Position numbers and translations under genes: made by a program
In this document: positions 1-64,000 of the stretch, piece after piece
How the letters are laid out: every line of letters begins with the position of its first letter
Numbering within the stretch: position 1 is the first letter of the stretch
From: an uncultured Candidatus Saccharibacteria bacterium
GTDB taxonomy: Bacteria > Patescibacteriota > Saccharimonadia > Saccharimonadales > 2-12-FULL-41-12
Assembly (NCBI GenBank): GCA_964573095.1
Contig: CAZNIK010000001.1
Location: forward strand, 313,004-377,003
Reading direction: 5' to 3'
DNA length: 64,000 nucleotides
The notes under the pieces: generated by a model
What the model saw: the letters and a program-made list of their open reading frames with translations, nothing else
Databases searched by the model: none
Told to the model about the DNA's origin: nothing

Positions 1-9
1 GCTAGAATT

Positions 10-633
10 ATGCTAATGCCAAAAGGGAAAACAAACACAAAAAGTTGGTTTGATGGGAGGGCGTTTGGGTACCTTCTGTTAGTAGGTGGGGTGATAGGAG
101 TTTTTGCCTCATTTATGCTTACGGTTGATAAGTTTCGGGTACTCTCGGATCCGAACTTTAAACCAGAGTGCAGCATTAACCCAATTATCGCGTGTGGACC
201 AGTGATGAACTCGTCTCAAGGCGAAGCATTTGGTTTTCCGAACCCATTTTTGGGATTGATTGCCTTTGCTTTGGTCGCCAACCTTGGCGCACTCGTACTT
301 TCTGGGGTGCTACCAAAACGATGGTACTGGCTATCGTTTAATGTCGGTATGTTATTTGCGCTACTGTTTGTGCATTGGCTGATTCATGCAACTCTATACG
401 AAATTGGTGCGGTGTGTATTTATTGCTCAATGGTATGGGCCGTAACGATTCCCGTTTTCTGGTATACAACCCTCTATAATCTTAGAATGAAGTACTTGCC
501 AACACCCAAATCACTAGAGAAGTTGGTTGGGTTTGCCCAACGTCATCACTTTGACATTTTAATACTGTGGTTTCTGGTAATTATTGGCTTGGTGCTCAAT
601 CGATTTTGGTATTATTGGTCGACGCTGCTCTAA
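10..633 (+). CDS. Vitamin K epoxide reductase (VKOR) family membrane protein
   Basis: 207-aa ORF with several hydrophobic segments. It has a loop Cys pair (CSINPIIAC) and a CIYC redox motif, as in bacterial VKOR homologues. Confidence 0.7.
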   Translation: MLMPKGKTNTKSWFDGRAFGYLLLVGGVIGVFASFMLTVDKFRVLSDPNFKPECSINPIIACGPVMNSSQGEAFGFPNPFLGLIAFALVANLGALVLSGVLPKRWYWLSFNVGMLFALLFVHWLIHATLYEIGAVCIYCSMVWAVTIPVFWYTTLYNLRMKYLPTPKSLEKLVGFAQRHHFDILILWFLVIIGLVLNRFWYYWSTLL

Positions 634-1813
634 GCCGCTGGATCGCAATTTCAAACGATGCCTGTTTCATAGATATTTTATTTTTGGCGGCATAAGAAAG
701 AATTTCTTGGGTTGCACGTGTCAGAGTTTCGTCTAGCTCGGAGCGCACACGAGCGATGCTCCATTTCTTGGCCGTTTTGTTTTGAAGCCATTCGTAATAA
801 CTCACAATTACACCGCCGGCATTCGCGAGAATGTCGGGAATAACCGTGACTTTTCTTTTGGTTAAGGCCTCGTGTGCACGGTGATCAATTGGGCCATTTG
901 CCAACTCAAGTACGTATTTTGCACGAACATCCGAAACGTTTTTTTGGGTCACCGTATCGGCCAACGCCGCACAGACCAAAACATCGACCTCTTCACGCAG
1001 CACCGCATTGACGTCTTCTTCAAGATCAGCCTGCAGTGCTAGCTCATCAATAACCTGTCTGGAGTAACTGATTGAGGAAAAGTCAAACCCTTCTGTTGCC
1101 AGCACCGTTTTCTTGGAATTAGAGGCCGCCACAATCACAATCCCTAGCTCCTCTTGAGCAATTTTTGAGAAATAGTACCCAACATTTCCCAGCCCTTGAA
1201 TGGCAACAGTAACACCCTTGGGGTTCACGCCGTCCGCTCTTAATACTTCACGAAGCACGATGGCGCCGCCGCGACCGGTTGCTTCTTCTCGCCCTTCACT
1301 GCCACCATTTTCAAGCGACTTTCCTGTAAAACTCGCCTTGGTGGTATCTCCAGTTGTCTTTTCGTACTCGTCAACCATCCAATCGATTATTTGAGAGCTA
1401 GTATTTACGTCGGGTGCCGGCACATCTTTATCTGGTCCAAGATGCTGATGAAGTGCCTGCACATAACCACGGGCAACTTTTTCAAGGTGTGCTTGGTCAT
1501 GGGCTTTGGCGTCGATCACAACGCCGCCCTTACCGCCGCCCAGCGGAATATCAACCACTGCGGTCTTAAGACTCATCAGTGTTGCGAGCGCTTGCACCTC
1601 CTCAATATCAACCTCATGATGAAAACGAATACCGCCTTTGTAAGGACCCCGCGTATTGTCGTGCTGGACTCGGTAACCATCATATTTCTGCCCTGCCGCC
1701 TCAATGCTCACTTTGTGAACGTGATCGGGATCAAGCAAACCGTTTAGTTGTGTTTTGCTGAGGCCAAGATTGCGGCTCGCCTGCGAAATCATTGCGTGTG
1801 CTGATTTAAGCAT
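596..1813 (-). CDS. gdh: Glu/Leu/Phe/Val dehydrogenase family (glutamate dehydrogenase-like)
   Basis: [11 protein letters not shown]...PLGGGKGGV catalytic-Lys/Gly-rich motif and a GLGNVG Rossmann motif. An alternative start at 1792 (MISQ...) would remove the 8-nt overlap with sodA. Confidence 0.9.
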
Positions 1814-2432
1814 ATTTTTTGGAAGCGTGTATCTCTAATTGACGTGCTACAAAGTCCCAGTTGACCACCTGCCACCAATTTTCTATGTAGTCTGGACGTC
1901 TATTTTGATACTTTAAATAATAGGCATGCTCCCACACATCTAAACCAAGTAGTGGACTGACTCCATCCATTATCGGCGAATCTTGGTTTGGGGTGCTGGT
2001 AATTTCAAGTTTGCCGTCTTTTTGGATTAACCACGCCCACCCGCTGCCAAATCTGCCAATGGCCGCCTCGGCAAATTTTGTCTTAAAATTGGCCAAGTCT
2101 CCAAAATCACGCTCAATCAATTCCGCAAGTTTGCCTTGCGGCTCGGGTGCAGCATCTTGACCCATCATTTGCCAAAAAAGTGAATGATTATAATGCCCGC
2201 CTCCGTTATTCCTCACCGCAACTTGCACAGCTTCTGGTAACCCCTCAAGATTTTGGAGGATTTCCTCAATCGGTTTTGTAGCCCACTCACTACCCGTTAA
2301 TGCCGCATTAAGTTTATCGATATAGGCTTGATGATGCTTGCCATGATGAATCTCCATGGTCCTCGAGTCTATGTATGGCTCCAGCGCGTCATAGCCATAT
2401 GGTAAATTTGGTAATGTAAATCCCATGTGCAT
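1806..2432 (-). CDS. sodA: Fe/Mn superoxide dismutase
   Basis: [13 protein letters not shown]...HHGKHH N-terminus and the DVWEHAYYL metal-ligand motif. Confidence 0.95.
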
Positions 2433-2453
2433 TGCCTTTCGTTATACCACTTA

Positions 2454-3110
2454 TTATAGCGTCTTCTTTGTTGTTGAATTGTCACGACGCCAGTCTTCGA
2501 TCTTAGCGTGGTTTCCCTCCAAAAGCACACGCGGAACCTTCATCCCGCGAAATTCCTCTGGCCGAGTATAGTGTGGGTGTTCTATGGTATGACCGTCCGA
2601 AAAACTCTCTAGCTCCGCACTGGTTTCGCCACCAAGCACGCCAGGTAGCAGACGAACAACTGAGTCAACTAACACCATCGCCGGAAGCTCACCCCCCGTG
2701 ACAATGTAGTCACCAATTGAGATAGTTTGATCAATTATTGACAGCACCCGCTCATCAATCCCTTCATAGCGCCCACAGACAATAATCATCCCCTTTTTTT
2801 GATTTGCAATTTCTTGAGACACGGCTTGAGTAAGCTGTCTACCCCTTGGCCCCATATAGTAAGTTAGGGACGAGGGGTCTTGTGTTTTGGCATGCTCAAT
2901 AGCAGCAAAAAGCGGCTCGGGCTTCAATAGCATTCCGTCTCCCCCGCCGTAGACAATGTCATCTACTTGCTTTCTGTCGCCAACTCCAAAATCACGAAGA
3001 TTGATATAGCTGTAGTCAACAATACCCTTGTGTTTTGCCTTATATAGCATGCTGGCTTCGAGGGCGCTCGGAAACATGCCAGGGAAAAGGGTAATAATTT
3101 GAATTTTCAT
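2454..3110 (-). CDS. trmD: tRNA (guanine37-N1)-methyltransferase
   Basis: Full-length match to the TrmD pattern (ITLFPGMF..., GRYEGIDERV, GGELPAMVL). Confidence 0.95.
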   Translation of the reverse strand: MKIQIITLFPGMFPSALEASMLYKAKHKGIVDYSYINLRDFGVGDRKQVDDIVYGGGDGMLLKPEPLFAAIEHAKTQDPSSLTYYMGPRGRQLTQAVSQEIANQKKGMIIVCGRYEGIDERVLSIIDQTISIGDYIVTGGELPAMVLVDSVVRLLPGVLGGETSAELESFSDGHTIEHPHYTRPEEFRGMKVPRVLLEGNHAKIEDWRRDNSTTKKTL

Positions 3111-3128
3111 CTTTCTTCCATTATATAG

Positions 3129-3152
3129 AAAAACCCCAAGAAAGGGGTTTTT
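3129..3152 (-). terminator. Hairpin AAAAACCCC-N6-GGGGTTTTT downstream of the KH-domain gene
   Basis: Perfect 9-bp stem with T-runs on both strands, seen directly in the sequence. Confidence 0.5.
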
Positions 3153-3243
3153 CTATCACATAAAGCTCCCATTCATCGCTTATGAATGTCTCGCTGAGCT
3201 TTTTTGTTTTTTTGTCCCTGCTTTTTTTCAGTGACTAGATAGA

Positions 3244-3678
3244 TTATACATCAAGATCGTCAAGATCTTCTAGCTCTTTTCTGGTCTTGGCGACAACGTC
3301 GCTCTGTTTTTCCTCGACGAGCTCATCAACAACTTCATCCTCATCTTTTTTCTTGCTGACACCAGACTCTTCGCTCTTCGACCAGGCCTCATCACCCCGA
3401 TCCTCTTGCTTTCGCTGCTCGGGTGCAACTCCGTTATCGACAATTTTTAAGTTGTAGCGAGCGTCATTTTTTGTTCCTAACGCTCTTAAAAGAGTCCGCA
3501 CACTTTGGGCGGTCGCACCGCGTTTGCCAATTACCCTACCCAAATCTTCTGGGTCAACTGTCAACTCTAACAAAACACCCTTCTCGTCAATTGTTCTTGC
3601 GATTTTAACCTCGTCCGGTTTGGTTACGAGAGATTTTATAACAAACTCGACAAATTGCTCGTCAATACTCACAGGCAC
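3244..3678 (-). CDS. KH-domain RNA-binding protein (YlqC/KhpA-like) with a long acidic C-terminal tail
   Basis: The N-terminal ~75 aa match the UPF0109/KH pattern (VIGKRGATAQSVRTLL). The C-terminal ~65 aa are low-complexity and rich in E/D/K. Confidence 0.8.
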   Translation of the reverse strand: MPVSIDEQFVEFVIKSLVTKPDEVKIARTIDEKGVLLELTVDPEDLGRVIGKRGATAQSVRTLLRALGTKNDARYNLKIVDNGVAPEQRKQEDRGDEAWSKSEESGVSKKKDEDEVVDELVEEKQSDVVAKTRKELEDLDDLDV

Positions 3679-3771
3679 ACTCCTCGATTACTGTAATTTA
3701 GATTAGCACTACTATTATATCAAAACCCGAACCCATCCCTCCACATTTTCCGAAAGGTATGTAGATATCGA

Positions 3772-4869
3772 CTAGCTTCTTTGTCCAAGTAGCTGCTGTC
3801 GTTTTATAGTGGCGGCGTATTCTTTTCTTAACCAGTTGAGCCCATCAATGATCAGCTGCCTTTCGGCTTGAAACTCCTTTTTCGACATTTCAAAAAAATG
3901 CTTTTGATCTCGGCGCTGTTTTAGAGTTTTAGCGTGACCGTTAAGCCCAATTTCGGCTGCCAGCTCTATGCAGGTTTCGACCATTTGGTCAGCTTCGTAT
4001 ACTTCGTCCTCATCAAGAAGTGACGGCTCTTTTTCGATCGCATACTGTCGAACGGCATCCAAGAAGCTAGTCCCTTCTTCGGATATACGGATGTTGATAA
4101 TGTGATTATCGTAATTTTTTTTGACTTCGACATAGCGTTTCTCATACACGAGTTCGGTAAGCTTTCTTCCGAACACGTCGGGTTCCATTTCAAGTTCTGC
4201 CGCCACATCTTGAGAGCAAGGTATTTCGTTTGTTTCGAAATATAGCCAGTTACCATTATTACCTTTTCTGAGCGCTTGATCAGAAAGGTGCTCAAGAATC
4301 TTGACCGTCGTGGGCGCATACAAATATGGTCTACCTATTTTTTGCTCCGGGCCATCTTCGCTATAGCGCTCGACAGCTTCATACACCGTCTCTACTAATG
4401 AGGAGCCGCGAGCGGTGAGGCTCAGTTCACTCTCTTCATCGCCGTGCGCTTTATAAACTACGGCATTTTTAGCCTCAAGCCTTCGACTAGCAACCTTGTA
4501 GGCACTTGGGTCAGACTTTCTACCGTACAGATCGCGAACTACAAGATGCGGCCGGGGTCCCAGAATAACGCCTTGATTTTGATCCAAAGCGACCAAAATT
4601 TCTTTTTGGCAAATTCCGAGCTTGGTTTTTTTGTGATCAATATGTTCTGGAAGCGTCACATTAATTGACGCCAAAACTCGGGAGCTGAACTCCTTCAACA
4701 AACCTGGGTCGGGGTTGGTTTGGCCATTTCCGCCAAAGCCTTCATCTAACTGTTCGAGCCAAAGTTGGCCACTCACAGCTTCACCATGGCCAGCAGCAAC
4801 GCCTCGAAAATAGTTGTCGAGTTCTGGATTCCCACCGCCAGTTAGTTGTTGACTCTCTGGACTTTTCAT
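3772..4869 (-). CDS. Hypothetical protein with two winged-helix-like segments
   Basis: Long ORF. I prefer the ATG at 4869, which is preceded by AAGGGGA (SD) and TATAAT, over the GTG at 4911. Two MarR-like wHTH-looking stretches; no family recognised. Confidence 0.55.
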   Translation of the reverse strand: MKSPESQQLTGGGNPELDNYFRGVAAGHGEAVSGQLWLEQLDEGFGGNGQTNPDPGLLKEFSSRVLASINVTLPEHIDHKKTKLGICQKEILVALDQNQGVILGPRPHLVVRDLYGRKSDPSAYKVASRRLEAKNAVVYKAHGDEESELSLTARGSSLVETVYEAVERYSEDGPEQKIGRPYLYAPTTVKILEHLSDQALRKGNNGNWLYFETNEIPCSQDVAAELEMEPDVFGRKLTELVYEKRYVEVKKNYDNHIINIRISEEGTSFLDAVRQYAIEKEPSLLDEDEVYEADQMVETCIELAAEIGLNGHAKTLKQRRDQKHFFEMSKKEFQAERQLIIDGLNWLRKEYAATIKRQQLLGQRS

Positions 4870-4969
4870 ACGCAGTATCCCCTTATTATAAAAGATTCGG
4901 TTATATTCCACAAACTTGAAATATTTCTTGTGTTATAGTGAAAGCTTAAGCACGCGAGAGGAAATAGGC

Positions 4970-5230
4970 ATGCCAAATTCAAAAGATCAATCTGACCAAG
5001 AACACCAACACACACATATTCAATTCAACATTGACGTTCAAAAAACTCCCACCCTCTATGCGGATTCATACCTTATAGTCTCGAACGAAAACGCAGTCAC
5101 CCTCAATTTTGCCCAGGCAATGCCCGACCCAAAGCAACAAAACATTGTCTCGCGAGTTGCGATGAGTCGAGTCCAAGCAAAGGAATTTGTGAAAACGCTC
5201 GAAGACCATATCGCAAAATACGAAGTATAG
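4970..5230 (+). CDS. Small protein, DUF3467-like
   Basis: ATG at 4970 preceded by GAGAGGAAA. The core YADSYLIVSNENAVTLNF resembles DUF3467 as I remember it. Confidence 0.5.
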   Translation: MPNSKDQSDQEHQHTHIQFNIDVQKTPTLYADSYLIVSNENAVTLNFAQAMPDPKQQNIVSRVAMSRVQAKEFVKTLEDHIAKYEV

Positions 5231-5263
5231 GCGCGCGGCCCCACTTCTTAATCAATCCATATT

Positions 5264-5290
5264 AAAAAACCGCCCTAGAAGGCGGTTTTT
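5264..5290. terminator. Bidirectional hairpin AAAAAACCGCC-N6-GGCGGTTTTT between convergent genes
   Basis: Perfect GC-rich stem flanked by A and T runs. Confidence 0.6.
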
Positions 5291-5319
5291 AAGACTAGCT
5301 TTTTTTCTGCACTGAATTT

Positions 5320-5853
5320 TTAGGCTTTTTTGAGTTCTTTTCGAACGGTGTTGGCTTCGATCGCAGCTATTACAAGTGCAATGCCTCCTGCGATGGTACT
5401 AAGACCGATTAGCCATACCAGCGCAACAGCACCTCCCTTGGGATTCGCAAAAATGTAGAACCCAAAGAGCGTGTAGACCACTCCCGCAAATACTTGGAGC
5501 CAGTTGTTCTTTCCCTCAAAACCGGCAACCACTTGAAGCATGCCAACAGCAACTGCCCAAATAGCAATTACGGTCAGTGCGACCAATGCACTGATTTGTG
5601 GATTAGAAAAAACATAAAGCCCCGCAACGGCACTAATTACACCAACAAGAGCTGTTCCAGCCCAACTGCCTTCACGGTTTGCAAATGCCCCAACCAGCAT
5701 AACCACACCAGTGGCAAGCAAATAAACCCCTAGCACTACCAAAAATGCTTTTAGGGTGATGCCTGGCCACGCCAAAATAAGCGCACCAAAAATTACCGAC
5801 AGCGCCCCCCATAAGCCCAATGCCCACGAAGCTGCCTTTAGTTCACTTTGCAT
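5320..5853 (-). CDS. HdeD/DUF308-type membrane protein
   Basis: 177 aa with six repeated hydrophobic helices and the G/A-rich pattern typical of DUF308. Confidence 0.7.
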   Translation of the reverse strand: MQSELKAASWALGLWGALSVIFGALILAWPGITLKAFLVVLGVYLLATGVVMLVGAFANREGSWAGTALVGVISAVAGLYVFSNPQISALVALTVIAIWAVAVGMLQVVAGFEGKNNWLQVFAGVVYTLFGFYIFANPKGGAVALVWLIGLSTIAGGIALVIAAIEANTVRKELKKA

Positions 5854-5940
5854 TGTATCTCCTCCATTAGCTTTGTAATTGCACTATACCACTACGACTA
5901 ACGGATACAAACCATAAGCATTTTCGCTTGTTTGGGAGGC

Positions 5941-6111
5941 TTATTTTTCTACCCGAACGTCTTTAAACGGCGCTCTGTTAGATTTTACGTTTATGAACTT
6001 GCCGGTTTTGGTATCTCTCTCTACATAGCGCTTATTTTTCGGATTGAACGTTTGTGATCGGCCACGAATGCGCCCCACTCTGCCGTGTCCTTTTGGTCCA
6101 TTCTTTGCCAT
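5941..6111 (-). CDS. Small basic protein (56 aa), hypothetical
   Basis: Not in the ORF track because it is under 60 aa. ATG preceded by GGAGGAGGGAG. Translation: MAKNGPKGHGRVGRIRGRSQTFNPKNKRYVERDTKTGKFINVKSNRAPFKDVRVEK. Confidence 0.5.
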   Translation of the reverse strand: MAKNGPKGHGRVGRIRGRSQTFNPKNKRYVERDTKTGKFINVKSNRAPFKDVRVEK

Positions 6112-6194
6112 AACTCCCTCCTCCTTTAGAATTTATGAATTGCGTATTATTTGATTCACATACATCAGTAGCTGCTTCCATCACTATTTTATCA

Positions 6195-6219
6195 ATTTCT
6201 CAAGATTATTTTGAGAAAT
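6195..6219. promoter_or_regulatory. Perfect inverted repeat ATTTCTCAA-N7-TTGAGAAAT, 30 nt upstream of the nuclease start
   Basis: Read directly from the sequence. Its function (operator or hairpin) is unknown. Confidence 0.3.
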
Positions 6220-6248
6220 CTTATATTTTTTCGTGATAGGCTTTATTC

Positions 6249-7199
6249 ATGGAATCAAAGTCTTGGCACAACCCCGTCTTCAAAAAACTTGCAGCTTCTG
6301 AGCTGGGTGGAAGCGGTGGGCATACTTCTGGGATTGTGCCGATAAATAGTACCCGAAGCTATTTTGGAACACCCAAAAAGCCAGCGACGCACAAAATACA
6401 CCAAATTGTAATTGAGTTTTGGCACGACGATGCCAGTAAAACGATTACAACAAATGTGAACTATCATGTCGCACCGACACACCGCCGCCAATATCATGTT
6501 ACGGGTAATATTTTTCCTGCCTACAAGAAAGCTGGGGCCAAAGTTGGGGACATTGTGGTTTTCTGGAAATCACGGAATAACGAAAATGACTTTAAAGCAG
6601 AGCTTATTGCCAAGAATTCCGCACGTTGGATCGAAGCAGAAAAAAACGGCAGCAGCTTGTCTTCTAAAGGGGGCACACTCCGACTAAGCCCTCCTGGGTT
6701 GATAAATTCAATGGACTTTGCGGTTCTCGATGATACGAGTGATTATGCAATTGTCTCTGATATCGAAGACACGTTTACTGACAATAGCTTTCCGACGGTC
6801 CCGCGCGAAGGAAGAAAAAAGCAAGGTGAGAGATATGTGACCTATCGCAGTAAGCGAAAAGGAGATTACGCACTAAAAAAACAGGCTTACGTGTGTCAAA
6901 TTGAATCGAGCCACAAAACCTTCACAACCCCAGCCGGCGTTCCCTATATGGAAAAACACCACCTTATCTCAATGAAGTTTTACGAGGAGTACACCAACGA
7001 TCTGGATGATATCCATAATATCGTTAGCCTGTGTCCGACCTGCCACAGAAAAATTCACTACGGGAAAAAGTCGGAAGTTTCTGACATGCTTGAATTATTA
7101 TTCAAAAAACAAAGTCCAATGCTCGAACGTGCAGGCTTCTTCATCAGTTTGACGGAGCTCAAGAAAAAATACGGAGTAGGCTTACGTCCCCTTTTGTAG
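6249..7199 (+). CDS. Putative restriction endonuclease: EcoRII-N/B3-like DNA-binding domain plus C-terminal HNH nuclease
   Basis: The N-terminal FKKLAASELGGSGGHTSGIVPI resembles the EcoRII N-domain motif (K-L-S-A-N-D-T-G-x-x-G-G-H-Q-x-G-x-x-I-P, from memory). The C-terminus has HHLIS...N-x8-LCPTCHRKIH (HNH). It is convergent with, and overlaps, an m5C methyltransferase gene. Confidence 0.7.
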   Translation: MESKSWHNPVFKKLAASELGGSGGHTSGIVPINSTRSYFGTPKKPATHKIHQIVIEFWHDDASKTITTNVNYHVAPTHRRQYHVTGNIFPAYKKAGAKVGDIVVFWKSRNNENDFKAELIAKNSARWIEAEKNGSSLSSKGGTLRLSPPGLINSMDFAVLDDTSDYAIVSDIEDTFTDNSFPTVPREGRKKQGERYVTYRSKRKGDYALKKQAYVCQIESSHKTFTTPAGVPYMEKHHLISMKFYEEYTNDLDDIHNIVSLCPTCHRKIHYGKKSEVSDMLELLFKKQSPMLERAGFFISLTELKKKYGVGLRPLL

Positions 7200-8237
7200 G
7201 CGAGGGCTGTTGGTAAATAGAGTTTCGAGCACGCTTTTTGCAACGTTAAGCGTTATTGCGTTGCCGGCCTGTCGATAAAGCTGTGTGTCAGAAACGCCGA
7301 CTTTCTGAGCCTTCTCAGCAAAAGAATCATCAAATCCCTGCAAACGAAATGCTTCTTTTGGTGTTAATTTTCTGATTCTATCGTGACCATTTTGGGCGGG
7401 TAGTACCTTTTGCCCATCAAACGCGCCTTGAATAAAGTTGTCAGAATAATAGTTATCTTGATTGGCTCTGTGCATCTTATGCATCGTTGCCGTAAGTGGT
7501 CTGGCGTGAATTCTGTTAATTTCTGATTTCGAATAATAGCCACCGCTGCCGTGTTCCAAAATGGTTTTTATCATTTTTTTTGAAAGGTAATATTTTTCAT
7601 CCACTTCGCGCTCCAAAAGATGCCACACAGTTTTGTACTGAGTTTTGCTGATTGGCTGATCAAATTGAGCATTAGAAATATAACGGAAATCTTTTTTTCT
7701 TTTGACGCCAATAAAGTAGAGTCTCCGTCTGTGTTGTGGCACCCCAAAATCAATACTATTAAGAAGCTCGGTTCTCAAGTTATAGCCAAGTTCCTCAGTT
7801 AATATTTTTACTATTCTCTGGTAGGTTTTGCCTTGGTCGTGCGTTTTTATTCCCCTCACATTCTCCAAGATGAAAAAGTCTGGTTTTTTTACCGACAGAA
7901 TCTTTGCTATTTGGAAAAATAATGTGCCTCGGGCGTCTTCAAAACCGGCCTTGTCTCCCATTAAGCTAAAAGGCTGGCAAGGGAAGCCTGCAAAAAGTAC
8001 ATCAAATTGTGGAATACTTTTTATGTCCGCCAAGGAAAGTTTAGAAATATCACCGATTGGCACCTCGTTTTTATGAAGTCGAAAGTTCGCATGATAGGTT
8101 TTCAGTGCGTGGGCATCTATCTCACTAAAGCCAACGCATTCTGTCGCAAACCCAATATGTTTTGCTGTTTGCTCAATCGCGGCGCGGAACCCGCCAACAC
8201 CTGCAAACAAATCTACATACCGAATTGGCTTTGTCAT
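7182..8237 (-). CDS. DNA (cytosine-5)-methyltransferase (M2)
   Basis: Motifs I DLFAGVGG, IV GFPCQPFS, VI ENV, VIII QHRRRLYFIG and X GNAITLNV. I prefer the ATG at 8237 (MTKPIRY); the track start at 8285 overlaps the upstream gene. Confidence 0.9.
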   Translation of the reverse strand: MTKPIRYVDLFAGVGGFRAAIEQTAKHIGFATECVGFSEIDAHALKTYHANFRLHKNEVPIGDISKLSLADIKSIPQFDVLFAGFPCQPFSLMGDKAGFEDARGTLFFQIAKILSVKKPDFFILENVRGIKTHDQGKTYQRIVKILTEELGYNLRTELLNSIDFGVPQHRRRLYFIGVKRKKDFRYISNAQFDQPISKTQYKTVWHLLEREVDEKYYLSKKMIKTILEHGSGGYYSKSEINRIHARPLTATMHKMHRANQDNYYSDNFIQGAFDGQKVLPAQNGHDRIRKLTPKEAFRLQGFDDSFAEKAQKVGVSDTQLYRQAGNAITLNVAKSVLETLFTNSPRLQKGT

Positions 8238-8244
8238 GGCTCTA

Positions 8245-9402
8245 CTATACCAACCTTTCCATAAGCTTTTTTGCAATAAGCTCACTTAACAGAGGTGGTA
8301 CTGCGTTACCGATTTGGTTGTACCACTGAGAGTATGGCCCCTCAAAAATATAGTCGTCTGGGAAGCTTTGAACTCGAGCCGCCTCTCTGGGCGTAAGGCC
8401 ACGCGCTTCGTAAGGATGAATGTACATGTTACAGTCAAATTTCATGTGGGAAGTGATTGTTTTGCACACTTTATTGGGATCAAGTTTAAAATATTTGTCT
8501 TTGAATATATGCGAACGACTTTTATAAGGCATTATGTGAGCAATGCTTTGGTGGTCAGATTTTCCACCTGGCGGTAAAAGTTTATAGATTTCCAGATCAC
8601 GAGGGTTGTTATATCGCGCCTTATGATTATAGGCGTACAGAGGGGGGGTGCCATGATTGATCCTCGCAATGTAGTTATTTGGCGGTGAGCGTGAAAAGAT
8701 TTTGTCCTTAAAAAACCCACTGTGGGCTGCTTCAATACTTGTATTGCCCTTTTCTCGCCTTGCCGATAGCCTTCTTAGTCCCCACAGTGCGTCTTTGAGG
8801 GGGACTACAGTGGCTGTCTTGGCGCGCTCAATGTCTACGAAAAGCTGACGCAATTGTTGACGAGGATTTGGTAGTTCATCCTTCTTGATGCCAATGTATA
8901 TAAGCCGTTCACGATTTTGCGGTATGCCATAATCTTTGGCGTTTAAAACAACATAATCTGCCATATACCCAATCGCATTAAATGCATCCACCACCACCGG
9001 TGCCACCGACAGCATTCCCTTGACGTTTTCCATAAGAATAATCTTAGGCTTTGTTATTTCAATCGCGTTGATGAATTTTTTAAATAACACATTTCGCGGA
9101 TCATTCAATAAGCGCTGACGGTTGGCCATGCTAAAGCCTTGACACGGTGGCCCACCAACTACAACTGAGATATTGGTTTTCCGCAGTATATCTGTATGTT
9201 TGTCGATAAAATCATCAATATCACTATGGATAATTTTTTCTGCGTTTGCCAAGGGGTGGTTTTTTCGATAGGTAAGGACCGAGGAGAGATCGTTGTCATT
9301 TGCCAAAAAAATCTCAAAACCAGCACGACTAAACCCAAGAGACAGCCCACCGGGACCACAAAATAAATCTACAACAAGAGGTTGTTTTGTTTTTTTCGTC
9401 AT
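8245..9402 (-). CDS. DNA (cytosine-5)-methyltransferase (M1)
   Basis: Motifs I DLFCGPGG, IV GGPPCQGFS, VI ENV, VIII QNRERLIYIG and X GNAVPPLL. Confidence 0.9.
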   Translation of the reverse strand: MTKKTKQPLVVDLFCGPGGLSLGFSRAGFEIFLANDNDLSSVLTYRKNHPLANAEKIIHSDIDDFIDKHTDILRKTNISVVVGGPPCQGFSMANRQRLLNDPRNVLFKKFINAIEITKPKIILMENVKGMLSVAPVVVDAFNAIGYMADYVVLNAKDYGIPQNRERLIYIGIKKDELPNPRQQLRQLFVDIERAKTATVVPLKDALWGLRRLSARREKGNTSIEAAHSGFFKDKIFSRSPPNNYIARINHGTPPLYAYNHKARYNNPRDLEIYKLLPPGGKSDHQSIAHIMPYKSRSHIFKDKYFKLDPNKVCKTITSHMKFDCNMYIHPYEARGLTPREAARVQSFPDDYIFEGPYSQWYNQIGNAVPPLLSELIAKKLMERLV

Positions 9403-9478
9403 TGTCTACAATTATAGTCTAGGCTGACACAAAAAGTCAGGGGCGATTCTTACTTTCCAATTGCATATCCAAAATAGG

Positions 9479-10414
9479 CTACTCGTCTGGTGTGAGCCTA
9501 GTCGCACCGACGCCGCGAGACACTATGCCATCGCGAAGACCAAGCAACAACAGCTGCTCGTACGAGATATTGCCCAGCTTTTGCAGTATCCCAGTCGCAC
9601 GCAACTGTGCAATCGAATTGTGACGCTGCTTGGGTCCGTTTGAAGAATCCTGCACACACCTGTGCATCATATGTATTTCTTTTGGCGTAAGCACCGTAAG
9701 ATCCCTGGTGTCCAGCGGACGCATATCGATTAGTTTTTCTTCAAAAGCCGCCATGATCAGCTCGTCTTTTGCGAGATTGTTTTTTCTTTGGGCATTAGAA
9801 AATAGCCGAAACTGATCAGTTGGATGTATTCCTACGCGCTTGGATATCTCGGCGTTAGTGAGCGCCAGCGAGCCTAAGAATTTGGCTTCTTGAGGTGTAA
9901 GTATTAGGGAGCTTTCTTCGCGGTTATAGGGACTCGGCCTTTCAGAAGCCTTTGGTTTTGGCAACTGCATTTCGTCCCCAACTTCAACCAAATCCCGCTC
10001 AAAATTGATAATTGCGATTAAATCATCGCCCGTAAAATAACCCCTCGTAATCAAGGAAGGTTTTGTCGGTTCATTGGAAGTTGTCCTTGAGCCAAATACA
10101 CGCTGCCCCGCAATAGAGTGTTTTGCATACAGTTCATCTATCTCTTGCTTTGGTGAGACATTTCTCTTTGCCACGGCGTACGTTATTTCGTCGCGGTCTT
10201 TAAAACCGAATGACCAGCTATTGCCCATCAACTCCGAAAACACACCAAGATCACGCCGGGTAATTTCAATATTTCTATGCGGTTCAAGAATCGACTCTAC
10301 CTCGGAAAAAAACTCGGAAAGCGACGTACGTTTTGGGTCCATAGCACCTTTGAGGGCATATCGAAGCGGCGTTTCGTAAGCTTGCAGCCATTGCTCTTGT
10401 TGCAGTTCACTCAT
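9479..10414 (-). CDS. Hypothetical protein with two LuxR/GerE-like HTH segments
   Basis: LTPQEAKFLGSLALTNAEISKRVGIHPTDQFRLFSNAQRK and LTPKEIHMMHRC...SIAQLRATGILQKLG resemble LuxR-type HTH modules. The N-terminal ~170 aa are unrecognised. Confidence 0.4.
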   Translation of the reverse strand: MSELQQEQWLQAYETPLRYALKGAMDPKRTSLSEFFSEVESILEPHRNIEITRRDLGVFSELMGNSWSFGFKDRDEITYAVAKRNVSPKQEIDELYAKHSIAGQRVFGSRTTSNEPTKPSLITRGYFTGDDLIAIINFERDLVEVGDEMQLPKPKASERPSPYNREESSLILTPQEAKFLGSLALTNAEISKRVGIHPTDQFRLFSNAQRKNNLAKDELIMAAFEEKLIDMRPLDTRDLTVLTPKEIHMMHRCVQDSSNGPKQRHNSIAQLRATGILQKLGNISYEQLLLLGLRDGIVSRGVGATRLTPDE

Positions 10415-10546
10415 TTAAAAACTACGTTACCCCAACATTACCGCCAGACGCAAGCATGTGCCGAATGAAAAAATAATCCGCATCAAACGCGACGCGGACT
10501 TATGTGATTGTGAGGCAATCCAAGAACCGGATGTGTTATTACAGTT

Positions 10547-11098
10547 TTATGACTTCTTCTGCTCGCTCTTCTCCTCGGATCCCGCTTCATCAACAGCAAC
10601 GGCCGATTGGTTTTCTTTAACTTCCGAAGCAGGGTCAACTTCATCAACCTTCGTATCCTCCGAGCTAGTTGGTTTCTCAGCAACTGTTTCGCCGTCCGGC
10701 GGTGAAGGAGTTTGTTCGACTTCTGGTTTCTGCTGATCTTCTTGCTGAACATCTTCCGCTTCTGTCTTTGGAGTCGCGGCCTCAGCCGGCTGGTTTTTGC
10801 GAAGTTTCTCGGGATTCCTTGTCGCCCTCGAGTGTTTGGTAGGCTCCTGTACCCAGGTAGGGAGCTTGATGCCCTCTGCACTAAATAGCTGCGCAACTCG
10901 ATCGGAAGGATGGGCGCCATGATCAAGGTAAAATTGGGCTTTGTCTTTTACGAGCGTACTGGTCTTGGTGTGGGGATCGTAACTACCAAGATGTGCGACA
11001 TATTTACCACTTGTGGGGGCTTGACGAACGTCTTGAACAACCACCCTATACGTGGGATGACCTTTTCGACCAAGCCGTTGCATACGAATCGCGAGCAT
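10547..11098 (-). CDS. rpsP: 30S ribosomal protein S16 with a ~100-aa acidic low-complexity C-terminal extension
   Basis: MLAIRMQRLGRKGHPTYRVVV... is canonical S16. The tail is rich in E/P/T/K. Confidence 0.95.
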   Translation of the reverse strand: MLAIRMQRLGRKGHPTYRVVVQDVRQAPTSGKYVAHLGSYDPHTKTSTLVKDKAQFYLDHGAHPSDRVAQLFSAEGIKLPTWVQEPTKHSRATRNPEKLRKNQPAEAATPKTEAEDVQQEDQQKPEVEQTPSPPDGETVAEKPTSSEDTKVDEVDPASEVKENQSAVAVDEAGSEEKSEQKKS

Positions 11099-11208
11099 CT
11101 AAAAAATTATTCTCTTCCTTCTGATTAACGAGGGGAGCCTACGTGGCACATCCCAAGTAGTTACTATTTCACGCTTGGTTGATATTTTACAGATTATTTA
11201 CTCTGTTG

Positions 11209-11943
11209 TCAACGCTTCTTGGGGTTACTTTTATAATACTGCAAGGCTTGTTCAGCGGCATTTTGTTGACCAATTTGCTTGCTAGGACCCAAGCCTTGCC
11301 CTCGAAGTGCGCCATTTACAAATACCCCAATCGTAAAAGTCTTGTCGTGATCTGGACCTTCTTCTTCGAGCACTTTGTAAACAGGCGTGTGATTTTCAAC
11401 ATTTTGGGAAAGTTCTTGCAAATGACTTTTGGGGTCCATCCACGAACCTGACTCCAATATGCCATCTAGCGTCGTGAGCAGGGTGTTCGTAATAAATTCT
11501 CGGGATGGCTCATAGCCCTGGTCTAGATAAAGTGCCCCAATAACTGCTTCGTAGCTATTCGCCAAAATTTGCAACCTTGCGCGCCCCGTACCGCGCTTTT
11601 CTCCTCGACTCAATCTCAGCAACGGTTCAAAATTATGGACATTGGCTGCTTCGCCAATGCTTTCCGTACGGACCAATGCGCTACGCCAGTTCGTCAAAAT
11701 GCCCTCGGGCTCTTTTGGATATTTTCTGTACAGATACTCGGTCACTATTAGTTCTAGCACCGCATCGCCAAGAAACTCTAGTCTTTCGTTATGTTCTTTG
11801 GCAGTTTTTTTGTGTTCATTGACGTATGAACGATGCGTAAACGCAGTCACCAGCAAGCCAACGTCATTGAATGTCACCCCCAAAACCTCTCTCGCAAACA
11901 CTATGTACTTCGAGTAGTCTTGCATCGCCCTAAAGTCCAGCAC
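11209..11943 (-). CDS. rnc: Ribonuclease III
   Basis: NERLEFLGDAVLELIV signature plus a C-terminal dsRBD. Confidence 0.95.
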   Translation of the reverse strand: MLDFRAMQDYSKYIVFAREVLGVTFNDVGLLVTAFTHRSYVNEHKKTAKEHNERLEFLGDAVLELIVTEYLYRKYPKEPEGILTNWRSALVRTESIGEAANVHNFEPLLRLSRGEKRGTGRARLQILANSYEAVIGALYLDQGYEPSREFITNTLLTTLDGILESGSWMDPKSHLQELSQNVENHTPVYKVLEEEGPDHDKTFTIGVFVNGALRGQGLGPSKQIGQQNAAEQALQYYKSNPKKR

Positions 11944-12472
11944 TCCTTATTTTCTTGAGCCCTAATAGTATTATCTTGCCAATATCCTCATATTCGATTT
12001 TTTCTAATGCGTCGGCTGTTGAGAACCAACGAATATCGTTCATCCACTCTTCTGGTTTGAGCTTGTTGGTGTCGCCTTTGGCGTGTACAAGAAATATCTC
12101 GGTGGTCATAAGCACCAAGCTGGTTGCCCGTCGGTATCGAAAGTTAATCTTTCCGAGCCAATTCATGACGGTCATTTCTGATAGTCCCGTCTCTTCGCGT
12201 ATTTCTCGCTCGGCCGTCTGTTTGGCAGACTCACCTTCCTCAATGTGACCTTTCGGTATTGTCCAACGATTTTTTGCGTCTTGAATAAGCAATATCTCGA
12301 TCTCTTGACTCTTTGGATTGCGGCGAAAAACCATGCCGCCGCTCGTTGGCTCGCGGACCACTTCGTTGATTGCGGGCTTGCGCCGCGGGATAAATTTCTT
12401 GAAGCCTTCTATGGGCTTAGGTCTTTTCATTCTTGGTCGTATCTTCTTTCTTAGATGCTTTCTTGTGCTCAT
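11930..12472 (-). CDS. NUDIX hydrolase
   Basis: Nudix box GHIEEGESAKQTAEREIREETGL. The start is uncertain (12472 or 12430). Confidence 0.85.
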   Translation of the reverse strand: MSTRKHLRKKIRPRMKRPKPIEGFKKFIPRRKPAINEVVREPTSGGMVFRRNPKSQEIEILLIQDAKNRWTIPKGHIEEGESAKQTAEREIREETGLSEMTVMNWLGKINFRYRRATSLVLMTTEIFLVHAKGDTNKLKPEEWMNDIRWFSTADALEKIEYEDIGKIILLGLKKIRSAGL

Positions 12473-12920
12473 TGTCGAGCGTTTTGGCGAGCTTGGGATT
12501 AATTTGTCTCAGAAAAGTTCCAAGTACACCATTGATAAATTTTGATGAGTTTTCTCCACCAAAGCCCTTTGCGAGCTCAACCGCTTCGTTGATGACTACC
12601 TTTGGCGGTGTTTCTGGATGATTCTCAAGTTCATAGGCGCCGATCCGAAGTATCCAATGATCGACCTTGGCAATTTGGTCAAGTGGCCACTCCGGGGCGA
12701 TCGGCTGAATTTTAGAATCAAGCTGCGTCGAGTTCTCGCTTACCCCTTTTGCGAGCTGAATGATGAACTCATTGTCATCAAGCTGTGCTCGATACCGACT
12801 AATATTTCTGTCTACGATTTCTTTTTGGTCGACTGTCTCGTCTCCACACGCCCTACGAAACGACTCTTCATAGAGTGATTGCAAGACAATTATTCGACCA
12901 AGATGACGATTTGATGCCAT
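12417..12920 (-). CDS. nusB: Transcription antitermination factor NusB
   Basis: NusB pattern (R..A.Q.LY..., INEAVELAK.FG), with a short K/E-rich tail. Confidence 0.9.
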   Translation of the reverse strand: MASNRHLGRIIVLQSLYEESFRRACGDETVDQKEIVDRNISRYRAQLDDNEFIIQLAKGVSENSTQLDSKIQPIAPEWPLDQIAKVDHWILRIGAYELENHPETPPKVVINEAVELAKGFGGENSSKFINGVLGTFLRQINPKLAKTLDNEHKKASKKEDTTKNEKT

Positions 12921-12957
12921 ATTGTTAATTCGTAGTATCCCTACTAGTTAGTATATC

Positions 12958-13128
12958 TTATTTCTCCGCAGCGCGATTCTGCGTGGCTTTTTTTGCACCA
13001 GATTCGCGGCGGGTAGTGTAGGCCTTGACTGGACTTTTGGCGTTTACCGCTCGAGCCAACTTAACAACAAGATGACTGCGTCGAGATCCAGTGCGTCTAT
13101 GGCTGGTGCGCTTCTTGGGCTTACCCAT
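12958..13128 (-). CDS. rpmF: 50S ribosomal protein L32
   Basis: Not in the ORF track (56 aa). The N-terminus MGKPKKRTSHRRTGSRRSH matches the L32 N-terminal consensus. Confidence 0.85.
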   Translation of the reverse strand: MGKPKKRTSHRRTGSRRSHLVVKLARAVNAKSPVKAYTTRRESGAKKATQNRAAEK

Positions 13129-13285
13129 ACAATATCCATCCTTTCTTTAGGTGAGGTGGGCTAATAAAGTTACTTGGTATTTTACACGTAGTTCCGTCTT
13201 GTATCAAGAAATTGACATTTACAAAGAAACGATTTTATGTAGTTGAATATTGACTTTTATTGCTTTTTGTGTTATTTTTGAGATA

Positions 13286-13630
13286 ATGGAAAAATATGAG
13301 TACAACAGATCGCCTTCTACGTTCGGTGCAAAGGGCAGACTCTTTCGAGGCCTGGCAGCCATAGCGGGCATATCAGCCATAGCGACAACTGGGTACGTCG
13401 CCAGCAAAGATCTACAAGAAGACGCGAGAACGCCGATTGATTGCTACCTTAGTCCACCCGCAGAAGCAGGTGACACCGAGTTTGGCCTATCAAGAGAAGC
13501 GTATCCGAAATTGGATGACATCGATCCAACCAATGTTGACATTGCGGTAATTCCAGGAAACACAGAGGGCGTCGGCAATGACCGCATACTAAACCAAGGC
13601 GATACCGTCCGTGTCTGCGTAAACGATTAA
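13286..13630 (+). CDS. Membrane-anchored small protein, LysM-like (paralogue 1)
   Basis: N-terminal TM segment. GDTEFGL...QGDTVRV spacing resembles a degenerate LysM. Tandem paralogue of the next gene. Confidence 0.45.
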   Translation: MEKYEYNRSPSTFGAKGRLFRGLAAIAGISAIATTGYVASKDLQEDARTPIDCYLSPPAEAGDTEFGLSREAYPKLDDIDPTNVDIAVIPGNTEGVGNDRILNQGDTVRVCVND

Positions 13631-13675
13631 CCTAAAGCGTTTTTTGCCAACATAAAAACCCGCTACAATAACGCT

Positions 13676-14053
13676 GTGCGCAAATCAAATGAAGTCCTAT
13701 CCACCAATTCAATGAGCCCTTCGGAATTATATCCAAGCAGAGAAGGTAGCATGATTGCCGTCGCCGCAACAGTACTCGCGCTGGTAGCGGGTTTTTATGC
13801 TGCAAAAGAATTGATGAATGAAGGGCAAACAAAGTGTAGTGGACAACAAAAAGTTGAGGTAAACGGCGGTGACACAGTATACGGAATTATCGACGAGAAC
13901 ATAAAAGTCACGGATGGTTACATAGACTTTTCACAAGTCCCCGTAACCGTACTCCGCTATAGAGAAAGCCAAAAACCAACCGAAGTTGAAAATGCAGGAC
14001 AGATAATGCCCGGTGACATTGCCGTCCTGCCCACCACCTGTCACGAAGAATAA
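13676..14053 (+). CDS. Membrane-anchored small protein, LysM-like (paralogue 2)
   Basis: TM segment and VEVNGGDTVYGII...MPGDIAVLP pattern. The start may be the ATG at 13712. Confidence 0.45.
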   Translation: MRKSNEVLSTNSMSPSELYPSREGSMIAVAATVLALVAGFYAAKELMNEGQTKCSGQQKVEVNGGDTVYGIIDENIKVTDGYIDFSQVPVTVLRYRESQKPTEVENAGQIMPGDIAVLPTTCHEE

Positions 14054-14059
14054 TTTACG

Positions 14060-16513
14060 CTAGACCACAAAATTGACTAGCTTTTTCGGGATGTACACAG
14101 TTTTGCGCACGTCTTTTACTAGATAAGGTTGAACTTTGGTATCTGCTTTGGCAGCCGCAACAATTGTGTCTTGGTCTGCATCAGCTGGCATTAATATATT
14201 CGCCCTTACCCTGCCGTTGACTTGGACAACAATGGTTATTTCTTCGAGCGTCAAGTATTTTTCATCATGCACAGGCCAACTGTTCACATGGACAGATCCC
14301 TCGTTGCCCATGTCGTGCCACAACTCTTCGGCAATGTGTGGCGCAAACGGGGCAACACAAGCCACCAGGTTTGAGAGTGACTCTTGCCACACTTTGTGCT
14401 TTACAAATCCATTCTCGGCTTTTTCAAGGTACAACTTGTTTACCGCCTGCATTGCGGCGGCAATTGCCGTATTGTAGTGATTTCTCTCAATGTCTTCACT
14501 CATTTTTTTAATTGTGGAGTGGGTGATGTTTTGCAGTTTTTTTTGCAGCTCTTGGGTAACGCTACCTTCGTTCGCTGCTTGATACTCTTGAACTAACGCC
14601 CATAATCTTGCCAAAAAACGATAGCAACCTGGTACACCTTGTGGGTCCCAACGAGCACCAAGTTCTAGGGGCGCCGCAAACATCAGATAAGTCCTCAGTG
14701 CGTCTGCTCCGTATCCGCTATCAATAATTTCGAGGGGATCAACCCCGTTACCCTTCGATTTTGAAAAAGCACTGCCGTCACTCGCAGTGACTTTTCCATT
14801 AAACAACATGTGCTTAAACGGTTCTGGATTATCAACGATTCCAATTTTGGTAAAGAAACGAGTAATAAATCGAGCATAGAGCAAATGAGCAGTGGCGTGA
14901 TCCCCCCCATTATAGAAGTCAACTGGCATCCATTTGTTCACGACGTGAGAATCGAATATTTTTTCCTCGTTTGACGGATCAAAGTATCGAAACATGTACC
15001 AACTGCTACAAATATACGTGTCGAGCGTGTCCGTTTCGCGCTCGGCGGGACTCCCGCACTGAGGGCAGGCAACTTTGAGCCAATCCGTGGCACGTGCTAA
15101 CGCACTTCGGCCATCACCGCTGGGCTGATAGTCTTTCAAGATTGGCAGCTCAACAGGTAAATCTTCGTCTGGAACTAATACCAAACCACATGCCTGGCAA
15201 TTGATAATCGGTATTGGTGCTCCCCAGTAACGCTGACGACTGACGCTCCAATCACGCATTTTGTAGTTGGTTTTCTCGGCGGCTTGACCTTTTTGAACCA
15301 ACTCGTCGGTAATTTTTTCTCGAGCTTCTTCAGAAGCCATACCATTGTACGACCCAGAGTTGATCATCGTGCCTTCTTCGTGAGTACACTCATCATCACT
15401 CGCGTCATTTTGAACCACTCTGATAATGGGCAGCTCATACTTCTTGGCAAATTCGTGATCTCGTTCGTCGTGAGCCGGAACAGCCATGATTGCTCCGGTG
15501 CCATACCCCATCAACACATAGTCAGCTATCCATACCGGTAACTTCTCATTGTTTACTGGATTGATGGCATATGCCCCTATAAAGACACCTGTTTTGTCTT
15601 TCTCTGCTTGACGTTCAATTTCTGTCTTTTTTTGCGCCTGTTTAACATATTCGGCAGTGAGTTGCTTGTGTTCCGCAGATGCAATCAGATTCACAAGTGG
15701 GTGTTCTGGAGCTAGAACCATAAAAGTTGCGCCGAATAGTGTATCTGGTCGCGTCGTAAAAACAGTGACTGTCTCGTCCATTCCCTCAAGCCGAAACACA
15801 ACCTCAGCGCCCTTACTCTTGCCTATCCAGCTCTTTTGCGCAAGCTTAACGCTGGCGGTCCAATCCAGCTCATCAATCGCGTCGAGTAGCTCGTCGGCAT
15901 ATTCGGTTATCTTGAAAAACCATTGTTTCACTTCCTTTTTTTCTACCTGCGGATCTCCAGGCCCATCGTGCCTCCAGCACTTGCCGTCGATCACTTGCTC
16001 GTTCGCGAGTACCGTCTGACACTTCTCGCACCACCACTGCATTCGTGCATCTTGATACGCTAAGCCGTTTTGATACATCTGACTAAAAATCCACTGTGTC
16101 CACTTGTAATAGATCGGTTCATGAGTAGCGATTTCTTTTGACCAATCATTACTCCAGCCCATCGCTTTGTACTGCTTGTGGTAGCTAGGAATGATATTCG
16201 CCATGCTTTCTTGGGGCGAAACACCAGCCTTAATGGCGTAATTTTCTGCAGGAAGACCAAATGCATCCCAACCAACAGGGTGATAACTTTCGTACCCTTG
16301 TTGGCGCTTGTAGCGTGCCTTTACGTCGCTGATCGTGTAGTTCATCGCGTGTCCAATATGAATACCGGCACCGCTTGGGTAATTAAACATACTCATAGCG
16401 ATATACTTCGGTTTAGAGCTTGCTAAATCGGCAATATAGACGTTAGTCTCGTCCCAGATTTTTTGCCACTTTGGCTCGATTTCTTTCGGATTATACCTCT
16501 TCATTAGGTGCAT
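14060..16513 (-). CDS. leuS: Leucyl-tRNA synthetase
   Basis: 817 aa with HIGH (HIGHAMNY) and KMSKS-like (FSKSKGN) motifs and the LeuRS CP1/zinc region. Confidence 0.97.
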   Translation of the reverse strand: MHLMKRYNPKEIEPKWQKIWDETNVYIADLASSKPKYIAMSMFNYPSGAGIHIGHAMNYTISDVKARYKRQQGYESYHPVGWDAFGLPAENYAIKAGVSPQESMANIIPSYHKQYKAMGWSNDWSKEIATHEPIYYKWTQWIFSQMYQNGLAYQDARMQWWCEKCQTVLANEQVIDGKCWRHDGPGDPQVEKKEVKQWFFKITEYADELLDAIDELDWTASVKLAQKSWIGKSKGAEVVFRLEGMDETVTVFTTRPDTLFGATFMVLAPEHPLVNLIASAEHKQLTAEYVKQAQKKTEIERQAEKDKTGVFIGAYAINPVNNEKLPVWIADYVLMGYGTGAIMAVPAHDERDHEFAKKYELPIIRVVQNDASDDECTHEEGTMINSGSYNGMASEEAREKITDELVQKGQAAEKTNYKMRDWSVSRQRYWGAPIPIINCQACGLVLVPDEDLPVELPILKDYQPSGDGRSALARATDWLKVACPQCGSPAERETDTLDTYICSSWYMFRYFDPSNEEKIFDSHVVNKWMPVDFYNGGDHATAHLLYARFITRFFTKIGIVDNPEPFKHMLFNGKVTASDGSAFSKSKGNGVDPLEIIDSGYGADALRTYLMFAAPLELGARWDPQGVPGCYRFLARLWALVQEYQAANEGSVTQELQKKLQNITHSTIKKMSEDIERNHYNTAIAAAMQAVNKLYLEKAENGFVKHKVWQESLSNLVACVAPFAPHIAEELWHDMGNEGSVHVNSWPVHDEKYLTLEEITIVVQVNGRVRANILMPADADQDTIVAAAKADTKVQPYLVKDVRKTVYIPKKLVNFVV

Positions 16514-16548
16514 ATTATAACAAGAAGCGCACGCAGTTACTTATTGAT

Positions 16549-17451
16549 TTATCTCTTACCGCAAACTAAGTCAATGCAATAACTCATAAGTTTCGGCATA
16601 TCCATCTCTGCCACCTCAGCCGAAAGAGGAAACAAGCTTTTTGAAGTAAGACCAGGCATAGTATTGACTTCCAGTACGTAAAATTCTTTATCAGAGATAA
16701 TTATATCGACCCTGGAAATGTGCCGACAGCCCAGCGCCTTATGCGCACGCTTAGCGAGTTCTATTGCCTCGTTTTGAAGTGCTTGGCTCACATGAATTGG
16801 AGGACATAACTCTCTAGTTTTGCCGTTATATTTGTTCGCGTAGTCAAATGTTTCACCGGTGGGAGGAATAATCTCGATTACGGGAAGATCGTAGCCGTCC
16901 AAGATTGGTACAGTAATTTCATTGCCACTAATAAATTGCTCGAGCAACATTGTTTTGTGTTTTGAGAAAAGTTTTTTTAACGAGACTGGATCGACGTCTT
17001 GTTTCTTGACGCCTATTAGCATGTCAATACTAGACCCACCTTCATTGGGTTTAAGAATATGAAGTGAGTCACTTAACTCTGAGGTGATGTATTGATCATA
17101 CCCTACCTCTTCACCGTTAGGCGTGTTGATGAGGTGTGAATGTAGAACCTTTTTGGTATCAACTTTCGAAAAACACACTTTTGAAGATTCCGCTTTTGTA
17201 CCCAGAAATAATTTATTCTTGCTTTCTAGGAACTGCTGAATCTGCCCATCTTCGCCTCCCCGACCATGAAGAATTGGTAGTATGACCTTAAACCTACCGA
17301 TATTGTTCTCAAGCCATTCGTAACCGCCTCGCCAATCATAGTATTCGGCTTCATAGCCTAATGAACTCACCGCCTCGTACACGGAGGCAGAAGAGCGGAG
17401 TGAGACTTCTCTTTCATCCGAAATTCCACCGCCAATTACTAAAACCTTCAC
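16549..17451 (-). CDS. ddl: D-alanine--D-alanine ligase
   Basis: ATP-grasp Ddl pattern (ILHGRGGEDG..., EVNTMPG). Confidence 0.9.
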   Translation of the reverse strand: MKVLVIGGGISDEREVSLRSSASVYEAVSSLGYEAEYYDWRGGYEWLENNIGRFKVILPILHGRGGEDGQIQQFLESKNKLFLGTKAESSKVCFSKVDTKKVLHSHLINTPNGEEVGYDQYITSELSDSLHILKPNEGGSSIDMLIGVKKQDVDPVSLKKLFSKHKTMLLEQFISGNEITVPILDGYDLPVIEIIPPTGETFDYANKYNGKTRELCPPIHVSQALQNEAIELAKRAHKALGCRHISRVDIIISDKEFYVLEVNTMPGLTSKSLFPLSAEVAEMDMPKLMSYCIDLVCGKR

Positions 17452-18695
17452 GAGACAATTACTTTTTTCTTCTTAGTGAGCCAGTCGGGAGATTGGCGGA
17501 CAAGTTTAGACGTGTGTTCTGGGTTTTTCAGAATTGACTTAATGGCCTCTTCTAAAAAGACGCCATTTTGCGAGCCTTTCAACAAAACAACGCCGTTATT
17601 CTGCAACTTTTTCTTGAGCACAGCGCCGACCTCGTAAGGCGTTTTGCAGCGCATCACTTTGCAGCCTCGCTGCTGGGCAGCCTCCGCTAGATACCTATTT
17701 GCGTCTTTTCCAAGCGTAATTAACAGATCAACTTTTTTGGGATCAACGTAATGACCAACCGACGAGTGAACTGCCTGTGACAATTTTCCCATCTCGTTCA
17801 TGTTACCAAGTACAGCAATTTTTTGTGGAGCATCAAGATCATACAGCACATCGAGAGCGGCAATCATGGCTTCGGCGTTTGCGTTATACGTATCATCAAT
17901 GATTGTAGAGTCCTTAATGCCTTCCAGTTTCTGCATTCTGCCGGGCATCGCGGTAATCTTTTTCAGACCAGCTTGAATTTGTTCTTTTGGAACGCCGAGC
18001 TGGTAAGCAGCAAGCGCTGCTGCTGCCAACCCCCACATCTGTTGCCTACCCAATAGTTGCACTATCACCTCAACCCGCTGTCCATCGAACGAAACACCCA
18101 ACTTTGGGGGTGAGTAGTCAAACTTGGCCGTGGCATTTTGGGCATCACCAAAGGTACTAAAGGAAGCGGTTAGAAGCCTCTTATACTCTTTTGCGGCATC
18201 GTCATGAACAATCAGACTCTTCGAAAAAGCTTGGATTGAAAGTTCTTCTTTTGCAACTGCTTCAATATCACCAAAAAATTCCATATGCTCGGGGGCAATT
18301 CTCGTGACAATACCGATATCAAGCTGCAGATACTTACCGAACTTGTCGAGCTGCCCGGGTCCGTCCGTGCCTAGCTCTAAAACCACGATTTCATACGCAT
18401 AATTATTTACTTCTTGATTCATTTTTATGAAACATCTCAACCACGCAAATGGGTTAAATAAGCTTGGCATCGACAACCCAAAGAAAACCAAAGGCACACT
18501 GACAAGATCATTGTAGTTTCCGTCTTGCCATCTCACCCGGTATTTTTGTGAAAGCAGCGTTGCGACTGCACGTTTAGTGCCACTTTTTCCCAAGCTTCCC
18601 GCTACCCCGACAACCGTAATATGGTTCTTTTTGAGCAATCTCCGAACCAGTGTCCACGATATGGCAACCACGATTGGCTTTAATAGATTTTTCAT
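17448..18695 (-). CDS. murF: UDP-MurNAc-tripeptide--D-Ala-D-Ala ligase
   Basis: Mur ligase P-loop GVAGSLGKSGTK and DDTYNAN motif. 4-nt overlap with ddl. Confidence 0.88.
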   Translation of the reverse strand: MKNLLKPIVVAISWTLVRRLLKKNHITVVGVAGSLGKSGTKRAVATLLSQKYRVRWQDGNYNDLVSVPLVFFGLSMPSLFNPFAWLRCFIKMNQEVNNYAYEIVVLELGTDGPGQLDKFGKYLQLDIGIVTRIAPEHMEFFGDIEAVAKEELSIQAFSKSLIVHDDAAKEYKRLLTASFSTFGDAQNATAKFDYSPPKLGVSFDGQRVEVIVQLLGRQQMWGLAAAALAAYQLGVPKEQIQAGLKKITAMPGRMQKLEGIKDSTIIDDTYNANAEAMIAALDVLYDLDAPQKIAVLGNMNEMGKLSQAVHSSVGHYVDPKKVDLLITLGKDANRYLAEAAQQRGCKVMRCKTPYEVGAVLKKKLQNNGVVLLKGSQNGVFLEEAIKSILKNPEHTSKLVRQSPDWLTKKKKVIVS

Positions 18696-18697
18696 TG

Positions 18698-19468
18698 TTA
18701 TTTGTTGTGTGTATTCGCAAGAAATTCAGTCACTATTTTTGCCGTCTCATTTAACTCATCAATATGCACAAAATGCCCTGCTTCTTCCAGTACGTGCAAC
18801 TGCGAGTTCGTGATAGCTTCTGTAAACAGCGCACCGTATAACTGTGGAGTCGCGTGGTCCTCATCGCCGTATATAAGTACTGTGGGAATTTTGATATTTC
18901 GCGCATGATCAAGCACATCTTCACTGACGATGTTTTTAAAAGTCTCTTTCATTCCTTCGACCACCAAGTAGTCTGATCCGATCCGACGATATAGCTTGTG
19001 CTTAAGCTGTTCGCGCGACTTCTCTGGGGCAAGGTGAAGAATAAATTTGCTAGATTTTGTCAGTGCTTTAAGCGCAGTGTTGCGAAAAGTATATGGTCTT
19101 CGAATTCCCGCCGAGGCAATAAGAACAAGTTTTTTGGGTTTTAAAATGCCACTGGCCACGCCTTTTATTGAAATTGCACCCCCGTTGGAGTGGCCAACCA
19201 GCGCAAATAGCGGAAGTTCTAATTTCTGCAAGAAGTGAGCCGTAAAAAGCGCAAAGTCTGCAAGCGTCCACGCGCTCTTTGGACCTTCGGTTTTCCCAAA
19301 TCCGGGTAAATCTAACGAAATAACACGGTAGTGAGAAGAAAGCTTTTTTGCCAGATCACTAAATGACGCGGCGCTGTCCGCCCAACCATGCAAAATGAGC
19401 ACAGTTGGCTTGTTGCTTTTCCCTGTGTCGAGGTAGTTTGTCGAAAGGCCGTCGACGATTACTTGCAT
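18698..19468 (-). CDS. Alpha/beta hydrolase
   Basis: HGW oxyanion region, GHSNGG nucleophile elbow and a C-terminal GH. Confidence 0.8.
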   Translation of the reverse strand: MQVIVDGLSTNYLDTGKSNKPTVLILHGWADSAASFSDLAKKLSSHYRVISLDLPGFGKTEGPKSAWTLADFALFTAHFLQKLELPLFALVGHSNGGAISIKGVASGILKPKKLVLIASAGIRRPYTFRNTALKALTKSSKFILHLAPEKSREQLKHKLYRRIGSDYLVVEGMKETFKNIVSEDVLDHARNIKIPTVLIYGDEDHATPQLYGALFTEAITNSQLHVLEEAGHFVHIDELNETAKIVTEFLANTHNK

Positions 19469-19516
19469 CTTGCCTTAATTATACCAAGGTTAGCCAATTA
19501 TTGACCGAAGAAACCT

Positions 19517-20461
19517 CTACTGAAACTGTTGGAGCCGACTTTGGAGCTCATCAATAGAAATCGATTCACTCGGAAAAGTAATCTGTCGCTTTAGCCCGTA
19601 GGCCCCATAGTTTTCAACACGCTGCGTATCGGTAAACTTGACACTTTTGACATGTCGACTGATCAAATCGACGGTCATGACAATGTTAATGTCGGGTGAA
19701 TCCTTATATTGTTTCGGGTCAAGCTGCTCTTTGTCACCCACGCCGGTTACTTCTGAATATTTCGAGAGGACTTTTAGTAAGGACTCTGGTTTGAGCGCAA
19801 TATTGTAGGAGATTTGCGGCCTTACCCCGTCGTAGCTAACCTTACTTTGTTGATAGTTGTACAGTTTTTGCTTGTTGACTTCTTGAATGATGACATCCCT
19901 TTGGGCTGCCGATAAATTCCCAAATGGCACAATAGAGAAGATGCTTTCGTTTAGAAATGTCGGCTTTGCACCAGTTTTTTTGTCTTGTACTCTCTTGCCC
20001 CACACATTGATCACTTTGCCAAAATCTTTGTTTCCGGCGCCTTCTGGTAGCTCAATCGAGGTGTACCGTACAAAATCTTGTGTGGCATTTCCAGTTGTCT
20101 CGTTTGTTACTTTCGTAACTTTACCGCTCTGTAAATTACCTTCTCGCAACTGCACTTCTGACTGCATTGCTAATTGCGGTACAAACGTATTGTAATAAAC
20201 CTGGTCAATGCTACTTTGTGGACCACTTTGAATAATGTTTCTCTGAACGCTGTTCACTTGAAGGCTTTTGTTAAGCATTGCGGCAAGGACTCTGTCCGGG
20301 TTGGTAAAGACGTTCTTGTAGTACACATACCCGCTGGTGGCGAACAAGATCACACCAACACAAAGCATGAGGGTCACAAGCTTTTTGTAACTTAAGTTGA
20401 CGCGCTGATATTCAATGAGTTTCTTTTTTGAAGAACTAGATTTTTTGGTTGGTTTTGCCAC
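19517..20461 (-). CDS. Hypothetical membrane-anchored protein
   Basis: Basic N-terminus, a single TM segment and a ~260-aa extracytoplasmic part. No family recognised. Confidence 0.55.
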   Translation of the reverse strand: MAKPTKKSSSSKKKLIEYQRVNLSYKKLVTLMLCVGVILFATSGYVYYKNVFTNPDRVLAAMLNKSLQVNSVQRNIIQSGPQSSIDQVYYNTFVPQLAMQSEVQLREGNLQSGKVTKVTNETTGNATQDFVRYTSIELPEGAGNKDFGKVINVWGKRVQDKKTGAKPTFLNESIFSIVPFGNLSAAQRDVIIQEVNKQKLYNYQQSKVSYDGVRPQISYNIALKPESLLKVLSKYSEVTGVGDKEQLDPKQYKDSPDINIVMTVDLISRHVKSVKFTDTQRVENYGAYGLKRQITFPSESISIDELQSRLQQFQ

Positions 20462-20582
20462 TTAGTGATTCCTTTACATTTGTCTTCGCGCAAGCCTGGG
20501 TTGCTCTGCCCTCCAAAACGCCGAACTGCTGGTTCTTTAGACGCATTTTATACTATCTGAGCTCGTTAGGCGAGAAAATCCG

Positions 20583-20659
20583 TGGTGGAGCATATCGGAT
20601 TCGAACCGATGACCTCTTCCATGCCATGGAAGCGCGCTAGCCAACTGCGCCAATGCCCC
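20583..20659 (-). tRNA. tRNA-Ala (GGC), CCA encoded
   Basis: Folded by hand into a cloverleaf. The acceptor stem has the G3:U70 Ala identity pair; anticodon loop ATGGCAT. Confidence 0.9.
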
Positions 20660-20758
20660 TTCGATGTAAAAATTGGGGCGCTTTTTTATAACGTCCCCCA
20701 TTCGCTTACTTCTTAGATTGTATCACAGACGATTATTGTTTACAGATGAAGCACGCAC

Positions 20759-23724
<2,966 letters not shown>

Positions 23725-24627
23725 GATCTTCTATCGGGGGATGGGTGCTAAAAAGCCCGCTAAACGAGCCAGATTTGAGTGGGTTTGCAAAAAATAAATG
23801 AGCGGTCGAACTATTCGCTCTCGCGGTAGCGCTTCCCTGCTGTTGAATTTTTTCGAGAGCACTGGCGAGACCTTCGGGGTAGCGCGTTGCCAACGCGCCG
23901 GTTGCATCGGCCAAATACTCTCGTTTACGAGAAATCGCAAGCTGGATCATCGTCGCTACTATTGGAGCAAGGACGATGGCTGCAATGCCAAGAATCGCCG
24001 TCAGCTGACTGCCTTCTCGGTCACGACCCCAAGACATCCACCAGATTATGTCAGTAATAACACCGACAATTGCGACCAAAGCAAAGGCGATCATCGAAAC
24101 TCGAATGTCAAAGTTCTTCACATGTCCCAGTTCATGCGCCATCACGCCCTCTAACTCTTTATCGTCCAAGGCATCAAGCAGACCGCGAGTTGCGCAGACC
24201 GCTGCGTTTTGTGGATTTCTCCCTGTCGCGAAGGCATTCAATGCCGGGTCTTCCATGATGTACACCTTGGGCATCGGTAGCCCCTCGGTGATTGCCAGGT
24301 TTTCAACGATTCTCCACAAACGAGGATCGTCGCGCTTTTCTATTTGTTTCGCGCCATTTACCGCCAGCGACATTTTTGTGCCGCTATAGTAGACAATTAG
24401 TCCATATATTAGTCCGCCAATAAGCACGTAAGGGGTGATAAAAGGAGAGTCAAGATACATACCAACAAGCCAACCGAGCCCGGAAATCAGAACAATGAAT
24501 ACTAGGAATATAAAAACGGTTTTTCTTTTGTTTGCTGCAATACTCGAATACATAGTCTTAAAAACTCACTTCTAAAGTTTGTGTTCTTGGGATCACTGTC
24601 AAGTCTAACCAGAAATTTTTGGATTGG

Positions 24628-25191
24628 CTAAAACTTGACTTCTGTTGGCTTGGACACCGCTTCGGCTTCGCCCTCTTCGACCTCAAAGAACTCTCTTTCG
24701 CTAAACCCAAGCGTGCCTGCAAACAAAATATTTGGAAACGTTTTGATCTTGATATTTAGATCCCGCGCCGAACCGTTATAAAATCGTCTGGCGGCCTGGA
24801 TTTTATCCTCTGTGTCTACAAGTTCCTCTTGCAAGTGCTTAAAATTCTCGTCTGCCTTTAGATCTGGGTAGTCTTCTGCGACCGCAAACAGACTCTTCAG
24901 TGTTTCGGAAAACATATTCTCGGCTTTGGCTTGATCTTTTGGTCCTTGCGCGCTCATGGCATTGCTACGAGCTTCGGTTACATTTTCAAACACTGTTTTT
25001 TCGTGAGAGGCGTACCCCTTCACCGTATTTACAAGATTTGGAATTAGGTCATAGCGCCGCTTGAGCTGAACTGTGATGTCGCTCCACGCCTCGTCAACCC
25101 GTACTTTGCTTTTTACTAAACTGTTGTAGATGTAGATTCCGAAAACAACTACTAGAACTACAACCCCCAACAAGATATACAATCCTATCAT
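24628..25191 (-). CDS. lemA: LemA family protein
   Basis: N-terminal TM segment and the LemA pattern (RRYDLIPNLV, RRFYN). Confidence 0.9.
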   Translation of the reverse strand: MIGLYILLGVVVLVVVFGIYIYNSLVKSKVRVDEAWSDITVQLKRRYDLIPNLVNTVKGYASHEKTVFENVTEARSNAMSAQGPKDQAKAENMFSETLKSLFAVAEDYPDLKADENFKHLQEELVDTEDKIQAARRFYNGSARDLNIKIKTFPNILFAGTLGFSEREFFEVEEGEAEAVSKPTEVKF

Positions 25192-25265
25192 CTAGTTTCT
25201 CCCCCTTTACAATAACAATTCTAGTATAGCACCTGTGTCGTTGGTTTTCATCGAATTATTGCCAG

Positions 25266-25351
25266 TGGTGGGCGAGGTGGGATTCGAACCCACAACCGTT
25301 TTAGCGGCAAGGATTTTAAGTCCTCTGTGTAAACCATTCCACCACTCGCCC
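25266..25351 (-). tRNA. tRNA-Leu (TAA), long variable arm, CCA encoded
   Basis: Hand-folded. Acceptor GGGCGAG/CTCGCCC; anticodon loop CTTAAAA. Confidence 0.88.
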
Positions 25352-25356
25352 TGGTT

Positions 25357-25430
25357 TGGAGGCACCTACCGGGATCGAACCGGTGTTTAGGGTTTTGCAG
25401 ACCCTCGCGTAACCACTCCGCCAAGGTGCC
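25357..25430 (-). tRNA. tRNA-Cys (GCA), CCA encoded
   Basis: Hand-folded. Acceptor GGCACCT/AGGTGCC; anticodon loop CTGCAAA. It lies 5 nt upstream of tRNA-Leu. Confidence 0.88.
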
Positions 25431-25470
25431 AAAATACATAGGCTATTGTATCTTTTATCGACGGTTTCAC

Positions 25471-25494
25471 AAAAAGCACAGAATTAAGCTGTGC
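25471..25494 (-). terminator. Rho-independent terminator after the csoR operon
   Basis: On the minus strand: GCACAG-N7-CTGTGC followed by TTTTT. Confidence 0.55.
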
Positions 25495-25548
25495 CGTGCT
25501 GAGGGAGGAAAGATTGCTTGTTACAAATAAAGGTCAAGCTATACGGCT

Positions 25549-26019
25549 CTACGTTTCATGGTGGTATTCGTGTGCAATAGCATGTCCTTTGCCACGAGCG
25601 ATCAAATACCTATTTAGCGGAAATGCTACCAAGAACGCAACTATTAAAGAAAAGGCTAGGCTGCCCCAAAACAAAAATGTCGTGAGGCCTGCATATATAG
25701 CTCCCGGTATGACAACCAAAACTGCGTTGTCCGTAATCTCCATAACGGTAATCGAAGCGGTGTCTGCAGCAAAAGCAATTGTTAAGGACTTTTTCCAGCC
25801 CAAGCCGTGCCTTATGAGTGGCATAAGGCTCAGTAAATAGCCAAAAAAGAAGGCAAGCAAAACTGATAACGCAATGCTAGGAAAAGTGGCCCAGCCTAGC
25901 GCCGATGATATGACCATTCCCAAAACCTCACCAATCGCACATCCACTCAAGCAGTGTAGTGTCGCGCTAGCCGCAGTTCTATTTAACGATCCATGATTTG
26001 CTGGATGATCATCGTGCAT
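25549..26019 (-). CDS. DUF4396-type membrane protein
   Basis: LHCLSGCAIGEVLGM motif and 4 TM segments. Confidence 0.65.
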   Translation of the reverse strand: MHDDHPANHGSLNRTAASATLHCLSGCAIGEVLGMVISSALGWATFPSIALSVLLAFFFGYLLSLMPLIRHGLGWKKSLTIAFAADTASITVMEITDNAVLVVIPGAIYAGLTTFLFWGSLAFSLIVAFLVAFPLNRYLIARGKGHAIAHEYHHET

Positions 26020-26020
26020 G

Positions 26021-26458
26021 TTAGCGGCTGCCGTGCATCATATTCATCATTTCATCAGATGAGTAAGACCAGTCTTTTTGCCATTGCTTCATGTTTGCAA
26101 TTTCTTTTTCTTGGGCAACAATAATGTCCTTGCTAAGTTGTTTTATTTCTTGGTGCTTTGCTCGAGCAGCTGAAAGTCTGGCCATATCAATCGCCCCTTG
26201 GTGGTGGTCAATCATCATCTCTATAAAGGCCTTGTCATAATCATCACCTTTTAAGCCTTCGAGCTGCCTGCTCATCTCAGCCATAGACATTGTGCGATGG
26301 TCACTAGCGGTGCGCCGCTCGGTCCTAGTAGTATCCATGCCCATCATCCGCATCATGCCTGTGTTGTTATTGTTCACAGACTGTCCAGCCACAAAACCAG
26401 CTATCACAACTCCCGCCAGTAGGCCTATTATTGCAAACATTGCATTGTCTTTATTCAT
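26021..26458 (-). CDS. DUF305 domain protein (secreted or anchored)
   Basis: DKAFIEMMIDHHQGAIDMA...IIVAQEKEI pattern. Confidence 0.8.
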   Translation of the reverse strand: MNKDNAMFAIIGLLAGVVIAGFVAGQSVNNNNTGMMRMMGMDTTRTERRTASDHRTMSMAEMSRQLEGLKGDDYDKAFIEMMIDHHQGAIDMARLSAARAKHQEIKQLSKDIIVAQEKEIANMKQWQKDWSYSSDEMMNMMHGSR

Positions 26459-26467
26459 AAATACCTC

Positions 26468-26752
26468 CTATTTACTTCTCACGTTTGATAGCTCGTATAG
26501 GCCCAGCAGCTCCGCAACCGCCTGTTCTTGGGCTTTTTCTGAACTGGAACTAAGTTTTTCCTTGATATGTGTACGAACATGGTTCTCGAGTATTAGTTTG
26601 TTGAGCGAGCCGATAGATTTTTGAATAGCCAGGCTCTGCGTCAGTATATCCATACAGTAATCTTCGTTCTCAATCATTTTCTGGATGCCACGCATCTGAC
26701 CCTCGAGTATCTTAGAACGATGCAAGGCGCGTTTTTTTAGATCAGAAATCAT
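26468..26752 (-). CDS. csoR: CsoR/RcnR-family metal-sensing repressor
   Basis: 94 aa with the LxRIEGQxRGIxxMI-like helix (ILEGQMRGIQKMIENEDYCMDIL) and the conserved Cys/His positions. Confidence 0.85.
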   Translation of the reverse strand: MISDLKKRALHRSKILEGQMRGIQKMIENEDYCMDILTQSLAIQKSIGSLNKLILENHVRTHIKEKLSSSSEKAQEQAVAELLGLYELSNVRSK

Positions 26753-26762
26753 ATTAAAATAA

Positions 26763-26781
26763 TAATACCCCCTGGGGGTAT
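26763..26781. promoter_or_regulatory. CsoR-type operator AATACCCCC-T-GGGGGTATT
   Basis: Perfect 9+9 inverted repeat 11 nt upstream of the csoR start. It matches the GC-tract palindrome style of known CsoR boxes. Confidence 0.7.
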
Positions 26782-26784
26782 TGT

Positions 26785-26812
26785 CAATATAAAAATATTA
26801 CCTCATTTTGCA
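26785..26812 (-). promoter_or_regulatory. Candidate csoR promoter (TTGCAA-16 nt-TATATT)
   Basis: Hexamers read on the minus strand. The operator begins 4 nt after the -10 element. Confidence 0.4.
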
Positions 26813-26830
26813 AAAGTTACCTCAGTTTTC

Positions 26831-26951
26831 TATTGGTGCGATACGTGGATGAAAAGTTACACATTATTAGAGAAGAAATTGAATATTGGCGTAACGTTCT
26901 AGCTATTCCATATCAAGAGTTTAAGCAAGATGCCACTAAATTACGGAGATA
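26831..26951 (+). repeat. Junction repeat copy D (most diverged; right arm only)
   Basis: ATTGGTGCGATACGTGG versus AATGGTGCCAGATAGCGG. Downstream patches (ACACATT, GAGTTTAA) align with copies A and C. The match is weak. Confidence 0.3.
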
Positions 26952-27051
26952 AGGGACTTACACTTTCTAATGCGTCAATCTTATTTTAGAGATATGTTGA
27001 TAAAAGATGTTACTTTATAGGTGGTAATTAGTTATTTATACCGAGAGAGTT

Positions 27052-29103
27052 ATGAAGATAAACTGGATAGAAATCGATAATGTAAAAAGCTTTAAGTCTA
27101 AAGTTAAAGTACAACTAAATTCTGATCACAATTTTGTTGTGGGCACAAACGGTAGTGGCAAGACTACCTTGCTGCAAGTGTTGAGCAGCTGTCTGCTTGT
27201 CTTGGTACCGCTTAGACGCACAAAGTCAGAATCTCGTGGTAACGAAAAGTGGCTTACATTTGAGACGCCTCCACACAATGTAATATTACCTAGAAACTTT
27301 GAGCGACAAGGAGATAATCAAACTATACGACTTGAAATATCGTTTGAGTCATCAAAAGACGGACTCATAAGTGAGCTTGAAAAATATCAAGCAGCATTTA
27401 GTGATAACAAAGAGTATCTGCGTAGCAAATTTTTAGATTTAGAGGGACTTTTATCAGAATTCGACAGTTATCTTGCTGCTTTAAAGGGATATAGCAGCTA
27501 TGTGTATACTTTTGATTTTTATGTTGACAGCAATTCTGGAATCGTCAGTCTTACTGGTGAGTCGCGCCAAAACAATAAAGGTATTCTAGATATTTTGGAT
27601 AACCTTGAGATCTTCCGACAAATTTATGATCATTTATTTAAGGCCGGAAAGGCGACAGAGGTCGTTACTCGAGGTTTCCAAATAATTTATTTGAATGCTG
27701 ATAGACTTATTGGTTTTCCAGCAGAGGTGCCTCAAGTTAGAGGAAATTTAGATGAATACTTTATAAACTCGTCATATGGGCAAAGAGCTAATCTTACAGG
27801 CAATATTTATTCCAATAGTAGCTTTAATTATATAGACCAAACGCTAACATCCATCGCAGAGGAACACTTCCATAGGAAATGGGACTTGCAGGATGCTGAA
27901 CCACTTGAAAATATAAAACAGTATACGGACTTGAAAGCTCGAATAAAGGATATTTTAGGCCTTGATTTTGGACTTGAAATATCACCACTAATTAACGAGC
28001 CTATCAAGCCTTATTTCCTTTGTGATGGTAACAAGATTTATTTTGATCAATTTAGTAGTGGCGAAAAGAGCTTAATCTACCTTTTGTTTACTCTTGCCAA
28101 TTCAGATATACAAAACTCATTTATCCTCATTGACGAAGCCGAAATACACCTGCACGGTAATATGCAGGACAAGTTATTATCAATTTTATATGAATTTAAA
28201 GAACTGAATAATCAACATTTTATAACCACGCACTCCCCGAAATTGATAAATAAACTAACCATATCCTCTGTCTTGCGATTCTATAAAACTGAAGGATCTA
28301 CTCAACATATAAACTTTAGGAATGACACGAATCAGCGTACAGATTACGATATTATTCGACTAATAAATAGCCAAAACAACGAAAAAATATTTTTTGCGGA
28401 TAAGGTCGTACTTGTCGAGGGCATTAAGGATCGAATTCTAATCGAAGCGATCATAAATCAGGTTAATGATACGAAAGAAATCATAGAAGTAATTGATGTA
28501 GGTGGCAAATTAAACTTGAGCTTTTATAGAGACTACCTTGAAGAGATCAAGGTATCTAACTACACACTTTCCGACTTCGATTACCTATACGATATCTGTA
28601 AAAAAGAGCTTGGCTCACTATTTGTCACAAGTAACAGTAAAATTGATGCCATTATTAAGCACAAAAAATCAGAGGACAGAAAAACACTGATAGATGCTAT
28701 GGAAGGCTTTGTATCGAGCAATGATAAAACCACTTTAAATAAAGTCACTGACTACCTTAAAACCAGGGGAATAGTCTTGAAAGATAATCTTAAGAAAGAA
28801 GAAAAAGTGTTATTAACAAACACCATTGATAAATTGAGAAGTAACAATATCTATATAATCTCCGCAGGGTTACTGTCAGATAAATCTAAATATTCTGGAG
28901 AGATTGAAGACTATTTACAGTATATTCAAACAAGCAAAAATCGAGACGATTCTATATCCAATCTCGTCAAATACATATCGAAAGATAACTTTGTAAACGC
29001 AATGGTAAAAAAATTAGAAACTAACGTTGCCGAGGAATTACTTGGGTTTATTGCTGCGGTTGTCTACAACGATGTAAGTAGAGGCTCGGACCTTATTAGG
29101 TAG
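27052..29103 (+). CDS. OLD-family ATP-dependent endonuclease (ABC-type ATPase plus Toprim)
   Basis: Walker A GTNGSGKTT, signature/Walker B FSSGEKSLIYLL...FILIDEAEIHLH, and C-terminal Toprim motifs VVLVEGIKD and DFD. Strongly AT-rich. Confidence 0.8.
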   Translation: MKINWIEIDNVKSFKSKVKVQLNSDHNFVVGTNGSGKTTLLQVLSSCLLVLVPLRRTKSESRGNEKWLTFETPPHNVILPRNFERQGDNQTIRLEISFESSKDGLISELEKYQAAFSDNKEYLRSKFLDLEGLLSEFDSYLAALKGYSSYVYTFDFYVDSNSGIVSLTGESRQNNKGILDILDNLEIFRQIYDHLFKAGKATEVVTRGFQIIYLNADRLIGFPAEVPQVRGNLDEYFINSSYGQRANLTGNIYSNSSFNYIDQTLTSIAEEHFHRKWDLQDAEPLENIKQYTDLKARIKDILGLDFGLEISPLINEPIKPYFLCDGNKIYFDQFSSGEKSLIYLLFTLANSDIQNSFILIDEAEIHLHGNMQDKLLSILYEFKELNNQHFITTHSPKLINKLTISSVLRFYKTEGSTQHINFRNDTNQRTDYDIIRLINSQNNEKIFFADKVVLVEGIKDRILIEAIINQVNDTKEIIEVIDVGGKLNLSFYRDYLEEIKVSNYTLSDFDYLYDICKKELGSLFVTSNSKIDAIIKHKKSEDRKTLIDAMEGFVSSNDKTTLNKVTDYLKTRGIVLKDNLKKEEKVLLTNTIDKLRSNNIYIISAGLLSDKSKYSGEIEDYLQYIQTSKNRDDSISNLVKYISKDNFVNAMVKKLETNVAEELLGFIAAVVYNDVSRGSDLIR

Positions 29104-29287
29104 CTGTAAAGGACAGTTCCGCCTTAGAAGAGAACTTTCTTTTCTCTATAAAGGCTTGGCCAGCATTCTGTCTAATTCTAAACTTAGTGCCGTGATTATG
29201 TCCTGTACGTGCATCAAAATCTACTAATGCGGTGTAAAAACATAGTTTTTCCGGCTGGTTTTTACATAGACGCACATAACAAAGTTT

Positions 29288-29476
29288 ACACGCCCGAAAT
29301 TAGTGTCTTTTACAGATTGGCTGCAAAGAAAAAGGACGCCGAAGCGTCCGAAATTTCCCAAATGGTGCCAGATAGCGGACTTATTGCTAACTATAAATCA
29401 CAGTAACGTTGACAGCTACAAGCTAAGGGGACTAGTTCAGCAGTTCAACCTTGCTGGCGATTTGATAGCACCTTGA
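29288..29476 (+). repeat. Junction repeat copy C (left arm + core + right arm)
   Basis: Contains the exact 20-mer AATGGTGCCAGATAGCGGAC (29361-29380). The left arm is homologous to copies A and B, with a 24-nt hairpin insertion. Confidence 0.7.
29303..29476 (+). CDS. Small conserved ORF (57 aa from GTG), paralogue C
   Basis: ...WCQIADLLLTINHSNVDSYKLRGLVQQFNLAGDLIAP. It aligns without gaps to the ORF at 30817-30960, with many synonymous differences. The start codon is uncertain and there is no clear SD. Confidence 0.35.
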   Translation: MSFTDWLQRKRTPKRPKFPKWCQIADLLLTINHSNVDSYKLRGLVQQFNLAGDLIAP

Positions 29477-29553
29477 TATAGATTCAAGTAGAATAGATGT
29501 ATAGGTGAGCTGGGAAGTCTGGTCGGCGCTTATTTTTTAATGCAAGGACTTCT

Positions 29554-30765
29554 GTGAAAGAAAAAGTAAAAAACCTAGCTCTCAAACTCCACCCGAAACG
29601 TGTAGCGACTTTATTTGATACATTTCTGAAAGATGAATCTATCGGCGGGAAGTTGATTCTTGTTGCTGCGTTGCTCTCTTTGATTGTCGTAAACTCGCCA
29701 CTTGCTGATGAGTTCAATACCTTTTGGCATACCCAGCTTTCAATCGGTATGGGTAGTTGGAGTTTGTCTCTTGATTTAAGACATTGGGTCAATGAGGGTC
29801 TTATGGCTTTCTTTTTCTTGGTAGTAGGTTTGGAAATTAAACGTGAACTTGTTAAAGGGGAGCTAAGAGATGTGAAGACTGCAGTCCTGCCGATAGGTGC
29901 TGCCGTCGGCGGAATGTTAATCCCCGCATTCATATATTTACTCTTTAACTTTAATACGGAAGCCGTCCAAGGCTGGGGCATACCTATTGCAACCGACATA
30001 GCGTTTGCCGTAGCAGTACTTTCGTTACTAAGCAACCGAGTGCCTGTACCTTTAAAGATATTCTTACTTACTCTTGCCATTGCTGATGACATAGGTGCTA
30101 TTTTTGTCATCGCCTTATTCTATGCAGAAATCATAAATTATTGGTATCTTGCTGCTTCGTTCCTGCTAGCTATTGGTATTTTCTTATTTAGGAAACAACT
30201 AACTTACCGCATTTTTATAGTGAGCTTACTTGGCGTTCTTCTATGGGTTACTACACATCTTTCAGGAATACACGCCAGCATTGTAGGTGCGGTTATGGGC
30301 TTCTTAGCACCAGTCGCAAGGTCTAATGACAAAGTGGGTGTTTCAGAAAAAGTTGAAAAACTGTTCCTGCCAATAACCACATTCTTTGTTTTACCAGTTT
30401 TTGCCTTCGCTAATGCGGGTTTCCCGATTAGTGCGAATGCATTAACGTCCAACCAATCCGTGTTATGGGGAGTTATCTTTGGGTTAGTAGCTGGCAAAGT
30501 TATTGGCATAACTCTGGCTTCTTGGTTGCTCGTCAAACTTAAGGTAGCGAAGTTGCCAAACGGCGTATTGTGGAAACATATTATAGGAATTGGCTTTATT
30601 GCAGGTATCGGCTTTACCGTTTCAATTTTTATAACTGAACTAGCTTTTTCAGATAGCCAATCGTTAATAAACACTGCGAAGATAGGTATATTTATTGCTT
30701 CGGCAGTTAGCGCATTGCTTGGCTACGCAATTTTGCGACTCACACGTTCTCGCCAAATTAATTAA
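29554..30765 (+). CDS. nhaA: Na+/H+ antiporter NhaA
   Basis: 403 aa, about 11-12 TM segments, NhaA signature GIPIATDIAFAVAVL. GTG start. Confidence 0.9.
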   Translation: MKEKVKNLALKLHPKRVATLFDTFLKDESIGGKLILVAALLSLIVVNSPLADEFNTFWHTQLSIGMGSWSLSLDLRHWVNEGLMAFFFLVVGLEIKRELVKGELRDVKTAVLPIGAAVGGMLIPAFIYLLFNFNTEAVQGWGIPIATDIAFAVAVLSLLSNRVPVPLKIFLLTLAIADDIGAIFVIALFYAEIINYWYLAASFLLAIGIFLFRKQLTYRIFIVSLLGVLLWVTTHLSGIHASIVGAVMGFLAPVARSNDKVGVSEKVEKLFLPITTFFVLPVFAFANAGFPISANALTSNQSVLWGVIFGLVAGKVIGITLASWLLVKLKVAKLPNGVLWKHIIGIGFIAGIGFTVSIFITELAFSDSQSLINTAKIGIFIASAVSALLGYAILRLTRSRQIN

Positions 30766-30775
30766 CATTATGTTT

Positions 30776-30960
30776 GAGTCCTTTTTGAGTTGAACGATAA
30801 AACACCGATTTTCTCGGTGCTTAACAGATACAGTAGCTTGCAATTTCAATGGTGCCAGATAGCGGACACATTTCTAACACTTAATCCCAGCAATATAGAC
30901 AATTACGAGCTCAAACATCTCGTAAATGAGTTTAATCTTTCTGGCAGTTTTATATTATAA
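30776..30960 (+). repeat. Junction repeat copy A (left arm + core + right arm)
   Basis: Exact 20-mer at 30848-30867. The left arm is roughly two-thirds identical to 31533-31611 by hand alignment. Confidence 0.7.
30817..30960 (+). CDS. Small conserved ORF (47 aa from GTG), paralogue A
   Basis: ...WCQIADTFLTLNPSNIDNYELKHLVNEFNLSGSFIL. Same frame and length as paralogue C from the W codon onward. The stop codon directly abuts the CIRCE element. Confidence 0.35.
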   Translation: MLNRYSSLQFQWCQIADTFLTLNPSNIDNYELKHLVNEFNLSGSFIL

Positions 30961-30987
30961 TTAGCACTCTTGACACGAGAGTGCTAA
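30961..30987. promoter_or_regulatory. CIRCE element (HrcA operator) TTAGCACTC-N9-GAGTGCTAA
   Basis: Exact match to the CIRCE consensus half-sites with a 9-nt spacer, 75 nt upstream of hsp20. Confidence 0.85.
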
Positions 30988-30998
30988 TTTTCTAAAAT
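30970..30998 (+). promoter_or_regulatory. Sigma-70-type promoter TTGACA-17 nt-TAAAAT for hsp20
   Basis: The -35 hexamer lies inside the CIRCE spacer and the -10 element follows the right half-site. Confidence 0.6.
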
Positions 30999-31061
30999 CA
31001 AGATAGAAGCTAGTTATGCTTCTCTAAGTAAGTTACTAATAATAACGAAAGGAGAAATATA

Positions 31062-31493
31062 ATGAGTAATCTTACTAGATGGGACCCTTTCGCAGAGCTG
31101 AGCGCTTTGCAAAAGCAATTTTTTGGTGATGACTGGATGACACCATTCAAGGGCGTAAACATACCTACTACGGACGTCTATACAAAAGATAACCAGCTTA
31201 AGGTTGAAGCTCACTTGCCAAACTTTGAACAAGACGATGTAAACATTCAGGTAGAGAACAACGCACTTGTTATAAGTGCCGAACGACACGAAAAAGAAGA
31301 GGATAAGGATAAGAAGTACGTGGTTCGTGAAAGCTCTAGTAGCTTTTACCGACGCATTGCACTACCAGATAGGGCTGATACAGATAAAATTGAAGCCAAA
31401 CTGGATGATGGCGTTCTTAAGGTAAGCGTACCATTAACACCATTACCAGAACCCAAGAAAATTGCTATCGCTGCTTCAAATAAAAAGAAGTAG
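31062..31493 (+). CDS. Hsp20/alpha-crystallin small heat-shock protein
   Basis: 143 aa with an ACD pattern (...VDVYTKDNQLKVEAHLPNF..., GVLKVSVP). Strong SD AAAGGAGA. Confidence 0.92.
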   Translation: MSNLTRWDPFAELSALQKQFFGDDWMTPFKGVNIPTTDVYTKDNQLKVEAHLPNFEQDDVNIQVENNALVISAERHEKEEDKDKKYVVRESSSSFYRRIALPDRADTDKIEAKLDDGVLKVSVPLTPLPEPKKIAIAASNKKK

Positions 31494-31515
31494 TCTAGTT
31501 CGGCCTTGCAGAAAA

Positions 31516-31546
31516 AAAGAGACTCTTTATTTGAGTCTCTTTTGAG
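31516..31546 (+). terminator. Rho-independent terminator after hsp20
   Basis: AAAGAGACTC-N7-GAGTCTCTTT followed by a T-rich run. Confidence 0.7.
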
Positions 31547-31611
31547 TTTGACGGAAAAGCACTAATTTCATTGGCGTTTAACAGATGAGCAATATCAGAA
31601 ATCAATGGTGC
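31533..31611 (+). repeat. Junction repeat copy B (left arm only, fused to the tRNA-Gly 3' end)
   Basis: Homologous to 30776-30856. Homology ends at CAATGGTGC, and TGGTGC is the complement of the tRNA-Gly GCACCA terminus. Confidence 0.65.
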
Positions 31612-31682
31612 GGGTGCGGGGACTCTAACCCCGGGCCTCATCCTTGGCAAGGATGCGCTCTAAACAACTGAGCTACACCCGC
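31606..31682 (-). tRNA. tRNA-Gly (GCC), CCA encoded, atypical D-loop and T-loop
   Basis: Hand-folded. Acceptor GCGGGTG/CACCCGC; anticodon loop TTGCCAA. The D-loop is AGTTGTTTA (no GG) and the T-loop is TTAGAGT (A at position 56). Confidence 0.85.
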
Positions 31683-31707
31683 TCGTTATTGAGATAAACA
31701 GTAAGTT

Positions 31708-31783
31708 TGGTGGCTCCTCCCAGACTCGAACTGGGGACACAAGGCTCTTCAGGCCTCTGCTCTACCAACTGAGCTAAAGAGCC
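31708..31783 (-). tRNA. tRNA-Phe (GAA), CCA encoded
   Basis: Hand-folded. Acceptor GGCTCTT/AGGAGCC; anticodon loop CTGAAGA. Confidence 0.9.
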
Positions 31784-31799
31784 CAATATTACGGAATAT

Positions 31800-31822
31800 T
31801 GGTGGTGATGAGGGACTCGACC
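31800..31822 (-). pseudogene. 3' fragment resembling the tRNA-Val T-arm, acceptor and CCA
   Basis: TGGTGGTGATGAGGGACTCGACC versus the tRNA-Val 3' end TGGTGGGTGATGAGGGACTCGAACC (two 1-nt gaps). No 5' half lies adjacent. Confidence 0.5.
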
Positions 31823-31931
31823 TTAACCCGTAAAAATTGCTTTTTGCTTGGTTCACTCGGCTTCCGTGGTCGCCGAGCAAGGGCGGCTGAGTGCCACCGG
31901 CACTCGCGTTCGATTCCAAACAAATAACTCT

Positions 31932-31970
31932 AATGAAAATTATATGACAGAAGTCATAAAAATTTTCATT
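31932..31970. terminator. Long AT-rich hairpin immediately 3' of tRNA-Val
   Basis: AATGAAAATT-T-TATGAC-TTCT-GTCATA-T-AATTTTCATT (minus strand), about 16 bp of pairing. Confidence 0.4.
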
Positions 31971-32046
31971 GGTGGGTGATGAGGGACTCGAACCCCCGAC
32001 CCCCTCGGTGTAAACGAGATGCTCTAGCCAACTGAGCTAATCACCC
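31970..32046 (-). tRNA. tRNA-Val (TAC), CCA encoded
   Basis: Hand-folded canonical cloverleaf; anticodon loop TTTACAC. Confidence 0.9.
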
Positions 32047-32186
32047 ATGATCCTTATTGTAAATTATTCGTATGGTTCGAATCTAGGACTTGACTCACCT
32101 TCGGCGAGCCCGAAACTTCGCGATTGGCAAGCCAGTCGCCATCGGAAGATTTCCTTGCAAACAACCACCGGCTGTTCTCACCCCGT

Positions 32187-32233
32187 CCCCTCGGTGCAAG
32201 CGAGAGGCCAGCACCAACCAAAGCGAATCACCC
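32187..32233 (-). pseudogene. tRNA-like 5' fragment (acceptor 5' strand to anticodon arm, loop CTTGCAC)
   Basis: The minus strand reads GGGTGATTCGCTTTGGTTGGTGCTGGCCTCTCGCTTGCACCGAGGGG, which parallels tRNA-Val positions 1-43. No T-arm or 3' acceptor follows. Confidence 0.4.
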
Positions 32234-32309
32234 AAGAACAAGAAACAACAGACGTTATAGTAGCAAATACCCCTGTTTTTTTCAAACTAATTGCCGTTAG
32301 TTGAAGCTG

Positions 32310-33263
32310 CTATGCTGCTTGCAATAATGCGTGCTTGACGTCGTCCAAGTTCGGTCGATCTTGCGGGCGAATACTGAGACCTTCGAGCATCAGTTTTGCA
32401 ATCTTCTTTGGAATCTCGCTGTTTAGCTCTCGGGGATTAACCGGCGTTGTCTGTTCTAAGGATTGCCTATACGACTCTACGCTGGTTGCATTAAAAGGCA
32501 TTTTTTGGGTTGTTGCTTGATAGGCTGTTGCTGCCAAACTGAAGACATCACCTTTGGCGTCGACTGCTCCGTCGGTGATTGACTCTGGTGGCATAAACCC
32601 AACGGTCCCAACTATCCTATCGGCCCTTGTCCCGAATTCGTCCGCTGGAGCTAGTGAACCTAGCTGACTAACTTGCTCGGTGTCAGCATGGTCTTCTGAA
32701 ACCACACCAAAATCGGCAAGCCAACCTTCTCCCTGGGAATTAACCAGAATATTGCCAGGCTTTACGTCGCGGTGCACCAAACCGTTTTCGTGCATTCCCC
32801 CAATAGCACCCACTGCAGATTGTAGGGCAACGATAACTCGCTTCGGATCACCCTCAAGGTCGCTCAGCGTACCTTCTGCAAGTTCCATGACAACATGGCG
32901 ATATTTTTTACCCTCAAACTCAAATGTACCCAGACCCTTTAGTGGAACCGCACCTGGAGTTTCCGTCTCACTCAGCAACAAATGCGTTGCCAACTCTTTG
33001 TCAACACGAAGTCGATAAGACTCATCGGGTTCGCTAAAGGTTTTGAGCGCAAAACGATTTTCATGCTGGTCTTCGACCTCGAATATGGCGGTGTCCTTCA
33101 TGCTGGAGCCACCAATTTTTCTAATTACTTCGTAATCCTGGCCATTTTCTGGATCTTCAATATGATGCCCAAAGTGAATATTTGGCAAATTCTCTGTGTG
33201 GTCAGCTTGGGGCAAAGTGTCAGAATTTAGATATCGTCCCAAACTCTGTTGATATACATTCAT
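32310..33263 (-). CDS. Ser/Thr protein kinase (soluble, no sensor domain)
   Basis: HRDVKPGNILV catalytic loop, DFG, and a PPE activation-loop end. Confidence 0.9.
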   Translation of the reverse strand: MNVYQQSLGRYLNSDTLPQADHTENLPNIHFGHHIEDPENGQDYEVIRKIGGSSMKDTAIFEVEDQHENRFALKTFSEPDESYRLRVDKELATHLLLSETETPGAVPLKGLGTFEFEGKKYRHVVMELAEGTLSDLEGDPKRVIVALQSAVGAIGGMHENGLVHRDVKPGNILVNSQGEGWLADFGVVSEDHADTEQVSQLGSLAPADEFGTRADRIVGTVGFMPPESITDGAVDAKGDVFSLAATAYQATTQKMPFNATSVESYRQSLEQTTPVNPRELNSEIPKKIAKLMLEGLSIRPQDRPNLDDVKHALLQAA

Positions 33264-33314
33264 TTTAGCTCCTAGACTAAAACTGCTTTTCTACAAAATA
33301 TCCTCTTTAGGGTT

Positions 33315-33740
33315 TTAGGCCGCCATTTGGTTGTTGGTTGCAAGATACTGATTTAGCATTTGGACCACTTCTTGCCCGGGGATTTGAGGCGGAGCTGCTA
33401 CTTCTAGGGCGACCTCTGGACTCGCGGCGTTCACCCCTACCGCTCGCTTGGCAACTTCTGCAACGGCTGGCATGGGCGCATGTGGGTCTAATATATCAAC
33501 ATGAAGAATGCCCTCGCCTTGTTCTTCGTGGTATTCGGCAAGTGCTTCTATGGTATCGGGGTCAATTTCGGCAACAGGCGTGTCATTGTGCCGACTTTTT
33601 TCAACGAGACAAAGCGCGAGCCGACCGTCGCCGACGGCCGTTTTGTATATTGCGAGGTCGGTTTCGTCCTCAAATACTTCGGGAGTGCTCATGAATCCAA
33701 CAAATTCTGGATTGCGCAAGTCTAGTTCTGAGACAGTCAT
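33315..33740 (-). CDS. Hypothetical acidic protein
   Basis: I prefer the ATG at 33740, preceded by AAGGAA. No family recognised. Confidence 0.5.
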   Translation of the reverse strand: MTVSELDLRNPEFVGFMSTPEVFEDETDLAIYKTAVGDGRLALCLVEKSRHNDTPVAEIDPDTIEALAEYHEEQGEGILHVDILDPHAPMPAVAEVAKRAVGVNAASPEVALEVAAPPQIPGQEVVQMLNQYLATNNQMAA

Positions 33741-33942
33741 GTTTTTGATTCCTTTTAAAATGTTTATGTTTTCATAAATATCTATCAATTTATTGTACTC
33801 CTCTGCTGCACGGTTTCAACAGTTACAATACTTTTTAACAACATTTCTTTATCTGTGATTGAATTATTTAATAAATATACCATGGATGATATTTTTCACC
33901 ACATCGTCTCAAAAATATAGAACACTATTGAAAAAAGCTAAT

Positions 33943-34029
33943 TGGTGGGGATGAGAAGACTTGAACTTCCACGAGGTTGCCCTCACTAGCCCCTCAAGCT
34001 AGCGCGTCTACCAATTCCGCCACATCCCC
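33943..34029 (-). tRNA. tRNA-Leu (GAG), long variable arm, CCA encoded
   Basis: Hand-folded. Acceptor GGGGATG/CATCCCC; anticodon loop TTGAGGG. Confidence 0.88.
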
Positions 34030-34102
34030 AAAACACAGCGATTAACAGATTATAGATTACGATACAATAGTTTTTTTCTCAAGAGATGCATTGTTTTCTT
34101 GC

Positions 34103-35740
34103 TTACGTTCTCGGCATATGAGCGTGCAAATGATCCATCGAAAACTCTTGGCGCAAAATTGGCTTAATGTCGTCGAGTGTGACATCAACTTTTACCCCTG
34201 GGTTGAGCGTGCCATGGGGATCAAATATCTTTTTTAGCTTTTTGAACACATTATATGCCTCTGGACCGTATACTTTTTCAAGATAGGGTGCTCGAAGCCG
34301 TCCATCTCCGTGTTCTCCAGTGGTAGTTCCACCCAAATCGATGACAAGCGCATAGTATTCGTCCATGAGCTTGAAGGCTTTTTGCCGATCGCCAACTTGT
34401 GCCAAGTCAAGATATGGCTGGATATGAAGGTTGGCATTGCCAGCATGTCCCCACACCGCAACTTGCAGGCCGTGCTTTTGGAATAGCTTATAAACACCTC
34501 CCAGATATTCGCCAAATCGGTCGACTGGGACTACGCCGTCTTCGATGATTGGCACCGCAACCGCTCGACCCTGGTTTTGGGAAATTGCCGTTGCTGCAGC
34601 GTGTCGTACTTTCCAGAGCTGCTCTTGGTTTACCTCTTCGGTTTCGATTTGAAAGGTAAGACCGCGTTTGTCGAGCAGCTTGCTCACCTTTTTGGACATT
34701 TTCTTTTGATGTTTTGATGACTGGTCATTAAACTCGACCAACAACACTAATTTTGGAAACGGACTCTTGATTATACCTTTTAGCTGGTTGGGGTTTTGCT
34801 TTTCTACAAACGCCAGCAGGTTTTGGTCGACAACTTCTATGGCGCTCGGGATCTTTGGTAGTTTTAGAAGTTCATCGACAATTTCTTGGGCTTGTTCTAG
34901 GCTTGGAATCTGAATCATAAATAAAGTGTTGGTTGGATTGTGAGGCTCGACGGCAATTTTTGCCTCTGTCACGATACCGAGCGTGCCCTCGGAACCAACC
35001 AGCAGCGGTGTAAGATCAAAGCTGCCCTTCTTGTCCTTTACGAGGTCAAGGGCGTATCCCGCCGAGTTTTTACTAACGTTGCGCGCCAGGCTCGCAATAA
35101 TATCGTGATTCTCCTCGATAAGTGTGTCCAGCGCACGATAAATTTCTCCCTCGAAAGTCGAGAGGCCCATTTTTTTGTTAAGCTCACGCTTGCTTAAGCG
35201 CTTCGTCTCAATAACTTCGCCATTGGCCAGCACGACTCGAAGACTATCAACAAAGTTGCGAGTACTTCCATACTTGACTGACTTTTCGCCACTGGCATTA
35301 TTAGCGATCGCGCCACCAACAGTGGAATATTCGAGTGACGCTGGATAAGGTGGCAGAAACAACCCGTGGGTATGAAGGGCCTGTTGAAGTTTGCCGTAAT
35401 TAACCCCGGGCTCGATGGTGACCGTGCCTCGTTTTGTATCAAGCTCAATAACCTTGTTCATGTGTGCTGGAAAAACCAGCATTATGCCCTTGCCGATGGC
35501 AGAACCACTCTCGTCGGTTCCTGCTCCACGAGGAGTAATCGGTATTACCCGACCCCTTTCAGCGAGCTGCCATGTGAACCGAGCAGTTTTTCGGACGTCG
35601 TTCTCTCCCCTGGGGTAGGCAACAATTGCCGGCACGATTCGAAATATGCTGGCATCGGTAGAAAAGTAACGCCGGGCATCATCTCCAGTCATAACCTCGC
35701 CGACTAAATGTTCTTGTAAATAATGAGCAACCTTATTCAT
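34103..35740 (-). CDS. FAD-linked oxidase (GlcD/D-lactate dehydrogenase family)
   Basis: FAD-binding PCMH pattern (PRGAGTDESGSAIG) and a C-terminal FAD-oxidase domain (GEHGDGRLR). I prefer the ATG at 35740 (MNKVAHY). Confidence 0.85.
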   Translation of the reverse strand: MNKVAHYLQEHLVGEVMTGDDARRYFSTDASIFRIVPAIVAYPRGENDVRKTARFTWQLAERGRVIPITPRGAGTDESGSAIGKGIMLVFPAHMNKVIELDTKRGTVTIEPGVNYGKLQQALHTHGLFLPPYPASLEYSTVGGAIANNASGEKSVKYGSTRNFVDSLRVVLANGEVIETKRLSKRELNKKMGLSTFEGEIYRALDTLIEENHDIIASLARNVSKNSAGYALDLVKDKKGSFDLTPLLVGSEGTLGIVTEAKIAVEPHNPTNTLFMIQIPSLEQAQEIVDELLKLPKIPSAIEVVDQNLLAFVEKQNPNQLKGIIKSPFPKLVLLVEFNDQSSKHQKKMSKKVSKLLDKRGLTFQIETEEVNQEQLWKVRHAAATAISQNQGRAVAVPIIEDGVVPVDRFGEYLGGVYKLFQKHGLQVAVWGHAGNANLHIQPYLDLAQVGDRQKAFKLMDEYYALVIDLGGTTTGEHGDGRLRAPYLEKVYGPEAYNVFKKLKKIFDPHGTLNPGVKVDVTLDDIKPILRQEFSMDHLHAHMPRT

Positions 35741-35874
35741 AGATAACCGAAAAAACCCTTTTGTTGATATGTCCTTGTTCAAGAGACATAGTAGCATAAA
35801 AGCGCTTGTGTTTGGTGCGCCCAAAGCTGTCATGAACGCTGCAGGTCGCCACACTGCTTTCCGACTTCACCTGT

Positions 35875-37653
35875 TTAGCGAGCTGCACTTCGCACCTTCC
35901 ATTCATCAACGTTGGCAAAACGTTCACTGGGAGTCGCCACCAGGGTCGAATTGAAGTCGTAGAGTGGTTGCCGCGCAATGTATAAAAACCTAGTTTGGTA
36001 AAGCGCCAACGCCGGATTATCGTTTTTCCATGCTTCTAAAAAGGGGCGGTATTTTATGGCACGATTTGCAGGATCGGATCGAGTTCGACCGGCTTCGAGG
36101 GACCTATCAGCGGCAGTTGACTTGTACTCGCTGAAGTTGAGTCGCGTTTCCGAGCGAGGATCGGCCTGCGAACTGTGCCAATATGCAAAAACGTCGGGAT
36201 CGGGACCAATCGAAATACCATACAGTAGCGCATCGTAGCTGTGCGTTGCGACCGTGGACTGCAATTCTGAATCTGATTGCAGCAGTACCTGCACATCTAC
36301 CCCAAGCTCCCGCCACTGCTTCTGGAGAGCTCCACTGACCGCCGTCAGCTCGCTGTCGTTTCCACTAAACAGCCGAAATGTCAGTTTTTTGCCATCCTTT
36401 GTCCGAATGCCAGTACTCGGATCTTGCTTCCAGCCCAAACCGTCAAGAAGCACCTTTGCCTCGTCACGCTTATTCGTCACCTGGGCATATCGTTTGTCAT
36501 ATCCTGGCTGCGAACGAAGTAGGGGCTCATCAATCGCGAGCAGTGGATATGGAACTTGGGAAAACAATTCGAGCTTGTTGACACCCAAAACCAGCGCCCG
36601 GCGAATGGTGGGATCTTTTAGAACTTCTTGGTCATTTTTAAAAAACGTCATAACTTGCCCAGTGAGCGTGATTGGGTACTCCCTTGTTTGATCATCATTC
36701 GACAAAAAGTCTGGCAGTTGGTTTAGCCCGACAATTGCGTCTACTTGCTTGTCTTTGTAGGTGTTAATCAATTGATCTTCCTGGCTATAGGCCTTGAGGA
36801 TAAACTTGTCTAGGCTGGGGGTACCTTGGTGATAGTTTTCAAATTTTTGCAGCACCACACTAGATATTCTCTCGTTGTCGCCTTGCTGCTTTACCTCGAT
36901 ATCAACAAAGCTAAATGGACCCGTTCCTACGGGAGATTGATTATTGAAGGTGTTTGATCGAAGTTGGGCTGGGTTAACCTTTGACAAAATATGTTCGGGG
37001 ACGATGCCGTTGGTCAACGAGTGCGGGAAGGCGCTTAGTTTATTGGGTAAGGTAAATTGAACCGTGTAGTCATCGACGGCCTTAATTTTTATCCCGCGCC
37101 AACTCGACAACAGATATGATTTGGTTTCGGGGTTTTGAATAAGGCTATAGGTGTAAAGCACATCTTTTGAGGTGAATGGTTTCCCGTCGTGCCATTTTAC
37201 ATTCTGTCGCAACTTTACGGTGTACACGGTTTCTGATGGGTCATACGAATAGTTTTCTGCTAAATCCCCAGTCAGCTGCCCATTCTCGTCATACGCAAAC
37301 AAACTAGAAAACACTAGCTTAGATACGGAACTATCAACTAGGTTTGATGCGTAGAGGGGATTTGCATTGGTGAAACTACCAAGCACTCCCTCGGTGTAGA
37401 TGCCGCCGTCAACTGGGACGCTGACTTGATACTTGTTCGAAAGCGCCCGGGATTGCATGAGCACCCCAACGACAAGAATAGCAATCAGTCCTATCCACCC
37501 TATCAAAAAGCGTCTTACACTGGTAAGTTTTGTAATTCGACGAACTAAGTGTTTGTCGATGTGTTCTTCGGTTACGTAGCCAATGTCTTCTACCTGTCGA
37601 CGTCTTTTTCGGAGTATTCTCCGCATACGCAACTTTGATCTACGACTCACCAT
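35875..37653 (-). CDS. ABC-transporter substrate-binding protein, family 5 (peptide/nickel type), membrane-anchored
   Basis: N-terminal TM segment and a typical SBP_bac_5 layout. No permease or ATPase genes lie adjacent. Confidence 0.8.
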   Translation of the reverse strand: MVSRRSKLRMRRILRKRRRQVEDIGYVTEEHIDKHLVRRITKLTSVRRFLIGWIGLIAILVVGVLMQSRALSNKYQVSVPVDGGIYTEGVLGSFTNANPLYASNLVDSSVSKLVFSSLFAYDENGQLTGDLAENYSYDPSETVYTVKLRQNVKWHDGKPFTSKDVLYTYSLIQNPETKSYLLSSWRGIKIKAVDDYTVQFTLPNKLSAFPHSLTNGIVPEHILSKVNPAQLRSNTFNNQSPVGTGPFSFVDIEVKQQGDNERISSVVLQKFENYHQGTPSLDKFILKAYSQEDQLINTYKDKQVDAIVGLNQLPDFLSNDDQTREYPITLTGQVMTFFKNDQEVLKDPTIRRALVLGVNKLELFSQVPYPLLAIDEPLLRSQPGYDKRYAQVTNKRDEAKVLLDGLGWKQDPSTGIRTKDGKKLTFRLFSGNDSELTAVSGALQKQWRELGVDVQVLLQSDSELQSTVATHSYDALLYGISIGPDPDVFAYWHSSQADPRSETRLNFSEYKSTAADRSLEAGRTRSDPANRAIKYRPFLEAWKNDNPALALYQTRFLYIARQPLYDFNSTLVATPSERFANVDEWKVRSAAR

Positions 37654-37671
37654 ATTTATATGTATTTGTTC

Positions 37672-37884
37672 CTACGCCAATACGTTGAGTAGTAGCGAAA
37701 CGGAAAAAATGATTGCCAGAATAATGGTAATTTGGTGAATTGTTTTGTCGGTACCTCGACGAACAGTATTTACCTCACCGCCACCACCGAGACCAGCTCC
37801 CAAGCCCGCTCCCCGAGTTTGCATTAGTATTAGGACCGTCATAATCACCCCGGAAATAATCGCAATGTAGCCGAATACGTTCAT
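37672..37884 (-). CDS. secG: Preprotein translocase subunit SecG
   Basis: 70 aa with two TM segments around a G-rich loop (LMQTRGAGLGAGLGGGG). Confidence 0.8.
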   Translation of the reverse strand: MNVFGYIAIISGVIMTVLILMQTRGAGLGAGLGGGGEVNTVRRGTDKTIHQITIILAIIFSVSLLLNVLA

Positions 37885-38261
37885 CTAGTTTGGTCCTCTA
37901 AGATAGTCACTACTAGATAGTTTACCAAGCCAATCACCATCCCAGCAAGCATTGCCGACCATAAACTCGTCACGTTCAGAGGTGCGTAGAGCCAACTTGC
38001 CAAAAGCACCATTAATCCGTTGATTACAATCATGAATAGTCCCAGGCTAAGTAAGATTGCTGGCAAAGAAAGAAGCACGACTATTGGCTTTATGACCATG
38101 TTTACAAGCGCCAAGATGAGACCAGAGACCACAATAACTCCAAGCTCACTCTGGTAATCTATCTTATCGCCAAGTAACCCAGCAGCTATCCACAAACCAA
38201 GTCCGCTGACAAACCACTGAAGTAAAAATCGACCAAACAGAGAATGTCTTCGTTTTATCAT
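37881..38261 (-). CDS. DUF360 / phage-holin-4_2 family membrane protein
   Basis: 126 aa with 4 TM segments, YvlD-like. Confidence 0.6.
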   Translation of the reverse strand: MIKRRHSLFGRFLLQWFVSGLGLWIAAGLLGDKIDYQSELGVIVVSGLILALVNMVIKPIVVLLSLPAILLSLGLFMIVINGLMVLLASWLYAPLNVTSLWSAMLAGMVIGLVNYLVVTILEDQTR

Positions 38262-39502
38262 CTCTGATCTATTGTAAGCGAGTGGCTATTCTTCGGCAAA
38301 GCACGTGTAAGATTTTCGTTTCCGTTGTCGGTAATTAATATCTCGTCTTCGAGACGGATACCCAAGCCCTCTTCGGCAATGTAAATGGCCGGCTCGACTG
38401 TAAGCACAGTTCCGACGTCCAGCGGTGCATCATAATCGCCAAGGTCGTGCGCATCGATTCCCAAGAAATGCGACGTCAGTTGAGGATAGTACTTTCTGAC
38501 CGACGCCTTTGATAGTGTGCGAATAAGACCAAGTTCTTGGAGTTTTTTGCCTAGATAGTGCTGTACGGCTTGTTCGTAGGTTTTTAGATTCGTGCCTGGC
38601 TTTAGCAAAGAACACGCGAAGTTATGTACCGCTAGTACGGCGTCGTACACTTGTTGCTGGCGTGGTGTGGGGTTTTCAAACACTGTTCGAGTAATATCGG
38701 CGCAATATCCTTGGTACTTCAGCCCAATATCAAGCAGTAGCGCATTTGAGTTTATTGGCTGGTTGTTTTGTTGGTAGTGCAGCACCACCGAGTTTGAGCC
38801 GGCGGCGATAATCGGGCTATAGGCAAAAGATAGGTCATTCTCGATAGTGTACTTTGCTGCCAGTGCATGAAGTTGGCTTTCGTTCGTTACTTTTTTTCGG
38901 TTTGTCTCTATAGTTTCGAATACTTTCACAGTGTGGGCGATTGCACTTTTCATCAGCCGAAGTTCTTGGGGTTGTTTTTTCATTCTCTGCTGTCGTAAAT
39001 ACGGAGTAATATCTACAAGGTCGACTGAACTGCGTATGTTACTTAATAATGCCAACAACCGTGCTGGGCTCGGATTTGTAAACATATCGTGCGACTCGAT
39101 ATACGAGGGACCAGGCTTGAGACCAGCAATCTGCGTTGATTTTTTTACCAGTTTCTCTAAACGACTCCAGCCTTCTTTCCACTCATACACGGTGTCTACC
39201 CCAGAAATTTTTTGTAAAGAACTGTGATCAATTTGGCCGTCAAACGCAGCTCGAACCGGATCCCGCTTCGGTACAATAATATATTCCGAAGACGCCTCCA
39301 TAACCAAGATTATTCCCGGCACCTGGATGCCACTTAAGTACCAGACATTGCTGTTTTGAACAAAAGGATATGTGCTGCTTGATGATTCTTGGATTAAGCA
39401 GTTCCCCGCCAGTACGATGGGGTCGCTTCGACCAAAAAGTTCGCGCAAACGAGCGCGATTGGCCCCAAAAAATTCAGCTGTTAAGCCCCTATGAGATTCC
39501 AT
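38258..39502 (-). CDS. M24 family Xaa-Pro aminopeptidase
   Basis: Metal ligands in DIGLKYQGYCADITRT, HFLGIDAHD, TVEP and RLEDE. Confidence 0.85.
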   Translation of the reverse strand: MESHRGLTAEFFGANRARLRELFGRSDPIVLAGNCLIQESSSSTYPFVQNSNVWYLSGIQVPGIILVMEASSEYIIVPKRDPVRAAFDGQIDHSSLQKISGVDTVYEWKEGWSRLEKLVKKSTQIAGLKPGPSYIESHDMFTNPSPARLLALLSNIRSSVDLVDITPYLRQQRMKKQPQELRLMKSAIAHTVKVFETIETNRKKVTNESQLHALAAKYTIENDLSFAYSPIIAAGSNSVVLHYQQNNQPINSNALLLDIGLKYQGYCADITRTVFENPTPRQQQVYDAVLAVHNFACSLLKPGTNLKTYEQAVQHYLGKKLQELGLIRTLSKASVRKYYPQLTSHFLGIDAHDLGDYDAPLDVGTVLTVEPAIYIAEEGLGIRLEDEILITDNGNENLTRALPKNSHSLTIDQR

Positions 39503-39540
39503 ATGTAGAGGCTCATTCTAACACGCTATCTAAAACGGCT

Positions 39541-40263
39541 TCAATCTTCCTTAATCTGTTGCAAAAATACTGGGGCCCAATTTTCTCTATAACCTTTGTT
39601 TGAGGGATGAAAGAGGTCAGCACCAAAAGTTAACAGGCCGCGATTATTTTTGGTACGCTCGTGCAACGGCGCCAGCGTAAAGCCGTGTTTCTCGGCAAGC
39701 CGATACACAATATTGTTTGCGATTGTCACATTTTTCTCCAATTTTGACAGCCTGCTGCCACTGAAATTTGGTATATCAGAGATAATTGTCTGTTTCGGGA
39801 GCCTGCTCATCAGTTGATCCATATCTTGCTCAAAGCGCTGCTCGTTAAAACTTGTAATGTCATTCGCACCGATTTCGACGGTAACTATGGTTTTATTGTC
39901 CTTTGCAAGGGCGTCGTAGGCCGGCAGTTGCCTATCGAGCACATCACGAATCTTGGCGCCGCTTTTGCTAAGATTTACCAGCCCAACTTCTCTGCCGCTT
40001 CGTTTGGATAGCTCTTGTTGAATAAGACCAACGTAGCCTTTGTCTGGCTTACTCGCACCCACGCCTTGAGCCGCCGAGTCACCAAAGGCAACATAGTCGA
40101 TCCGTTGATTTTGTATAGTGCGCTGGTTCTGTGCATTCCAGTGGTTTTGGTACCGAGAAAGTTGGGTATAGAGTTCGATAACCCTTAGCCCGACGATTGC
40201 CAAGACGACTACAAAAATTATTACTATAATCTTTAGCGCACTGAGGCTGTTCATGCGTTTCAC
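39541..40263 (-). CDS. SGNH/GDSL hydrolase, membrane-anchored
   Basis: FGDSAAQG block I, later GxND and DxxH blocks, and an N-terminal TM segment. Confidence 0.8.
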   Translation of the reverse strand: MKRMNSLSALKIIVIIFVVVLAIVGLRVIELYTQLSRYQNHWNAQNQRTIQNQRIDYVAFGDSAAQGVGASKPDKGYVGLIQQELSKRSGREVGLVNLSKSGAKIRDVLDRQLPAYDALAKDNKTIVTVEIGANDITSFNEQRFEQDMDQLMSRLPKQTIISDIPNFSGSRLSKLEKNVTIANNIVYRLAEKHGFTLAPLHERTKNNRGLLTFGADLFHPSNKGYRENWAPVFLQQIKED

Positions 40264-41699
40264 TATACGCTACTGCGCTGACTTGTTATAAGCTTGGCTT
40301 TTGATTTTCCAACAACTTTTGCCACTTCTTCCTCGGTGGCCAGATTGAGCGATTTCGTGCTTCCGAAGTGTTTGATGAGCGCTTTTCTTGTCGCTGGCCC
40401 TATTCCAGGAATGTCGTCGAGTTGACTTGCGGTTTGCCGCTGTTTTCGGATTGTCGAATGATAACTGACAGCAAAACGGTGGCTTTCGTCTCGAATCCGC
40501 ATCAGTAGTTTGAGACCATCATCATTTTTCGGTAGTTGGAGAACTTCAAATTGCCCGATGCTTTTTGGCACTATTATTTCCTCATGTCTTTTTGCAAGAC
40601 CAATCAGCGGAATCTGACAACCAAGTTCCTGCACCGCGCCCTGTGCCGCACTAACCTGTCCTTTGCCACCGTCTATCAGAAGTAGCTCTGGAAGCCCCCA
40701 TGCTTTCACGTTCCGTGGTTGCAAGCGACGCGTAATTACTTCTCTCATATGGGCAAAGTCGTCGTTTCCCCCAATTCGTAGCTTAAACTTTCGGTATTGA
40801 CCCTTGTTGGGGACGCCCGCAACAAACACCACCATACTCGCGACATTGTCGGTCCCTTGCAAGTGACTGATGTCAAAGCCTTCGATTCGGCGTGGTGGCG
40901 CTGGCAGCCCCAAAAGCTTTTCAAGTCGTAGCAGCCCATTGTCTTTGCTAATATCCATCAGCTCTCGATCACCGAAAATGACTTGTCGCTCAAGATTTTT
41001 TAAGGCGTAGAGTTTATTGCGAAGCTTGCTGGCTTCCTCAAAATTGTGGGCCTTGGCTTGAGCCGTCATAGCTTTTTCGATCTGGACAGTAATTGTTTTT
41101 CTTGAGCCTCTTAGGTACATCATGAGCTGACGCAAATTCTGTCGATATTCATCAAGTGAGGTTAAGTGAGCTTCGAGTCCAGGGCACAAACCAAGTTGAG
41201 CCTGTAAACACGCTCGCTTAGGGATATTTGTTGGGCTATGAGTCGAATAAGGAAAGGCCTTTCTCAAGTATTTTAAAGCCCGAGAAATTCCTTGCTTGCT
41301 TAAATAAGGACCGAAATACTCGGCACCGTCATCCAAAGGGCGTCTTGTGTAACTGACTGTCGGATGAGAGCTGTGAGTATCTATTCGAACATAGATAAAA
41401 CTCTTGTCATCACGAAGCAGAATGTTGTACCTGGGCATGTACCGACGTATCATCTCCGCTTCGACAAAAAGCGCATCAAGCTCGGTTTCGAGCACTGTCC
41501 AGTCCGTATCTACAATTTCGCTCACCAACGCGTCGGTCTTGGGGTCCCTCACTCGACTGGCTTGAAAATACTGGCGAACACGATTGCGCAGATTTGCCGC
41601 TTTGCCGATATAGATTATTTCGCCGTGACTATCTTTATGAAAATAAACTCCCGGGTCTTTGGGCAAATCCTTTAATTTGGCTTGGAGTTTTTCGTTCAT
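40263..41699 (-). CDS. uvrC: Excinuclease ABC subunit C (compact, 478 aa)
   Basis: GIY-YIG (GVYFHKD...IIYIGKAANLRNRV), a UVR motif, the endonuclease V-like domain and a C-terminal (HhH)2. Confidence 0.92.
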   Translation of the reverse strand: MNEKLQAKLKDLPKDPGVYFHKDSHGEIIYIGKAANLRNRVRQYFQASRVRDPKTDALVSEIVDTDWTVLETELDALFVEAEMIRRYMPRYNILLRDDKSFIYVRIDTHSSHPTVSYTRRPLDDGAEYFGPYLSKQGISRALKYLRKAFPYSTHSPTNIPKRACLQAQLGLCPGLEAHLTSLDEYRQNLRQLMMYLRGSRKTITVQIEKAMTAQAKAHNFEEASKLRNKLYALKNLERQVIFGDRELMDISKDNGLLRLEKLLGLPAPPRRIEGFDISHLQGTDNVASMVVFVAGVPNKGQYRKFKLRIGGNDDFAHMREVITRRLQPRNVKAWGLPELLLIDGGKGQVSAAQGAVQELGCQIPLIGLAKRHEEIIVPKSIGQFEVLQLPKNDDGLKLLMRIRDESHRFAVSYHSTIRKQRQTASQLDDIPGIGPATRKALIKHFGSTKSLNLATEEEVAKVVGKSKAKLITSQRSSV

Positions 41700-41705
41700 A
41701 TAATT

Positions 41706-42575
41706 TTAAGACGAGCTTTTCGCAACTCGCGCAGACAGATGACTTACACAAGACGAATATTTTGTGGCACATTCCTGGCACATCAAAATTTGACGATTAC
41801 AGTCTTTCTCGGTGCAATTTATCTGATCGCTCGTCGCCTTATTGCAGCGATTACACACTCCAACATCTTTGCTCTTTTCGGAGAACTGCACGTTCATTCT
41901 TTTATCAAACACATAACACTTACCGTCCCAATACCCTTCGTCCTTAAATTCTTCGCCGTACTTCACAATTCCACCATCTAAGTGATACACGTCCTTGAAT
42001 CCTTTGTGGTTCATATAGGCGCTCAAATACTCGCAGCGGACATCGCCAGTACAATAGGTTAAAACCGTTTGGTCTTTTGGTATATCTTTGAGCACTTCCT
42101 TGATTTGTTTGAAGGCTTTTATCTTAGGCTTGATGACATTTTTGGCCCGAAATGCCCCTATATCACTCTCGTATTCGTTGCGAGCATCCAGTACCACTAC
42201 ATCGGGGTTCTTCTTGAGATAATCGTGCCATTTTTGGGGCCTCAGACCTTTGGTGCTGTTAAACACATCAAATTTTTCATCTGGAGCAAGGGTTACAAGT
42301 TCTGAACGTACTTTTACGCTCAGTTTTGGAAAGTCGCCCGCCGAACCATCACTCCACTTGAACTCCGCGCCTTTAAACAACGGGTGTTGCTTCATTTCTT
42401 TCACGTAAGCTTTTACCGAAGCGATGGGGCCGCCAAGTGTGCCGTTTATACCTTGTTCGGCTATGATAATCCGGCCCTTGAGCCCCAATCGTTCGCAGAG
42501 GTTTCGTTGCCAAAACATAACACTGGTTGGGTCGGTAACTGGCACAAATTTATAGTATAGAATCACCTTTTCCAT
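41706..42575 (-). CDS. trhO: Rhodanese-domain protein, UPF0176/TrhO-like tRNA U34 hydroxylase
   Basis: YceA-like N-terminus, rhodanese active-site loop YCTGDVRCE and a Cys-rich C-terminus. Confidence 0.75.
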   Translation of the reverse strand: MEKVILYYKFVPVTDPTSVMFWQRNLCERLGLKGRIIIAEQGINGTLGGPIASVKAYVKEMKQHPLFKGAEFKWSDGSAGDFPKLSVKVRSELVTLAPDEKFDVFNSTKGLRPQKWHDYLKKNPDVVVLDARNEYESDIGAFRAKNVIKPKIKAFKQIKEVLKDIPKDQTVLTYCTGDVRCEYLSAYMNHKGFKDVYHLDGGIVKYGEEFKDEGYWDGKCYVFDKRMNVQFSEKSKDVGVCNRCNKATSDQINCTEKDCNRQILMCQECATKYSSCVSHLSARVAKSSS

Positions 42576-42618
42576 CTATCTATTCTACCAGTTGTCACTC
42601 AAGGCTTAGAAAACAAGA

Positions 42619-43290
42619 CTATTCTTCCTCTGAAGCGGCTTCGGCAGCTTGAGTATCGGCTGCTTCTTCGCCTTCAACGGACTCTTCACCAGCTTCGGAC
42701 GCCAGGTCGGCTGCAGCAGCATCTGCTTCAGCAGCTTGGTCTTTTGGCATCTCGACGGTTGCAATAACTTGCTCTGGTTCAGTTTTAATCGTTACGGTGG
42801 CAGGAACCTTTAGATCAGCTACGGTCAGTTTGTCGCCAACTTCGGCCAGTGAGGTGGCATCAACCTCGATAACGTCAATAAGGTCCTTGGGAAGCGCCTC
42901 TATTTCAATGCGGTCAATCTTCTTTAATACTTGGAGACTTGCCTTCTCGGCGGGAATTTCTCCAACCAGCTGAAGAGGAACCTCTGCGGCCGCCTTTTCG
43001 TCGGCTTTTATAGCTTGAAAAACCGTGTGGTAGATGCTTGCCGTTGCCGGCTTATAGGTCACTTCCTTTATCATGGTTGTATACTTTTTTTTGTCGACCG
43101 TAACATCTACGGGGTGGTGCTTTCCTGAGCTCGCGTACACTTTCTTTAGTTGAGCTTCGGGAACTGCAATGTGAATTGAATCACTCCCATGATCGTGAAT
43201 CACAGCAGGAGTGTGCCCTTTTGCTCTAAGTTGTTTTACTTTTTTACCAATTGTGTCGCGCTTTACCGCGGCAAGGGTGCTGTCGCCCAT
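42619..43290 (-). CDS. rplY: 50S ribosomal protein L25/Ctc with an acidic tail
   Basis: L25/Ctc two-domain pattern. The C-terminus is A/E-rich low complexity. Confidence 0.85.
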   Translation of the reverse strand: MGDSTLAAVKRDTIGKKVKQLRAKGHTPAVIHDHGSDSIHIAVPEAQLKKVYASSGKHHPVDVTVDKKKYTTMIKEVTYKPATASIYHTVFQAIKADEKAAAEVPLQLVGEIPAEKASLQVLKKIDRIEIEALPKDLIDVIEVDATSLAEVGDKLTVADLKVPATVTIKTEPEQVIATVEMPKDQAAEADAAAADLASEAGEESVEGEEAADTQAAEAASEEE

Positions 43291-43371
43291 TGTACCTCCA
43301 GTGTTAGACAGTCATCATTATAGCACGCGAGAGTGACAGCATAAGGTGAGTGGTATACTGCTAGTTAAAGT

Positions 43372-43989
43372 ATGTTGGATGCAGATATTTTTGTAAGTGG
43401 TGGCTTGTTGCTAATCGCATTTATTGTATTCGCCGAATCTGGACTTTTATTTGGCTTTTTCTTTCCTGGAGATACATTATTGATTGCCGCGGGTCTGCTT
43501 GCAAGCCAAGGCAAATTCGAGCTTTTGACCCTCCTTCCAACTATCGCCGTAAGTGCAACACTTGGCGGAATTGCAGGTTACTACATCGGAGAAAAAGCCG
43601 GCCCAAAGCTTTTTAAAAAAGAAGATGGGATTGTATTTAGAAAAGCTTATGTAGCTCGAGCCGAAGAATTTTATGAAAAGCATGGCGGAAAAACCATTAT
43701 GTTAGCTCGCTTCATTCCAATCATCCGGACCTTTGCCCCAGTTGTTGCAGGAATTGGACACATGAACAAGTTCGCGTTTAATGCCTATAACTTTTTCGGG
43801 AGTATTGTGTGGGGTGTTGGTGTCACATTGCTCGGATATTTTTTTGGAAGCAAAATCCCGAATCTTGATCATTTCATCCTGCCGATTATCGTTTTGGTAA
43901 TGGTGGCCAGTTTTGGACCGACGGCGTACCACATAATTAGCAACCCGCTGTCACGGCGCAAGCTCAAACAACTATTTTTTCGACGCTGA
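43372..43989 (+). CDS. DedA/VTT-domain membrane protein
   Basis: FFPGDTLLIAAG motif and ARFIPIIRTFAP. Confidence 0.85.
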   Translation: MLDADIFVSGGLLLIAFIVFAESGLLFGFFFPGDTLLIAAGLLASQGKFELLTLLPTIAVSATLGGIAGYYIGEKAGPKLFKKEDGIVFRKAYVARAEEFYEKHGGKTIMLARFIPIIRTFAPVVAGIGHMNKFAFNAYNFFGSIVWGVGVTLLGYFFGSKIPNLDHFILPIIVLVMVASFGPTAYHIISNPLSRRKLKQLFFRR

Positions 43990-44475
43990 AGCACTAATAG
44001 AAACTACGTTCGGTGCCAGCTCGGTTCGCCTAACGGCCAATCTTCCAGTTGCGACCGCCACCGCAAAAGAAGTGCCGTCTACGGGACCGCCATACTCCGG
44101 AAACTGCAGCAAAGCTTCTACTTGCGCGTCAGCCAGTAGGTCAGCTTGCAGGTTACGATTATTGGGCTGGAACAACTTGGTTTTTCCAATATCGCTTGAG
44201 AGATGTGTTCTTCGGGAAAAAGATCGAAGTTTGTGCAGGGCTGCCGAAACCCAAAAGTCTTCCTTGTACGGAGACGGATCCAAGCAAACCATTGCGTGAT
44301 GGACGAGCGCTATCTCCTTTAGCACATTATCGTGGGCTTTTATTTCGGGCGGGTAGGTGTAAGGGTCGAACTGAGGATGCGCTTTGCGAAAATTTTGCAA
44401 AGACTCCCACGAGCGAAAGCTCATTGCGTCCAACGATTGTTGGTGCTGCATTTTTTCCGGCAACTCTATCGACAT
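43972..44475 (-). CDS. Hypothetical protein
   Basis: 167-aa ORF filling the gap between dedA and uvrA. No family recognised. Confidence 0.45.
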   Translation of the reverse strand: MSIELPEKMQHQQSLDAMSFRSWESLQNFRKAHPQFDPYTYPPEIKAHDNVLKEIALVHHAMVCLDPSPYKEDFWVSAALHKLRSFSRRTHLSSDIGKTKLFQPNNRNLQADLLADAQVEALLQFPEYGGPVDGTSFAVAVATGRLAVRRTELAPNVVSISASASKK

Positions 44476-44483
44476 TTTTAATA

Positions 44484-47291
44484 TTATAATACGGCTGTCA
44501 AAAAATGCCCGGTATGACTCTTCTTATTTTTGGCAACCTGTTCGGGTGTTCCATCAGCAACAATATAGCCACCTTTATCCCCGCCCTCTGGACCCATGTC
44601 AATAATGTGATCCGCGGATTTGATAACGTCAAGGTTGTGTTCGATCACGATCATGCTATTGCCCGTATCAACCAGCGCATGTAGCACTTGCAACAATTTG
44701 TCCACATCAGCAATATGCAGCCCGGTCGTTGGCTCATCAAGGACATAGAGCGTCCTTCCCGTCGATCGGCGAGATAGCTCCGTGGCCAGCTTTATTCGCT
44801 GGGCTTCTCCACCGCTAAGCGTGGTAGCAGACTGGCCTAAGCTTATATAGCCCAAACCAACGTCCACTAGTGTTTGCAGTTTTCGGGCAATCGCAGGAAT
44901 ATTCTCAAAAAAACCAAGCGCTACGTCGGTAGTCATCTCTAATACGTCACTAATGCTTTTTCCTTTGTAGTGAATTTCCAGTGCCTCTCGGTTGTAGCGT
45001 TTGCCGCCACATTGTTCGCAAGTCACATACACATCCGGAAGAAAGTGCATCTCGATCTTGATTATGCCATCTCCCGCGCAGTTCTCGCAGCGACCCCCTC
45101 GAACATTGAAACTAAATCTTCCAGCGCTATAGCCTCTAAGCTTCGCTTCTGGCAGGCCCGCAAAAAGTTCCCGAATTGGCGTAAATAGACCCGTGTAGGT
45201 TGCCGGGTTGCTGCGTGGAGTCCTGCCTATTGGTGACTGATCGATCACAATAACCTTATCGAGGTGTTTTATTCCGTCTATGTGATCGTGTCGACCGGGT
45301 ACCGTCTGGGCCCTCATAAGGCGTGCCGATAGCTCTTTTGCGAGTATATCGTTGATGAGGCTTGATTTTCCCGAGCCAGACACGCCACTCACCACCACCA
45401 TTTTTCCAAGCGGAATATTCACCGTTAGGTCTTTCAAATTGTTCTCACGAGCGCCAACAACTTGAAGTTGCTTGCCATTTCCCTGGCGGCGTTTTTTGGG
45501 TACCGCAATTTTTTTCTTGCCACTCAAATATTGACCCGTAATTGAGGCTTGGTTCTTGGCAACTTGAGCTGGAGTTCCTTCTGCAATAACCCTTCCACCA
45601 TGTATTCCAGCGCCCGGCCCAATATCTAGCACGTGATCAGCGACGCGTATTGTCTCTTCGTCATGTTCAACGACTAGCACCGTGTTGCCGAGATCCTTAA
45701 GGTGTCTGAGCGTATTGATCAAACGTGCATTATCCCGTTGGTGAAGGCCGATGCTAGGTTCGTCGAGCACATAGAGTACGCCTTGTAACCCACTACCGAT
45801 TTGGGTGGCGAGTCGTATTCGCTGGGCTTCTCCCCCACTTAGACTAACCGCGCTACGTAGCAAATCTAAATAATTGAGTCCGACGTTTTGAAGAAAGGTG
45901 AGGCGTGCCGTAATTTCTTTTAGTATTTGATTGGCGATCTTCAGCTCAGCGTCGGTCAGTTTTAGGGTCTTAAAGAATGTATGGGCGTTATCTATCGAAA
46001 GACGACATATGTCCATGATTGATTTGTCCGCAACCGTGATCGCCAAAACTTCTGGCTTGAGCCGTAGGCCGTGACAGGCATGGCAAGGACGCTCTTGCAT
46101 GAAACGCTCAATATCGCGGCGCATAAAGTCACTCTCTGTCTCCTTATGGCGTCGCTCCAGGTTTGGTATTACCCCCTCATACGTAGTATCGAACGCTCGG
46201 CCGCTTCCAAGCTGAACCTCATATACCTCGCCCCCCGTACCATAGAGTAGCTTCTCTAAATCGACAGCTTTGAGTTCACCGGTCGGAACATGAAGAGAAA
46301 AATTATAGCGATCGGCAACAGCTTGCATTTTTTTCATATACCACGCATCGGCATTCACGCGATTGAACGGTCGTATTGCGCCTTCGGCAATGGTTAAACG
46401 ACCATTGGGAATCACCAAGTCTGGATCAACTTCGAGGCGACTACCTAGACCAGTACATACTGCGCACGCGCCGTGGGGGCTATTAAAGCTAAAGGTTCTT
46501 GGTTCGAGCTCTGGAATCGAAATTTCTGGGTGATCAACACAGGCGTACATGAGACTATAGCGATGCTCGTCTTTGCTATCAGCATTTGCGATCAAGAGCT
46601 TGCCATCAGCTACATCAAGCGCCTGCTCGACACTCTGGGCCAGTCGACCACGACTTTCCTCGTCGTTCACCATCCTATCAACCACAATTTCGATTTTGTG
46701 TTTGTGGTTTTTGTCGAGCGCTGGCCACTCATCAAGCGAATAGACTACCCCGTCAACTCTAGCCCTGGCAAATCCGAGTCGCTGATATTGCTCGGGGATG
46801 TGTTCGAACAATCCCTTTTTGTCATTCACTATCGGTGCCAGAACAAGCAGACGAGCACCAGCTGTGGTCTCGATTACTTGATCCACAATCATCGAAGGCG
46901 TCTGTCGGGCAACTGTTTTGCCACAAATAGGACAGTGCGGGGTGCCAATTCGAGCGAATAATAATCTTAGATAGTCATAAATTTCGGTGACGGTGGCAAC
47001 AGTACTTCGTGGGTTTCGACTTGTCGATTTTTGGTCAATAGATATCGCAGGACTTAATCCGTCAATTTGATCAACGTTTGGCTTCTCCATAAGCCCCAAA
47101 AATTGTCGTGCGTAGGCGCTCAAACTCTCAACATAACGTCTTTGTCCCTCAGCGTAAATTGTGTCAAATGCGAGACTTGACTTGCCTGACCCACTAAGAC
47201 CCGTGATGACTACCAGTTTATTTCTAGGAATAGAAACGTCGAGGTTTTTGAGGTTGTGCTCCCGCGCGCCTTTTACATGAATAAAGTCCAT
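44484..47291 (-). CDS. uvrA: Excinuclease ABC subunit A
   Basis: 935 aa with two ABC modules ([18 protein letters not shown]) and Zn-finger cysteines. Confidence 0.97.
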
Positions 47292-47331
47292 AGGTCCGAA
47301 GTATTATACGCGCATAAAGTGTTTTATACTA

Positions 47332-47760
47332 GTGTTTGTGAATAGTTCATTCAAAAAACACAACCTGTTAAAGCGAGTTCTTATCGACATTGCTGGATTT
47401 GGTCTTATGATCCTCGCTCCATTTTTAGGCTGGCTGCCTGGCCCCGGAGGAATCCCTTTATTTTTAGCTGGGCTCGGCTTGGTATCGATTAATCACGCAT
47501 GGGCACGCAAACTCCTAAAGGACTTCGATGTGAGACGCGTTGCATTTACAGATCGTTATCTTATGGCTGGATGGTTGTTTTCGATTACGCTCGATCTTGT
47601 GTGCCTAATTCTCCTTGGTATAGGTATTTATGTAGCCTTCACAGCCGATCAGCTCTATGCAAGAGCCATAGCTTTGGGTATCTGCAGTTTGGCGCTGGTT
47701 GTTATTCTTAGCAACCAAAAGCGGCTCGATCGCATATTTGCGAAGTTCAAAAAGCCATAA
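47332..47760 (+). CDS. PGPGW-motif membrane protein
   Basis: LGWLPGPGGIPLFLAGL motif and 3-4 TM segments. Confidence 0.55.
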   Translation: MFVNSSFKKHNLLKRVLIDIAGFGLMILAPFLGWLPGPGGIPLFLAGLGLVSINHAWARKLLKDFDVRRVAFTDRYLMAGWLFSITLDLVCLILLGIGIYVAFTADQLYARAIALGICSLALVVILSNQKRLDRIFAKFKKP

Positions 47761-47861
47761 GTAACGACACCTTAGCATAAGCTTCTTATATTATATAGTT
47801 GCATTATTATCAATTTTGTGGATAATATATGTCACTAACTAAGTCGTGGTGAGGTGGCTCA

Positions 47862-48041
47862 ATGCTCAACTACATCGTTCTCGGCCAAATTCCCGGGACA
47901 AACATTTTCCTTTCTTTTACGTTCGTTTCGATCGGTTTTATTATGATCGGAATTGGCGCACTCGCGTTCCTGCATCGCAAAGAAATTGACCAATTTCGAA
48001 AAAAGCATTCTCGAAATCATATTGATCAATCCTCAATGTAA
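47862..48041 (+). CDS. Possible small membrane protein (59 aa)
   Basis: Not in the ORF track. ATG preceded by GGTGAGGTGG, one or two hydrophobic segments. It overlaps the sbcB 3' end by 9 nt. Confidence 0.3.
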   Translation: MLNYIVLGQIPGTNIFLSFTFVSIGFIMIGIGALAFLHRKEIDQFRKKHSRNHIDQSSM

Positions 48042-49469
48042 AATCGATTGGGCGTACAGTCGTAGCTCTTCGAGTAGATATTGATTGGCTTTTGACTGAG
48101 TTGGATCAGATAATAAATTCTCTAAGGTTTCGCTAAATTTTGGAAGCTGTTTTGCAACACGAACTTGGCAGTGTGCCTCCCAGTCTTTTCGCTCGGCATC
48201 TGACAGAGATTTTGGATAGTTCCGGGCCTTGTACAGAGGAAGTAGCGCGTTCAGCCGGCTATCTTGAAATAAAAAGTGTTCTTTGTCGAGCTTGCTTACC
48301 TCGCTTTTTCTAAGATGCGTGGCTTTTTTGCGGTCATCGTCGTCAAAAAATCCATCGTACAATTTTTCTTCCACTTCTTGGGCATTTTCCAAAAGCGCTG
48401 TTTGCTCAACACGTTCCTTTTCTATTAGGTTGAGGGCTTTGCGTAGGTTTGGGTAAAATGTTGGCTCATCATCAATCACTTTCTTGTGGTGGTGGTGTTG
48501 GTCGAGGTCAATCCCAAGCCGATCGGCATCGGCGGCGGTGAGTACCGATAGTGGCGCAACTGCGGGACACCTATTGTACTTGAGCGTTTTTACCGGCAGT
48601 CTCGGCTCACGAGAGTCTTTCTTATATTTCCAGGCGTCGGCAAGCTCCTCGGGAGTCATTGAAATGTATCGCGACGGATCATGCCTTAGGTCATATACAA
48701 GAGAGGCCCCGGGGTTTGGATGTTCACCAAGTCGGCAGACAACAGCAAGTTTCTCGGACTCACTCGCATATTTGCCGCTGACGTACACGAACATCTGGCT
48801 GGTTTCAACCAACTGTTTAATCTGATTTTTATCTCGCATTCCTAGCAAGTAGCTAAACAGTTTTGGTTGGTTTTTTTGGATAAGACGCGCAACAGCAATC
48901 GTCGCCTTTACGTCACTGAGCGCGTCGTGGGCATCGCTGTGCGCCAGTGAGTTTAGTGCGGTAAGCAGCTCAAGTCGATTTGTGGGCTTTCCGTCACTTG
49001 AAATTGGCCACTTTATATCACTTGGGCGAAGCGCTCGAGTCATGCGCACTACATCGAGCAAATCCCAACGGCTACGTCCTTCTTGCCACTGCCAGGAGTA
49101 AGGATCGTAGAAATTGCGATACATTAGAAATCTCATAAACTCATCATCAAAACGAATGTTATTGAAACCAACAAAAATTGTGTGTGGATAATTAACTTCT
49201 TGATCAAACAGCTCAATAAATTCCGCCTCGGTTATCCCTTCGGCGATGGTTTTTTGGGGGGTAATGCCAGTAACAAGAACTGCGTGTGGCTCTGGCAAAG
49301 TATCTTCCGAGAGTTTGATGAGACAATTTACGGCTTCACCTTGCGGCTTGAGCTCCATGTCGGTTCTTTGACCCGCAAATTGTATGATCCGAGATGACCG
49401 TGGCGATACCCCGCTGGTCTCAAGATCATAAAAAAACAGACTATGTTGTTTCATCAGCGAACCCCACAC
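48033..49469 (-). CDS. sbcB: Exodeoxyribonuclease I
   Basis: DEDDh exonuclease motifs (FYDLETSG, the H-x4-D region DAHDALSD) plus ExoI-type C-terminal domains. Confidence 0.85.
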   Translation of the reverse strand: MWGSLMKQHSLFFYDLETSGVSPRSSRIIQFAGQRTDMELKPQGEAVNCLIKLSEDTLPEPHAVLVTGITPQKTIAEGITEAEFIELFDQEVNYPHTIFVGFNNIRFDDEFMRFLMYRNFYDPYSWQWQEGRSRWDLLDVVRMTRALRPSDIKWPISSDGKPTNRLELLTALNSLAHSDAHDALSDVKATIAVARLIQKNQPKLFSYLLGMRDKNQIKQLVETSQMFVYVSGKYASESEKLAVVCRLGEHPNPGASLVYDLRHDPSRYISMTPEELADAWKYKKDSREPRLPVKTLKYNRCPAVAPLSVLTAADADRLGIDLDQHHHHKKVIDDEPTFYPNLRKALNLIEKERVEQTALLENAQEVEEKLYDGFFDDDDRKKATHLRKSEVSKLDKEHFLFQDSRLNALLPLYKARNYPKSLSDAERKDWEAHCQVRVAKQLPKFSETLENLLSDPTQSKANQYLLEELRLYAQSILH

Positions 49470-49496
49470 ACAAAAAATGCGGAATCATGTATGCGC

Positions 49497-50771
49497 TTAG
49501 TATTCAAAGCGGCCGTACTCGTGTGGCGAACCAACAACAATCTGATCGCCTGGATTAATTTTCTGACGCTCCAACTCATGCATTATCCCCATTTTTCTCA
49601 TAATATCACGCAAGCGATCTATCCCAGCCGGGTTGTCAAAGTTAGTGCGCTTTGCAAACCGTTCAATTTTTGGACCAGTTACCGTAAAGGTCGTATCGTT
49701 ATGGCGAACCGACCAGGCTGGAGTTTTATCGCCGAGCGTAATAATCGGAATCGTGTTTGGTAGGTTGGTATCGACTTCCTTTTGAGCGCTTAGTTCTTTT
49801 GCAACTGCAAAAAGTAGCTCTCGTACTCCATGGCCACTCATCGCAGAAATCGGAAATAGTTTTGTATTTTTGTGTATCACCTGACGTAACTTCGAAAGTT
49901 GATCCGCAACTATCTCCTCGTCTAAGCCATCAATTTTGTTGAGTGCTACTACTTCTTGGCGGGCTGACAGATCGATTCGATAGGCCTTAAGCTCCTGCCG
50001 AATTGTTAAGTAGGCGGTTGTGACATCTTCTTGATACGCGTCAATGACATGGATGAGTATCTTAGTGCGCTCGATATGGCGTAAAAATTCATCTCCCAAT
50101 CCTCTCCCAGCGCTCGCCCCTTTAATAAGTCCAGGTATGTCAGCAACGAGCAGGCTCTTGTGGTTATCAAGATCGGCGACACCAAGATTTGGCTTTGTAG
50201 TGGTAAACGGGTAGTCGGCAATCTCGGGCTTGGCGTTAGAAATACGGGCAAGAAGCGTTGACTTCCCCGCATTTGGCAGACCAACGAGACCAACTTCGGC
50301 GATAAGTTTGAGCTCCATGGTAACTTCGAGTTCCACCCCTGGCTCTCCCTTTTCGGCAATTTTTGGTGCCTGGCGTCGACTACTTACAAAGTGGGCATTG
50401 CCATACCCGCCCTTACCTCCTTTTGCGACCACCACGCGCTGACCATCTTGGATAATGTCTGCGATTAGTGTTCCCTGCTCGTCGTACATAACGGTACCAA
50501 TCGGCACTTTGACCTCGAGATCACCCCCTCGCCTACCATGTTTTTTTTGCTTCGCTCCAGCGTGTCCAGACTTTGCGATAAGCTCCTTGTGAAAGCGAAA
50601 CGAGGCCAGAGTATTTTGGTTAGTGCTTCCAATGGCGACAATATCTCCGCCGTCTCCGCCGTCTCCGCCGTCGGGACCACCTCGGTCAATAAACTTTTCG
50701 TGGCGAAAACTAACCACGCCGTCTCCGCCGTCTCCGCCGGCAACTTTAACCTTTACTTTATCTACAAACAT
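49497..50771 (-). CDS. obg: GTPase Obg/CgtA
   Basis: Gly-rich Obg fold (GGDGGDG repeats), G-domain GLPNAGKST/DIPG/NKID and a C-terminal OCT-like domain. Confidence 0.95.
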   Translation of the reverse strand: MFVDKVKVKVAGGDGGDGVVSFRHEKFIDRGGPDGGDGGDGGDIVAIGSTNQNTLASFRFHKELIAKSGHAGAKQKKHGRRGGDLEVKVPIGTVMYDEQGTLIADIIQDGQRVVVAKGGKGGYGNAHFVSSRRQAPKIAEKGEPGVELEVTMELKLIAEVGLVGLPNAGKSTLLARISNAKPEIADYPFTTTKPNLGVADLDNHKSLLVADIPGLIKGASAGRGLGDEFLRHIERTKILIHVIDAYQEDVTTAYLTIRQELKAYRIDLSARQEVVALNKIDGLDEEIVADQLSKLRQVIHKNTKLFPISAMSGHGVRELLFAVAKELSAQKEVDTNLPNTIPIITLGDKTPAWSVRHNDTTFTVTGPKIERFAKRTNFDNPAGIDRLRDIMRKMGIMHELERQKINPGDQIVVGSPHEYGRFEY

Positions 50772-50870
50772 CTACTTTATAGAGTAGTGAGTATTCGGTG
50801 ATGAGTCTAGAGCATTTTCGTTTCGATGGCCACAAAACCACCCAACATCTTACTGCAACTCCCAATGAAA

Positions 50871-51911
50871 CTAATAGATGAAGGCGTAGTTGCCCATTTC
50901 TGATGCGGGCACTGTTCGATATGTCACTTTGCCCCAAATAGGATAATTCATGTCTGAAAATAATGCTGACCCATCTGGGTTTACCTTTTCAACAAACGCA
51001 ACGTGTCCAAGCCCACCTATTGACTTGTGGTAGACCACAGCACCGTCTTGCGGCACATTCCCAGTTGGTAAACCAGCTTTGCGCGCGAGACTAAGCCAAG
51101 AGATGGCGTTGCCGAGGTTGCTCGGAATTGGACGACCTATTTCGCGCCGTCGATTTGCGGCGTGCCACGTACACCAGCCATAGTCATAGCCATTCGCGCT
51201 ATAAACTGGCGCGGAACCAAAGGCAAAACTAGATCCATACCCGCCAAACGCGGCAGTACCAACCGCCCTGTTCATTGTAGTGGTCGGCTGGATCGCGTCG
51301 GGAATAACTATCGTCTCTCCAACCGCAAATCCGCCAGTTATTTCTGCGTCGTTAAACGCAACCAGCTGATCCTTGTTGGAAAAATATCGATTGGCGATGG
51401 CATCTGGCGTATCGCCAGGCTTAACCACATACGTCATACCATTTACAGGACTAATAATAAGCACTTTTCCGACCGCCACCGCTTCGCCGCTCAATCCGTT
51501 GGAATTCCTTACAGTATCGGCGGTGATGCCAAATTTGGCAGCTATTGAACTGATGGTGTCGCCGGCTACGACGGTGTATTGTTTAATATCTTTCTTGGAC
51601 TTGAGGCCAGCCCCCACAATCTGTGGCTTCGCCACAACTTGATCGTCGGTACCAGCAACTGCGAGTTCGGCATTGAAGGTATCGGCCTTATTCACAACCG
51701 CAGTTGCCTCTTGCAAACCAGTTAATCGAGCCACATGAACCGCAACATCAGCTGACGAAATAGCGTCAAGTGGTTGACTTTGACTGGTTCCGCCAACTAA
51801 TTGGGCTTTGGCGGGCTCCTTGCTTGGTGAATCCACAGATTGTGCAGACACCGCAAAAAACCCTATACCCACCAGGAGCATAAGGTTGGCACTGATAACA
51901 CCAAAGCGCAC
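50871..51911 (-). CDS. Peptidoglycan hydrolase with LysM repeats and a C-terminal CHAP domain
   Basis: YTVVAGDTISSIAAKFG and YVVKPGDTPDAIANRY (LysM); GWCTWHAANRR...GHVAFVE (CHAP Cys/His). GTG start; the in-frame basic stretch upstream has no start codon. Confidence 0.8.
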   Translation of the reverse strand: MRFGVISANLMLLVGIGFFAVSAQSVDSPSKEPAKAQLVGGTSQSQPLDAISSADVAVHVARLTGLQEATAVVNKADTFNAELAVAGTDDQVVAKPQIVGAGLKSKKDIKQYTVVAGDTISSIAAKFGITADTVRNSNGLSGEAVAVGKVLIISPVNGMTYVVKPGDTPDAIANRYFSNKDQLVAFNDAEITGGFAVGETIVIPDAIQPTTTMNRAVGTAAFGGYGSSFAFGSAPVYSANGYDYGWCTWHAANRRREIGRPIPSNLGNAISWLSLARKAGLPTGNVPQDGAVVYHKSIGGLGHVAFVEKVNPDGSALFSDMNYPIWGKVTYRTVPASEMGNYAFIY

Positions 51912-52324
51912 AAAGCGCTTCTTCGTTCTCTTATTAAGACGCCGGTACGTTCGACGTACTGACGTAATAGGGTTTTTTGCAGATTTTCTAGAAGTTGAGC
52001 GGGTACCTGCAACAACACTAAAGTTACGAATAAACTTCTCCTAGCACCTGTAAGCTCTTTATTTCTTACTTATATTGGTGCCTGCACGTACACGGGTTGT
52101 TAATTATTATTTTCAAGAGCGATCGACCGTTCTTGACTTTCATAGTTATTCTTTGTGATCCGCGTAAGTGATAGTATCGACGAGATGACCCTTTATGATG
52201 ATAAAGCTTTGGCATTCATCAATACTATGAAGACGATTTTAGCAAAAAATGGGTATCAATTCAAGGCGTTTTTTGTTTTGCGACCCCTGTTAATATGCTT
52301 TTTTACAGAGGTGATTTTATGGGT

Positions 52325-53341
52325 TTAGCTACACAGTTTCGTGCAATACTTTTTGGTAAGTTCTTGATGCTCTTGGAGTGTCTTTGAAAAGTGAGTTTTT
52401 CCGTCATCACCAGAGACAAAATACAGCCAATCCGTTTGGGCGGGATTTGCGACGGCCGCAAGTGAACTTTCGGTTATGTTTCCAATAGGACCGGGGGGTA
52501 AACCCGCGATCTCGTAGGTGTTGTAGGCAGGACTGAGTTTTGCATAGTCGTTTGTTGCGTCGGATTCCAAACGAATACCTTCTTTTAGTCTCTTCTGAAA
52601 CACTTGCGAAACAAGGGCTCTGTCTTCTGGGCGACTCACTTCTTGCTCAATTATCGACGCTAGAATAATTGCTTGATGCAAAGAGAGTCCCCGCTTGGCC
52701 ACTTCCTGTCTCAGCTCGGGCGTAAGACGAAGTTGCATTTCATCCAAAGAACTCTTCACAATTTGCTTTGCGGAGGTTTCTGCGGTCTTCTGAAAGCTCT
52801 CTGGATACAAATACCCCTCCAGGCTTGCTTCTTTGGGTTTGTCGACAAGAGCTGGGTGTCCTTGATACTGCGCAGGATCAAGTGCAGTATCCACGTCGGA
52901 TGAACTGAAGCCAGATTTTATCAGCGAGGCTTTTACTTGATCAAGCCGTTGCCCTGGCAGAATGGTAACAAGGTCCGTCGCAACTTTGCCTTCAACCAAA
53001 ATACTCACCAGCTCTGGTACACTTTTTGACTGATCAAGTATGTACGTGCCAGCCTTGATATCGTCTTGAAGTTGGTGATTTCTCACGTACCACTCAAATG
53101 CCCAGCCATTTTTAATAACTTGTTTTGTTTGCAAGAGATCACCGACCTCCGGCGTTGTCATACCGGGCTGAATGGTCACCACATGGGTTTTGCCGACAGT
53201 ACTTAACGGCTTAAGGTTTTCATTATAGGCGTGACGAACAACTGCTGCACTTACAACAAGCGTAAGAACGAGAACAGCCCCCACGACTATCACAACTAGC
53301 TTGGTACGATTCCTTTTTGACTTACCTATTTCAAACTTCAT
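52325..53341 (-). CDS. mltG: Endolytic murein transglycosylase MltG (YceG-like)
   Basis: N-terminal TM segment, LEGYLYPESF and SIIEQE motifs. Confidence 0.9.
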   Translation of the reverse strand: MKFEIGKSKRNRTKLVVIVVGAVLVLTLVVSAAVVRHAYNENLKPLSTVGKTHVVTIQPGMTTPEVGDLLQTKQVIKNGWAFEWYVRNHQLQDDIKAGTYILDQSKSVPELVSILVEGKVATDLVTILPGQRLDQVKASLIKSGFSSSDVDTALDPAQYQGHPALVDKPKEASLEGYLYPESFQKTAETSAKQIVKSSLDEMQLRLTPELRQEVAKRGLSLHQAIILASIIEQEVSRPEDRALVSQVFQKRLKEGIRLESDATNDYAKLSPAYNTYEIAGLPPGPIGNITESSLAAVANPAQTDWLYFVSGDDGKTHFSKTLQEHQELTKKYCTKLCS

Positions 53342-53760
53342 GCACTGTCTATGATATCGAAATATTCCTTAAGAATGAAACAGGCCGCCACAGAATCTTG
53401 TGAAATTTTTGTCCCTTTCCTGCCTTCCAACCACTGATCAGCACGCGTCGAACTTAGTGATTCGTCCACAAAAACAGGGTGAATCCGCAGCGTAGCTTCA
53501 AGTTCCTTGGTAAACTCCCTTATTGACTGACTTTGGGCGGTTTCCTCTCCGCTGAGGTTTCTCGGAATACCAATAACAACTACGCTGATTGATTCGCGCT
53601 GTAGTATCAATGATAATTGCTCGAACAGTGTTTTATCGCGAGGCAAAGTTTCGATGGGACGGGGTAATTTTGCAACTGTACCAGCAACCGCCAGCCCAAC
53701 GCGGGCATCACCAACATCCAGACCCAGAACAAAGACGTTACGGTTTGAGGGTTGTGCCAT
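53338..53760 (-). CDS. ruvX: Holliday-junction resolvase-like RuvX/YqgF
   Basis: LGLDVGDARVGLA N-terminus and the YqgF pattern. Confidence 0.9.
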   Translation of the reverse strand: MAQPSNRNVFVLGLDVGDARVGLAVAGTVAKLPRPIETLPRDKTLFEQLSLILQRESISVVVIGIPRNLSGEETAQSQSIREFTKELEATLRIHPVFVDESLSSTRADQWLEGRKGTKISQDSVAACFILKEYFDIIDSA

Positions 53761-55420
53761 CAGACTCTTGGATTACGATGGTAATTCTTGCATCCTTCTT
53801 TGGAACGGAGTAAATCCAGAATGGCTTGGTTTCGATGCGAACTTCCTTGATGCCTGGGCGTGCAGCGATAGCTTGCTCGGCTTCCCCCCTCTTTTTGCCA
53901 GCAATATCCTTCTTTATGGCATTTTGATCTATTTCGGGACCGGCCACTATTTGTGCTTGGACACCAATTGGTGTCCGGGTAGTTTTCTTCGTTCCCAGTT
54001 TGTAGCTCGCATCATCAATCCCATAACTTAAAATGGCTTGTTTTTGAGTATCAATTTGTTCACCCGCCGCTTTTTTTATCAAATTCTTCAAATCATCCTC
54101 CTTGACACCAAGCATTGTGTACGTCGTCTCGCTGGTGACACTCACTTCGCTGGCCTCACTATCTACTGCAGGAGTTACTGAAATCTTGGGGGTGCCAGCA
54201 TTAAATGTATCACCAATGGCAATAAAGCCTTCTTTTTTAAGGTTCTTCTTAAGTTCATCTTGAAAGCTCCCTTGTTTGGCGGTAAGTTTTTGCTTTGCTG
54301 ACTCTACATCGCTTGCAGAGACAACTTTCACAACTTGACTTGTGCCGCCACTCATTGCCGAACCATTGGCATTCACGCCGCCAAAACCAGCAACACTATA
54401 GGATCTTGCGCTGACATTATATTTATCGCCTGGGTTTTGAGCGATTACCGAAACGTCTTTTGTGCTCGATAAACAAGTTCCGCCTCCAGAAAATACACTC
54501 GGATCAAGGGTGACAGCGGCCTGGGTTATGAAAGTAAACTCGCCAGAACTGACCCCGCTACCAGCGGGAATAGTGAGTGCACCGTCACTCTGTGAACAGT
54601 TTTTCATGGTCATCGTGCCGGAAGCTTTGTTGCCTTTGTCTTTTTGGCCCGTGGCAGCAACTTTTTCGGTATCAGTTTTTTTTAGTTCTTGGTTTTTGGC
54701 AGGAATCACCCCAGTTTCTTCATCCAGCGATGTGGCTGCAGTATCAGCAATCATATCGAAGTTCACCGAAAGATTGCTGGTTTCACCCTTTAGCGTCACA
54801 ACTGCTTTTGGCGCAATAAAATACGCCCAATACCACCCAAGAATCAGCAATAGTAGAGCGGCAAGGCCTCCAAAAAGTAACACCCGAAATTTATTAAAGT
54901 TTGGAACCTTCATTTTGCCTTTTTTCCCGGATTTTTTGGCTTTGTTCTTGCTTTTTGACGACGTGCCATCGCCCGCGGTCTGAGGCGTACTGTTGTCTAT
55001 CTCGATTGCCGCTGGTTCCTGCTGACTGGCAGACGTGGCCTCTTGGGCGGCAGTCACATCACCAACGGTGGTGTCTGGCTCAATCGCAACTGGTTCCTTG
55101 GGAACTTGCTCTGCATTTTCGGACGGGGGCAACGGTAATGTCGGTTTAGAACTCAAGCTAGACGCCACATACAAACCAGCCATTCCAGCCAGTGGCAGAA
55201 GAGTTGATTCACTAGTGATAAGCACAACCTGTTTATCGTTTTGATCGGCAGCTCGTTTCAACAGCTTCATATTGACACTTGACTGCAATACGCTGGCACG
55301 TTTTGGTAATACTAAGGCTACGATTGACGTCGTAGATGACGTCACCTTGTCAACAATGCTCGTAATCTCTTCGTCAACGTCGACGTAGACGGTGCTTTTT
55401 TTCGAATTATCGGCACTCAT
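53738..55420 (-). CDS. Hypothetical bitopic membrane protein downstream of ftsA
   Basis: 560 aa: cytoplasmic N-domain, S/T/A/K-rich linker, one TM segment and a ~330-aa external domain. No family recognised. Confidence 0.55.
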   Translation of the reverse strand: MSADNSKKSTVYVDVDEEITSIVDKVTSSTTSIVALVLPKRASVLQSSVNMKLLKRAADQNDKQVVLITSESTLLPLAGMAGLYVASSLSSKPTLPLPPSENAEQVPKEPVAIEPDTTVGDVTAAQEATSASQQEPAAIEIDNSTPQTAGDGTSSKSKNKAKKSGKKGKMKVPNFNKFRVLLFGGLAALLLLILGWYWAYFIAPKAVVTLKGETSNLSVNFDMIADTAATSLDEETGVIPAKNQELKKTDTEKVAATGQKDKGNKASGTMTMKNCSQSDGALTIPAGSGVSSGEFTFITQAAVTLDPSVFSGGGTCLSSTKDVSVIAQNPGDKYNVSARSYSVAGFGGVNANGSAMSGGTSQVVKVVSASDVESAKQKLTAKQGSFQDELKKNLKKEGFIAIGDTFNAGTPKISVTPAVDSEASEVSVTSETTYTMLGVKEDDLKNLIKKAAGEQIDTQKQAILSYGIDDASYKLGTKKTTRTPIGVQAQIVAGPEIDQNAIKKDIAGKKRGEAEQAIAARPGIKEVRIETKPFWIYSVPKKDARITIVIQESDGTTLKP

Positions 55421-56712
55421 ATACGTAGTATCCTATCAAATTTCTCTCTTATAGAGCTATCCTTTGCCACTTGACTTTGTTCAAGCGTATCTAGGCCAAC
55501 TCGCAATAAACCCATGGCGGTCACGAAGGTGTGGTCGCTTACGGCAGCCGTTGTGTCTTTGATGCCAACGACTTGGTCGGGCGAAATAAAGTCAATTGAC
55601 GGTTTGCGCGTAAACGGGACATTCGCGTACCAATTGGTTTCGTCGAGTGCCTGGCGTAGGTTTTGAAGACTCGCTCCGCCTCCACACAAGAGAATGCGGT
55701 GAGGAATGTTATCTAAGTTCGTAAACTCGCTCAAAGCCAGCTCAACGCCGGCAATCCATACATCACAGGTTTTATTGAGTGCCCTATCAACATCTTCTTG
55801 TTGTTTTGGGGGCATAACTTGATGTTCAACACTGAGTTTCAGTTTTTCAGCAAGCGCGTAATCGATGCCAAGGTCGCGTTCAATCGCCCTTGTAAACGCC
55901 CGCCCGCCAATTCCAAACATTTTCGTACCTTGAACTCCTCCATCGTTGATAATCGCAATATCAGTGGTGCCACCGCCAACGTCCATCAGTACGGCACTCA
56001 TGCTGGCGTTTGGGTTATCACCGATAACGGAACGGGCGACTGCAAAGGGCTCTGCCGCAACTGCCAGAAGATCCAGATCAAGTTCTTGAGCAACTCTCTC
56101 AAGTGCCGAGATGTGTATCATTGGCGCAAAAGCTGTATATAGCTGCACCACCACGTCACGACCCTTAAAACCAATGGGATTTGTAACAGTATAGCCGTCG
56201 ATGGTTATGCCCACCAACGCACTATTCACCAGTCGCACATCAAGATTCTTTCCACCCATCTCAGTTAAAATGTTCTTTTTTGCCTGCGTGCTGGCGCGTT
56301 CTTGCACCAGTGCGACAATTTGCTCCATCTCATCAATGTCTATTTCCAAATTGGGATCTTTTCGTGTACAGGTAACTGTACTCGTCGTGCCTTTTACCAG
56401 CTCTCCGGCGATGCCCATGATCGCTGTTCTCGCGCTTACCCCAGCCTGCTCTTCGGCCTTTGCGAGCGCTTGATTGCAGTTTTGAACAACCCCCCCAATA
56501 TCAGCGATGGCACCGGCTTGCATATCAGAAAGTTGTTGATGTGCTCGGCCAACGCCCACGATCTCAATTTCTTCGGCGTTCACTTTTCCAATTAACGCTT
56601 TTACGTACTCTGTGCCAACGTCCAAAGCCACAATATACCGTTCGGGGGTTATTTTCGCGCCCTTGACCTTCGACAGCGCCTTTGACTGAGCCTGTTTTAT
56701 TTTATGAAGCAT
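55417..56712 (-). CDS. ftsA: Actin-like cell-division ATPase FtsA
   Basis: ALDVGTEYVKA phosphate-1, DVGGGTTDIA phosphate-2, LCGGGA adenosine motif. Confidence 0.8.
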   Translation of the reverse strand: MLHKIKQAQSKALSKVKGAKITPERYIVALDVGTEYVKALIGKVNAEEIEIVGVGRAHQQLSDMQAGAIADIGGVVQNCNQALAKAEEQAGVSARTAIMGIAGELVKGTTSTVTCTRKDPNLEIDIDEMEQIVALVQERASTQAKKNILTEMGGKNLDVRLVNSALVGITIDGYTVTNPIGFKGRDVVVQLYTAFAPMIHISALERVAQELDLDLLAVAAEPFAVARSVIGDNPNASMSAVLMDVGGGTTDIAIINDGGVQGTKMFGIGGRAFTRAIERDLGIDYALAEKLKLSVEHQVMPPKQQEDVDRALNKTCDVWIAGVELALSEFTNLDNIPHRILLCGGGASLQNLRQALDETNWYANVPFTRKPSIDFISPDQVVGIKDTTAAVSDHTFVTAMGLLRVGLDTLEQSQVAKDSSIREKFDRILRI

Positions 56713-56748
56713 ACTCTACTACAGTATAACGCTCGCGCAAGGGAGAAA

Positions 56749-58626
56749 CTACCCTAAAATAGCTTTAATTCGACGCACACCAGCACTCGATGCCTCTTCT
56801 TTGATTACCTTAAAGCGCTTTCCGCCCTCAGCCAACACGCCGGTATGCGCAACATGGGGTCCGCCACAAATCTCAACACTAAAAGGTTCCTCGCCGTCTC
56901 TTCCCATGCTATAGACTTTTACGATATCGCCGTATTTGTCTCCAAACGCACCTTTCGCACCACGCTCAAATGCTTCTTTGGTTGGGTAGTCCTTCACCGT
57001 TACTTGCAAATCTTTGTCTATTTGTTCGTTGACTATTTGCTCAACGCTTCTGAGCTGTTCGGGCGTTACTTTTTCGGGATGGGAAAAATCAAATCGAGTT
57101 CGCTCGGCAGTCACGTTCGAACCTCTTTGAACCACATGTTCTCCGAGCACCCGACGCAGGGCTTCGTAGAGAAGATGGGTCGCCGTATGAAGTTTGGTGG
57201 TTTCGAGCGAGTGATCGGCAAGTCCGCCCTTAAATACTCCTTTGCCGGCGGTCTGTGATCTTTCGCGTTGTTCAGCCATTTTTCGATCAAACACTGCGTG
57301 CCAGTCAGCCGCAAGACCTATACCTCGCCTCTGCGCCTCTTCCAAGCTTAGCTCAAGAGGAAAACCATAGGTGTCGTACAGCGTAAAAAGTTCTTCTCCA
57401 GTAAGTCCGTCACTACTGAACTTATCGAGCACTCGTAAGCCCTTGCGAAGTGTCTCGCGGAAAATCTTCTCTTCGCGCACCATAAACTGGATGGTCTTCT
57501 CTCGACTCTCTCCGACTTCTGGAAAATCTTGGTGATATATGTCAATGATTTTCGGGGCGAGTTGGCTACACAAATCCTTCTCAACCCCCAAGTCAAACGC
57601 AAAACGAATTGATCGACGCATCAACCGTCTCACGACATAGCCTTGCTCCTTGTTGCTTGGTGATGCCCCATCAGTAATCAACAACACCACCGCGCGAAGG
57701 TGGTCGGCAATGACTCGCATACTTTCGTTGTGGTCGGCATATGCTTTTTGAGTGAGTTTTTCAAGTTGTTTGATAATCGGCCACAAGACGCTAATTTTGA
57801 ATACGTCTGGGGTATCGAGTGCCGCGGCAGCAATTCTTTCGAGACCACCCCCGTAATCTACGTTTTTGTTGGGTAGTTTTTCAAAGCCATTTTTAGTTTT
57901 TATATATTCAATAAATACAGAATTCCCAAGCTCAATATACCTGCCACAATCACAATTAACATGACATTTTTCGCCATAACTCTCATCATGCTGTTGGCTG
58001 GGATATAAGTAGAACATTTCTGTGTCTGGTCCGCCAATTTCACCGACCGGCATATGCCTTGCGCTACCTGCGCGAGACCACCAGTTTTTGTCACCGTAAA
58101 ATGAAATACGAGCGTTTTGGCCTCCCTTTTTGTACCCATCTTCTTCTGATCCGACGTCCAATTGATCGTGGTCAAGGCCTGCGCTACGAAAGATTTTCTT
58201 CCATATTTCAGCACTTTCAACATCTCTTGGTACTCCTAGTGTTTCATCACCTATAAAGCACGTTACATAAATCCGATTTGGATCTAGCTTTATAACTTGA
58301 GTAAGGAATTCCCAAAACCAATTAATCTGCTCTTGCTTAAAATAATCACCGAAAGACCAGTTGCCAAGCATTTCAAAAAAAGTCGTATGACGATTGTTGC
58401 CAACCTCATCCATGTCCTCAGCTCGAAAACACGCTTGACTATCAACAACGCGCTTTCCAGCAGGGTGCGACTCTCCGAGCAAGTATGGCACCAAAGGCTG
58501 CATACCCGAACCAGTAAACAATGTGGTTGGATCGTTTTGGGGTATTAGCGAAGCCCGAGGTATAACCGCGTGTCCTCGCTCCTCGAAAAAGGCCAAATAC
58601 ATTTGGCGGATTTTTTGTGCATCCAT
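56749..58626 (-). CDS. alaS: Alanyl-tRNA synthetase, short form (~625 aa, no C-Ala domain)
   Basis: FFEMLGNWSFGDYFK class II core and editing-domain HxxxH (HTATHLL)...CGGPHV. The ORF ends right after the editing domain. I prefer the ATG at 58626. Confidence 0.93.
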   Translation of the reverse strand: MDAQKIRQMYLAFFEERGHAVIPRASLIPQNDPTTLFTGSGMQPLVPYLLGESHPAGKRVVDSQACFRAEDMDEVGNNRHTTFFEMLGNWSFGDYFKQEQINWFWEFLTQVIKLDPNRIYVTCFIGDETLGVPRDVESAEIWKKIFRSAGLDHDQLDVGSEEDGYKKGGQNARISFYGDKNWWSRAGSARHMPVGEIGGPDTEMFYLYPSQQHDESYGEKCHVNCDCGRYIELGNSVFIEYIKTKNGFEKLPNKNVDYGGGLERIAAAALDTPDVFKISVLWPIIKQLEKLTQKAYADHNESMRVIADHLRAVVLLITDGASPSNKEQGYVVRRLMRRSIRFAFDLGVEKDLCSQLAPKIIDIYHQDFPEVGESREKTIQFMVREEKIFRETLRKGLRVLDKFSSDGLTGEELFTLYDTYGFPLELSLEEAQRRGIGLAADWHAVFDRKMAEQRERSQTAGKGVFKGGLADHSLETTKLHTATHLLYEALRRVLGEHVVQRGSNVTAERTRFDFSHPEKVTPEQLRSVEQIVNEQIDKDLQVTVKDYPTKEAFERGAKGAFGDKYGDIVKVYSMGRDGEEPFSVEICGGPHVAHTGVLAEGGKRFKVIKEEASSAGVRRIKAILG

Positions 58627-58661
58627 TTGTACTATTCTAACAGATATAAACGCCGTTCCTG

Positions 58662-59720
58662 TCAATTATTTGTAAGACGGCTCTGCGAGATAATTCCCCC
58701 GCCCAGCACTTTATCCTTGTCGTATATGACAGCGGACTGGCCGGGAGCAATCGCCCGTTGCGGCTCTTGAAGCTGGAGTTTTACGCAATCTTGGTCTTTT
58801 TTGATCGTTGTCGCCACCAAAGGCCCCCGATATCGAAGCCGAACCGTGTAGCTTTGGTCGCCTGGCGCTTTGTTTATCCAGTGGATTGATCGAATTGTGA
58901 CTTCGTTCGCCCATAAGTGGCTATCTTGGAGGTCAGTTGTTACGTACACGGTATTAGTTTTCATATCTTTATGCGTCACGTAATATGGTAGACCTCCACC
59001 GACTCGAAGCCCGTGTCGCTGACCAATAGTATAAAAAATGGCTCCCTCGTGCTCACCAAGCTCAATACCGTAGGCGTCTACGATTGGCCCAGGCATGGCT
59101 TCAAGGTATTGCGACAAAAAGTCCTTTATGCCGACCTTGCCCACAAAGCAAATGCCCTGGCTGTCTTTCTTGTCCGCAGTTACCAGACCTTGCTTCTGGG
59201 CATACCGACGCACCTCAACCTTGGACGAAAAATCACCAATCGGAAATAAGGTTTTTTTTAAGGCTTCGGTTTTGAGCCGATAAAGAAAATAGGTTTGGTC
59301 TTTTTCGCGATTTTGGGCAACGTAAAGCGATCCGTTTTTGGTGCGAGCATAATGACCCATCGCAATTGCTTCTGCCCCTTCTGCTGTCGCGGTGTCCAGA
59401 AATAGCTTAAACTTAATTTCTTGGTTGCACATGATGTCGGGGTTTGGGGTGCGACCAGCTTTATACTCCTCAATCATATAGTCAACGACCTTTTGCTTGT
59501 ATTGGTTCTCAAAATCAAACACCGTAAAATCAATACCAAGCTTGACTGAGACACGTTTGGCATCTCGAAAATCATCTTTCCACGGACAACTAAACCCAGG
59601 GAGATCTTGGGTCCAGTTCTTCATGTAGACACCCACGACGTTGTAGCCTTGGTCTTTCAACACGGCGGCCGCCACAGAGCTATCAACCCCGCCACTCATA
59701 CCAACAAATACTGTCTTCAT
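58662..59720 (-). CDS. mnmA: tRNA 2-thiouridine(34) synthase
   Basis: PP-loop GMSGGVDSSVAA and catalytic Cys residues. I prefer the ATG at 59720. Confidence 0.93.
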   Translation of the reverse strand: MKTVFVGMSGGVDSSVAAAVLKDQGYNVVGVYMKNWTQDLPGFSCPWKDDFRDAKRVSVKLGIDFTVFDFENQYKQKVVDYMIEEYKAGRTPNPDIMCNQEIKFKLFLDTATAEGAEAIAMGHYARTKNGSLYVAQNREKDQTYFLYRLKTEALKKTLFPIGDFSSKVEVRRYAQKQGLVTADKKDSQGICFVGKVGIKDFLSQYLEAMPGPIVDAYGIELGEHEGAIFYTIGQRHGLRVGGGLPYYVTHKDMKTNTVYVTTDLQDSHLWANEVTIRSIHWINKAPGDQSYTVRLRYRGPLVATTIKKDQDCVKLQLQEPQRAIAPGQSAVIYDKDKVLGGGIISQSRLTNN

Positions 59721-59761
59721 CGTTATCAAATCATACCACACATAACAGAGGTGGGGTTTTA

Positions 59762-60673
59762 TTACTTACGATTTTCGAGCTGTCTACGAATTCTCTGTAG
59801 TTCGTATTTTTTTCCGAGCCAAAACGTCGTCGCCAGAAGTGGAATAGTGAGGAGCACAGGAAGCCATAAGACTTTGGTTGCACCTTGGGCTTGAACCTGC
59901 TTGTCTTTGGACTTATCCCCTTGCACCGCTTGAGAGAGCGGGCCATTCGCAACACCAACCAGCTGCAAAAACGCGACTTGACCCTCTTTGTCCGTCGCCC
60001 GAACCACTACGTTATAGATTCCAGCTTGATCATACACATGCGTGATATTAAACGTGCCTGGAAATGCTTGACTAATAATGGCGGGGGTTTTTCCGTCTCC
60101 CCAATCTACGCTAATGGCGTATGGGCCGATTCCGCCGCTCAGCGAAATTGGCCAGGTGAGAGTTTTTCCTGGATCAGCACCTTTTTTCGCAAAGCTACTC
60201 GTCAACGAAACCCTAGAAGAAAATCCGAACTGCGCCGTTGGGAAGTTGAGCACTACGAGATTTGAATCCGGTCCAGCTTGATCGAGCGCATCGTACACCC
60301 TCGCAATTATTTCGTTTCTGCCACTAAAAAGGTCGATCTGAATCGAATAACTACCGTTTCTACACTCCACAGAACCAGCAAACACGTTATTCTTGAAAAT
60401 CTTTACAAGCGTCCCGGTTGGACACAAACCGCTGACCGTAACGGGCAAGCTGTTGATTGTAGTTCCATCTCTTGGTAACGCAATAGTTGCGGGGGTCTTA
60501 GGCGGCTCGGTATTTATTTTGCCCTCCAAGCCCACTGAGCCACTTTCTTCAGCTGCAAACACTGGACCTTGGGCGAAAGCGCAGCCACACATTACTACAC
60601 ACGCGGCGAAGACCACTAACCTAAATCGGTTTTTGACAAAGGTGCTCATTTGCTCCAATAGTACCATAAGCAC
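59762..60673 (-). CDS. Secreted PKD-domain protein with a C-terminal TM anchor
   Basis: Signal peptide, Ig-like N-domain, PKD signature ISVDWGDG...ITHVYDQAGIYNVVVRATD, then a terminal hydrophobic helix with a basic tail. The start may be 60649. Confidence 0.75.
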   Translation of the reverse strand: MLMVLLEQMSTFVKNRFRLVVFAACVVMCGCAFAQGPVFAAEESGSVGLEGKINTEPPKTPATIALPRDGTTINSLPVTVSGLCPTGTLVKIFKNNVFAGSVECRNGSYSIQIDLFSGRNEIIARVYDALDQAGPDSNLVVLNFPTAQFGFSSRVSLTSSFAKKGADPGKTLTWPISLSGGIGPYAISVDWGDGKTPAIISQAFPGTFNITHVYDQAGIYNVVVRATDKEGQVAFLQLVGVANGPLSQAVQGDKSKDKQVQAQGATKVLWLPVLLTIPLLATTFWLGKKYELQRIRRQLENRK

Positions 60674-60708
60674 TGCCCGGGGTCCCCCGCCTTAGCTTAA
60701 GTCACGGG

Positions 60709-61680
60709 CTATTTCTTTTTTTTGCGGTGAAAGGTGTATTTTTTGCGATAAATCAAGACAATGAAGGTAACAACTGCCACGAAAAGGAGCGTAAGAAGAA
60801 TGAGCAGCCACACGGGAATGTACCAGAAAGAAGATTTGTAGTTTACAACTTCTCCCCCGTTGCCATAGGCAATTGAGGCGGTAGCAGTATACTTACCCGG
60901 TACCTTTACGTTTTTTATGTCGTCAGTAAATACTCTCGAGGAGTTTGGTAATACAATTCCCCTCGGATCTCGGCTATTTACATCGTAGGAGTACACTTGA
61001 CCACCGAGGGTTCGAGATATACTCACCTTGCCAAAGGGGCGCGAAAAGCCATTTCCTAAATTCTTTACGGTCACGTTGGCTTTTGTGGGGGTTTTTAGGA
61101 AAAACCAGCCCTTTTTATCACCACTTTGCATCTGAAGATTTTCGATCTTGATTTGTTCGACAATATTGCCAGGAACTTCGACAAATACCAAATGAGCAAC
61201 ACTTGCGGTTAGTGCAACTTGTCGATCTTGCTCATTAAGTGTTTGTCCTTTTGGAACAGCAGCGTACCGAACGGCACCAAAATAGGCACCCGGGGAAACG
61301 CCGGCCGGAATATCAACCGCCAACTTCACTTGCTTGGTCTCACCAGGCTGAAGCTCAACATCTTGAAGTCCCCGAATCATTTTGCTTATTGAGTACGGAC
61401 TTGCCTCTTTCTTTGGGTCAACAATTATTTGCGGGGTGCCAGAAGAGTTGTCAGATTCGAAGTCATTGATAAAGGCCTTGGCCGTCAACCCACCCTTAGT
61501 AATGTTTTTCAGATTTATGGTAAAGGTTTTGAGTTCGCCTGAAGCGCCGGATATTTCTGTTCGAGTGGGGGAAACTTGAAGCCCACTCCCGCTTTGTTGC
61601 GCGTTAGATGTACTGTTAAAACCAAAAATTGCTAATGTTAATACTACTACTCCAGCCAGAACCATTATTCTGCGTCGCAT
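60709..61680 (-). CDS. DUF916/DUF3324-like (CscA-like) cell-surface protein with a C-terminal TM anchor
   Basis: Signal peptide and two beta-rich domains whose pattern matches my memory of DUF916 (...PGAYFGAV...) and DUF3324 (...LPNSSRVF...PGKYTA...), ending in a TM segment plus a KKKK tail. Confidence 0.5.
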   Translation of the reverse strand: MRRRIMVLAGVVVLTLAIFGFNSTSNAQQSGSGLQVSPTRTEISGASGELKTFTINLKNITKGGLTAKAFINDFESDNSSGTPQIIVDPKKEASPYSISKMIRGLQDVELQPGETKQVKLAVDIPAGVSPGAYFGAVRYAAVPKGQTLNEQDRQVALTASVAHLVFVEVPGNIVEQIKIENLQMQSGDKKGWFFLKTPTKANVTVKNLGNGFSRPFGKVSISRTLGGQVYSYDVNSRDPRGIVLPNSSRVFTDDIKNVKVPGKYTATASIAYGNGGEVVNYKSSFWYIPVWLLILLTLLFVAVVTFIVLIYRKKYTFHRKKKK

Positions 61681-61770
61681 TACCTCAATTACCCTCCAAA
61701 ATTTTACTTTTCTTAGTAGTTACCAAAAAGTATAAGCGCTGGTGCTTTGTTTGTAAACCAATTTAATCAT

Positions 61771-62817
61771 CTAAAATGCGGCGGTCGCGACGTAGGTAAG
61801 CGTGGTGCTGTATATCCCTGGTGGTTGCCCGGCCGAAACATTGACGATATAGCTTGCTGTAAACTTGTTAAAGTTTGTCGAGAGCGGAGAAGAGAGGATC
61901 GCAATATTATTAAAATAAAATTGATTCTGACTGGACATTTGGGGGGCGGCTACCGCTGTTCCAGAGCCTATAGGATCGGCACCCACCGAAGGTGCGTTGT
62001 TGGCCCTTAGGTTCATTCCAAACTGACTAGTACCAGGCTGGCTGGCTGTGGGACTCCCCAGCGCTGTGATGACATTGTTACCAGAAGTCATAGTATTGCC
62101 ATTTAAAAATACTGAGTATCCCCCGGGGTCATTTGTTGAACCAGAAAGCTCTGATGCCACCTGTCGACTTTGGGTTGGCCTTAGTTCTCCAAAATCCAAA
62201 ATATTGCCAGAGGCTGTTGAGCAATCGAGCGAAACAGTTACTCCAACGCAGAAAGTAAGGTACGGAGGCACGTACCCATCTACTCCAATGCCGTTTACTG
62301 TTGCGAAGACTACCGCACCAGTATCAGTCCTTGGGCCAGATGCATTTACTGTGGCGTAGGTCGCAATGCGCACAAATACCGACTGGTTGACGACACTAGG
62401 GTTCGTAATATTTCCAAGTACATACGTCGCAGGAACACCTACAGATGGCACCGATGCCCGAGTAAGCACAACTTTGCTACTCGTTGTAAGCCCTCCATCA
62501 ACGCTAAAGCCCGTCTCACCGATTTGAGAATCAAGGGTGACTCCACTACTATCAAAGCCCGCGGGAGTTGTACAGGCTGTCCCTATGTACGGGTTGTTGG
62601 TACAAAATTCAAACTCAATCGACCCCAGGTTTGAAAAAGACGGAATAGTGAAGTCGAATTGGTAGGTTGTGACTGCGCTAGGCCGCGAACTACCCACAAT
62701 CACTCGACGACTATAAAGGTCGCTCGCTTCAACTTGATGAGAATACAACAAGGGCGCTACCACTATGAGTAGCGCCGCAAGTATCTGTCTAGTTTTGAAT
62801 TGTCGTATATCCACCAC
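61771..62817 (-). CDS. Secreted beta-rich protein, WxL-like (Y-for-W variant), paralogue 1
   Basis: Signal peptide. Motifs GGYSVFL and C-terminal PGIYSTTLTYVATAAF. Paralogous to the next gene. Confidence 0.6.
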   Translation of the reverse strand: MVDIRQFKTRQILAALLIVVAPLLYSHQVEASDLYSRRVIVGSSRPSAVTTYQFDFTIPSFSNLGSIEFEFCTNNPYIGTACTTPAGFDSSGVTLDSQIGETGFSVDGGLTTSSKVVLTRASVPSVGVPATYVLGNITNPSVVNQSVFVRIATYATVNASGPRTDTGAVVFATVNGIGVDGYVPPYLTFCVGVTVSLDCSTASGNILDFGELRPTQSRQVASELSGSTNDPGGYSVFLNGNTMTSGNNVITALGSPTASQPGTSQFGMNLRANNAPSVGADPIGSGTAVAAPQMSSQNQFYFNNIAILSSPLSTNFNKFTASYIVNVSAGQPPGIYSTTLTYVATAAF

Positions 62818-62863
62818 GATACAGCTTATTCTAAACCACCATCTCTAGGTTTGTATAATTCGC

Positions 62864-64000
62864 CTAAAACGTAGGTGTTGCGATGTAAGTACTCACTACC
62901 GTGTAGGCACCGGTTGGGGTGGTGGCTTCAGCGCTGGCGCCGAAAGCAAGTTTTACGATCTCGTCATCTACCACTTTTACGCTTGAGCCGGCTGAGGTAG
63001 CAATTTCGGTAGCTGTAGAAGTGTCGTTCCAGGCAAAGGTAGTGTTGGTGTCGGTATTTTCGCAGTTTGCAGCTGAAGTAGTGGTGCCATCACCGTCGAA
63101 GTCGGTGTCTGCAACGAGGTTTACAGTTGAACCCTGGGTCGTATCAATACAAGGGATGTTCATGCCAAAGTACTCGTTCCCGGCAGTCACCGCAGTACCA
63201 CCAGAGGTATCGCCCGCAGCTGAACGGAAACATTGGTCAGTGAGTGTCGCAGCGGAGGCGTTACAGGTCGCACCAGTCACACGGAAGGCTCGAAGTTGGT
63301 TCGTACCAGAACCGGCTTGTTCGGAGAAGAAAGTGATTGACACGCCGTTTGAGGCATTGGTATTGACCATGGCAATGCCGTAGTCGTCGTTGCCTTGGGA
63401 GGTCGGCGGGTTGTCATCGACAGGAGATTTTGCAACGGTCGTGTTGTCGACGACCCCAATATCTACCACGGTAGTAGTGAGAGCACTACAGGTTGCGACA
63501 TCAGCCGGTAAGGCGGCGGCGTCGTCAATCGCGGCGACACAGAAGGCCAGACGCTCTTGCACACGGCCGTTGACCGTTAGTTGGTCGTTGAAGGCAACGG
63601 CAACTGCGCCCTGGTCTAATTTATTTGCACCCAGAAAGGCGTTATCACTATAGATGGCGATACGAATGTAGACGGTTTGTTGAGAGCTAGGAGCAGTAAT
63701 ACCACTAATCGTATGGGTGACTGCGCCGCCGCCAGTCGTAGCCGAGGTGCGCTCAAAACACATCTTGCTGTTGGTTGTGCTCATGTCACAATCGTTTTCG
63801 TCGGTAACAGCGTGGGCGGTAAAGGCCGTACCGTTCGAAGGCCAGCCGGTTTGCGCATCATGGGTTGCAGCTTGCACTGACATGCCAGTTGGCAACGTAC
63901 AGCTGCCGAGCGCCGTGGTACAAAACTGGTAGATGATACCTTGCTTCGCAGCCGCGGTATTGGGGATTGAGTAGCTAAACGCAAATTCAACGTCTGTAGA
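62864..64000 (-). CDS. Secreted beta-rich protein, WxL-like, paralogue 2 (5' end outside the window)
   Basis: The reading frame stays open from 63895 to the window edge (...STDVEFAFSYSIPNTAAAKQGIIYQFCTT...). That stretch aligns to the paralogue-1 N-region. C-terminus: TGAYTVVSTYIATPTF. Confidence 0.6.
   Translation of the reverse strand, partial: STDVEFAFSYSIPNTAAAKQGIIYQFCTTALGSCTLPTGMSVQAATHDAQTGWPSNGTAFTAHAVTDENDCDMSTTNSKMCFERTSATTGGGAVTHTISGITAPSSQQTVYIRIAIYSDNAFLGANKLDQGAVAVAFNDQLTVNGRVQERLAFCVAAIDDAAALPADVATCSALTTTVVDIGVVDNTTVAKSPVDDNPPTSQGNDDYGIAMVNTNASNGVSITFFSEQAGSGTNQLRAFRVTGATCNASAATLTDQCFRSAAGDTSGGTAVTAGNEYFGMNIPCIDTTQGSTVNLVADTDFDGDGTTTSAANCENTDTNTTFAWNDTSTATEIATSAGSSVKVVDDEIVKLAFGASAEATTPTGAYTVVSTYIATPTF

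Follow-up and report, generated by a model that had tools for sequence, protein, structure and literature searches.

A three-gene cassette of uncultivated ultra-small bacteria and archaea combining a predicted EcoRII-N/B3-like-HNH endonuclease with two m5C methyltransferases

The locus described here raises the question whether a protein that joins a putative DNA-reading domain to an HNH nuclease works together with the two m5C methyltransferases encoded next to it and, if so, which DNA sequence such a system recognizes. Our reading, to which we assign a probability of roughly 0.6, is that of a cognate Type II system with an asymmetric site, in which a B3-HNH endonuclease goes together with two m5C methylases that are not redundant.

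Genes of the cassette and domains of R

Three ORFs, named R, M1 and M2, were found in the window (the whole 64-kb stretch of DNA that was analysed) where the first-pass annotation had placed them. The genes and the parts of R are as follows.

6249..7199, plus strand: R, predicted restriction endonuclease gene, 316 aa, reader, linker and HNH (ORF, homologues, AF2 model)
6255..6698, plus strand: EcoRII-N/B3-like DNA-binding pseudobarrel of R, aa ~3-150 (Foldseek, hhalign)
6699..6848, plus strand: inter-domain linker of R, aa ~151-200, with conserved Y166 and F181-P182
6849..7178, plus strand: McrA-type HNH (beta-beta-alpha-Me) domain of R (PF01844, McrA 6ghc)
7182..7199, no strand: tail-to-tail overlap of the convergent genes R and M1, 18 nt (ORF coordinates)
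7182..8237, minus strand: M1, downstream m5C DNA methyltransferase, 351 aa (PF00145 and TIGR00675 matches)
8245..9402, minus strand: M2, upstream m5C DNA methyltransferase, first gene of the M2-M1 operon, 385 aa

Because R has 37 full-length homologues at 40-91% identity, the three ORFs are regarded as real genes and not as chance ORFs. The plus-strand protein with a C-terminal HNH domain and its 18-nt convergent overlap with the first methyltransferase gene, both proposed earlier, were recovered by ORF analysis and a Pfam HNH match, and R carries both strings quoted at that stage, KKLAASELGGSGGHTSGIVPI and HHLIS...LCPTCHRKIH. The close abutment of R and M1 is kept in relatives, the overlap length ranging from 0 to 18 nt. 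While the longest M1 ORF spans 7182-8285 on the minus strand with a GTG start at 8285, the probable start is the ATG at 8237, 7 nt past the M2 stop, which gives the 351 aa called in versions L001-L004.

Both methyltransferases had been described as complete and Dcm-type with the key motifs, and this description held: PF00145 matches at full length (M1 279 bits, M2 237 bits), TIGR00675 dcm scores 302 bits with M1 and 204 bits with M2, and motifs I, IV (PCQ), VI (ENV), VIII (QxRxR), IX and X are legible in both translations. M1 and M2 share about 24-25% identity.

The likeness of the R N-terminus to EcoRII-N/B3 had been proposed in the first-pass annotation and is now backed by modelling and profile comparison. 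AF2 models reached a pLDDT of 90.3 and a pTM of 0.86 for full-length R and a pLDDT of 93.8 for the N-terminal domain. Among PDB structures, Foldseek matched the reader model to EcoRII-N, LlaJI.R1-N, BfiI-C, UbaLAI-B3 and plant B3, with a probability of 1.00 for 3hqf (TMq 0.69), 6c5d, 3zi5, 5o63, 6j9c and 5yzy. The best E-value was obtained with LlaJI.R1-N (6c5d, E 6e-5) and the highest query-normalised TM-score with EcoRII-N (3hqf), whereas for plant B3 domains TMt was ~0.75, up to 0.76. Thus, when compared with solved structures, the modelled N-domain shows the seven-stranded pseudobarrel of the EcoRII-N/B3 fold.

At the sequence level, the Pfam search gave no match of R itself to PF09217 (EcoRII-N), even at E 0.1. 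However, the family profile of the R N-terminus finds proteins P0089-P0093, which score 25.5-30.7 bits on PF09217 (cut-off 25), and hhalign aligned the R N-domain with PF09217-matching proteins at 98.7% (E 2.5e-16). A search of PDB sequences with the N-domain profile did not reach EcoRII, and the transitive route alone worked. Since PF09217 is reached only transitively, the reader represents a divergent subfamily. Residues K12, E18, G20, T26, G28, V30, P31, F39, H78, H83, G86, Y92, W106 and L119 are invariant in it. Altogether, predicted structure and sequence profiles support an EcoRII-N/B3 fold for the R N-terminus.

As in Type IIS enzymes, recognition and cleavage domains of R are separate, being two confidently modelled domains joined by a linker that is partly of low confidence (pLDDT <50 at aa 154-160). 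Residues 232-271 match Pfam HNH PF01844 with 25.9 bits (cut-off 21.4). The catalytic residues are H237/H238, N257 and H266/H270, and the zinc ligands C216, H222, C262 and C265; H237/H238, N257, C216, H222 and C262 are invariant among the R homologues, and C265, H266 and H270 are conserved in at least 90% of them. No characterised B3/EcoRII-N + HNH enzyme was found in the literature searched, PDB sequences, NCBIfam, plasmids or phages, in line with the first-pass annotation. The pairing of an EcoRII-type reader with an HNH cutter is an uncharacterised combination.

Synteny of the cassette and its candidate recognition site

The gene order R-> <-M1 <-M2 was observed in 14/14 distinct cassette versions whose contigs were long enough, 13 of them available as DNA and one as gene calls alone, and the flanks were unrelated. 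Identities across the versions are 40-91% for R, 53-98% for M1 and 52-98% for M2; outside the window's own lineage, M1 ranges from 53 to 69% and M2 from 52 to 63%. The hosts belong to Saccharimonadales, Wildermuthbacteria and Woesearchaeota or are other metagenome contigs, and, as far as sequence records go, the three-gene cassette has so far been found only in uncultivated ultra-small bacteria and archaea. A vsr gene adjoins the cassette in five versions, as is expected for active m5C methylation. The linkage of an endonuclease gene to its cognate methyltransferase genes, by which Type II systems are recognized, is thus present. Given the strict synteny of the triad in unrelated flanks, R is taken as the cognate restriction enzyme and not as a stray McrA or homing nuclease, which refutes the alternative raised in the first-pass annotation of a homing-type or methyl-directed enzyme unrelated to the methylases.

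In the window, CCTGA is the outlier among the 512 5-mers, with 10 copies versus 48.7 expected (z -6.4); four of the 10 copies sit in a low-GC island. When the expectation was derived at gene level from 300 synonymous-codon shuffles, host genes contained 8 copies versus 73±6.9 expected, and 12 versus 46.4±5.9 were found in the coding sequences of 11 other cassettes, an about 4-fold depletion in cassette DNA; the observed counts were reached in 0/300 shuffles in either case, and CCTGA ranked first of 512 5-mers for depletion in both sets. As the cassette versions share ancestry, their depletion does not represent fully independent observations. The most depleted 6-mers are extensions of CCTGA, while one-mismatch controls were normal and CCTGG/CCAGG, CCGGA and other neighbours occurred at expectation. 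Lower counts were also obtained for L005 (2 vs 10 expected) and the flanks of L032 (6 vs 19.7 expected). A general depletion in the flanks of all cassette hosts was rejected, with pooled flanks at ~1.0 and the window lineage, L005 and L032 alone depleted; since most other host flanks are undepleted, the host-level signal rests on the window lineage and L032.

We consider it quite probable that the asymmetric sequence CCTGA/TCAGG is the cognate site of the cassette. Because a site of this kind does not read alike on both strands, each strand needs an m5C methyltransferase of its own, and the constant retention of M1 and M2 would be explained in this way. The earlier proposal, in which the site is asymmetric and each strand has its own methylase, accordingly gains indirect support, from the asymmetric CCTGA being the most depleted motif and from two methylases that are only ~25% identical and both kept, while the assignment of the motif to R is something we infer. 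That each strand is served by its own methylase appears probable as well. In the literature searched, we found no m5C CCTGA system; CCTGA appears there just as an m6A site, that of a C. jejuni Type IIG enzyme (PMC4889913).

Two further expectations were rejected. A deamination footprint on both strands was not seen in the window, where CTTGA is in excess (205 vs 160) and CCTAA is not (42 vs 55). The LlaJI site GACGC was discarded as target, GACGC/GCGTC being abundant with 105 copies and LlaJI's own methylases (pNP40, L028) being 25-31% identical to the cassette pair over the catalytic core.

One of the remaining CCTGA copies lies at the methylase promoter:

9411..9440, minus strand: best promoter-like site of the M2-M1 operon, CTGACT-18 nt-TATAAT, 8 nt before the ATG
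9437..9441, minus strand: CCTGA copy (TCAGG on the plus strand) overlapping the -35 hexamer of the methylase promoter, one of only 10 in 64 kb
6105..6132, plus strand: weak, tentative promoter-like site upstream of R, TTGCCA-16 nt-TAGAAT (promoter scan)

The M2-M1 site was top of the promoter scan (10/12 match). Its CCTGACTTT-N-TATAAT architecture was found in the window, L005, L032, L034 and L035/L015, and the promoter CCTGA is kept at the same position in five cassette versions despite its depletion in cassette DNA; L013 has CCTGT there. The depletion together with the retained promoter copy is consistent with a site that is asymmetric and depends on a separate methylase for each strand. As the -35 box overlaps CCTGA, host DNA methylation could feed back on methylase expression, and we tentatively suggest that the methylase promoter is methylation-sensitive. 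The promoter CCTGA also overlaps the -35-like TGAC core, and this overlap could by itself account for its conservation.

The strongest competing explanation is a genuine restriction-modification system with another site, the depletion in the window being caused by a different system in the unseen genome and that in the cassettes by their having often been exposed to a system of that kind. The visible part of the host genome is only 64 kb long, and the flanks of most other hosts and the replicons of LlaJI-type relatives (L026, 19 vs 19.9; L027, 35 vs 31.6) are undepleted in CCTGA. Nevertheless, we regard this as unlikely, since no other DNA methyltransferase was detected in the window by PADLOC on 57 ORFs (best 25 of 139 families) and Pfam on 15 ORFs, CCTGA leads in two independent data sets and is kept specifically at the methylase promoter, and both of its strands contain a cytosine, which two m5C enzymes would need.

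A symmetric or degenerate-palindromic site, cut by an R homodimer in Type IIP-like manner, with methylases that are redundant or split a degenerate centre as for CCNGG, is less likely still. Symmetric sites, too, can have two m5C methylases, as in ScrFI. The next-best annotated relatives of M1 (38%) are methylases of small enterobacterial restriction-modification plasmids, e.g. pKPN2, and M1 aligns end to end with the Dcm-type 3lx6; we take these to be CCNGG/CCWGG-type enzymes. However, the target-recognition region of M1 has no significant similarity to that of Dcm, and a Dcm-like target-recognition domain for a CC(W)G half-site was not supported, since a query with the C-terminal half of M1 aligned at motifs IX-X alone. 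HNH enzymes acting as Type IIP homodimers do exist (Hpy99I, PacI; PMC4081073). In the window, GGCC and CCGG are somewhat rarer than expected, but cassette DNA shows no depletion of GGCC, and the sole outstanding depleted motif is asymmetric, with CCTGG/CCAGG and CCGGA normal. EcoRII-N/B3 domains reportedly bind as monomers, according to the work on 3hqf, which counts against an R homodimer, and redundancy of the methylases is at odds with their low mutual identity (~24%) and joint retention in every version.

Role of R and proposed mechanism

Very improbable, in our view, is a modification-dependent Type IV, McrA-like role of R beside methylases whose marks it ignores. JGI annotates several R homologues in this way, and the HNH part of R is closest, in sequence and by Foldseek in structure, to E. 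coli McrA, and also to the PADLOC Type IV model PDLC03656; HNH-only relatives bear DUF3578/McrB-N-like or EVE reader domains, and the McrBC-like machinery of LlaJI can change modes (PMC1459862). Yet McrA (6ghc) matches R at aa 203-285 alone (E 2.5e-7), within the nuclease part, and R has an EcoRII-N/B3 N-terminus in place of the 5mC-reading domain of McrA and is always linked to two methylases. The three-gene synteny over distant hosts and unrelated flanks would be unexplained if R were unrelated to the methylases, and a nuclease attacking the product of M1 and M2 would be lethal. The HNH clade of R is otherwise typical of modification-dependent enzymes.

It is equally improbable that R nicks DNA or acts as a homing-type HNH enzyme at specific sites, serving the spread of the cassette and not defence. 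Each chain of R has a single HNH active site, nicking is common among phage HNH enzymes, and related HNH modules occur on 108 viral contigs. But these matches are HNH-only, full-length R and its N-domain being absent from the viral contigs, phage and plasmid records searched; being linked to protective methylases is what marks a restriction enzyme, and the one-active-site Type IIS HNH enzymes MnlI and HpyAV make double-strand cuts (PMC4081073, PMC2816704).

On the preferred reading of a cognate Type II system, the cassette would be a mobile three-gene restriction-modification unit. The pseudobarrel of the single-chain R would read a short DNA sequence, most likely 5'-CCTGA-3'/5'-TCAGG-3', and the zinc-stabilised McrA-type HNH domain (beta-beta-alpha-metal), held on the ~50-residue linker, would cut unmethylated DNA, following the modular logic of the Type IIS enzymes BfiI, MnlI and FokI. 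Chances are about even that cleavage is offset from the site. M1 and M2 would each methylate one strand. The M2-M1 operon would be read from the promoter whose -35 box overlaps the conserved CCTGA copy, with R transcribed convergently and no room for a terminator.

More speculatively, and with somewhat less than even confidence, the cassette may define a new Type IIS-like family that combines an EcoRII-N reader with a McrA-type HNH, has a candidate m5C-blocked CCTGA/TCAGG specificity and is confined to CPR bacteria and DPANN archaea. The family may be derived from, or sister to, LlaJI-type systems, with a directly tethered HNH in place of their GTP-driven McrBC-like motor and nuclease; the copy of its site at the methylase promoter would serve as methylation sensor, and lifelong 5mC methylation would have worn the site away from cassette DNA.

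Restriction enzymes are modular in design, and the cassette adds a new pairing to them, of a B3/EcoRII-N reader with an HNH cutter; one methylase pair is also seen to serve two very different machineries, the single-chain HNH here and LlaJI-type McrBC-like complexes elsewhere. Few defence systems can be traced across both CPR bacteria and DPANN archaea, and the cassette is one of them. It also illustrates that a recognition site can be predicted from a cassette's own DNA where no methylome exists. If CCTGA is confirmed, R, at 316 aa a compact protein, would be a candidate for engineering into Type IIS or nicking enzymes, with a specificity that is, to our knowledge, unavailable among characterised enzymes.

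Comparison with known restriction systems

Like R, EcoRII (Type IIE/IIF, CCWGG) has an N-terminal DNA-reading pseudobarrel, with the motif KxLxxx[DE]xGxxGxHxxGxxxP common to both, and is protected by an m5C methylase; the candidate CCTGA and CCWGG have CCTG in common. In contrast to the HNH of R, the catalytic domain of EcoRII (EcoRII-C) is PD-(D/E)XK. The EcoRII N-domain binds an effector and is autoinhibitory, and a single methylase, where the cassette has two, goes with a (pseudo)symmetric site. UbaLAI (CCWGG; match 5o63) likewise is a Type II enzyme, a fusion of a monomeric B3-like domain with a catalytic one, but the latter is MvaI-like PD-(D/E)XK, and site and methylase complement differ from the cassette.

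BfiI/BmrI (Type IIS, ACTGGG; matches 2c1l and 3zi5) share with R a B3-like recognition domain fused to a non-specific nuclease and have an asymmetric site with offset cleavage (PMC4081073). Their nuclease, however, is N-terminal, metal-independent, of phospholipase-D type and placed at the dimer interface, so that the domain order is reversed relative to R, and the methylases differ. In the Type IIS enzymes MnlI (CCTC 7/6) and HpyAV (CCTTC 6/5), one part of the protein recognises a short asymmetric site and a C-terminal HNH cuts a few bases from it (PMC4081073, PMC2816704), but their recognition parts are not known as B3-like and they have no detectable sequence relationship to R, PDB and Pfam matches being limited to the generic HNH motif. 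McrA (EcoKMcrA) and the DUF3578-, EVE- or SRA-HNH Type IV enzymes have the same reader-linker-HNH layout as R. They carry modification-reading N-domains, lack a cognate methylase and cut modified DNA, whereas the R reader is EcoRII-N-type and the R gene always comes with two methylase genes.

Among annotated proteins, those most closely related to the M2-M1 pair (45-46% and 38-41%) stand at the head of LlaJI-type operons. Those of T. saccharophilum pTS1 and Pedobacter pA27BH1 have the methylase pair in the same order as M2-M1, at 41-46% and 38-45% identity, respectively. In LlaJI of Lactococcus pNP40, two m5C methylases for the asymmetric site GACGC precede the restriction genes, and the McrBC-like machinery can change between restriction modes (PMC1459862). 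Homology of the R N-domain to the R1 N-termini of pTS1, pA27BH1 and pNP40 was sought at sequence level and rejected, neither BLASTP nor the family HMM detecting it, and no AAA/GTPase or LlaJI-family R2 adjoins the cassette. LlaJI restricts by R1 (B3 plus McrB-like GTPase) and R2 (PD-D/ExK), encoded downstream of its methylases, while the cassette has a single-chain reader-HNH enzyme whose gene converges on them. What the cassette and LlaJI-type systems have in common is the methylase pair and the B3-like reader fold alone.

Organization of the cassette and domains of its nuclease

The locus is a genuine restriction-modification cassette, composed of a nuclease (R) that carries an EcoRII-N/B3-type reader and a McrA-type HNH domain, and of two non-redundant m5C methylases (M1 and M2). 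This supports the interpretation in the first-pass annotation, which had been made from the sequence alone; its three open reading frames (ORFs), the convergence of R and M1 and their 18-nt overlap were reproduced at the same coordinates:

6249-7199, plus strand: R, ORF of 316 aa
7182-8285, minus strand: longest ORF of M1
8237, minus strand: ATG, probable start of M1, 7 nt after the M2 stop; product of 351 aa
8245-9402, minus strand: M2, ORF of 385 aa
7182-7199: convergent overlap of R and M1, 18 nt

The M1 product was also called with 351 aa in the homologous loci L001-L004. In Pfam, the C-5 methylase domain covered M1 (279 bits) and M2 (237 bits) over the full length, motifs I, IV (PCQ), VI (ENV), VIII (QxRxR), IX and X were present in both, and NCBIfam backed the methylase identity; R had no NCBIfam match. 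M1 and M2 share only about 24% identity and are thus not recent duplicates.

Full-length homologues of R (n = 37, about 300 aa) showed 40-91% identity. An AlphaFold2 model of the whole protein, built from the homologue alignment, reached a pLDDT of 90.3 and a pTM of 0.86, and residues 3-150 modelled alone a pLDDT of 93.8. When the models were compared with the PDB using Foldseek, the C-terminal part matched E. coli McrA (6ghc) and the significant matches of the N-terminal part were B3/EcoRII-N pseudobarrels. The top match of the latter was the H. pylori LlaJI.R1 N-domain (6c5d, E 6e-5); DNA-bound EcoRII-N (3hqf) gave a query-normalised TM of 0.69, plant B3 domains (LEC2, FUS3, VAL1, ARF) target-normalised TM values of up to 0.76, and BfiI-C and UbaLAI-B3 were also among the matches. 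At the sequence level, R itself had no direct Pfam match to PF09217 and the N-domain profile did not reach EcoRII among PDB sequences. Distant matches of this profile (P0089-P0093) scored 25.5-30.7 bits for Pfam EcoRII-N (cut-off 25), and hhalign aligned the R N-domain alignment with the EcoRII-N-matching one at 98.7% probability (E 2.5e-16). The sequence support, transitive only, agrees with the fold. Together, the structural matches and the hhalign result bear out the proposed EcoRII-N/B3 domain, which by profile comparison is a divergent EcoRII-N subfamily. The domain family is rare: its profile found just 14 clusters among 1.84 billion representative proteins. One distant match, P0092 (316 aa), combines a direct Pfam EcoRII-N match with HNH_2 (PF13391), not a McrA-type HNH, so that the pairing of reader and HNH occurs with two HNH subfamilies.

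The sole Pfam match in R was HNH (residues 232-271, 25.9 bits, cut-off 21.4). Across the family, this domain was invariant at catalytic H237/H238 and N257 and at zinc-binding C216, H222 and C262; conservation was at least 90% at C265, H266 and H270. The predicted DNA-reading loops (SELG..GHTSGIVP and TH...H.TGN) were nearly invariant, with H25/T26/S27 and H78/H83 as their invariant residues, which suggests that the whole R family would read the same DNA sequence.

A mobile three-gene unit

The order R-> <-M1 <-M2 was held at every locus that had a full-length R homologue on a long enough contig, i.e. in 14 distinct versions of the cassette (13 with DNA and one from gene calls only). M1 orthologues were 53-98% identical (53-69% outside the lineage of the window) and M2 orthologues 52-98% (52-63%). 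Hosts comprised Saccharimonadales, Candidatus Saccharibacteria, Wildermuthbacteria, Woesearchaeota and unclassified metagenome contigs. The genes flanking the cassette were unrelated between versions; together with the fixed gene order this marks the cassette as a mobile three-gene unit and confirms that R belongs with the two methylases. Searches of the viral contigs in IMG/VR, of 50,697 phage records and of 72,556 plasmids gave no match to full-length R or to its N-domain. At L033, the cassette is surrounded by mobile-element-like or phage-like genes (1866-7637 and 12203-14780; Phage_rep_O, small ORFs, another OLD-family ATPase, Amidase_2), a setting that hints at how the cassette travels.

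Two further minus-strand ORFs of the window (9479-10414, 311 aa; 3772-4911, 379 aa) had no Pfam, NCBIfam or PADLOC match. The 311-aa ORF was 100% identical in L001-L004 and 86% in L005. Both belong to the host and not to the cassette: they are kept in the host lineage and missing from the other loci at which the cassette occurs.

The closest relatives of the R HNH domain were McrA and proteins with DUF3578/McrB-N-like or EVE readers. Five full-length homologues (P0007, P0011, P0016, P0020, P0032) are named '5-methylcytosine-specific restriction enzyme/protein A' by JGI. Given their EcoRII-N reader and obligatory methylase pair, this label is probably a carry-over from the HNH domain alone. A 5-methylcytosine-specific, McrA-like activity of R is ruled out by the gene context, in which the methylase pair is always linked.

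Candidate recognition sequence and methylase promoter

In an unbiased k-mer scan of the window against a maximal-order Markov model, CCTGA/TCAGG occurred 10 times versus 48.7 expected (z -6.4); the next most depleted 5-mer reached z -3.9. The second null model, in which synonymous codons were shuffled within each gene (300 shuffles), gave 8 copies versus 73.0±6.9 expected in 57 host ORFs, and none of the 300 shuffles was as low, with all one-mismatch neighbours at expectation. The most depleted 6-mers were all extensions of CCTGA, without flank preference. In 11 further distinct versions of the cassette, the coding DNA contained 12 copies versus 46.4±5.9 (0/300 shuffles), and CCTGA again ranked first of 512 5-mers. 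These versions provide an independent check, since at 40-69% protein identity synonymous sites should be saturated. CCTGA was also scarce in the related host locus L005 (2 versus 10 expected) and in the L032 flanks (6 versus 19.7), but was not depleted in the flanks of other hosts. Depletion is thus lifelong in the cassette and found in only some hosts, a pattern consistent with a site, methylated and restricted by the cassette itself, that has been eroded, selected against or both.

Deamination of C-m5C-TGA yields CTTGA, which was in clear excess in the window (205 versus 160±11, codon shuffle). The corresponding product of the opposite strand was not, so that the deamination footprint supports CCTGA weakly. 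Both strands of the motif contain a cytosine and their sequences differ, a situation requiring two m5C enzymes. Altogether, we consider CCTGA/TCAGG the candidate site of the cassette enzyme, with a probability of about 0.65. One methylase would probably serve each strand, and there is an even chance that R cleaves at an offset from the site.

GGCC was depleted in the window as well (142 versus 198 expected), as were several other 4-mers. The GGCC depletion is absent from cassette DNA and may therefore reflect another system or general bias. Four of the 10 surviving CCTGA copies fall in a 5-kb low-GC island (26500-31800; 0.33-0.42 versus about 0.46) on the strand opposite to almost all neighbouring genes, which suggests that the island was recently acquired. 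It encodes:

27052-29103: OLD-family ATPase with AAA_15 and TOPRIM domains, Gabija GajA-like
29554-30765: NhaA antiporter
31062-31493: Hsp20

No GajB-like partner of the ATPase was seen.

Another CCTGA copy lies in the best promoter-like element of the locus:

9440-9411, minus strand: CTGACT-18 nt-TATAAT, 8 nt before the M2 start
9441-9437, minus strand: CCTGA overlapping the -35 hexamer

The CCTGACTTT...TATAAT layout recurred in L005, L032, L034 and L035/L015, and L013 had CCTGT at the CCTGA position. That an otherwise avoided sequence is kept here tentatively suggests methylation-sensitive control of methylase expression; it could also be conserved just for its role as a -35 box. For LlaJI, such methylation-sensitive control is reported in work cited in PMC1459862.

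Versions with a LexA-like HTH-S24 gene (LexA_DNA_bind and Peptidase_S24) upstream lacked the CCTGACTTT...TATAAT promoter. In three versions this gene, 60-68% identical between them, is directly upstream of M2 and co-directional, replacing the promoter that carries CCTGA. The gene may act as a different kind of controller, or it may link the cassette to the SOS response. In addition, vsr (very-short-patch repair), which acts in T:G mismatch repair after 5mC deamination, was found beside five distinct versions in three different positions/orientations; the version in the window is without vsr.

L033 11473-12084: LexA-like gene
L007/L017 11159-11764: LexA-like gene
L006/L011/L012 (L011 6721-7326): LexA-like gene
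L007/L017 7505-7906: vsr
L008 11165-11569: vsr
L013/L031 7118-7525: vsr
L019 5594-5968: vsr
L033 7808-8230: vsr

Relationship to LlaJI-type systems

To the earlier reading of the locus, the present analysis adds how strictly the cassette is conserved and in which hosts it occurs, its relationship to LlaJI-type systems, a specific candidate site and a possible epigenetic feedback element. Among the sources covered, namely a literature library, PDB sequences, NCBIfam, plasmids and phages, no described enzyme joined an EcoRII-N/B3 reader to a McrA-type HNH. The modular principle behind R is already well known.

The best annotated matches of the methylases were 45-46% (M2) and 38-41% (M1) identical. 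These matches are adjacent, in the order seen in the window, on pTS1 of Treponema saccharophilum and pA27BH1 of Pedobacter, where genes for an AAA ATPase and a 'LlaJI family restriction endonuclease' come after them; this arrangement is a LlaJI-type operon. LlaJI uses two m5C methylases for the asymmetric GACGC/GCGTC, a site-specific R1 and a McrC-like R2 (PMC1459862). The LlaJI R1 N-domain was the top structural match of R. No sequence similarity was found between R1 N-termini and R, and the LlaJI methylases of pNP40 were only 25-31% identical to those of the window over the catalytic core. Thus, the logic and the methylase lineage are common to both systems, and the specificity is not. Most simply, a single methylase pair would have been joined to two different restriction machineries.

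Follow-up and report, generated by a model that had tools for sequence, protein, structure and literature searches.

The locus raises the question of how three single genes came to lie in a row, each beside a similar junction, against the 3′ end of a tRNA gene. The window, which is the whole stretch of DNA that was analysed, spans 64,000 nucleotides of an uncultured Candidatus Saccharibacteria bacterium. Rather than ordinary intergenic DNA, the locus is an integration hotspot that varies among strains, and site-specific integration at the tRNA is supported. We consider it probable that the region from 26,833 to 31,611 is a hotspot at the 3′ end of tRNA-Gly(GCC) that was built by a Saccharimonadia family of large serine recombinases (LSRs). 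Two properties counted in favour of this reading are inverted gene orientation and low GC content (32–42% within the region vs. 45–52% in the flanks), the latter bearing out an earlier note, which had judged the region AT-rich from the sequence. Each of the three intervals holds one plus-strand gene, as that note had also stated and a Pfam scan agrees. From left to right, the features are:

26733–26832, no strand: csoR-side flank, left of the leftmost core; defined by strain comparison
26833–26839, plus: leftmost core, TTGGTGC; strain breakpoint
26833–26952, plus: type-2 small ORF of 39 aa (MVRYVDEKLHIIREEIEYWRNVLAIPYQEF...), which begins on the core; homologues follow cores elsewhere
27052–29103, plus: cargo 1, OLD-like ATPase and TOPRIM nuclease (Pfam AAA_15, AAA_21, OLD-like_TOPRIM); GC about 34%
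29300–29361, plus: A-type left arm, with hairpin GGACGC-cgaa-GCGTCC at 29334–29349
29362–29368, plus: core A, ATGGTGC, within the exact 20-nt repeat
29363–29476, plus: orphan LSR C-terminal tail A (WCQIADLLLTINHSNVDSYKLRGLVQQFNLAGDLIAP, then stop); alignable with the C-terminus of the complete L021 LSR
29554–30765, plus: cargo 2, NhaA Na+/H+ antiporter (Pfam Na_H_antiport_1, E = 1.9e-132)
30776–30848, plus: B-type left arm B, with hairpin CACCGA-ttttc-TCGGTG at 30803–30819
30849–30855, plus: core B, ATGGTGC, within the exact 20-nt repeat
30850–30960, plus: orphan LSR C-terminal tail B (WCQIADTFLTLNPSNIDNYELKHLVNEFNLSGSFIL, then stop), with ATTTCTAAC at half-site positions 16–24
30961–30987, plus: CIRCE operator (TTAGCACTC-N9-GAGTGCTAA) upstream of Hsp20, as read from the sequence; also kept in L034
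31062–31493, plus: cargo 3, Hsp20 (Pfam HSP20, E = 5.9e-24)
31533–31604, plus: B-type left arm C, 75% identical to arm B
31605–31611, plus: core C, ATGGTGC; 31606–31611 is the GCACCA end of the tRNA
31606–31682, minus: tRNA-Gly(GCC), identified by ARAGORN and Rfam (70.5 bits); attB-type half-site that serves as the anchor

The nhaA gene is bracketed by an exact repeat, AATGGTGCCAGATAGCGGAC, at 29361–29380 and 30848–30867, and an 18-mer out of it has two matches vs. 0.05 expected. The right arms that follow (29361–29467 vs. 30848–30954) are 71% identical over 107 nt, with a local score of 43 vs. 15.2 ± 2.3 that none of 1000 dinucleotide shuffles reached. Both similarities had been proposed earlier and hold. 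The proposal of three homologous left arms survives for B and C, which are 75% identical over 57 nt (30773–30829 vs. 31530–31586; score for 100-nt arms 44 vs. 15.5 ± 2.3, 0/1000 shuffles). It fails for arm A (29262–29361), whose scores of 13 against B and 17 against C were reached by 819 and 228 of 1000 shuffles, respectively, and are not significant. Arm A is homologous to the arm preceding a core in L002 (+6634) and is a separate subtype common to the window and L002. Its hairpin, taken earlier as an extra insertion, probably corresponds to the hairpin of B and C. As had been noticed, arm C continues into CAATGGTGC, which is complementary to the GCACCA at the 3′ terminus of tRNA-Gly(gcc).

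The right arm had been regarded as a plain recombination arm. Instead, it is coding sequence, corresponding to the last ~35 codons (WCQIAD...FNLxGxL, then stop) of an LSR gene. Full-length LSRs on related contigs bear this tail, and the core TGGTGC lies inside their W-C codons. One of these, in L021, is a protein of 534 aa with Resolvase and Recombinase domains that ends in SKNDLWCTIVDVFQTSAIAAVNDYKLKHLVEQFQLADNLI. A search of 1.84 billion proteins with hmmsearch gave 62 matches, which, apart from one weak match, have the peptide at their C-terminus or close to it. Among 21 tail copies, many of them retrieved with a core-containing pattern so that the invariance of positions 1–13 is partly due to retrieval, pairwise differences per site at codon positions 1, 2 and 3 are 0.43, 0.32 and 0.60. 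Likewise, codon differences between tail A and the L010 tail are synonymous in 14 cases and non-synonymous in 6. Most orphan tails remain open reading frames; decay is seen at L018 −4969 (internal stop), in L034 (W changed to stop) and at L020 +682 (degenerate). The sole in-frame start for tail A is 20 codons upstream of the W, within non-conserved sequence, and several copies allow no in-frame start at all: at L012 +1584 and L016 +590 a stop is found two codons upstream.

The left arms, too, had been treated as plain arms; they are relic recombinase 3′ ends that, on the opposite strand, also provide the terminator for the tRNA. In the tail frame, arm A gives ...LQRKRTPKRPKFPK|WC, similar to the C-terminal region of LSRs, for example that of P0008 (...LNRKAPEGAKNAV|WC). 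On the minus strand its hairpin is followed by a T-run, as in a terminator. A tblastn alignment matches 30778–30954 to LSR residues 473–534 (E = 6e-6), of which left arm B itself accounts for residues 473–499. Arm C is a relic because a stop codon breaks the tail frame, and its first bases double as the 3′ half of a second hairpin, GAGACTC-tttattt-GAGTCTC (31519–31539). In tblastn of the window with an LSR query the tails are the sole matches, and the scanned window ORFs of at least 120 aa (all but 14060–16513 on the minus strand) contain neither a recombinase nor a transposase domain. With that scope the window has no recombinase, as the earlier note had it, and each of the three modules is a decayed element or else a non-autonomous cassette.

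Comparison with strains and relatives places the breakpoints at the core. The flank at 26733–26832 is 99% identical in L030/L031, where identity runs through TTGGTGC and divergence begins directly afterwards; L032/L033 are 99% identical to the window up to 26825 and different beyond. The fourth core-like site proposed earlier is thus a genuine strain breakpoint; the similarity claimed for its right arm (26840–26951) to arms A and B is not found (386–547 of 1000 shuffles). That arm, called type 2, does not give an LSR tail when read in the usual frame, which counts against an LSR-built hotspot. Homologues of its small ORF lie downstream of cores at L002 +7008, at L018 −2946 and in L030/L031, with decayed copies in L021, and a Pfam search of the ORF gave no match. 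At the other end, homology to L034 starts at 30852: the tail and Hsp20 module is 89% identical there, starts exactly at the core and has a different left neighbour and arm.

The same breakpoint is observed within recombinase genes. Proteins P0054 and P0064 agree at 66 residues as far as WC and diverge beyond it, and one LSR body (99–100% identical) has three different right-hand partners (in L021, L024 and L023), attached exactly at TGGTGC. In L016, an intact LSR (Resolvase, Recombinase, Zn_ribbon_recom) reads directly into the same tRNA-Gly(gcc), whose next neighbour is tRNA-Phe, and by doing so gains an unrelated tail. The far end of this ~7.5-kb element is a B-type arm, core and tail at L016 +590. 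The L016 LSR and the core breakpoints support the integration at a tRNA 3′ end that had been proposed from the window; what that proposal missed is the coding role of the arms. Arrays of like junctions, with one to three genes per module, occur in L001, L010, L012, L018, L020 and L038.

The half-sites fit a serine integrase in part. The motif ATTTCWAAC occupies half-site positions 16–24 in 21/21 tails, and a near-variant is at the same position in right arms whose tail ORF is lost. In tRNA-Gly(GCC), GACTCTAAC is at positions 11–19, which agrees with the displacement of the ZD motif by 5 bp between the attP and attB sites of serine integrases (Rutherford et al. 2013, PMC3783163). The left half-sites do not consistently contain the 9-bp motif in inverted form (best matches at positions 5 to 23), so the dyad symmetry expected for serine-integrase sites was not found. 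From the palindrome ATGGTGCACCAT the centre would be G|C, a self-complementary crossover dinucleotide that normally abolishes polarity and so speaks against the LSR reading. Serine integrases normally recombine attP with attB only. Tandem insertion beside an occupied site thus needs explaining, and neither an empty site nor a circular form was observed; these points, like the absence of a recombinase from the window, also count against it.

A possible, although rather doubtful, alternative is an active cassette system, in which an LSR acting in trans excises, circularises and reinserts a tail, its cargo and a ~80-nt arm, as in an integron. Five B-type arms from four genomes (B, C, L002 +7008, L016 +590 and L001 +2177) share a sharp 5′ boundary, GAGTC, and compensatory hairpin changes beside five different cargo genes, and random decay does not predict such a boundary. 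Small modules of 0.35–2.5 kb recur in arrays on at least seven contigs, the re-housed Hsp20 module has its boundary at the core, the half-site motif outlasts the tail ORF and orphan tails are mostly open. Against this, no circular junction, empty site or single module transposed to two array positions was seen, the decayed tails and the stop in arm C do not suit mobile cassettes, and the internal junctions are not canonical attP × attB pairs. Accretion followed by deletion fits all of these observations as well.

Other origins for the junctions are far less probable. The 3′ ends of tRNA genes are classic targets of tyrosine integrases, and modules that lack an integrase and lie between short sites occur as Xer-dependent dif modules and integron cassettes; nevertheless, that a tyrosine recombinase, Xer or an integron made these junctions is very unlikely. 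The core is inside LSR genes, LSR bodies are the sequences joined to alternative partners, and the tRNA-Gly of L016 is abutted by an LSR and not by a tyrosine integrase. Moreover, intI, attI and attC-like architecture are absent, the window holds no E. coli-type dif-like site with three mismatches allowed, and its scanned ORFs no Phage_integrase domain. Ordinary paralogous small genes, duplicated with conserved terminators and no recombination, would account for the protein-level constraint on the right arm and the terminator-like hairpin at each junction. This is slightly more improbable still and is already contradicted by the copies without a start codon, by the C-terminal position of the peptide, which is the true end of full-length LSRs, and by near-identical strains that break exactly at the core. 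Least credible is a tRNA-like or 3′-UTR RNA element on the minus strand, where the junctions read ...GGCACCA, 10–45 nt, a hairpin and a T-run, and where GCCAG...CTGGC in copies A and B could pair as an acceptor stem. Comparative data contradict it: the GCCAG partner is shifted or missing in L010 and L002, the consensus fold is weak (−11.75 kcal/mol, two covarying pairs only), Rfam and ARAGORN give no match, and substitutions follow codon periodicity in the plus-strand frame, whereas the matching minus-strand frame has stops.

In the preferred reading, an LSR-built hotspot, the crossover core (putatively NTGGTG|C) lies inside the recombinase gene, at a conserved Trp-Cys ~35 codons before the stop. 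The P arm, left of the core, is the 3′ end of the recombinase gene and, on the opposite strand, gives the tRNA its trailer and an intrinsic terminator. The P′ arm, right of the core, codes for the last ~35 residues, its first 24 bp mimicking the tRNA-Gly half-site with the distal 9-bp motif 5 bp further out. Since the core is inside the gene, recombination would swap the C-terminal tail, leaving orphan tails and relic gene ends. As to the order of events, we infer that successive insertions beside the tRNA push older elements inward, and that each of the three remaining modules was reduced to a tail, a single cargo gene and a relic arm.

Several known systems share parts of this arrangement. 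Integron cassette arrays also consist mostly of single-gene, recombinase-less units with a structured, repeated site and a recombinase in trans; the present arrays lack an IntI tyrosine recombinase, attI, a Pc promoter and the attC bottom-strand hairpin architecture, carry cargo in variable orientation and are anchored on a tRNA. The pdif modules of Acinetobacter plasmids and IMEX elements are small, Xer-dependent modules of one to a few genes between short recombination sites, with no recombinase of their own, whereas the present junctions lack an 11-6-11 dif-like site and the associated enzyme is an LSR. Myxococcus phage Mx8 IntP and Sulfolobus SSV1 Int are tyrosine recombinases with attP inside their own gene, which integration alters or splits, as for the L016 LSR; the present enzyme belongs to the serine recombinases, and the tails deposited at the junctions are conserved and interchangeable. 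With the serine integrases A118/LI, phiC31 and Bxb1 (PMC3783163) there is agreement in the Resolvase, Recombinase and zinc-ribbon domains, in exchange at a short core and in the distal 9-bp motif (16–24 in element-type, 11–19 in host-type half-sites). They differ in that the present site is within the recombinase's own coding sequence, so that recombination alters the last ~35 residues, a tRNA 3′ end serves as target, left half-site dyad symmetry was not found, and the putative sites stand in arrays with recombinase-less modules.

The earlier view that the locus resembles no classical island went too far: tycheposons (bioRxiv 10.1101/2020.12.28.424599), a minority of which use LSRs, are a documented case of elements accreting in tandem at tRNA genes and leaving degenerate remnants that lack an integrase. 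In Prochlorococcus tycheposons (Hackl et al., 10.1101/2020.12.28.424599), as here, insertion recurs at one tRNA, older elements are pushed inward and degenerate, the cargo serves niche or defence, and islands differ among strains. Their junctions are partial tRNA copies and their integrases mostly tyrosine recombinases, in contrast to the present locus, where only 6–9 nt of the tRNA are repeated, a junction is a recombinase gene end plus tail, modules go down to one gene and the host is a CPR bacterium. By this comparison, the closest precedent is tandem accretion at tRNAs, carried out here with an unusual LSR, and the modules would be either dead remnants or units that a recombinase encoded elsewhere may still move.

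Three single-gene modules lie between short junctions that share the core TGGTGC, and the last junction ends at tRNA-Gly. The order across the window is as follows:

csoR flank
26833-26839, leftmost core, TTGGTGC, on which the type-2 ORF begins
plus strand, OLD gene
arm A
29362-29368, core A, followed by tail A
plus strand, NhaA gene
arm B
30849-30855, core B, followed by tail B
CIRCE, then Hsp20 gene on the plus strand
arm C
31605-31611, core C
31606-31682, minus strand, intact tRNA-Gly(gcc), 70.5 bits

Much of what the earlier note had read from this region by eye held up when it was aligned formally. Both copies of the 20-nt repeat (29361-29380 and 30848-30867) agree exactly, and the homology of right arms A and B, at 71% over ~107 nt, lay above all 1000 dinucleotide shuffles. 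The left arms had been described as three related copies, of which B and C are significantly similar, whereas A against B or C stays at the background of 1000 dinucleotide shuffles. The weak likeness that had been proposed between the right side of the fourth, leftmost site and right arms A or B was also at background level when compared with 1000 such shuffles. Left of the second repeat copy, ~57-75 nt share 75% identity with the DNA directly downstream of tRNA-Gly(gcc). As had been noted, TGGTGC at arm C is the complement of the GCACCA end of tRNA-Gly, and each of the three intervals holds one plus-strand gene, encoding an OLD-like ATPase/TOPRIM protein, NhaA or Hsp20, the last with CIRCE upstream. 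The impression that the intervals are AT-richer was correct (GC 32-42% in the region against 45-52% around it), and neighbouring genes outside the region are nearly all on the minus strand. No recombinase or transposase domain was present in the scanned window ORFs of at least 120 aa, which are all but 14060-16513(-). Neither the NhaA nor the OLD protein had an exact match on record.

Judged from its sequence, the small ORF in the right arm encodes the final ~35 residues of a large serine recombinase (LSR). With the TGG of the core as first codon, the window copies translate as WCQIADLLLTINHSNVDSYKLRGLVQQFNLAGDLIAP and WCQIADTFLTLNPSNIDNYELKHLVNEFNLSGSFIL, each ending at a stop. Pattern scans of genome and metagenome collections, together with protein look-ups, found tail-bearing units in Saccharimonadales-like contigs. 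Across 21 copies, pairwise differences per site in tail codons 9-33 are 0.43, 0.32 and 0.60 at codon positions 1, 2 and 3, and window tail A differs from the copy in contig L010 by 14 synonymous and 6 non-synonymous codons. The tail frame is not that of a normal small gene, since several copies have no start that it could use; in L012 and L016 a stop in the same frame precedes it by two codons. When 1.84 billion proteins were searched with a profile, the tail peptide had 62 matches, and apart from one weak match it always sits at the C-terminus of the called protein or close to it. The N-terminal extensions of the matches are mostly unrelated, a few having '...VLSNIELKDKKLSY...' in common, and following these led to contig L021. 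Here, a 534-aa protein with Resolvase and Recombinase domains carries the tail peptide as its C-terminus (...SKNDLWCTIVDVFQTSAIAAVNDYKLKHLVEQFQLADNLI, then a stop), which identifies the window ORF as an LSR tail. The core ATGGTGC lies inside the W-C codons of this gene and forms the palindrome ATGGTGCACCAT there. In addition, window arm B in the tail frame, FELNDKTPIFSVLNRYSSLQFQ followed by WC, aligns with the part of the recombinase that immediately precedes W-C (window 30778-30954 against LSR residues 473-534, E=6e-6, tblastn), and arm A resembles other LSR ends (LQRKRTPKRPKFPK before WC, against LNRKAPEGAKNAV before WC in P0008, a protein from the profile search).

Three other accounts of the right arm were rejected. 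A stand-alone gene with an NTG start and a +1 frameshift conflicts with the NTG-frame stop at codon 6 in L001 +4397 and with the peptide being an LSR C-terminus. A replacement 3' end for a chromosomal target gene found no long non-recombinase protein with the tail as its C-terminus, and a minus-strand tRNA-like RNA (GCCAG...CTGGCACCA) had a weak consensus fold, an unconserved pairing partner and no Rfam or ARAGORN match. An NTG stands before TGGTGC in 13/13 of the first-found tail copies, which are:

window, 29362 and 30849
related contigs L001, L002, L010-L012, L014, L016, L018 and L020

The base preceding TGGTGC is never C in these 13 copies, which places the NTG in the +1-offset frame (MVPDSG..., stop after 11-17 codons). 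This NTG is probably a property of the site.

Breakpoints between strains and relatives fall at the cores, the same left sides being joined to differing right sides exactly after TGGTGC. Proteins P0054 and P0064 have 66 identical residues up to W-C and then different tails, and their DNA is identical up to TGGTGC. After TGGTGC, one and the same LSR body (99-100% identical) continues into one tail in L021, into a second tail in L024 and, in L023, into a remnant resembling the tRNA-Gly acceptor. Over the csoR operon and up to TTGGTGC at 26833-26839, contigs L030 and L031 match the window at 99% identity, and beyond this point they have another allele of the adjacent small ORF and another gene in the OLD position. 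In L034, homology to the window begins at 30852 and covers tail B, CIRCE and Hsp20 at 89% identity, and the Hsp20 module sits behind a different left arm than in the window.

Contigs L032 and L033 part from the window 8 nt ahead of the core. To the right of the equivalent of window 26825 (L032 1-167, L033 1-135) the core is absent, CsoR being identical and the DNA 99% identical, and both continue with other, GC-rich DNA that the 64-kb window lacks, so that this boundary exists in a third configuration. Although the core is missing, neither contig is an empty tRNA-Gly site. Nor could an empty site show in contigs anchored on the kinase that lies right of the tRNAs, as these end inside tRNA-Val. 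In L021, at 1932-3536(-) and 5990-6309(+), and in L022-L027, there is a ~200-nt inverted duplicate of the LSR 3' end with the alternative tail WCDKLSNQLTSRAIELEQNVSFQELVDSLSLNGELLSV; in L027 the duplicate has the standard tail instead. The arrangement of the L021-type element suggests that tails may be switched by inversion at its palindromic core.

Half-site positions were numbered from the centre of the L021 palindrome, between TGGTG and C, and depend on this inferred centre, whose self-complementary GC would be the crossover. On this numbering, ATTTC[T/A]AAC occupies positions 16-24 in 21/21 tails, with 16-18 and 22-24 invariant, and tRNA-Gly has GACTCTAAC at positions 11-19, alike in the window and L016. 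In serine integrases, the zinc-ribbon-domain motif is at 16-24 in attP half-sites and 5 bp nearer the centre in attB (Rutherford et al., PMC3783163). Given the inferred G|C centre, the right half-sites show the same attP/attB offset. By this published rule, the right halves fit the P' site (tails) and the B' site (tRNA) of a single enzyme family. A near-variant, GTTTCGAAC, is at the same half-site place in right arms that have no tail (L010 +3704, L010 +6285, L038 +9149). These arms keep the half-site without the tail frame, which argues that the DNA motif is conserved independently of coding. At L010 3704 and 6285 and L038 9149 the first ~30 nt of the half-site are kept (NTGGTGC...ACTTTGTTTCGAACAC), and some of these arms have an internal hairpin, e.g. 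GTGCG-catga-CGCAC. The left half-sites have no consistent mirror motif: an inverted copy is perfect at 9-17 in L001 +2177, matches 7/9 at 9-17 in arm C and 8/9 at 21-29 in L012 +2884, and is absent or variable in the remaining left halves.

An intact element at tRNA-Gly is present in contig L016. Its LSR has Resolvase, Recombinase and zinc-ribbon domains, is 41% identical to the L021-type LSR body and reads straight into tRNA-Gly(gcc), then tRNA-Phe, as in the window. The other end of the element, ~7.5 kb off, consists of a B-type arm, core and tail. The cargo is:

2769-4115, minus strand, CBASS-like cyclase (SMODS + AGS_C)
5965-6492, plus strand, DnaD_N/HTH_36 protein

With the CBASS-like cyclase this cargo is of the anti-phage defence kind, as is the OLD nuclease of the window. 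On the minus strand each left arm carries a hairpin plus T-run a few bases past GCACCA, so that the recombinase 3' end is predicted to double as tRNA trailer and terminator.

The type-2 ORF of the leftmost site encodes 34-39 conserved residues (MVQ/R..E..H.IR.EI..WR..L..PYQE[YF]), its NTG GTG C start is the core itself, and a conserved GGGAGTTACAC comes after it. Copies are at:

window, 26833-26952
L002, 7008-7115
L018, 2946-2845, minus strand
L030, 800-699, minus strand

L002, L018 and L030/31 have conserved copies of the ORF and L021 has decayed ones, and tblastn of the compared loci turned up none that is fused to an LSR. The ORF may represent the tail, read in the other frame, of a further recombinase subfamily, or else a small gene of the element.

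The enzyme domains and half-site logic match those of serine integrases. Recombinase and site are linked in the L021 and L016 relatives, where the core is inside the LSR genes, whereas the window itself has no LSR. As in tRNA-anchored tandem islands, the array directly adjoins an intact tRNA gene at its 3' end, the GCACCA of which overlaps core C, an LSR element of relatives occupies the same tRNA (L016, tRNA-Gly/tRNA-Phe) and content varies by strain, L030-L033 and L034 differing from the window at cores. Such islands, however, separate their elements by partial tRNA 3' copies, and here only TGGTGC(+2-3 nt) is common to junction and tRNA, the next 12-24 nt being a spaced imitation and not a copy. 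Tycheposons grow by successive integrations and contain degenerate remnants, with LSRs in a minority (bioRxiv 10.1101/2020.12.28.424599), and their building of islands by tandem accretion at tRNA genes matches the array. The parts of an integron (intI, attI, Pc and attC with R''-L''/L'-R' imperfect palindromes) are lacking. No tyrosine recombinase is present in the scanned window ORFs or beside the arrays, and the junctions are made of coding sequence and a terminator hairpin, unlike attC. The module borders also lack the 28-bp XerC-spacer-XerD site of Xer/dif modules (IMEX, pdif), the window having no match to ATAA-N6-TTATGTTAAAT, the E. coli-type consensus, with up to 3 mismatches. Recombination sites inside the integrase gene are known from the tyrosine integrases of Mx8 and SSV1. 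Our literature searches found no report of such a site within the own gene of a serine recombinase, and no paper linking Saccharibacteria with serine recombinases or tRNA islands.

Beyond the array, a partial tRNA-Val 3' copy lies at window 31797-31825, between tRNA-Phe and tRNA-Val (31970-32046), with 17 nt exact (31804-31820 = 31975-31991). Contigs L028 and L029, from 92-99%-identical strains, end inside tRNA-Val at 31994 and 32004. The duplicate may be a second attachment scar or hotspot. Upstream of tRNA-Val, 32047-32300 is a GC-rich, apparently structured 250-nt spacer; on its minus strand there are a tRNA-like 5' end (GGGTGAT...) and, at 32187-32208, a hairpin that resembles an anticodon arm and has CTTGCAC as its loop. 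This spacer, for which there was no ARAGORN/Rfam match, may be an interrupted or degenerate tRNA. Two adjoining C-5 cytosine DNA methylase genes at 7182-9402, beside unannotated ORFs 6249-7199 and 9479-10414, are probably a restriction-modification cluster. A metagenome scan with a 25-mer of the window tRNA-Gly gave 0 matches, and viral-contig scans with the core, LSR, type-2 peptide and half-site pattern gave chance matches only.

We consider it likely that the window holds a junction array made by an LSR at tRNA-Gly. Repeated entry of LSR elements next to the tRNA fits the layout: each element would contribute a tail at one end and its recombinase gene at the other, and later loss would have spared only the last 60-85 nt of these genes. 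Arrays with 1-3 genes per module, often recombinase-less, also occur in L001, L010, L012, L018, L020 and L038. Within an LSR-made array, the modules could be cassettes mobilised in trans, and five B-type arms from four genomes point this way, having a common GAGTC 5' boundary, a hairpin kept by compensatory changes and five different cargo genes, as do the orphan tails, most of which are still open. Some tails, however, have stops (L018 -4969, L034), arm C is interrupted and no circle junction or empty site was seen, so that mobilisation in trans is a possibility we hold to be doubtful.

An integron-like cassette system run by an LSR in Saccharimonadia is likewise put forward only tentatively. 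Its minimal non-autonomous cassette would consist of a recombinase-tail segment, 1-3 cargo genes and an ~80-nt arm. The arm would double as tRNA terminator, and cassettes would be captured, stacked and shuffled at tRNA-Gly. Each exchange would re-tail the recombinase, which could be a built-in activity switch.

CPR bacteria, including Saccharibacteria, have tiny genomes and, to our knowledge, few mobile elements have been described in them. The locus is one concrete route for the gain and exchange of accessory genes in such genomes, with an OLD-type nuclease, an ion antiporter and a heat-shock protein as cargo and, in a relative, a CBASS-like cyclase. The locus also defines a recombinase family with predictable sites, namely its own 3' end and tRNA-Gly. 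As each recombination event would rewrite the LSR C-terminus, the protein could find use in genome engineering, as an enzyme that keeps a built-in record of its state. Should the recombinase-less modules be mobilised in trans, the system would be a serine-recombinase counterpart of the integron.

Follow-up and report, generated by a model that had tools for sequence, protein, structure and literature searches.

SSV1-type integrases are split by their own attP, and in mycobacteriophage integration-dependent immunity attP lies in the 3' end of the repressor. C-terminal switching of the shufflon type is known from R64 pilV/Rci and from Gin/Cin tail-fibre inversion. Cassette chromosome arrays of the SCCmec and Enterococcus type are mobilized by the CcrAB large serine recombinases, and since the SCC attachment core falls within the 3'-terminal part of a coding gene, this part recurs as a copy at the element boundaries (PMC6222049). 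In the tycheposons of Prochlorococcus, integrative elements accrete in tandem at tRNA genes (bioRxiv 10.1101/2020.12.28.424599).

The streamlined genomes of Saccharimonadales seem to contain few classical mobile elements, and little is understood of the routes by which they gain accessory genes; our search of the literature on Saccharibacteria together with integrons or serine recombinases found nothing relevant. Here we analyze 64,000 nt of an uncultured Candidatus Saccharibacteria bacterium (hereafter the window). From sequence comparisons, we assign a probability of about 0.6 to the reading that two short open reading frames (ORFs) in it are 3'-terminal modules of a large serine recombinase (LSR) gene, each consisting of the ∼36 last codons plus the stop and situated to the right of a TGGTGC junction in a cassette array.

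The repeat pair (D1, positions 29361–29467 and 30848–30954) extends over 107 nt at 71% identity without gaps. Its initial 20 nt are identical, and the shared 19-mer occurs twice in the whole window, where 0.01 occurrences are expected. Each copy carries a plus-strand tail module that opens with TGGTGC. Tail module A (29363–29476; nhmmer E = 4e-27) comprises 37 codons (WCQIADLLLTINHSNVDSYKLRGLVQQFNLAGDLIAP) and a stop, and tail module B (30850–30960; nhmmer E = 2.8e-24) comprises 36 codons (WCQIADTFLTLNPSNIDNYELKHLVNEFNLSGSFIL) and a stop; the two align with each other gap-free. An earlier examination of the letters alone (the sequence-only reading) had taken them for two paralogous small ORFs under purifying selection. 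Its codon counts were reproduced exactly, with 15 of the 30 codons after WCQIAD specifying the same residue and eight of these differing only synonymously. The in-frame GTG at 29303 and the missing Shine-Dalgarno sequence were also as described, and stops, which it had seen on the opposite strand, are present in all five other frames of A and B. Mismatches between the copies fall at codon positions 1, 2 and 3 in the ratio 9/6/16, and the Nei-Gojobori method gave 12.5 differences over 21.3 synonymous sites and 18.5 over 83.7 non-synonymous sites (dN 0.26, dS 1.14, dN/dS 0.23; binomial p = 0.014). The coding signal is modest from this pair alone and decisive once the family is added.

A homologue search, which the sequence-only reading had suggested, recovered that family. 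About 30 DNA copies were found, and an exhaustive HMM search over 1.84 billion proteins yielded 84 protein clusters, all from Saccharimonadales/Patescibacteria. Every cluster is at most 169 aa long, with the motif C-terminal or within a few residues of the end and with arbitrary N-terminal extensions; the same search found no long protein bearing the motif. In an 18-mer search of genome contigs, seven of ten matches were chance hits in unrelated phyla, and two scans of viral contigs found no relatives. In sets of 16 to 25 homologues, codon positions 1, 2 and 3 have column entropies of 27.7, 18.2 and 40.5, and the median dN/dS is 0.215, compared with 1.05 and 1.41 in the shifted frames. Read in frame, the family shows a single stop, versus 20–68 in the five others, and an alignment of 25 sequences over 111 columns is free of indels. 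The purifying-selection signature proposed earlier holds at the protein level (dN/dS 0.23 for the pair and ∼0.2 for the family, against 1.0–1.4 in shifted frames). The initial ∼33–36 nt of the module show additional conservation at the nucleotide level.

We considered whether the repeats are conserved as DNA or RNA only, be it as an attC-like hairpin, a minus-strand small RNA of tRNA-like or antisense type, or a leader regulating in cis the genes that follow copies A and B, nhaA and hsp20. Such a reading accommodates the nucleotide conservation of the first ∼36 nt, the minus-strand end of the element (...CUGGCACCA, then a terminator) and the terminal pairing of GCCAGAUAG with CUAUCUGGC in some copies. 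However, that acceptor-like pairing is missing in about half of the copies, RNAalifold on 25 sequences found no conserved pairs on the plus strand and three trivial ones on the minus strand, single-sequence folds are no better than shuffles (z = −0.7 to −1.7), Rfam and ARAGORN were negative, including in a scan at E ≤ 10, and the hsp20 promoter lies 3' of copy B. The order of codon-position entropies (3 > 1 > 2) together with a dN/dS of 0.2 is incompatible with an origin in RNA structure. For codons 13–36 the DNA/RNA-only reading is contradicted, and overall we regard it as extremely improbable; a DNA-level site function of the first ∼36 nt remains as part of the explanation that we prefer.

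Several specific forms of these ideas were rejected. The idea of a minus-strand RNA had been prompted by the ...GGCACCA end, the minus-strand terminators and the acceptor-like pairing. For a tRNA-like RNA, an antisense small RNA or a type I toxin–antitoxin system, conserved structure is missing and pairing is inconsistent, and ARAGORN and Rfam detected no tRNA or tRNA-like gene on the minus strand of the repeats; the terminators fit better as components of a cassette left arm. A shared leader or riboswitch of nhaA and hsp20 was dismissed on an empty Rfam search, on the position of the promoter and CIRCE downstream of B, and on the usually convergent orientation of the neighboring gene in other loci. 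An integron attC was dismissed because its hairpin is missing (RNAalifold, 25 copies) and the candidate RYYYAAC/GTTRRRY boxes are not complementary by direct reading. A mini-ORF in a second frame (NTG-GTG-CCA...) with a frameshift has an unconserved stop.

The link to a recombinase came from the N-terminally extended matches of the exhaustive search and from their contigs. One locus (L030) encodes a full-length LSR of 534 aa with Resolvase (2.4e-13), Recombinase (3.4e-15) and Zn_ribbon_recom (7e-5) Pfam domains, which ends in ...DLWCTIVDVFQTSAIAAVNDYKLKHLVEQFQLADNLI and a stop. With hhalign, the small-ORF profile aligned to residues 500–534 of this protein with 97% probability (E = 3.5e-11), and the element DNA profile matched the final 106 nt of its gene (E = 3e-10). 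In tblastn searches, the L030 LSR matched the copies in every element-bearing locus through residues 500–534; within the window, module A corresponds to residues 500–534 (E = 1.4e-4) and module B to residues 473–534 (E = 6e-6). The ORFs are thus homologous to the C-terminus of a protein with Resolvase and Recombinase domains and a zinc ribbon, and are therefore two copies of a recombinase-gene 3' end rather than paralogous small genes. The sequence-only reading was right in its alternative, which was that the ORFs might be 3' remnants instead of intact genes. A previous candidate, the 3' remnant of a large non-recombinase gene, had been considered when the initial protein search was empty and the profile search gave short proteins only, and is superseded. 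We consider it highly likely that the modules are LSR-tail copies at a recombination junction.

LSR genes lie 0.6–4 kb from tails in two unrelated locus groups (L017–19 and L030–34), and a further locus (L029) carries a 122-aa LSR 3' remnant with a tail. L030 was the only locus to yield an intact LSR continuous with its tail. The LSR of L017 stops two codons past TTGGTGCG and reads TGGTGC in a different frame, so that a fusion to the nearby tail would be out of frame. In the window, no Resolvase or Recombinase domain was found among the ∼30 ORFs scanned, and tblastn with two LSRs gave matches confined to the tails. Upstream of A and B lie a terminator and non-coding DNA, with an in-frame stop 25–32 codons up, and neither ORF is contiguous with an intact recombinase gene. 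Since no recombinase was found among these ORFs, any such enzyme either works in trans or is no longer present. A PDB sequence search with the L030 LSR returned nothing at E ≤ 1e-3.

To the left of each module lies an arm with a minus-strand intrinsic terminator. The left arm of junction A (29296–29362) has its terminator at 29334–29349 (GGACGCTTCGGCGTCC, then a T run) and contains GTGTCTTTTAC (29303–29313, including the GTG noted above), which matches the codons for VSFT in the L030 recombinase gene at every position, although this 11-mer match is marginal in that 24 of 500 shuffles score equally well. The left arm of junction B (repeat D3, 30773–30849; terminator hairpin at ∼30801–30821) is conserved 5' of the module in four other loci (three copies in L012, and L014, L013 and L022). 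A second copy of this arm (D3', 31530–31605; 75% identical to 30773–30829) has no tail module and adjoins the 3' end of a minus-strand tRNA-Gly(GCC) gene (31606–31682), whose terminal GCACCA reads TGGTGC on the plus strand (31606–31611) and is thus the reverse complement of the 6-mer that opens both modules. The same tRNA-Gly arrangement is seen in L021, and we propose that tRNA-Gly(GCC) is the chromosomal anchor of the array. The left arms had also been suspected of being LSR coding remnants, as hinted by tblastn extensions; their DNA-level similarity to the part of the LSR coding region that lies 5' of the core was not significant by shuffling.

Four comparisons place breakpoints at this core. 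In L030, an inverted duplicate of 229 nt from the LSR 3' region (98% identical) stops exactly at TGGTGC and continues into a different tail. L034 and L030 share 3954 nt at 100% identity up to the C of TGGTGC, after which another tail follows. The hsp20 cassette of L028, in which the W codon of the tail is TAG, becomes homologous to the window at 30852, no more than 2 nt from codon 1, and its left flank is unrelated. Finally, one and the same left arm adjoins a tail or tRNA-Gly, both in the window and in L021, where TGGTGCGG is duplicated. Homology between independent loci therefore breaks at one short core, and the att-like core that the sequence-only reading had placed beside the ORFs is probably a recombination junction. 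Since the mobile segment shared at 100% identity by L030 and L034 does not include their tails, the tail may be either element-borne or target-borne.

The modules mark the left ends of two cassettes stacked at the tRNA-Gly 3' end. Cassette 1 consists of tail A, nhaA for a Na+/H+ antiporter (29554–30765, plus strand; PF06965, E = 1.9e-132) and a terminator-bearing left arm. Cassette 2 consists of tail B, a CIRCE–hsp20 unit (30961–31493, plus strand, assigned from sequence features and Pfam) and again a terminator-bearing left arm; its cargo includes a CIRCE operator (30961–30987), a sigma-70-like promoter (30970–30998) and hsp20 (31062–31493, plus strand). An exact-protein lookup with NhaA gave no record. 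The hsp20 cassette recurs in L028 in a different left context, and arrays of two or three same-strand copies, 0.8–2.7 kb apart and with varied cargo, occur in eight of the related loci fetched, counting one (L010) whose second copy is weak. The cargo types seen are an ion antiporter, a small heat-shock protein, a nuclease, hydrolases and transporters. The window region itself holds mostly co-oriented housekeeping genes. Taken together, the LSR homology, the TGGTGC breakpoints, the same-strand arrays and the start-less coding pattern lead us to interpret the ORFs as probable LSR 3'-terminal modules at att-type junctions.

The tails might nevertheless be pure fossils, that is, inert 3' pieces left by integrated and since decayed LSR elements whose att site lay inside the recombinase gene, a situation that recalls the split int genes of SSV-type elements. 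The coding signature would then be a record of divergence among once-active recombinases, the orphan copies now being unselected. This fits the missing start codons, the stop at codon 1 in three copies, the copies with an internal stop (L011-5746) or degenerate sequence (L021-1191), two more that overrun the usual stop, and the failure to find an LSR among the ORFs of the window. However, dS exceeds 1 for most between-copy comparisons, and at such divergence unconstrained AT-rich DNA should show frequent stops and indels. Instead, the stop is kept at codon 35–38 in 24 of 28 tails and the 25 aligned sequences are indel-free; premature stops occur in 2/28 tails, as against an in-frame stop within 27 codons in 20/29 of the adjacent left arms. 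Even the orthologous hsp20-cassette pair (window versus L028) has a tail dN of 0.19, a dS of 0.82 and a dN/dS of 0.23. We regard pure fossils as unlikely.

Each cassette could alternatively encode a free micro-protein of 33–37 aa, serving as an accessory or directionality factor or as a regulator, with translation starting at a non-canonical codon 4 behind GGTG as a weak Shine-Dalgarno sequence, or at variable upstream starts. The ORF is indeed maintained across the family, some members have ATG at codon 4 (MSDVFQT..., in P0029, P0034, P0038 and L017) or directly before W (MWC..., in L002, P0035 and P0056), and codon 4 is never freely variable, being ATA in 22 copies, ATT in three, and ATG and ATC in one each. 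ATA initiation is, however, very inefficient in characterized bacteria, and its invariance fits a DNA-site constraint equally well, given that nearby synonymous sites are likewise invariant, as is the third base of codon 7. Moreover, the same residues are internal to the 534-aa ORF of the intact LSR, where codon 4 is ATC, and 22 of 29 copies have an opposite-strand terminator 3–41 nt upstream. The ORF is accompanied by neither a conserved Shine-Dalgarno sequence nor a promoter, and direct reading of the module copies found no Shine-Dalgarno sequence. In 15 of 29 copies there is no reachable upstream ATG, GTG or TTG, which bears out the earlier doubt about the true start; the conserved initiation codon and ribosome-binding site of a free-standing gene were not found. 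The micro-protein is therefore, in our judgment, rather improbable.

The sequence-only reading had further likened the ORFs to AlpA/excisionase-type helix-turn-helix (HTH) proteins and suggested a structure prediction with fold comparison. The location next to a recombination core suits an excisionase gene, and by eye YKLKxLVxQFNLSxDL has a loose likeness to the stretch of HTH_17-type proteins that runs from helix 1 through the turn into the beginning of helix 2. Against this, 36 aa are too short for a winged-helix Xis fold, and the homology is to the LSR C-terminus instead. Neither ORF matches any Pfam family at E ≤ 10, and a PDB profile search with the family returned nothing relevant. AlphaFold2 on an 11-sequence alignment predicted two helices only (residues 2–10 and 18–34; mean pLDDT 63, pTM 0.29), and Foldseek found no PDB match for this model; neither a winged-helix nor a three-helix HTH fold was thus obtained, a weak negative given the low confidence of the model. 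An AlpA/Xis gene is contradicted by these data and extremely improbable.

Under the preferred reading of LSR 3'-terminal modules, an LSR supplied in trans would recombine at the TGGTGC core, with the initial ∼33–36 nt of the module as its half-site, and the cassettes would be non-autonomous, like ccr-less SCC elements. Once a cassette has inserted, its left-arm terminator would end transcription of the tRNA operon or of cargo on the minus strand. Canonical serine integrases carry out attP × attB recombination only; repeated insertion at the same site would require Ccr/TnpX-like promiscuity. A tail brought next to an LSR-carrying segment would be read as the recombinase C-terminus, and we propose that the tails stay open because of this role, as damage to the tail of a cassette would disable the very enzyme on which its movement depends. 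That tails are reused in this way to complete the LSR ORF has, in our view, close to an even chance. More tentatively, there may be a Saccharimonadales LSR family with its TGGTGC crossover core inside its own ORF, ∼36 codons short of the end, whose small non-autonomous cassettes each carry an intact, selectable replacement tail and a terminator and form integron-like stacks at tRNA-Gly. Each recombination would then supply the recombinase with a new tail and so tie the fitness of a cassette to the integrity of the enzyme, and such a self-referential cassette system would be undescribed for serine recombinases.

The data point to a simple cassette platform of single accessory genes with a ∼110–190-nt module boundary, a tRNA anchor and a link to LSRs. 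Arrays can be sought in metagenomes with the tag TGGTGCCRGATAGCSGACnnATTTCTAAC or with the 36-aa motif. For annotation, dozens of public 'hypothetical proteins' (31–169 aa) correspond to a mis-called start-less segment. If tail reuse is true, exchange of a recombinase C-terminus by its own reaction would be an unusual case, of interest to mobile-element biologists and to engineers of serine integrases.

Among known systems, SCC elements share with this array the large serine recombinases, a core in the 3' end of a coding gene with copies of that end at the boundaries, highly variable cargo, recombinase-less elements and composite tandem arrays between direct repeats. Their target, however, is the host housekeeping gene rlmH and their repeat is ∼50 bp, whereas here the repeated 3' end comes from the recombinase family itself, is ∼110 nt (36 codons) long and has its reading frame maintained by selection, the 3' end of tRNA-Gly serves as the anchor, and the cassettes are single-gene-sized (0.8–2.7 kb). 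Tycheposons resemble the array in that successive insertions at one tRNA displace older elements outward, that att repeats interrupt the islands of cargo, and that degenerate remnants without an integrase occur; their repeats are partial tRNAs and their integrases mostly tyrosine recombinases, whereas here the tRNA shares only 6 nt (GCACCA) and the repeat encodes the tail of a recombinase. In the SSV1 and mycobacteriophage cases, too, crossover occurs within coding sequence and a start-less downstream part is separated or swapped by recombination, but these involve tyrosine recombinases and one att pair per element, and we know of no non-autonomous cassettes with arrays of intact spare 3' ends in such systems. 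Like integrons, the array consists of mostly single, unrelated accessory genes with a ∼100-nt repeat between them in one orientation, and the cassettes do not encode the recombinase; unlike integrons, it has neither an attC hairpin nor R''/R' boxes, its repeat is coding and related to serine rather than tyrosine recombinases, and its cargo genes, which bring their own promoters and terminators, may point either way. The arrangement at L030, where the inverted 229-nt duplicate of the constant region ends at the core and an alternative C-terminal segment follows, recalls a shufflon, as do alternative tails without a start. In contrast to shufflons, the switched tail would here belong to the recombinase itself, and the copies in the window are direct rather than inverted repeats.

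The window contains an ungapped direct repeat of 107 nt (29361–29467 and 30848–30954) that is 71% identical overall and fully identical over its first 20 nt; a 19-mer, ATGGTGCCAGATAGCGGAC, occurs exactly twice in the 64 kb, against 0.01 occurrences expected. Each copy includes a short coding stretch, here called a tail (tail A, 29363–29476; tail B, 30850–30960; both + strand), that opens with the hexamer TGGTGC, the core. The + frame reading W-C-Q-I-A-D is open for 36–37 codons in both copies, with ends differing by at most one codon, and stops are present in all five other frames; the open-reading-frame listing places the tails in + strand ORFs at 29303–29476 and 30790–30960. Mismatches between the tails fall 9, 6 and 16 times at codon positions 1, 2 and 3 (dN 0.26, dS 1.14; binomial p = 0.014 for the synonymous excess). 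The sequence-only reading had seen two paralogous small ORFs under purifying selection, and its observation is confirmed as a whole, from the repeat and open frames to the synonymous excess, including its exact codon counts (30 codons past WCQIAD, 15 with the same residue, eight of these differing only synonymously).

A genome scan with an 18-mer yielded three true homologues (L001, L002 and L010), all in Saccharimonadales MAGs, the remaining seven matches being chance hits in unrelated phyla. A metagenome scan with the back-translated peptide added loci L011–L016, and a profile search returned nine short 'hypothetical proteins', from whose contigs further loci were taken. Column entropy by codon position was 27.7, 18.2 and 40.5 (16 sequences), and the median pairwise dN/dS of the tail family was 0.215, compared with 1.05 and 1.41 in two shifted frames. 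One in-frame stop was seen in fifteen sequences, against 20–68 in each other frame, and an alignment of 25 copies over 111 columns contained no indel. Since the homologues showed neither frame-breaking indels or stops nor a lack of synonymous excess, we conclude that the tail sequence evolved as protein-coding DNA.

The tail is not a normal gene. Its stop is kept at codon 35–38 in 24 of 28 evaluable copies (29 DNA copies were collected), but in 12 of the 29 there is no ATG, GTG or TTG from the nearest upstream in-frame stop to codon 1. That stop lies only two codons upstream of codon 1 in three of these 12, and in three further copies codon 1 itself is TAG or TGA. No Shine-Dalgarno sequence was found in the tail copies. 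A lesser rival explanation is that the tail encodes a micro-protein of its own, begun at codon 4 (22 copies with ATA, three with ATT, one with ATG and one with ATC); some database members read MSDVFQT... Conservation sets in abruptly at TGGTGC, and over the first ∼33–36 nt (TGGTGCCRGATAGCSGACnnATTTCTAACY) nucleotide conservation exceeds the protein's needs: synonymous sites are nearly fixed, codon 7 never varies at its third base although its residue does (V, L, I, T or A), and the same holds in loci retrieved by a degenerate peptide pattern. An opposite-strand intrinsic terminator lies 3–41 nt upstream of the tail in 22 of 29 copies. Public protein databases hold at least 84 clusters of motif-bearing hypothetical proteins (P0001–P0088; 31–169 aa), which are gene-caller artefacts: in each, a tail that lacks a start has been given an arbitrary one upstream, and in a few it is fused to unrelated read-through sequence.

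An exhaustive HMM search gave 84 clusters, all of ≤169 aa, with the motif at the C-terminus or a few residues from it. The N-terminal extensions of two clusters, P0045 and P0087, are homologous to each other, and the contigs of this pair led to L030, a locus encoding a complete large serine recombinase (LSR) of 534 aa (Pfam Resolvase, 2.4e-13; Recombinase, 3.4e-15; Zn_ribbon_recom, 7e-5) that ends in ...NYEDDSKNDL-WCTIVDVFQTSAIAAVNDYKLKHLVEQFQLADNLI and a stop. The DNA profile of the element matches the final 106 nt of the LSR gene (E 3e-10), and the small-ORF profile aligns with LSR residues 500–534 (hhalign probability 97%, E 3.5e-11, 49% identity). In tblastn, the L030 LSR matched copies in every element-bearing locus through residues 500–534, both window copies included, and locus L029 retains an LSR 3' remnant of 122 residues with a tail. 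Because of this homology, we take each small ORF to be a copied 3' end of an LSR coding sequence, which explains why it shows a coding signature, keeps its stop and lacks a start. L030 is the only intact LSR–tail fusion recovered, and no recombinase was found among the window ORFs scanned. A second, distant LSR (24% identical to that of L030) is present in L017, its ORF ending two codons past TTGGTGCG (2355–2372); beyond its stop come a cargo gene and a terminator, and after these a TGGTGCC-tail. This LSR reads the core in another frame than the tail 640 nt downstream, possible reasons being a frameshift, membership of another subfamily or the lack of a tail.

The earlier suggestion of an AlpA/excisionase-type HTH protein found no support: a Pfam scan of the small ORFs gave no match at E ≤ 10, a PDB sequence search nothing relevant, and AlphaFold2 (11-sequence alignment) two helices at a mean pLDDT of 63, for which Foldseek returned no match. 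That interpretation is thus supported only in part: the small ORFs are probable recombinase 3' modules at att-type junctions, not excisionase-like genes. Readings of the element as tRNA-like, a small RNA or attC were also rejected, because Rfam, ARAGORN and single-sequence folding were all negative, RNAalifold found no conserved structure on either strand, and acceptor-like pairing of the element ends occurs in only about half of the copies.

Four independent comparisons break at TGGTGC, which we conclude is a junction on this comparative evidence. In L030, an inverted duplicate of the LSR 3' region (229 nt, 98% identical, all four mismatches within the first 20 nt) terminates exactly at TGGTGC and runs on into a different tail, ...LWC|DKLSNQLTSRAIELEQNVSFQELVDSLSLNGELLSV, and its stop. 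L034 shares 3954 nt with L030 at 100% identity up to the C of TGGTGC, after which its tail is only ∼78% identical to L030's other tail. The window's hsp20 cassette (a cassette being a tail, a cargo gene and a left arm, the segment just left of the core) recurs in L028 with a 100% identical Hsp20 protein at dS 0.61; homology begins at 30852, ≤2 nt from codon 1 of tail B, whose W codon is TAG in L028, and the L028 left flank is unrelated to nhaA. Finally, the left arm of tail B (30773–30849) recurs at 31530–31605, there abutting the 3' end of tRNA-Gly(GCC), whose GCACCA is TGGTGC on the + strand. L021 has the same array-to-tRNA-Gly arrangement.

The recombinase segment (L030, 1932–6309; L034, 1–4111) is bounded by inverted duplications of the LSR 3' region, each 229 nt long and ending in TGGTGC, beyond which two different tails read outward. 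In another sample, the identical stretch of 3954 nt leads into a different tail. Either inversion (tail switching) or insertion in one orientation or the other would fit this arrangement. Immediately 3' of tRNA-Gly(GCC) in L021 (3030–3150), an 8-bp direct duplication, TGGTGCGG, surrounds a 107-nt insert that has a terminator and shares homology with the L022-740 and L013-2998 left arms; the insert resembles a cassette that is minimal or has been emptied.

With the DNA profile, two to three same-strand tail copies spaced 0.8–2.7 kb apart were found in eight of the related loci fetched (L001, L010 with a weak second copy, L011, L012, L013, L021, L022/23 and L025). Unrelated accessory genes lie between copies (SDR, TauE-like, NUDIX, glyoxalase, RibD_C, S51 peptidase, ABC transporter and DUFs; NhaA and Hsp20 in the window). 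Cargo takes either orientation, and opposite-strand cargo has its stop codon within ∼20 nt of the tail stop or overlapping it. In one subfamily the conserved unit reaches ∼90 nt left of the core, terminator included. Given these arrays and the junction comparisons, the window can be read from right to left as a cassette array: tRNA-Val, tRNA-Phe and tRNA-Gly; core, left arm, hsp20 and tail B; core, left arm, nhaA and tail A; core, left arm with terminator, and an OLD nuclease. The window ORFs are thus probably orphan or spare recombinase 3' modules, located at the att-type junctions of a tRNA-Gly cassette array.

Upstream of hsp20 lies a perfect CIRCE operator, TTAGCACTC-N9-GAGTGCTAA (30961–30987), overlapped by a strong sigma-70-like promoter, TTGACA-17-TAAAAT (30970–30998); the CIRCE/5'UTR differs from L028 at 4 of 101 nt, although hsp20 dS is 0.61. 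Right of tRNA-Phe, a partial copy of the tRNA-Val 3' end (31800–31825; GGTGATGAGGGACTCGA, 17/17 identical to 31975–31991), and, right of tRNA-Val, degenerate repeats of its 5' half (32187–32237; D5, D9 and D15) resemble traces left by earlier insertions at tRNA-Val; no extra tRNA was called at either by Rfam. Directly left of the array, amid neighbours that almost all lie on the − strand, the single-gene OLD-family ATPase/TOPRIM nuclease (27052–29103, +; Pfam AAA_15 and OLD-like_TOPRIM; PADLOC Old 2.5e-28, AriAB 1.7e-27) may be an older cassette that lost its tail. Further away (6249–9402), two adjacent C-5 cytosine DNA methyltransferases (7182–8285 and 8245–9402) lie next to a divergent ORF (6249–7199) with a weak match to a type IV methyl-directed restriction enzyme (E 6e-9).

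An LSR acting in trans would recombine at sites centred on TGGTGC, using the tail's ∼36 conserved nucleotides as its half-site, and the cassettes would be non-autonomous. After insertion, the left-arm terminator could re-terminate the tRNA operon or minus-strand cargo. A tail brought beside an LSR-bearing segment would become the enzyme's C-terminus, hence tails would be kept open. The main rival for function is that tails are inert fossils. Premature stops occur in 2 of 28 tails, as against an in-frame stop within 27 codons in 20 of 29 left arms, and tail dN/dS is 0.23 in the orthologous hsp20-cassette pair (window and L028), which argues for tails maintained as LSR C-termini. This mechanism is weakened by the single LSR–tail fusion recovered and by the window's missing recombinase, and repeated use of one site is not known for canonical serine integrases. 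Judged from L030 and L034, tails may belong either to the element or to its target. Left-arm likeness to LSR coding sequence was not significant.

A literature search for a recombinase-tail cassette arrangement found no description, which is weak evidence of absence. Integrons have a similar array architecture but a different type of site. A crossover inside coding sequence is presumably shared between these tails, SSV-type integrases and integration-dependent immunity. Closest in mode of working is SCCmec/ECC, with LSRs, an att core near the 3' end of a gene (rlmH), variable cargo and composite arrays (PMC6222049), and tycheposons are the typical case of tandem accretion at tRNA genes (10.1101/2020.12.28.424599). 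Here, in contrast to all of these systems, the repeated coding 3' end is the recombinase family's own, and it appears to be maintained in recombinase-less cassettes.
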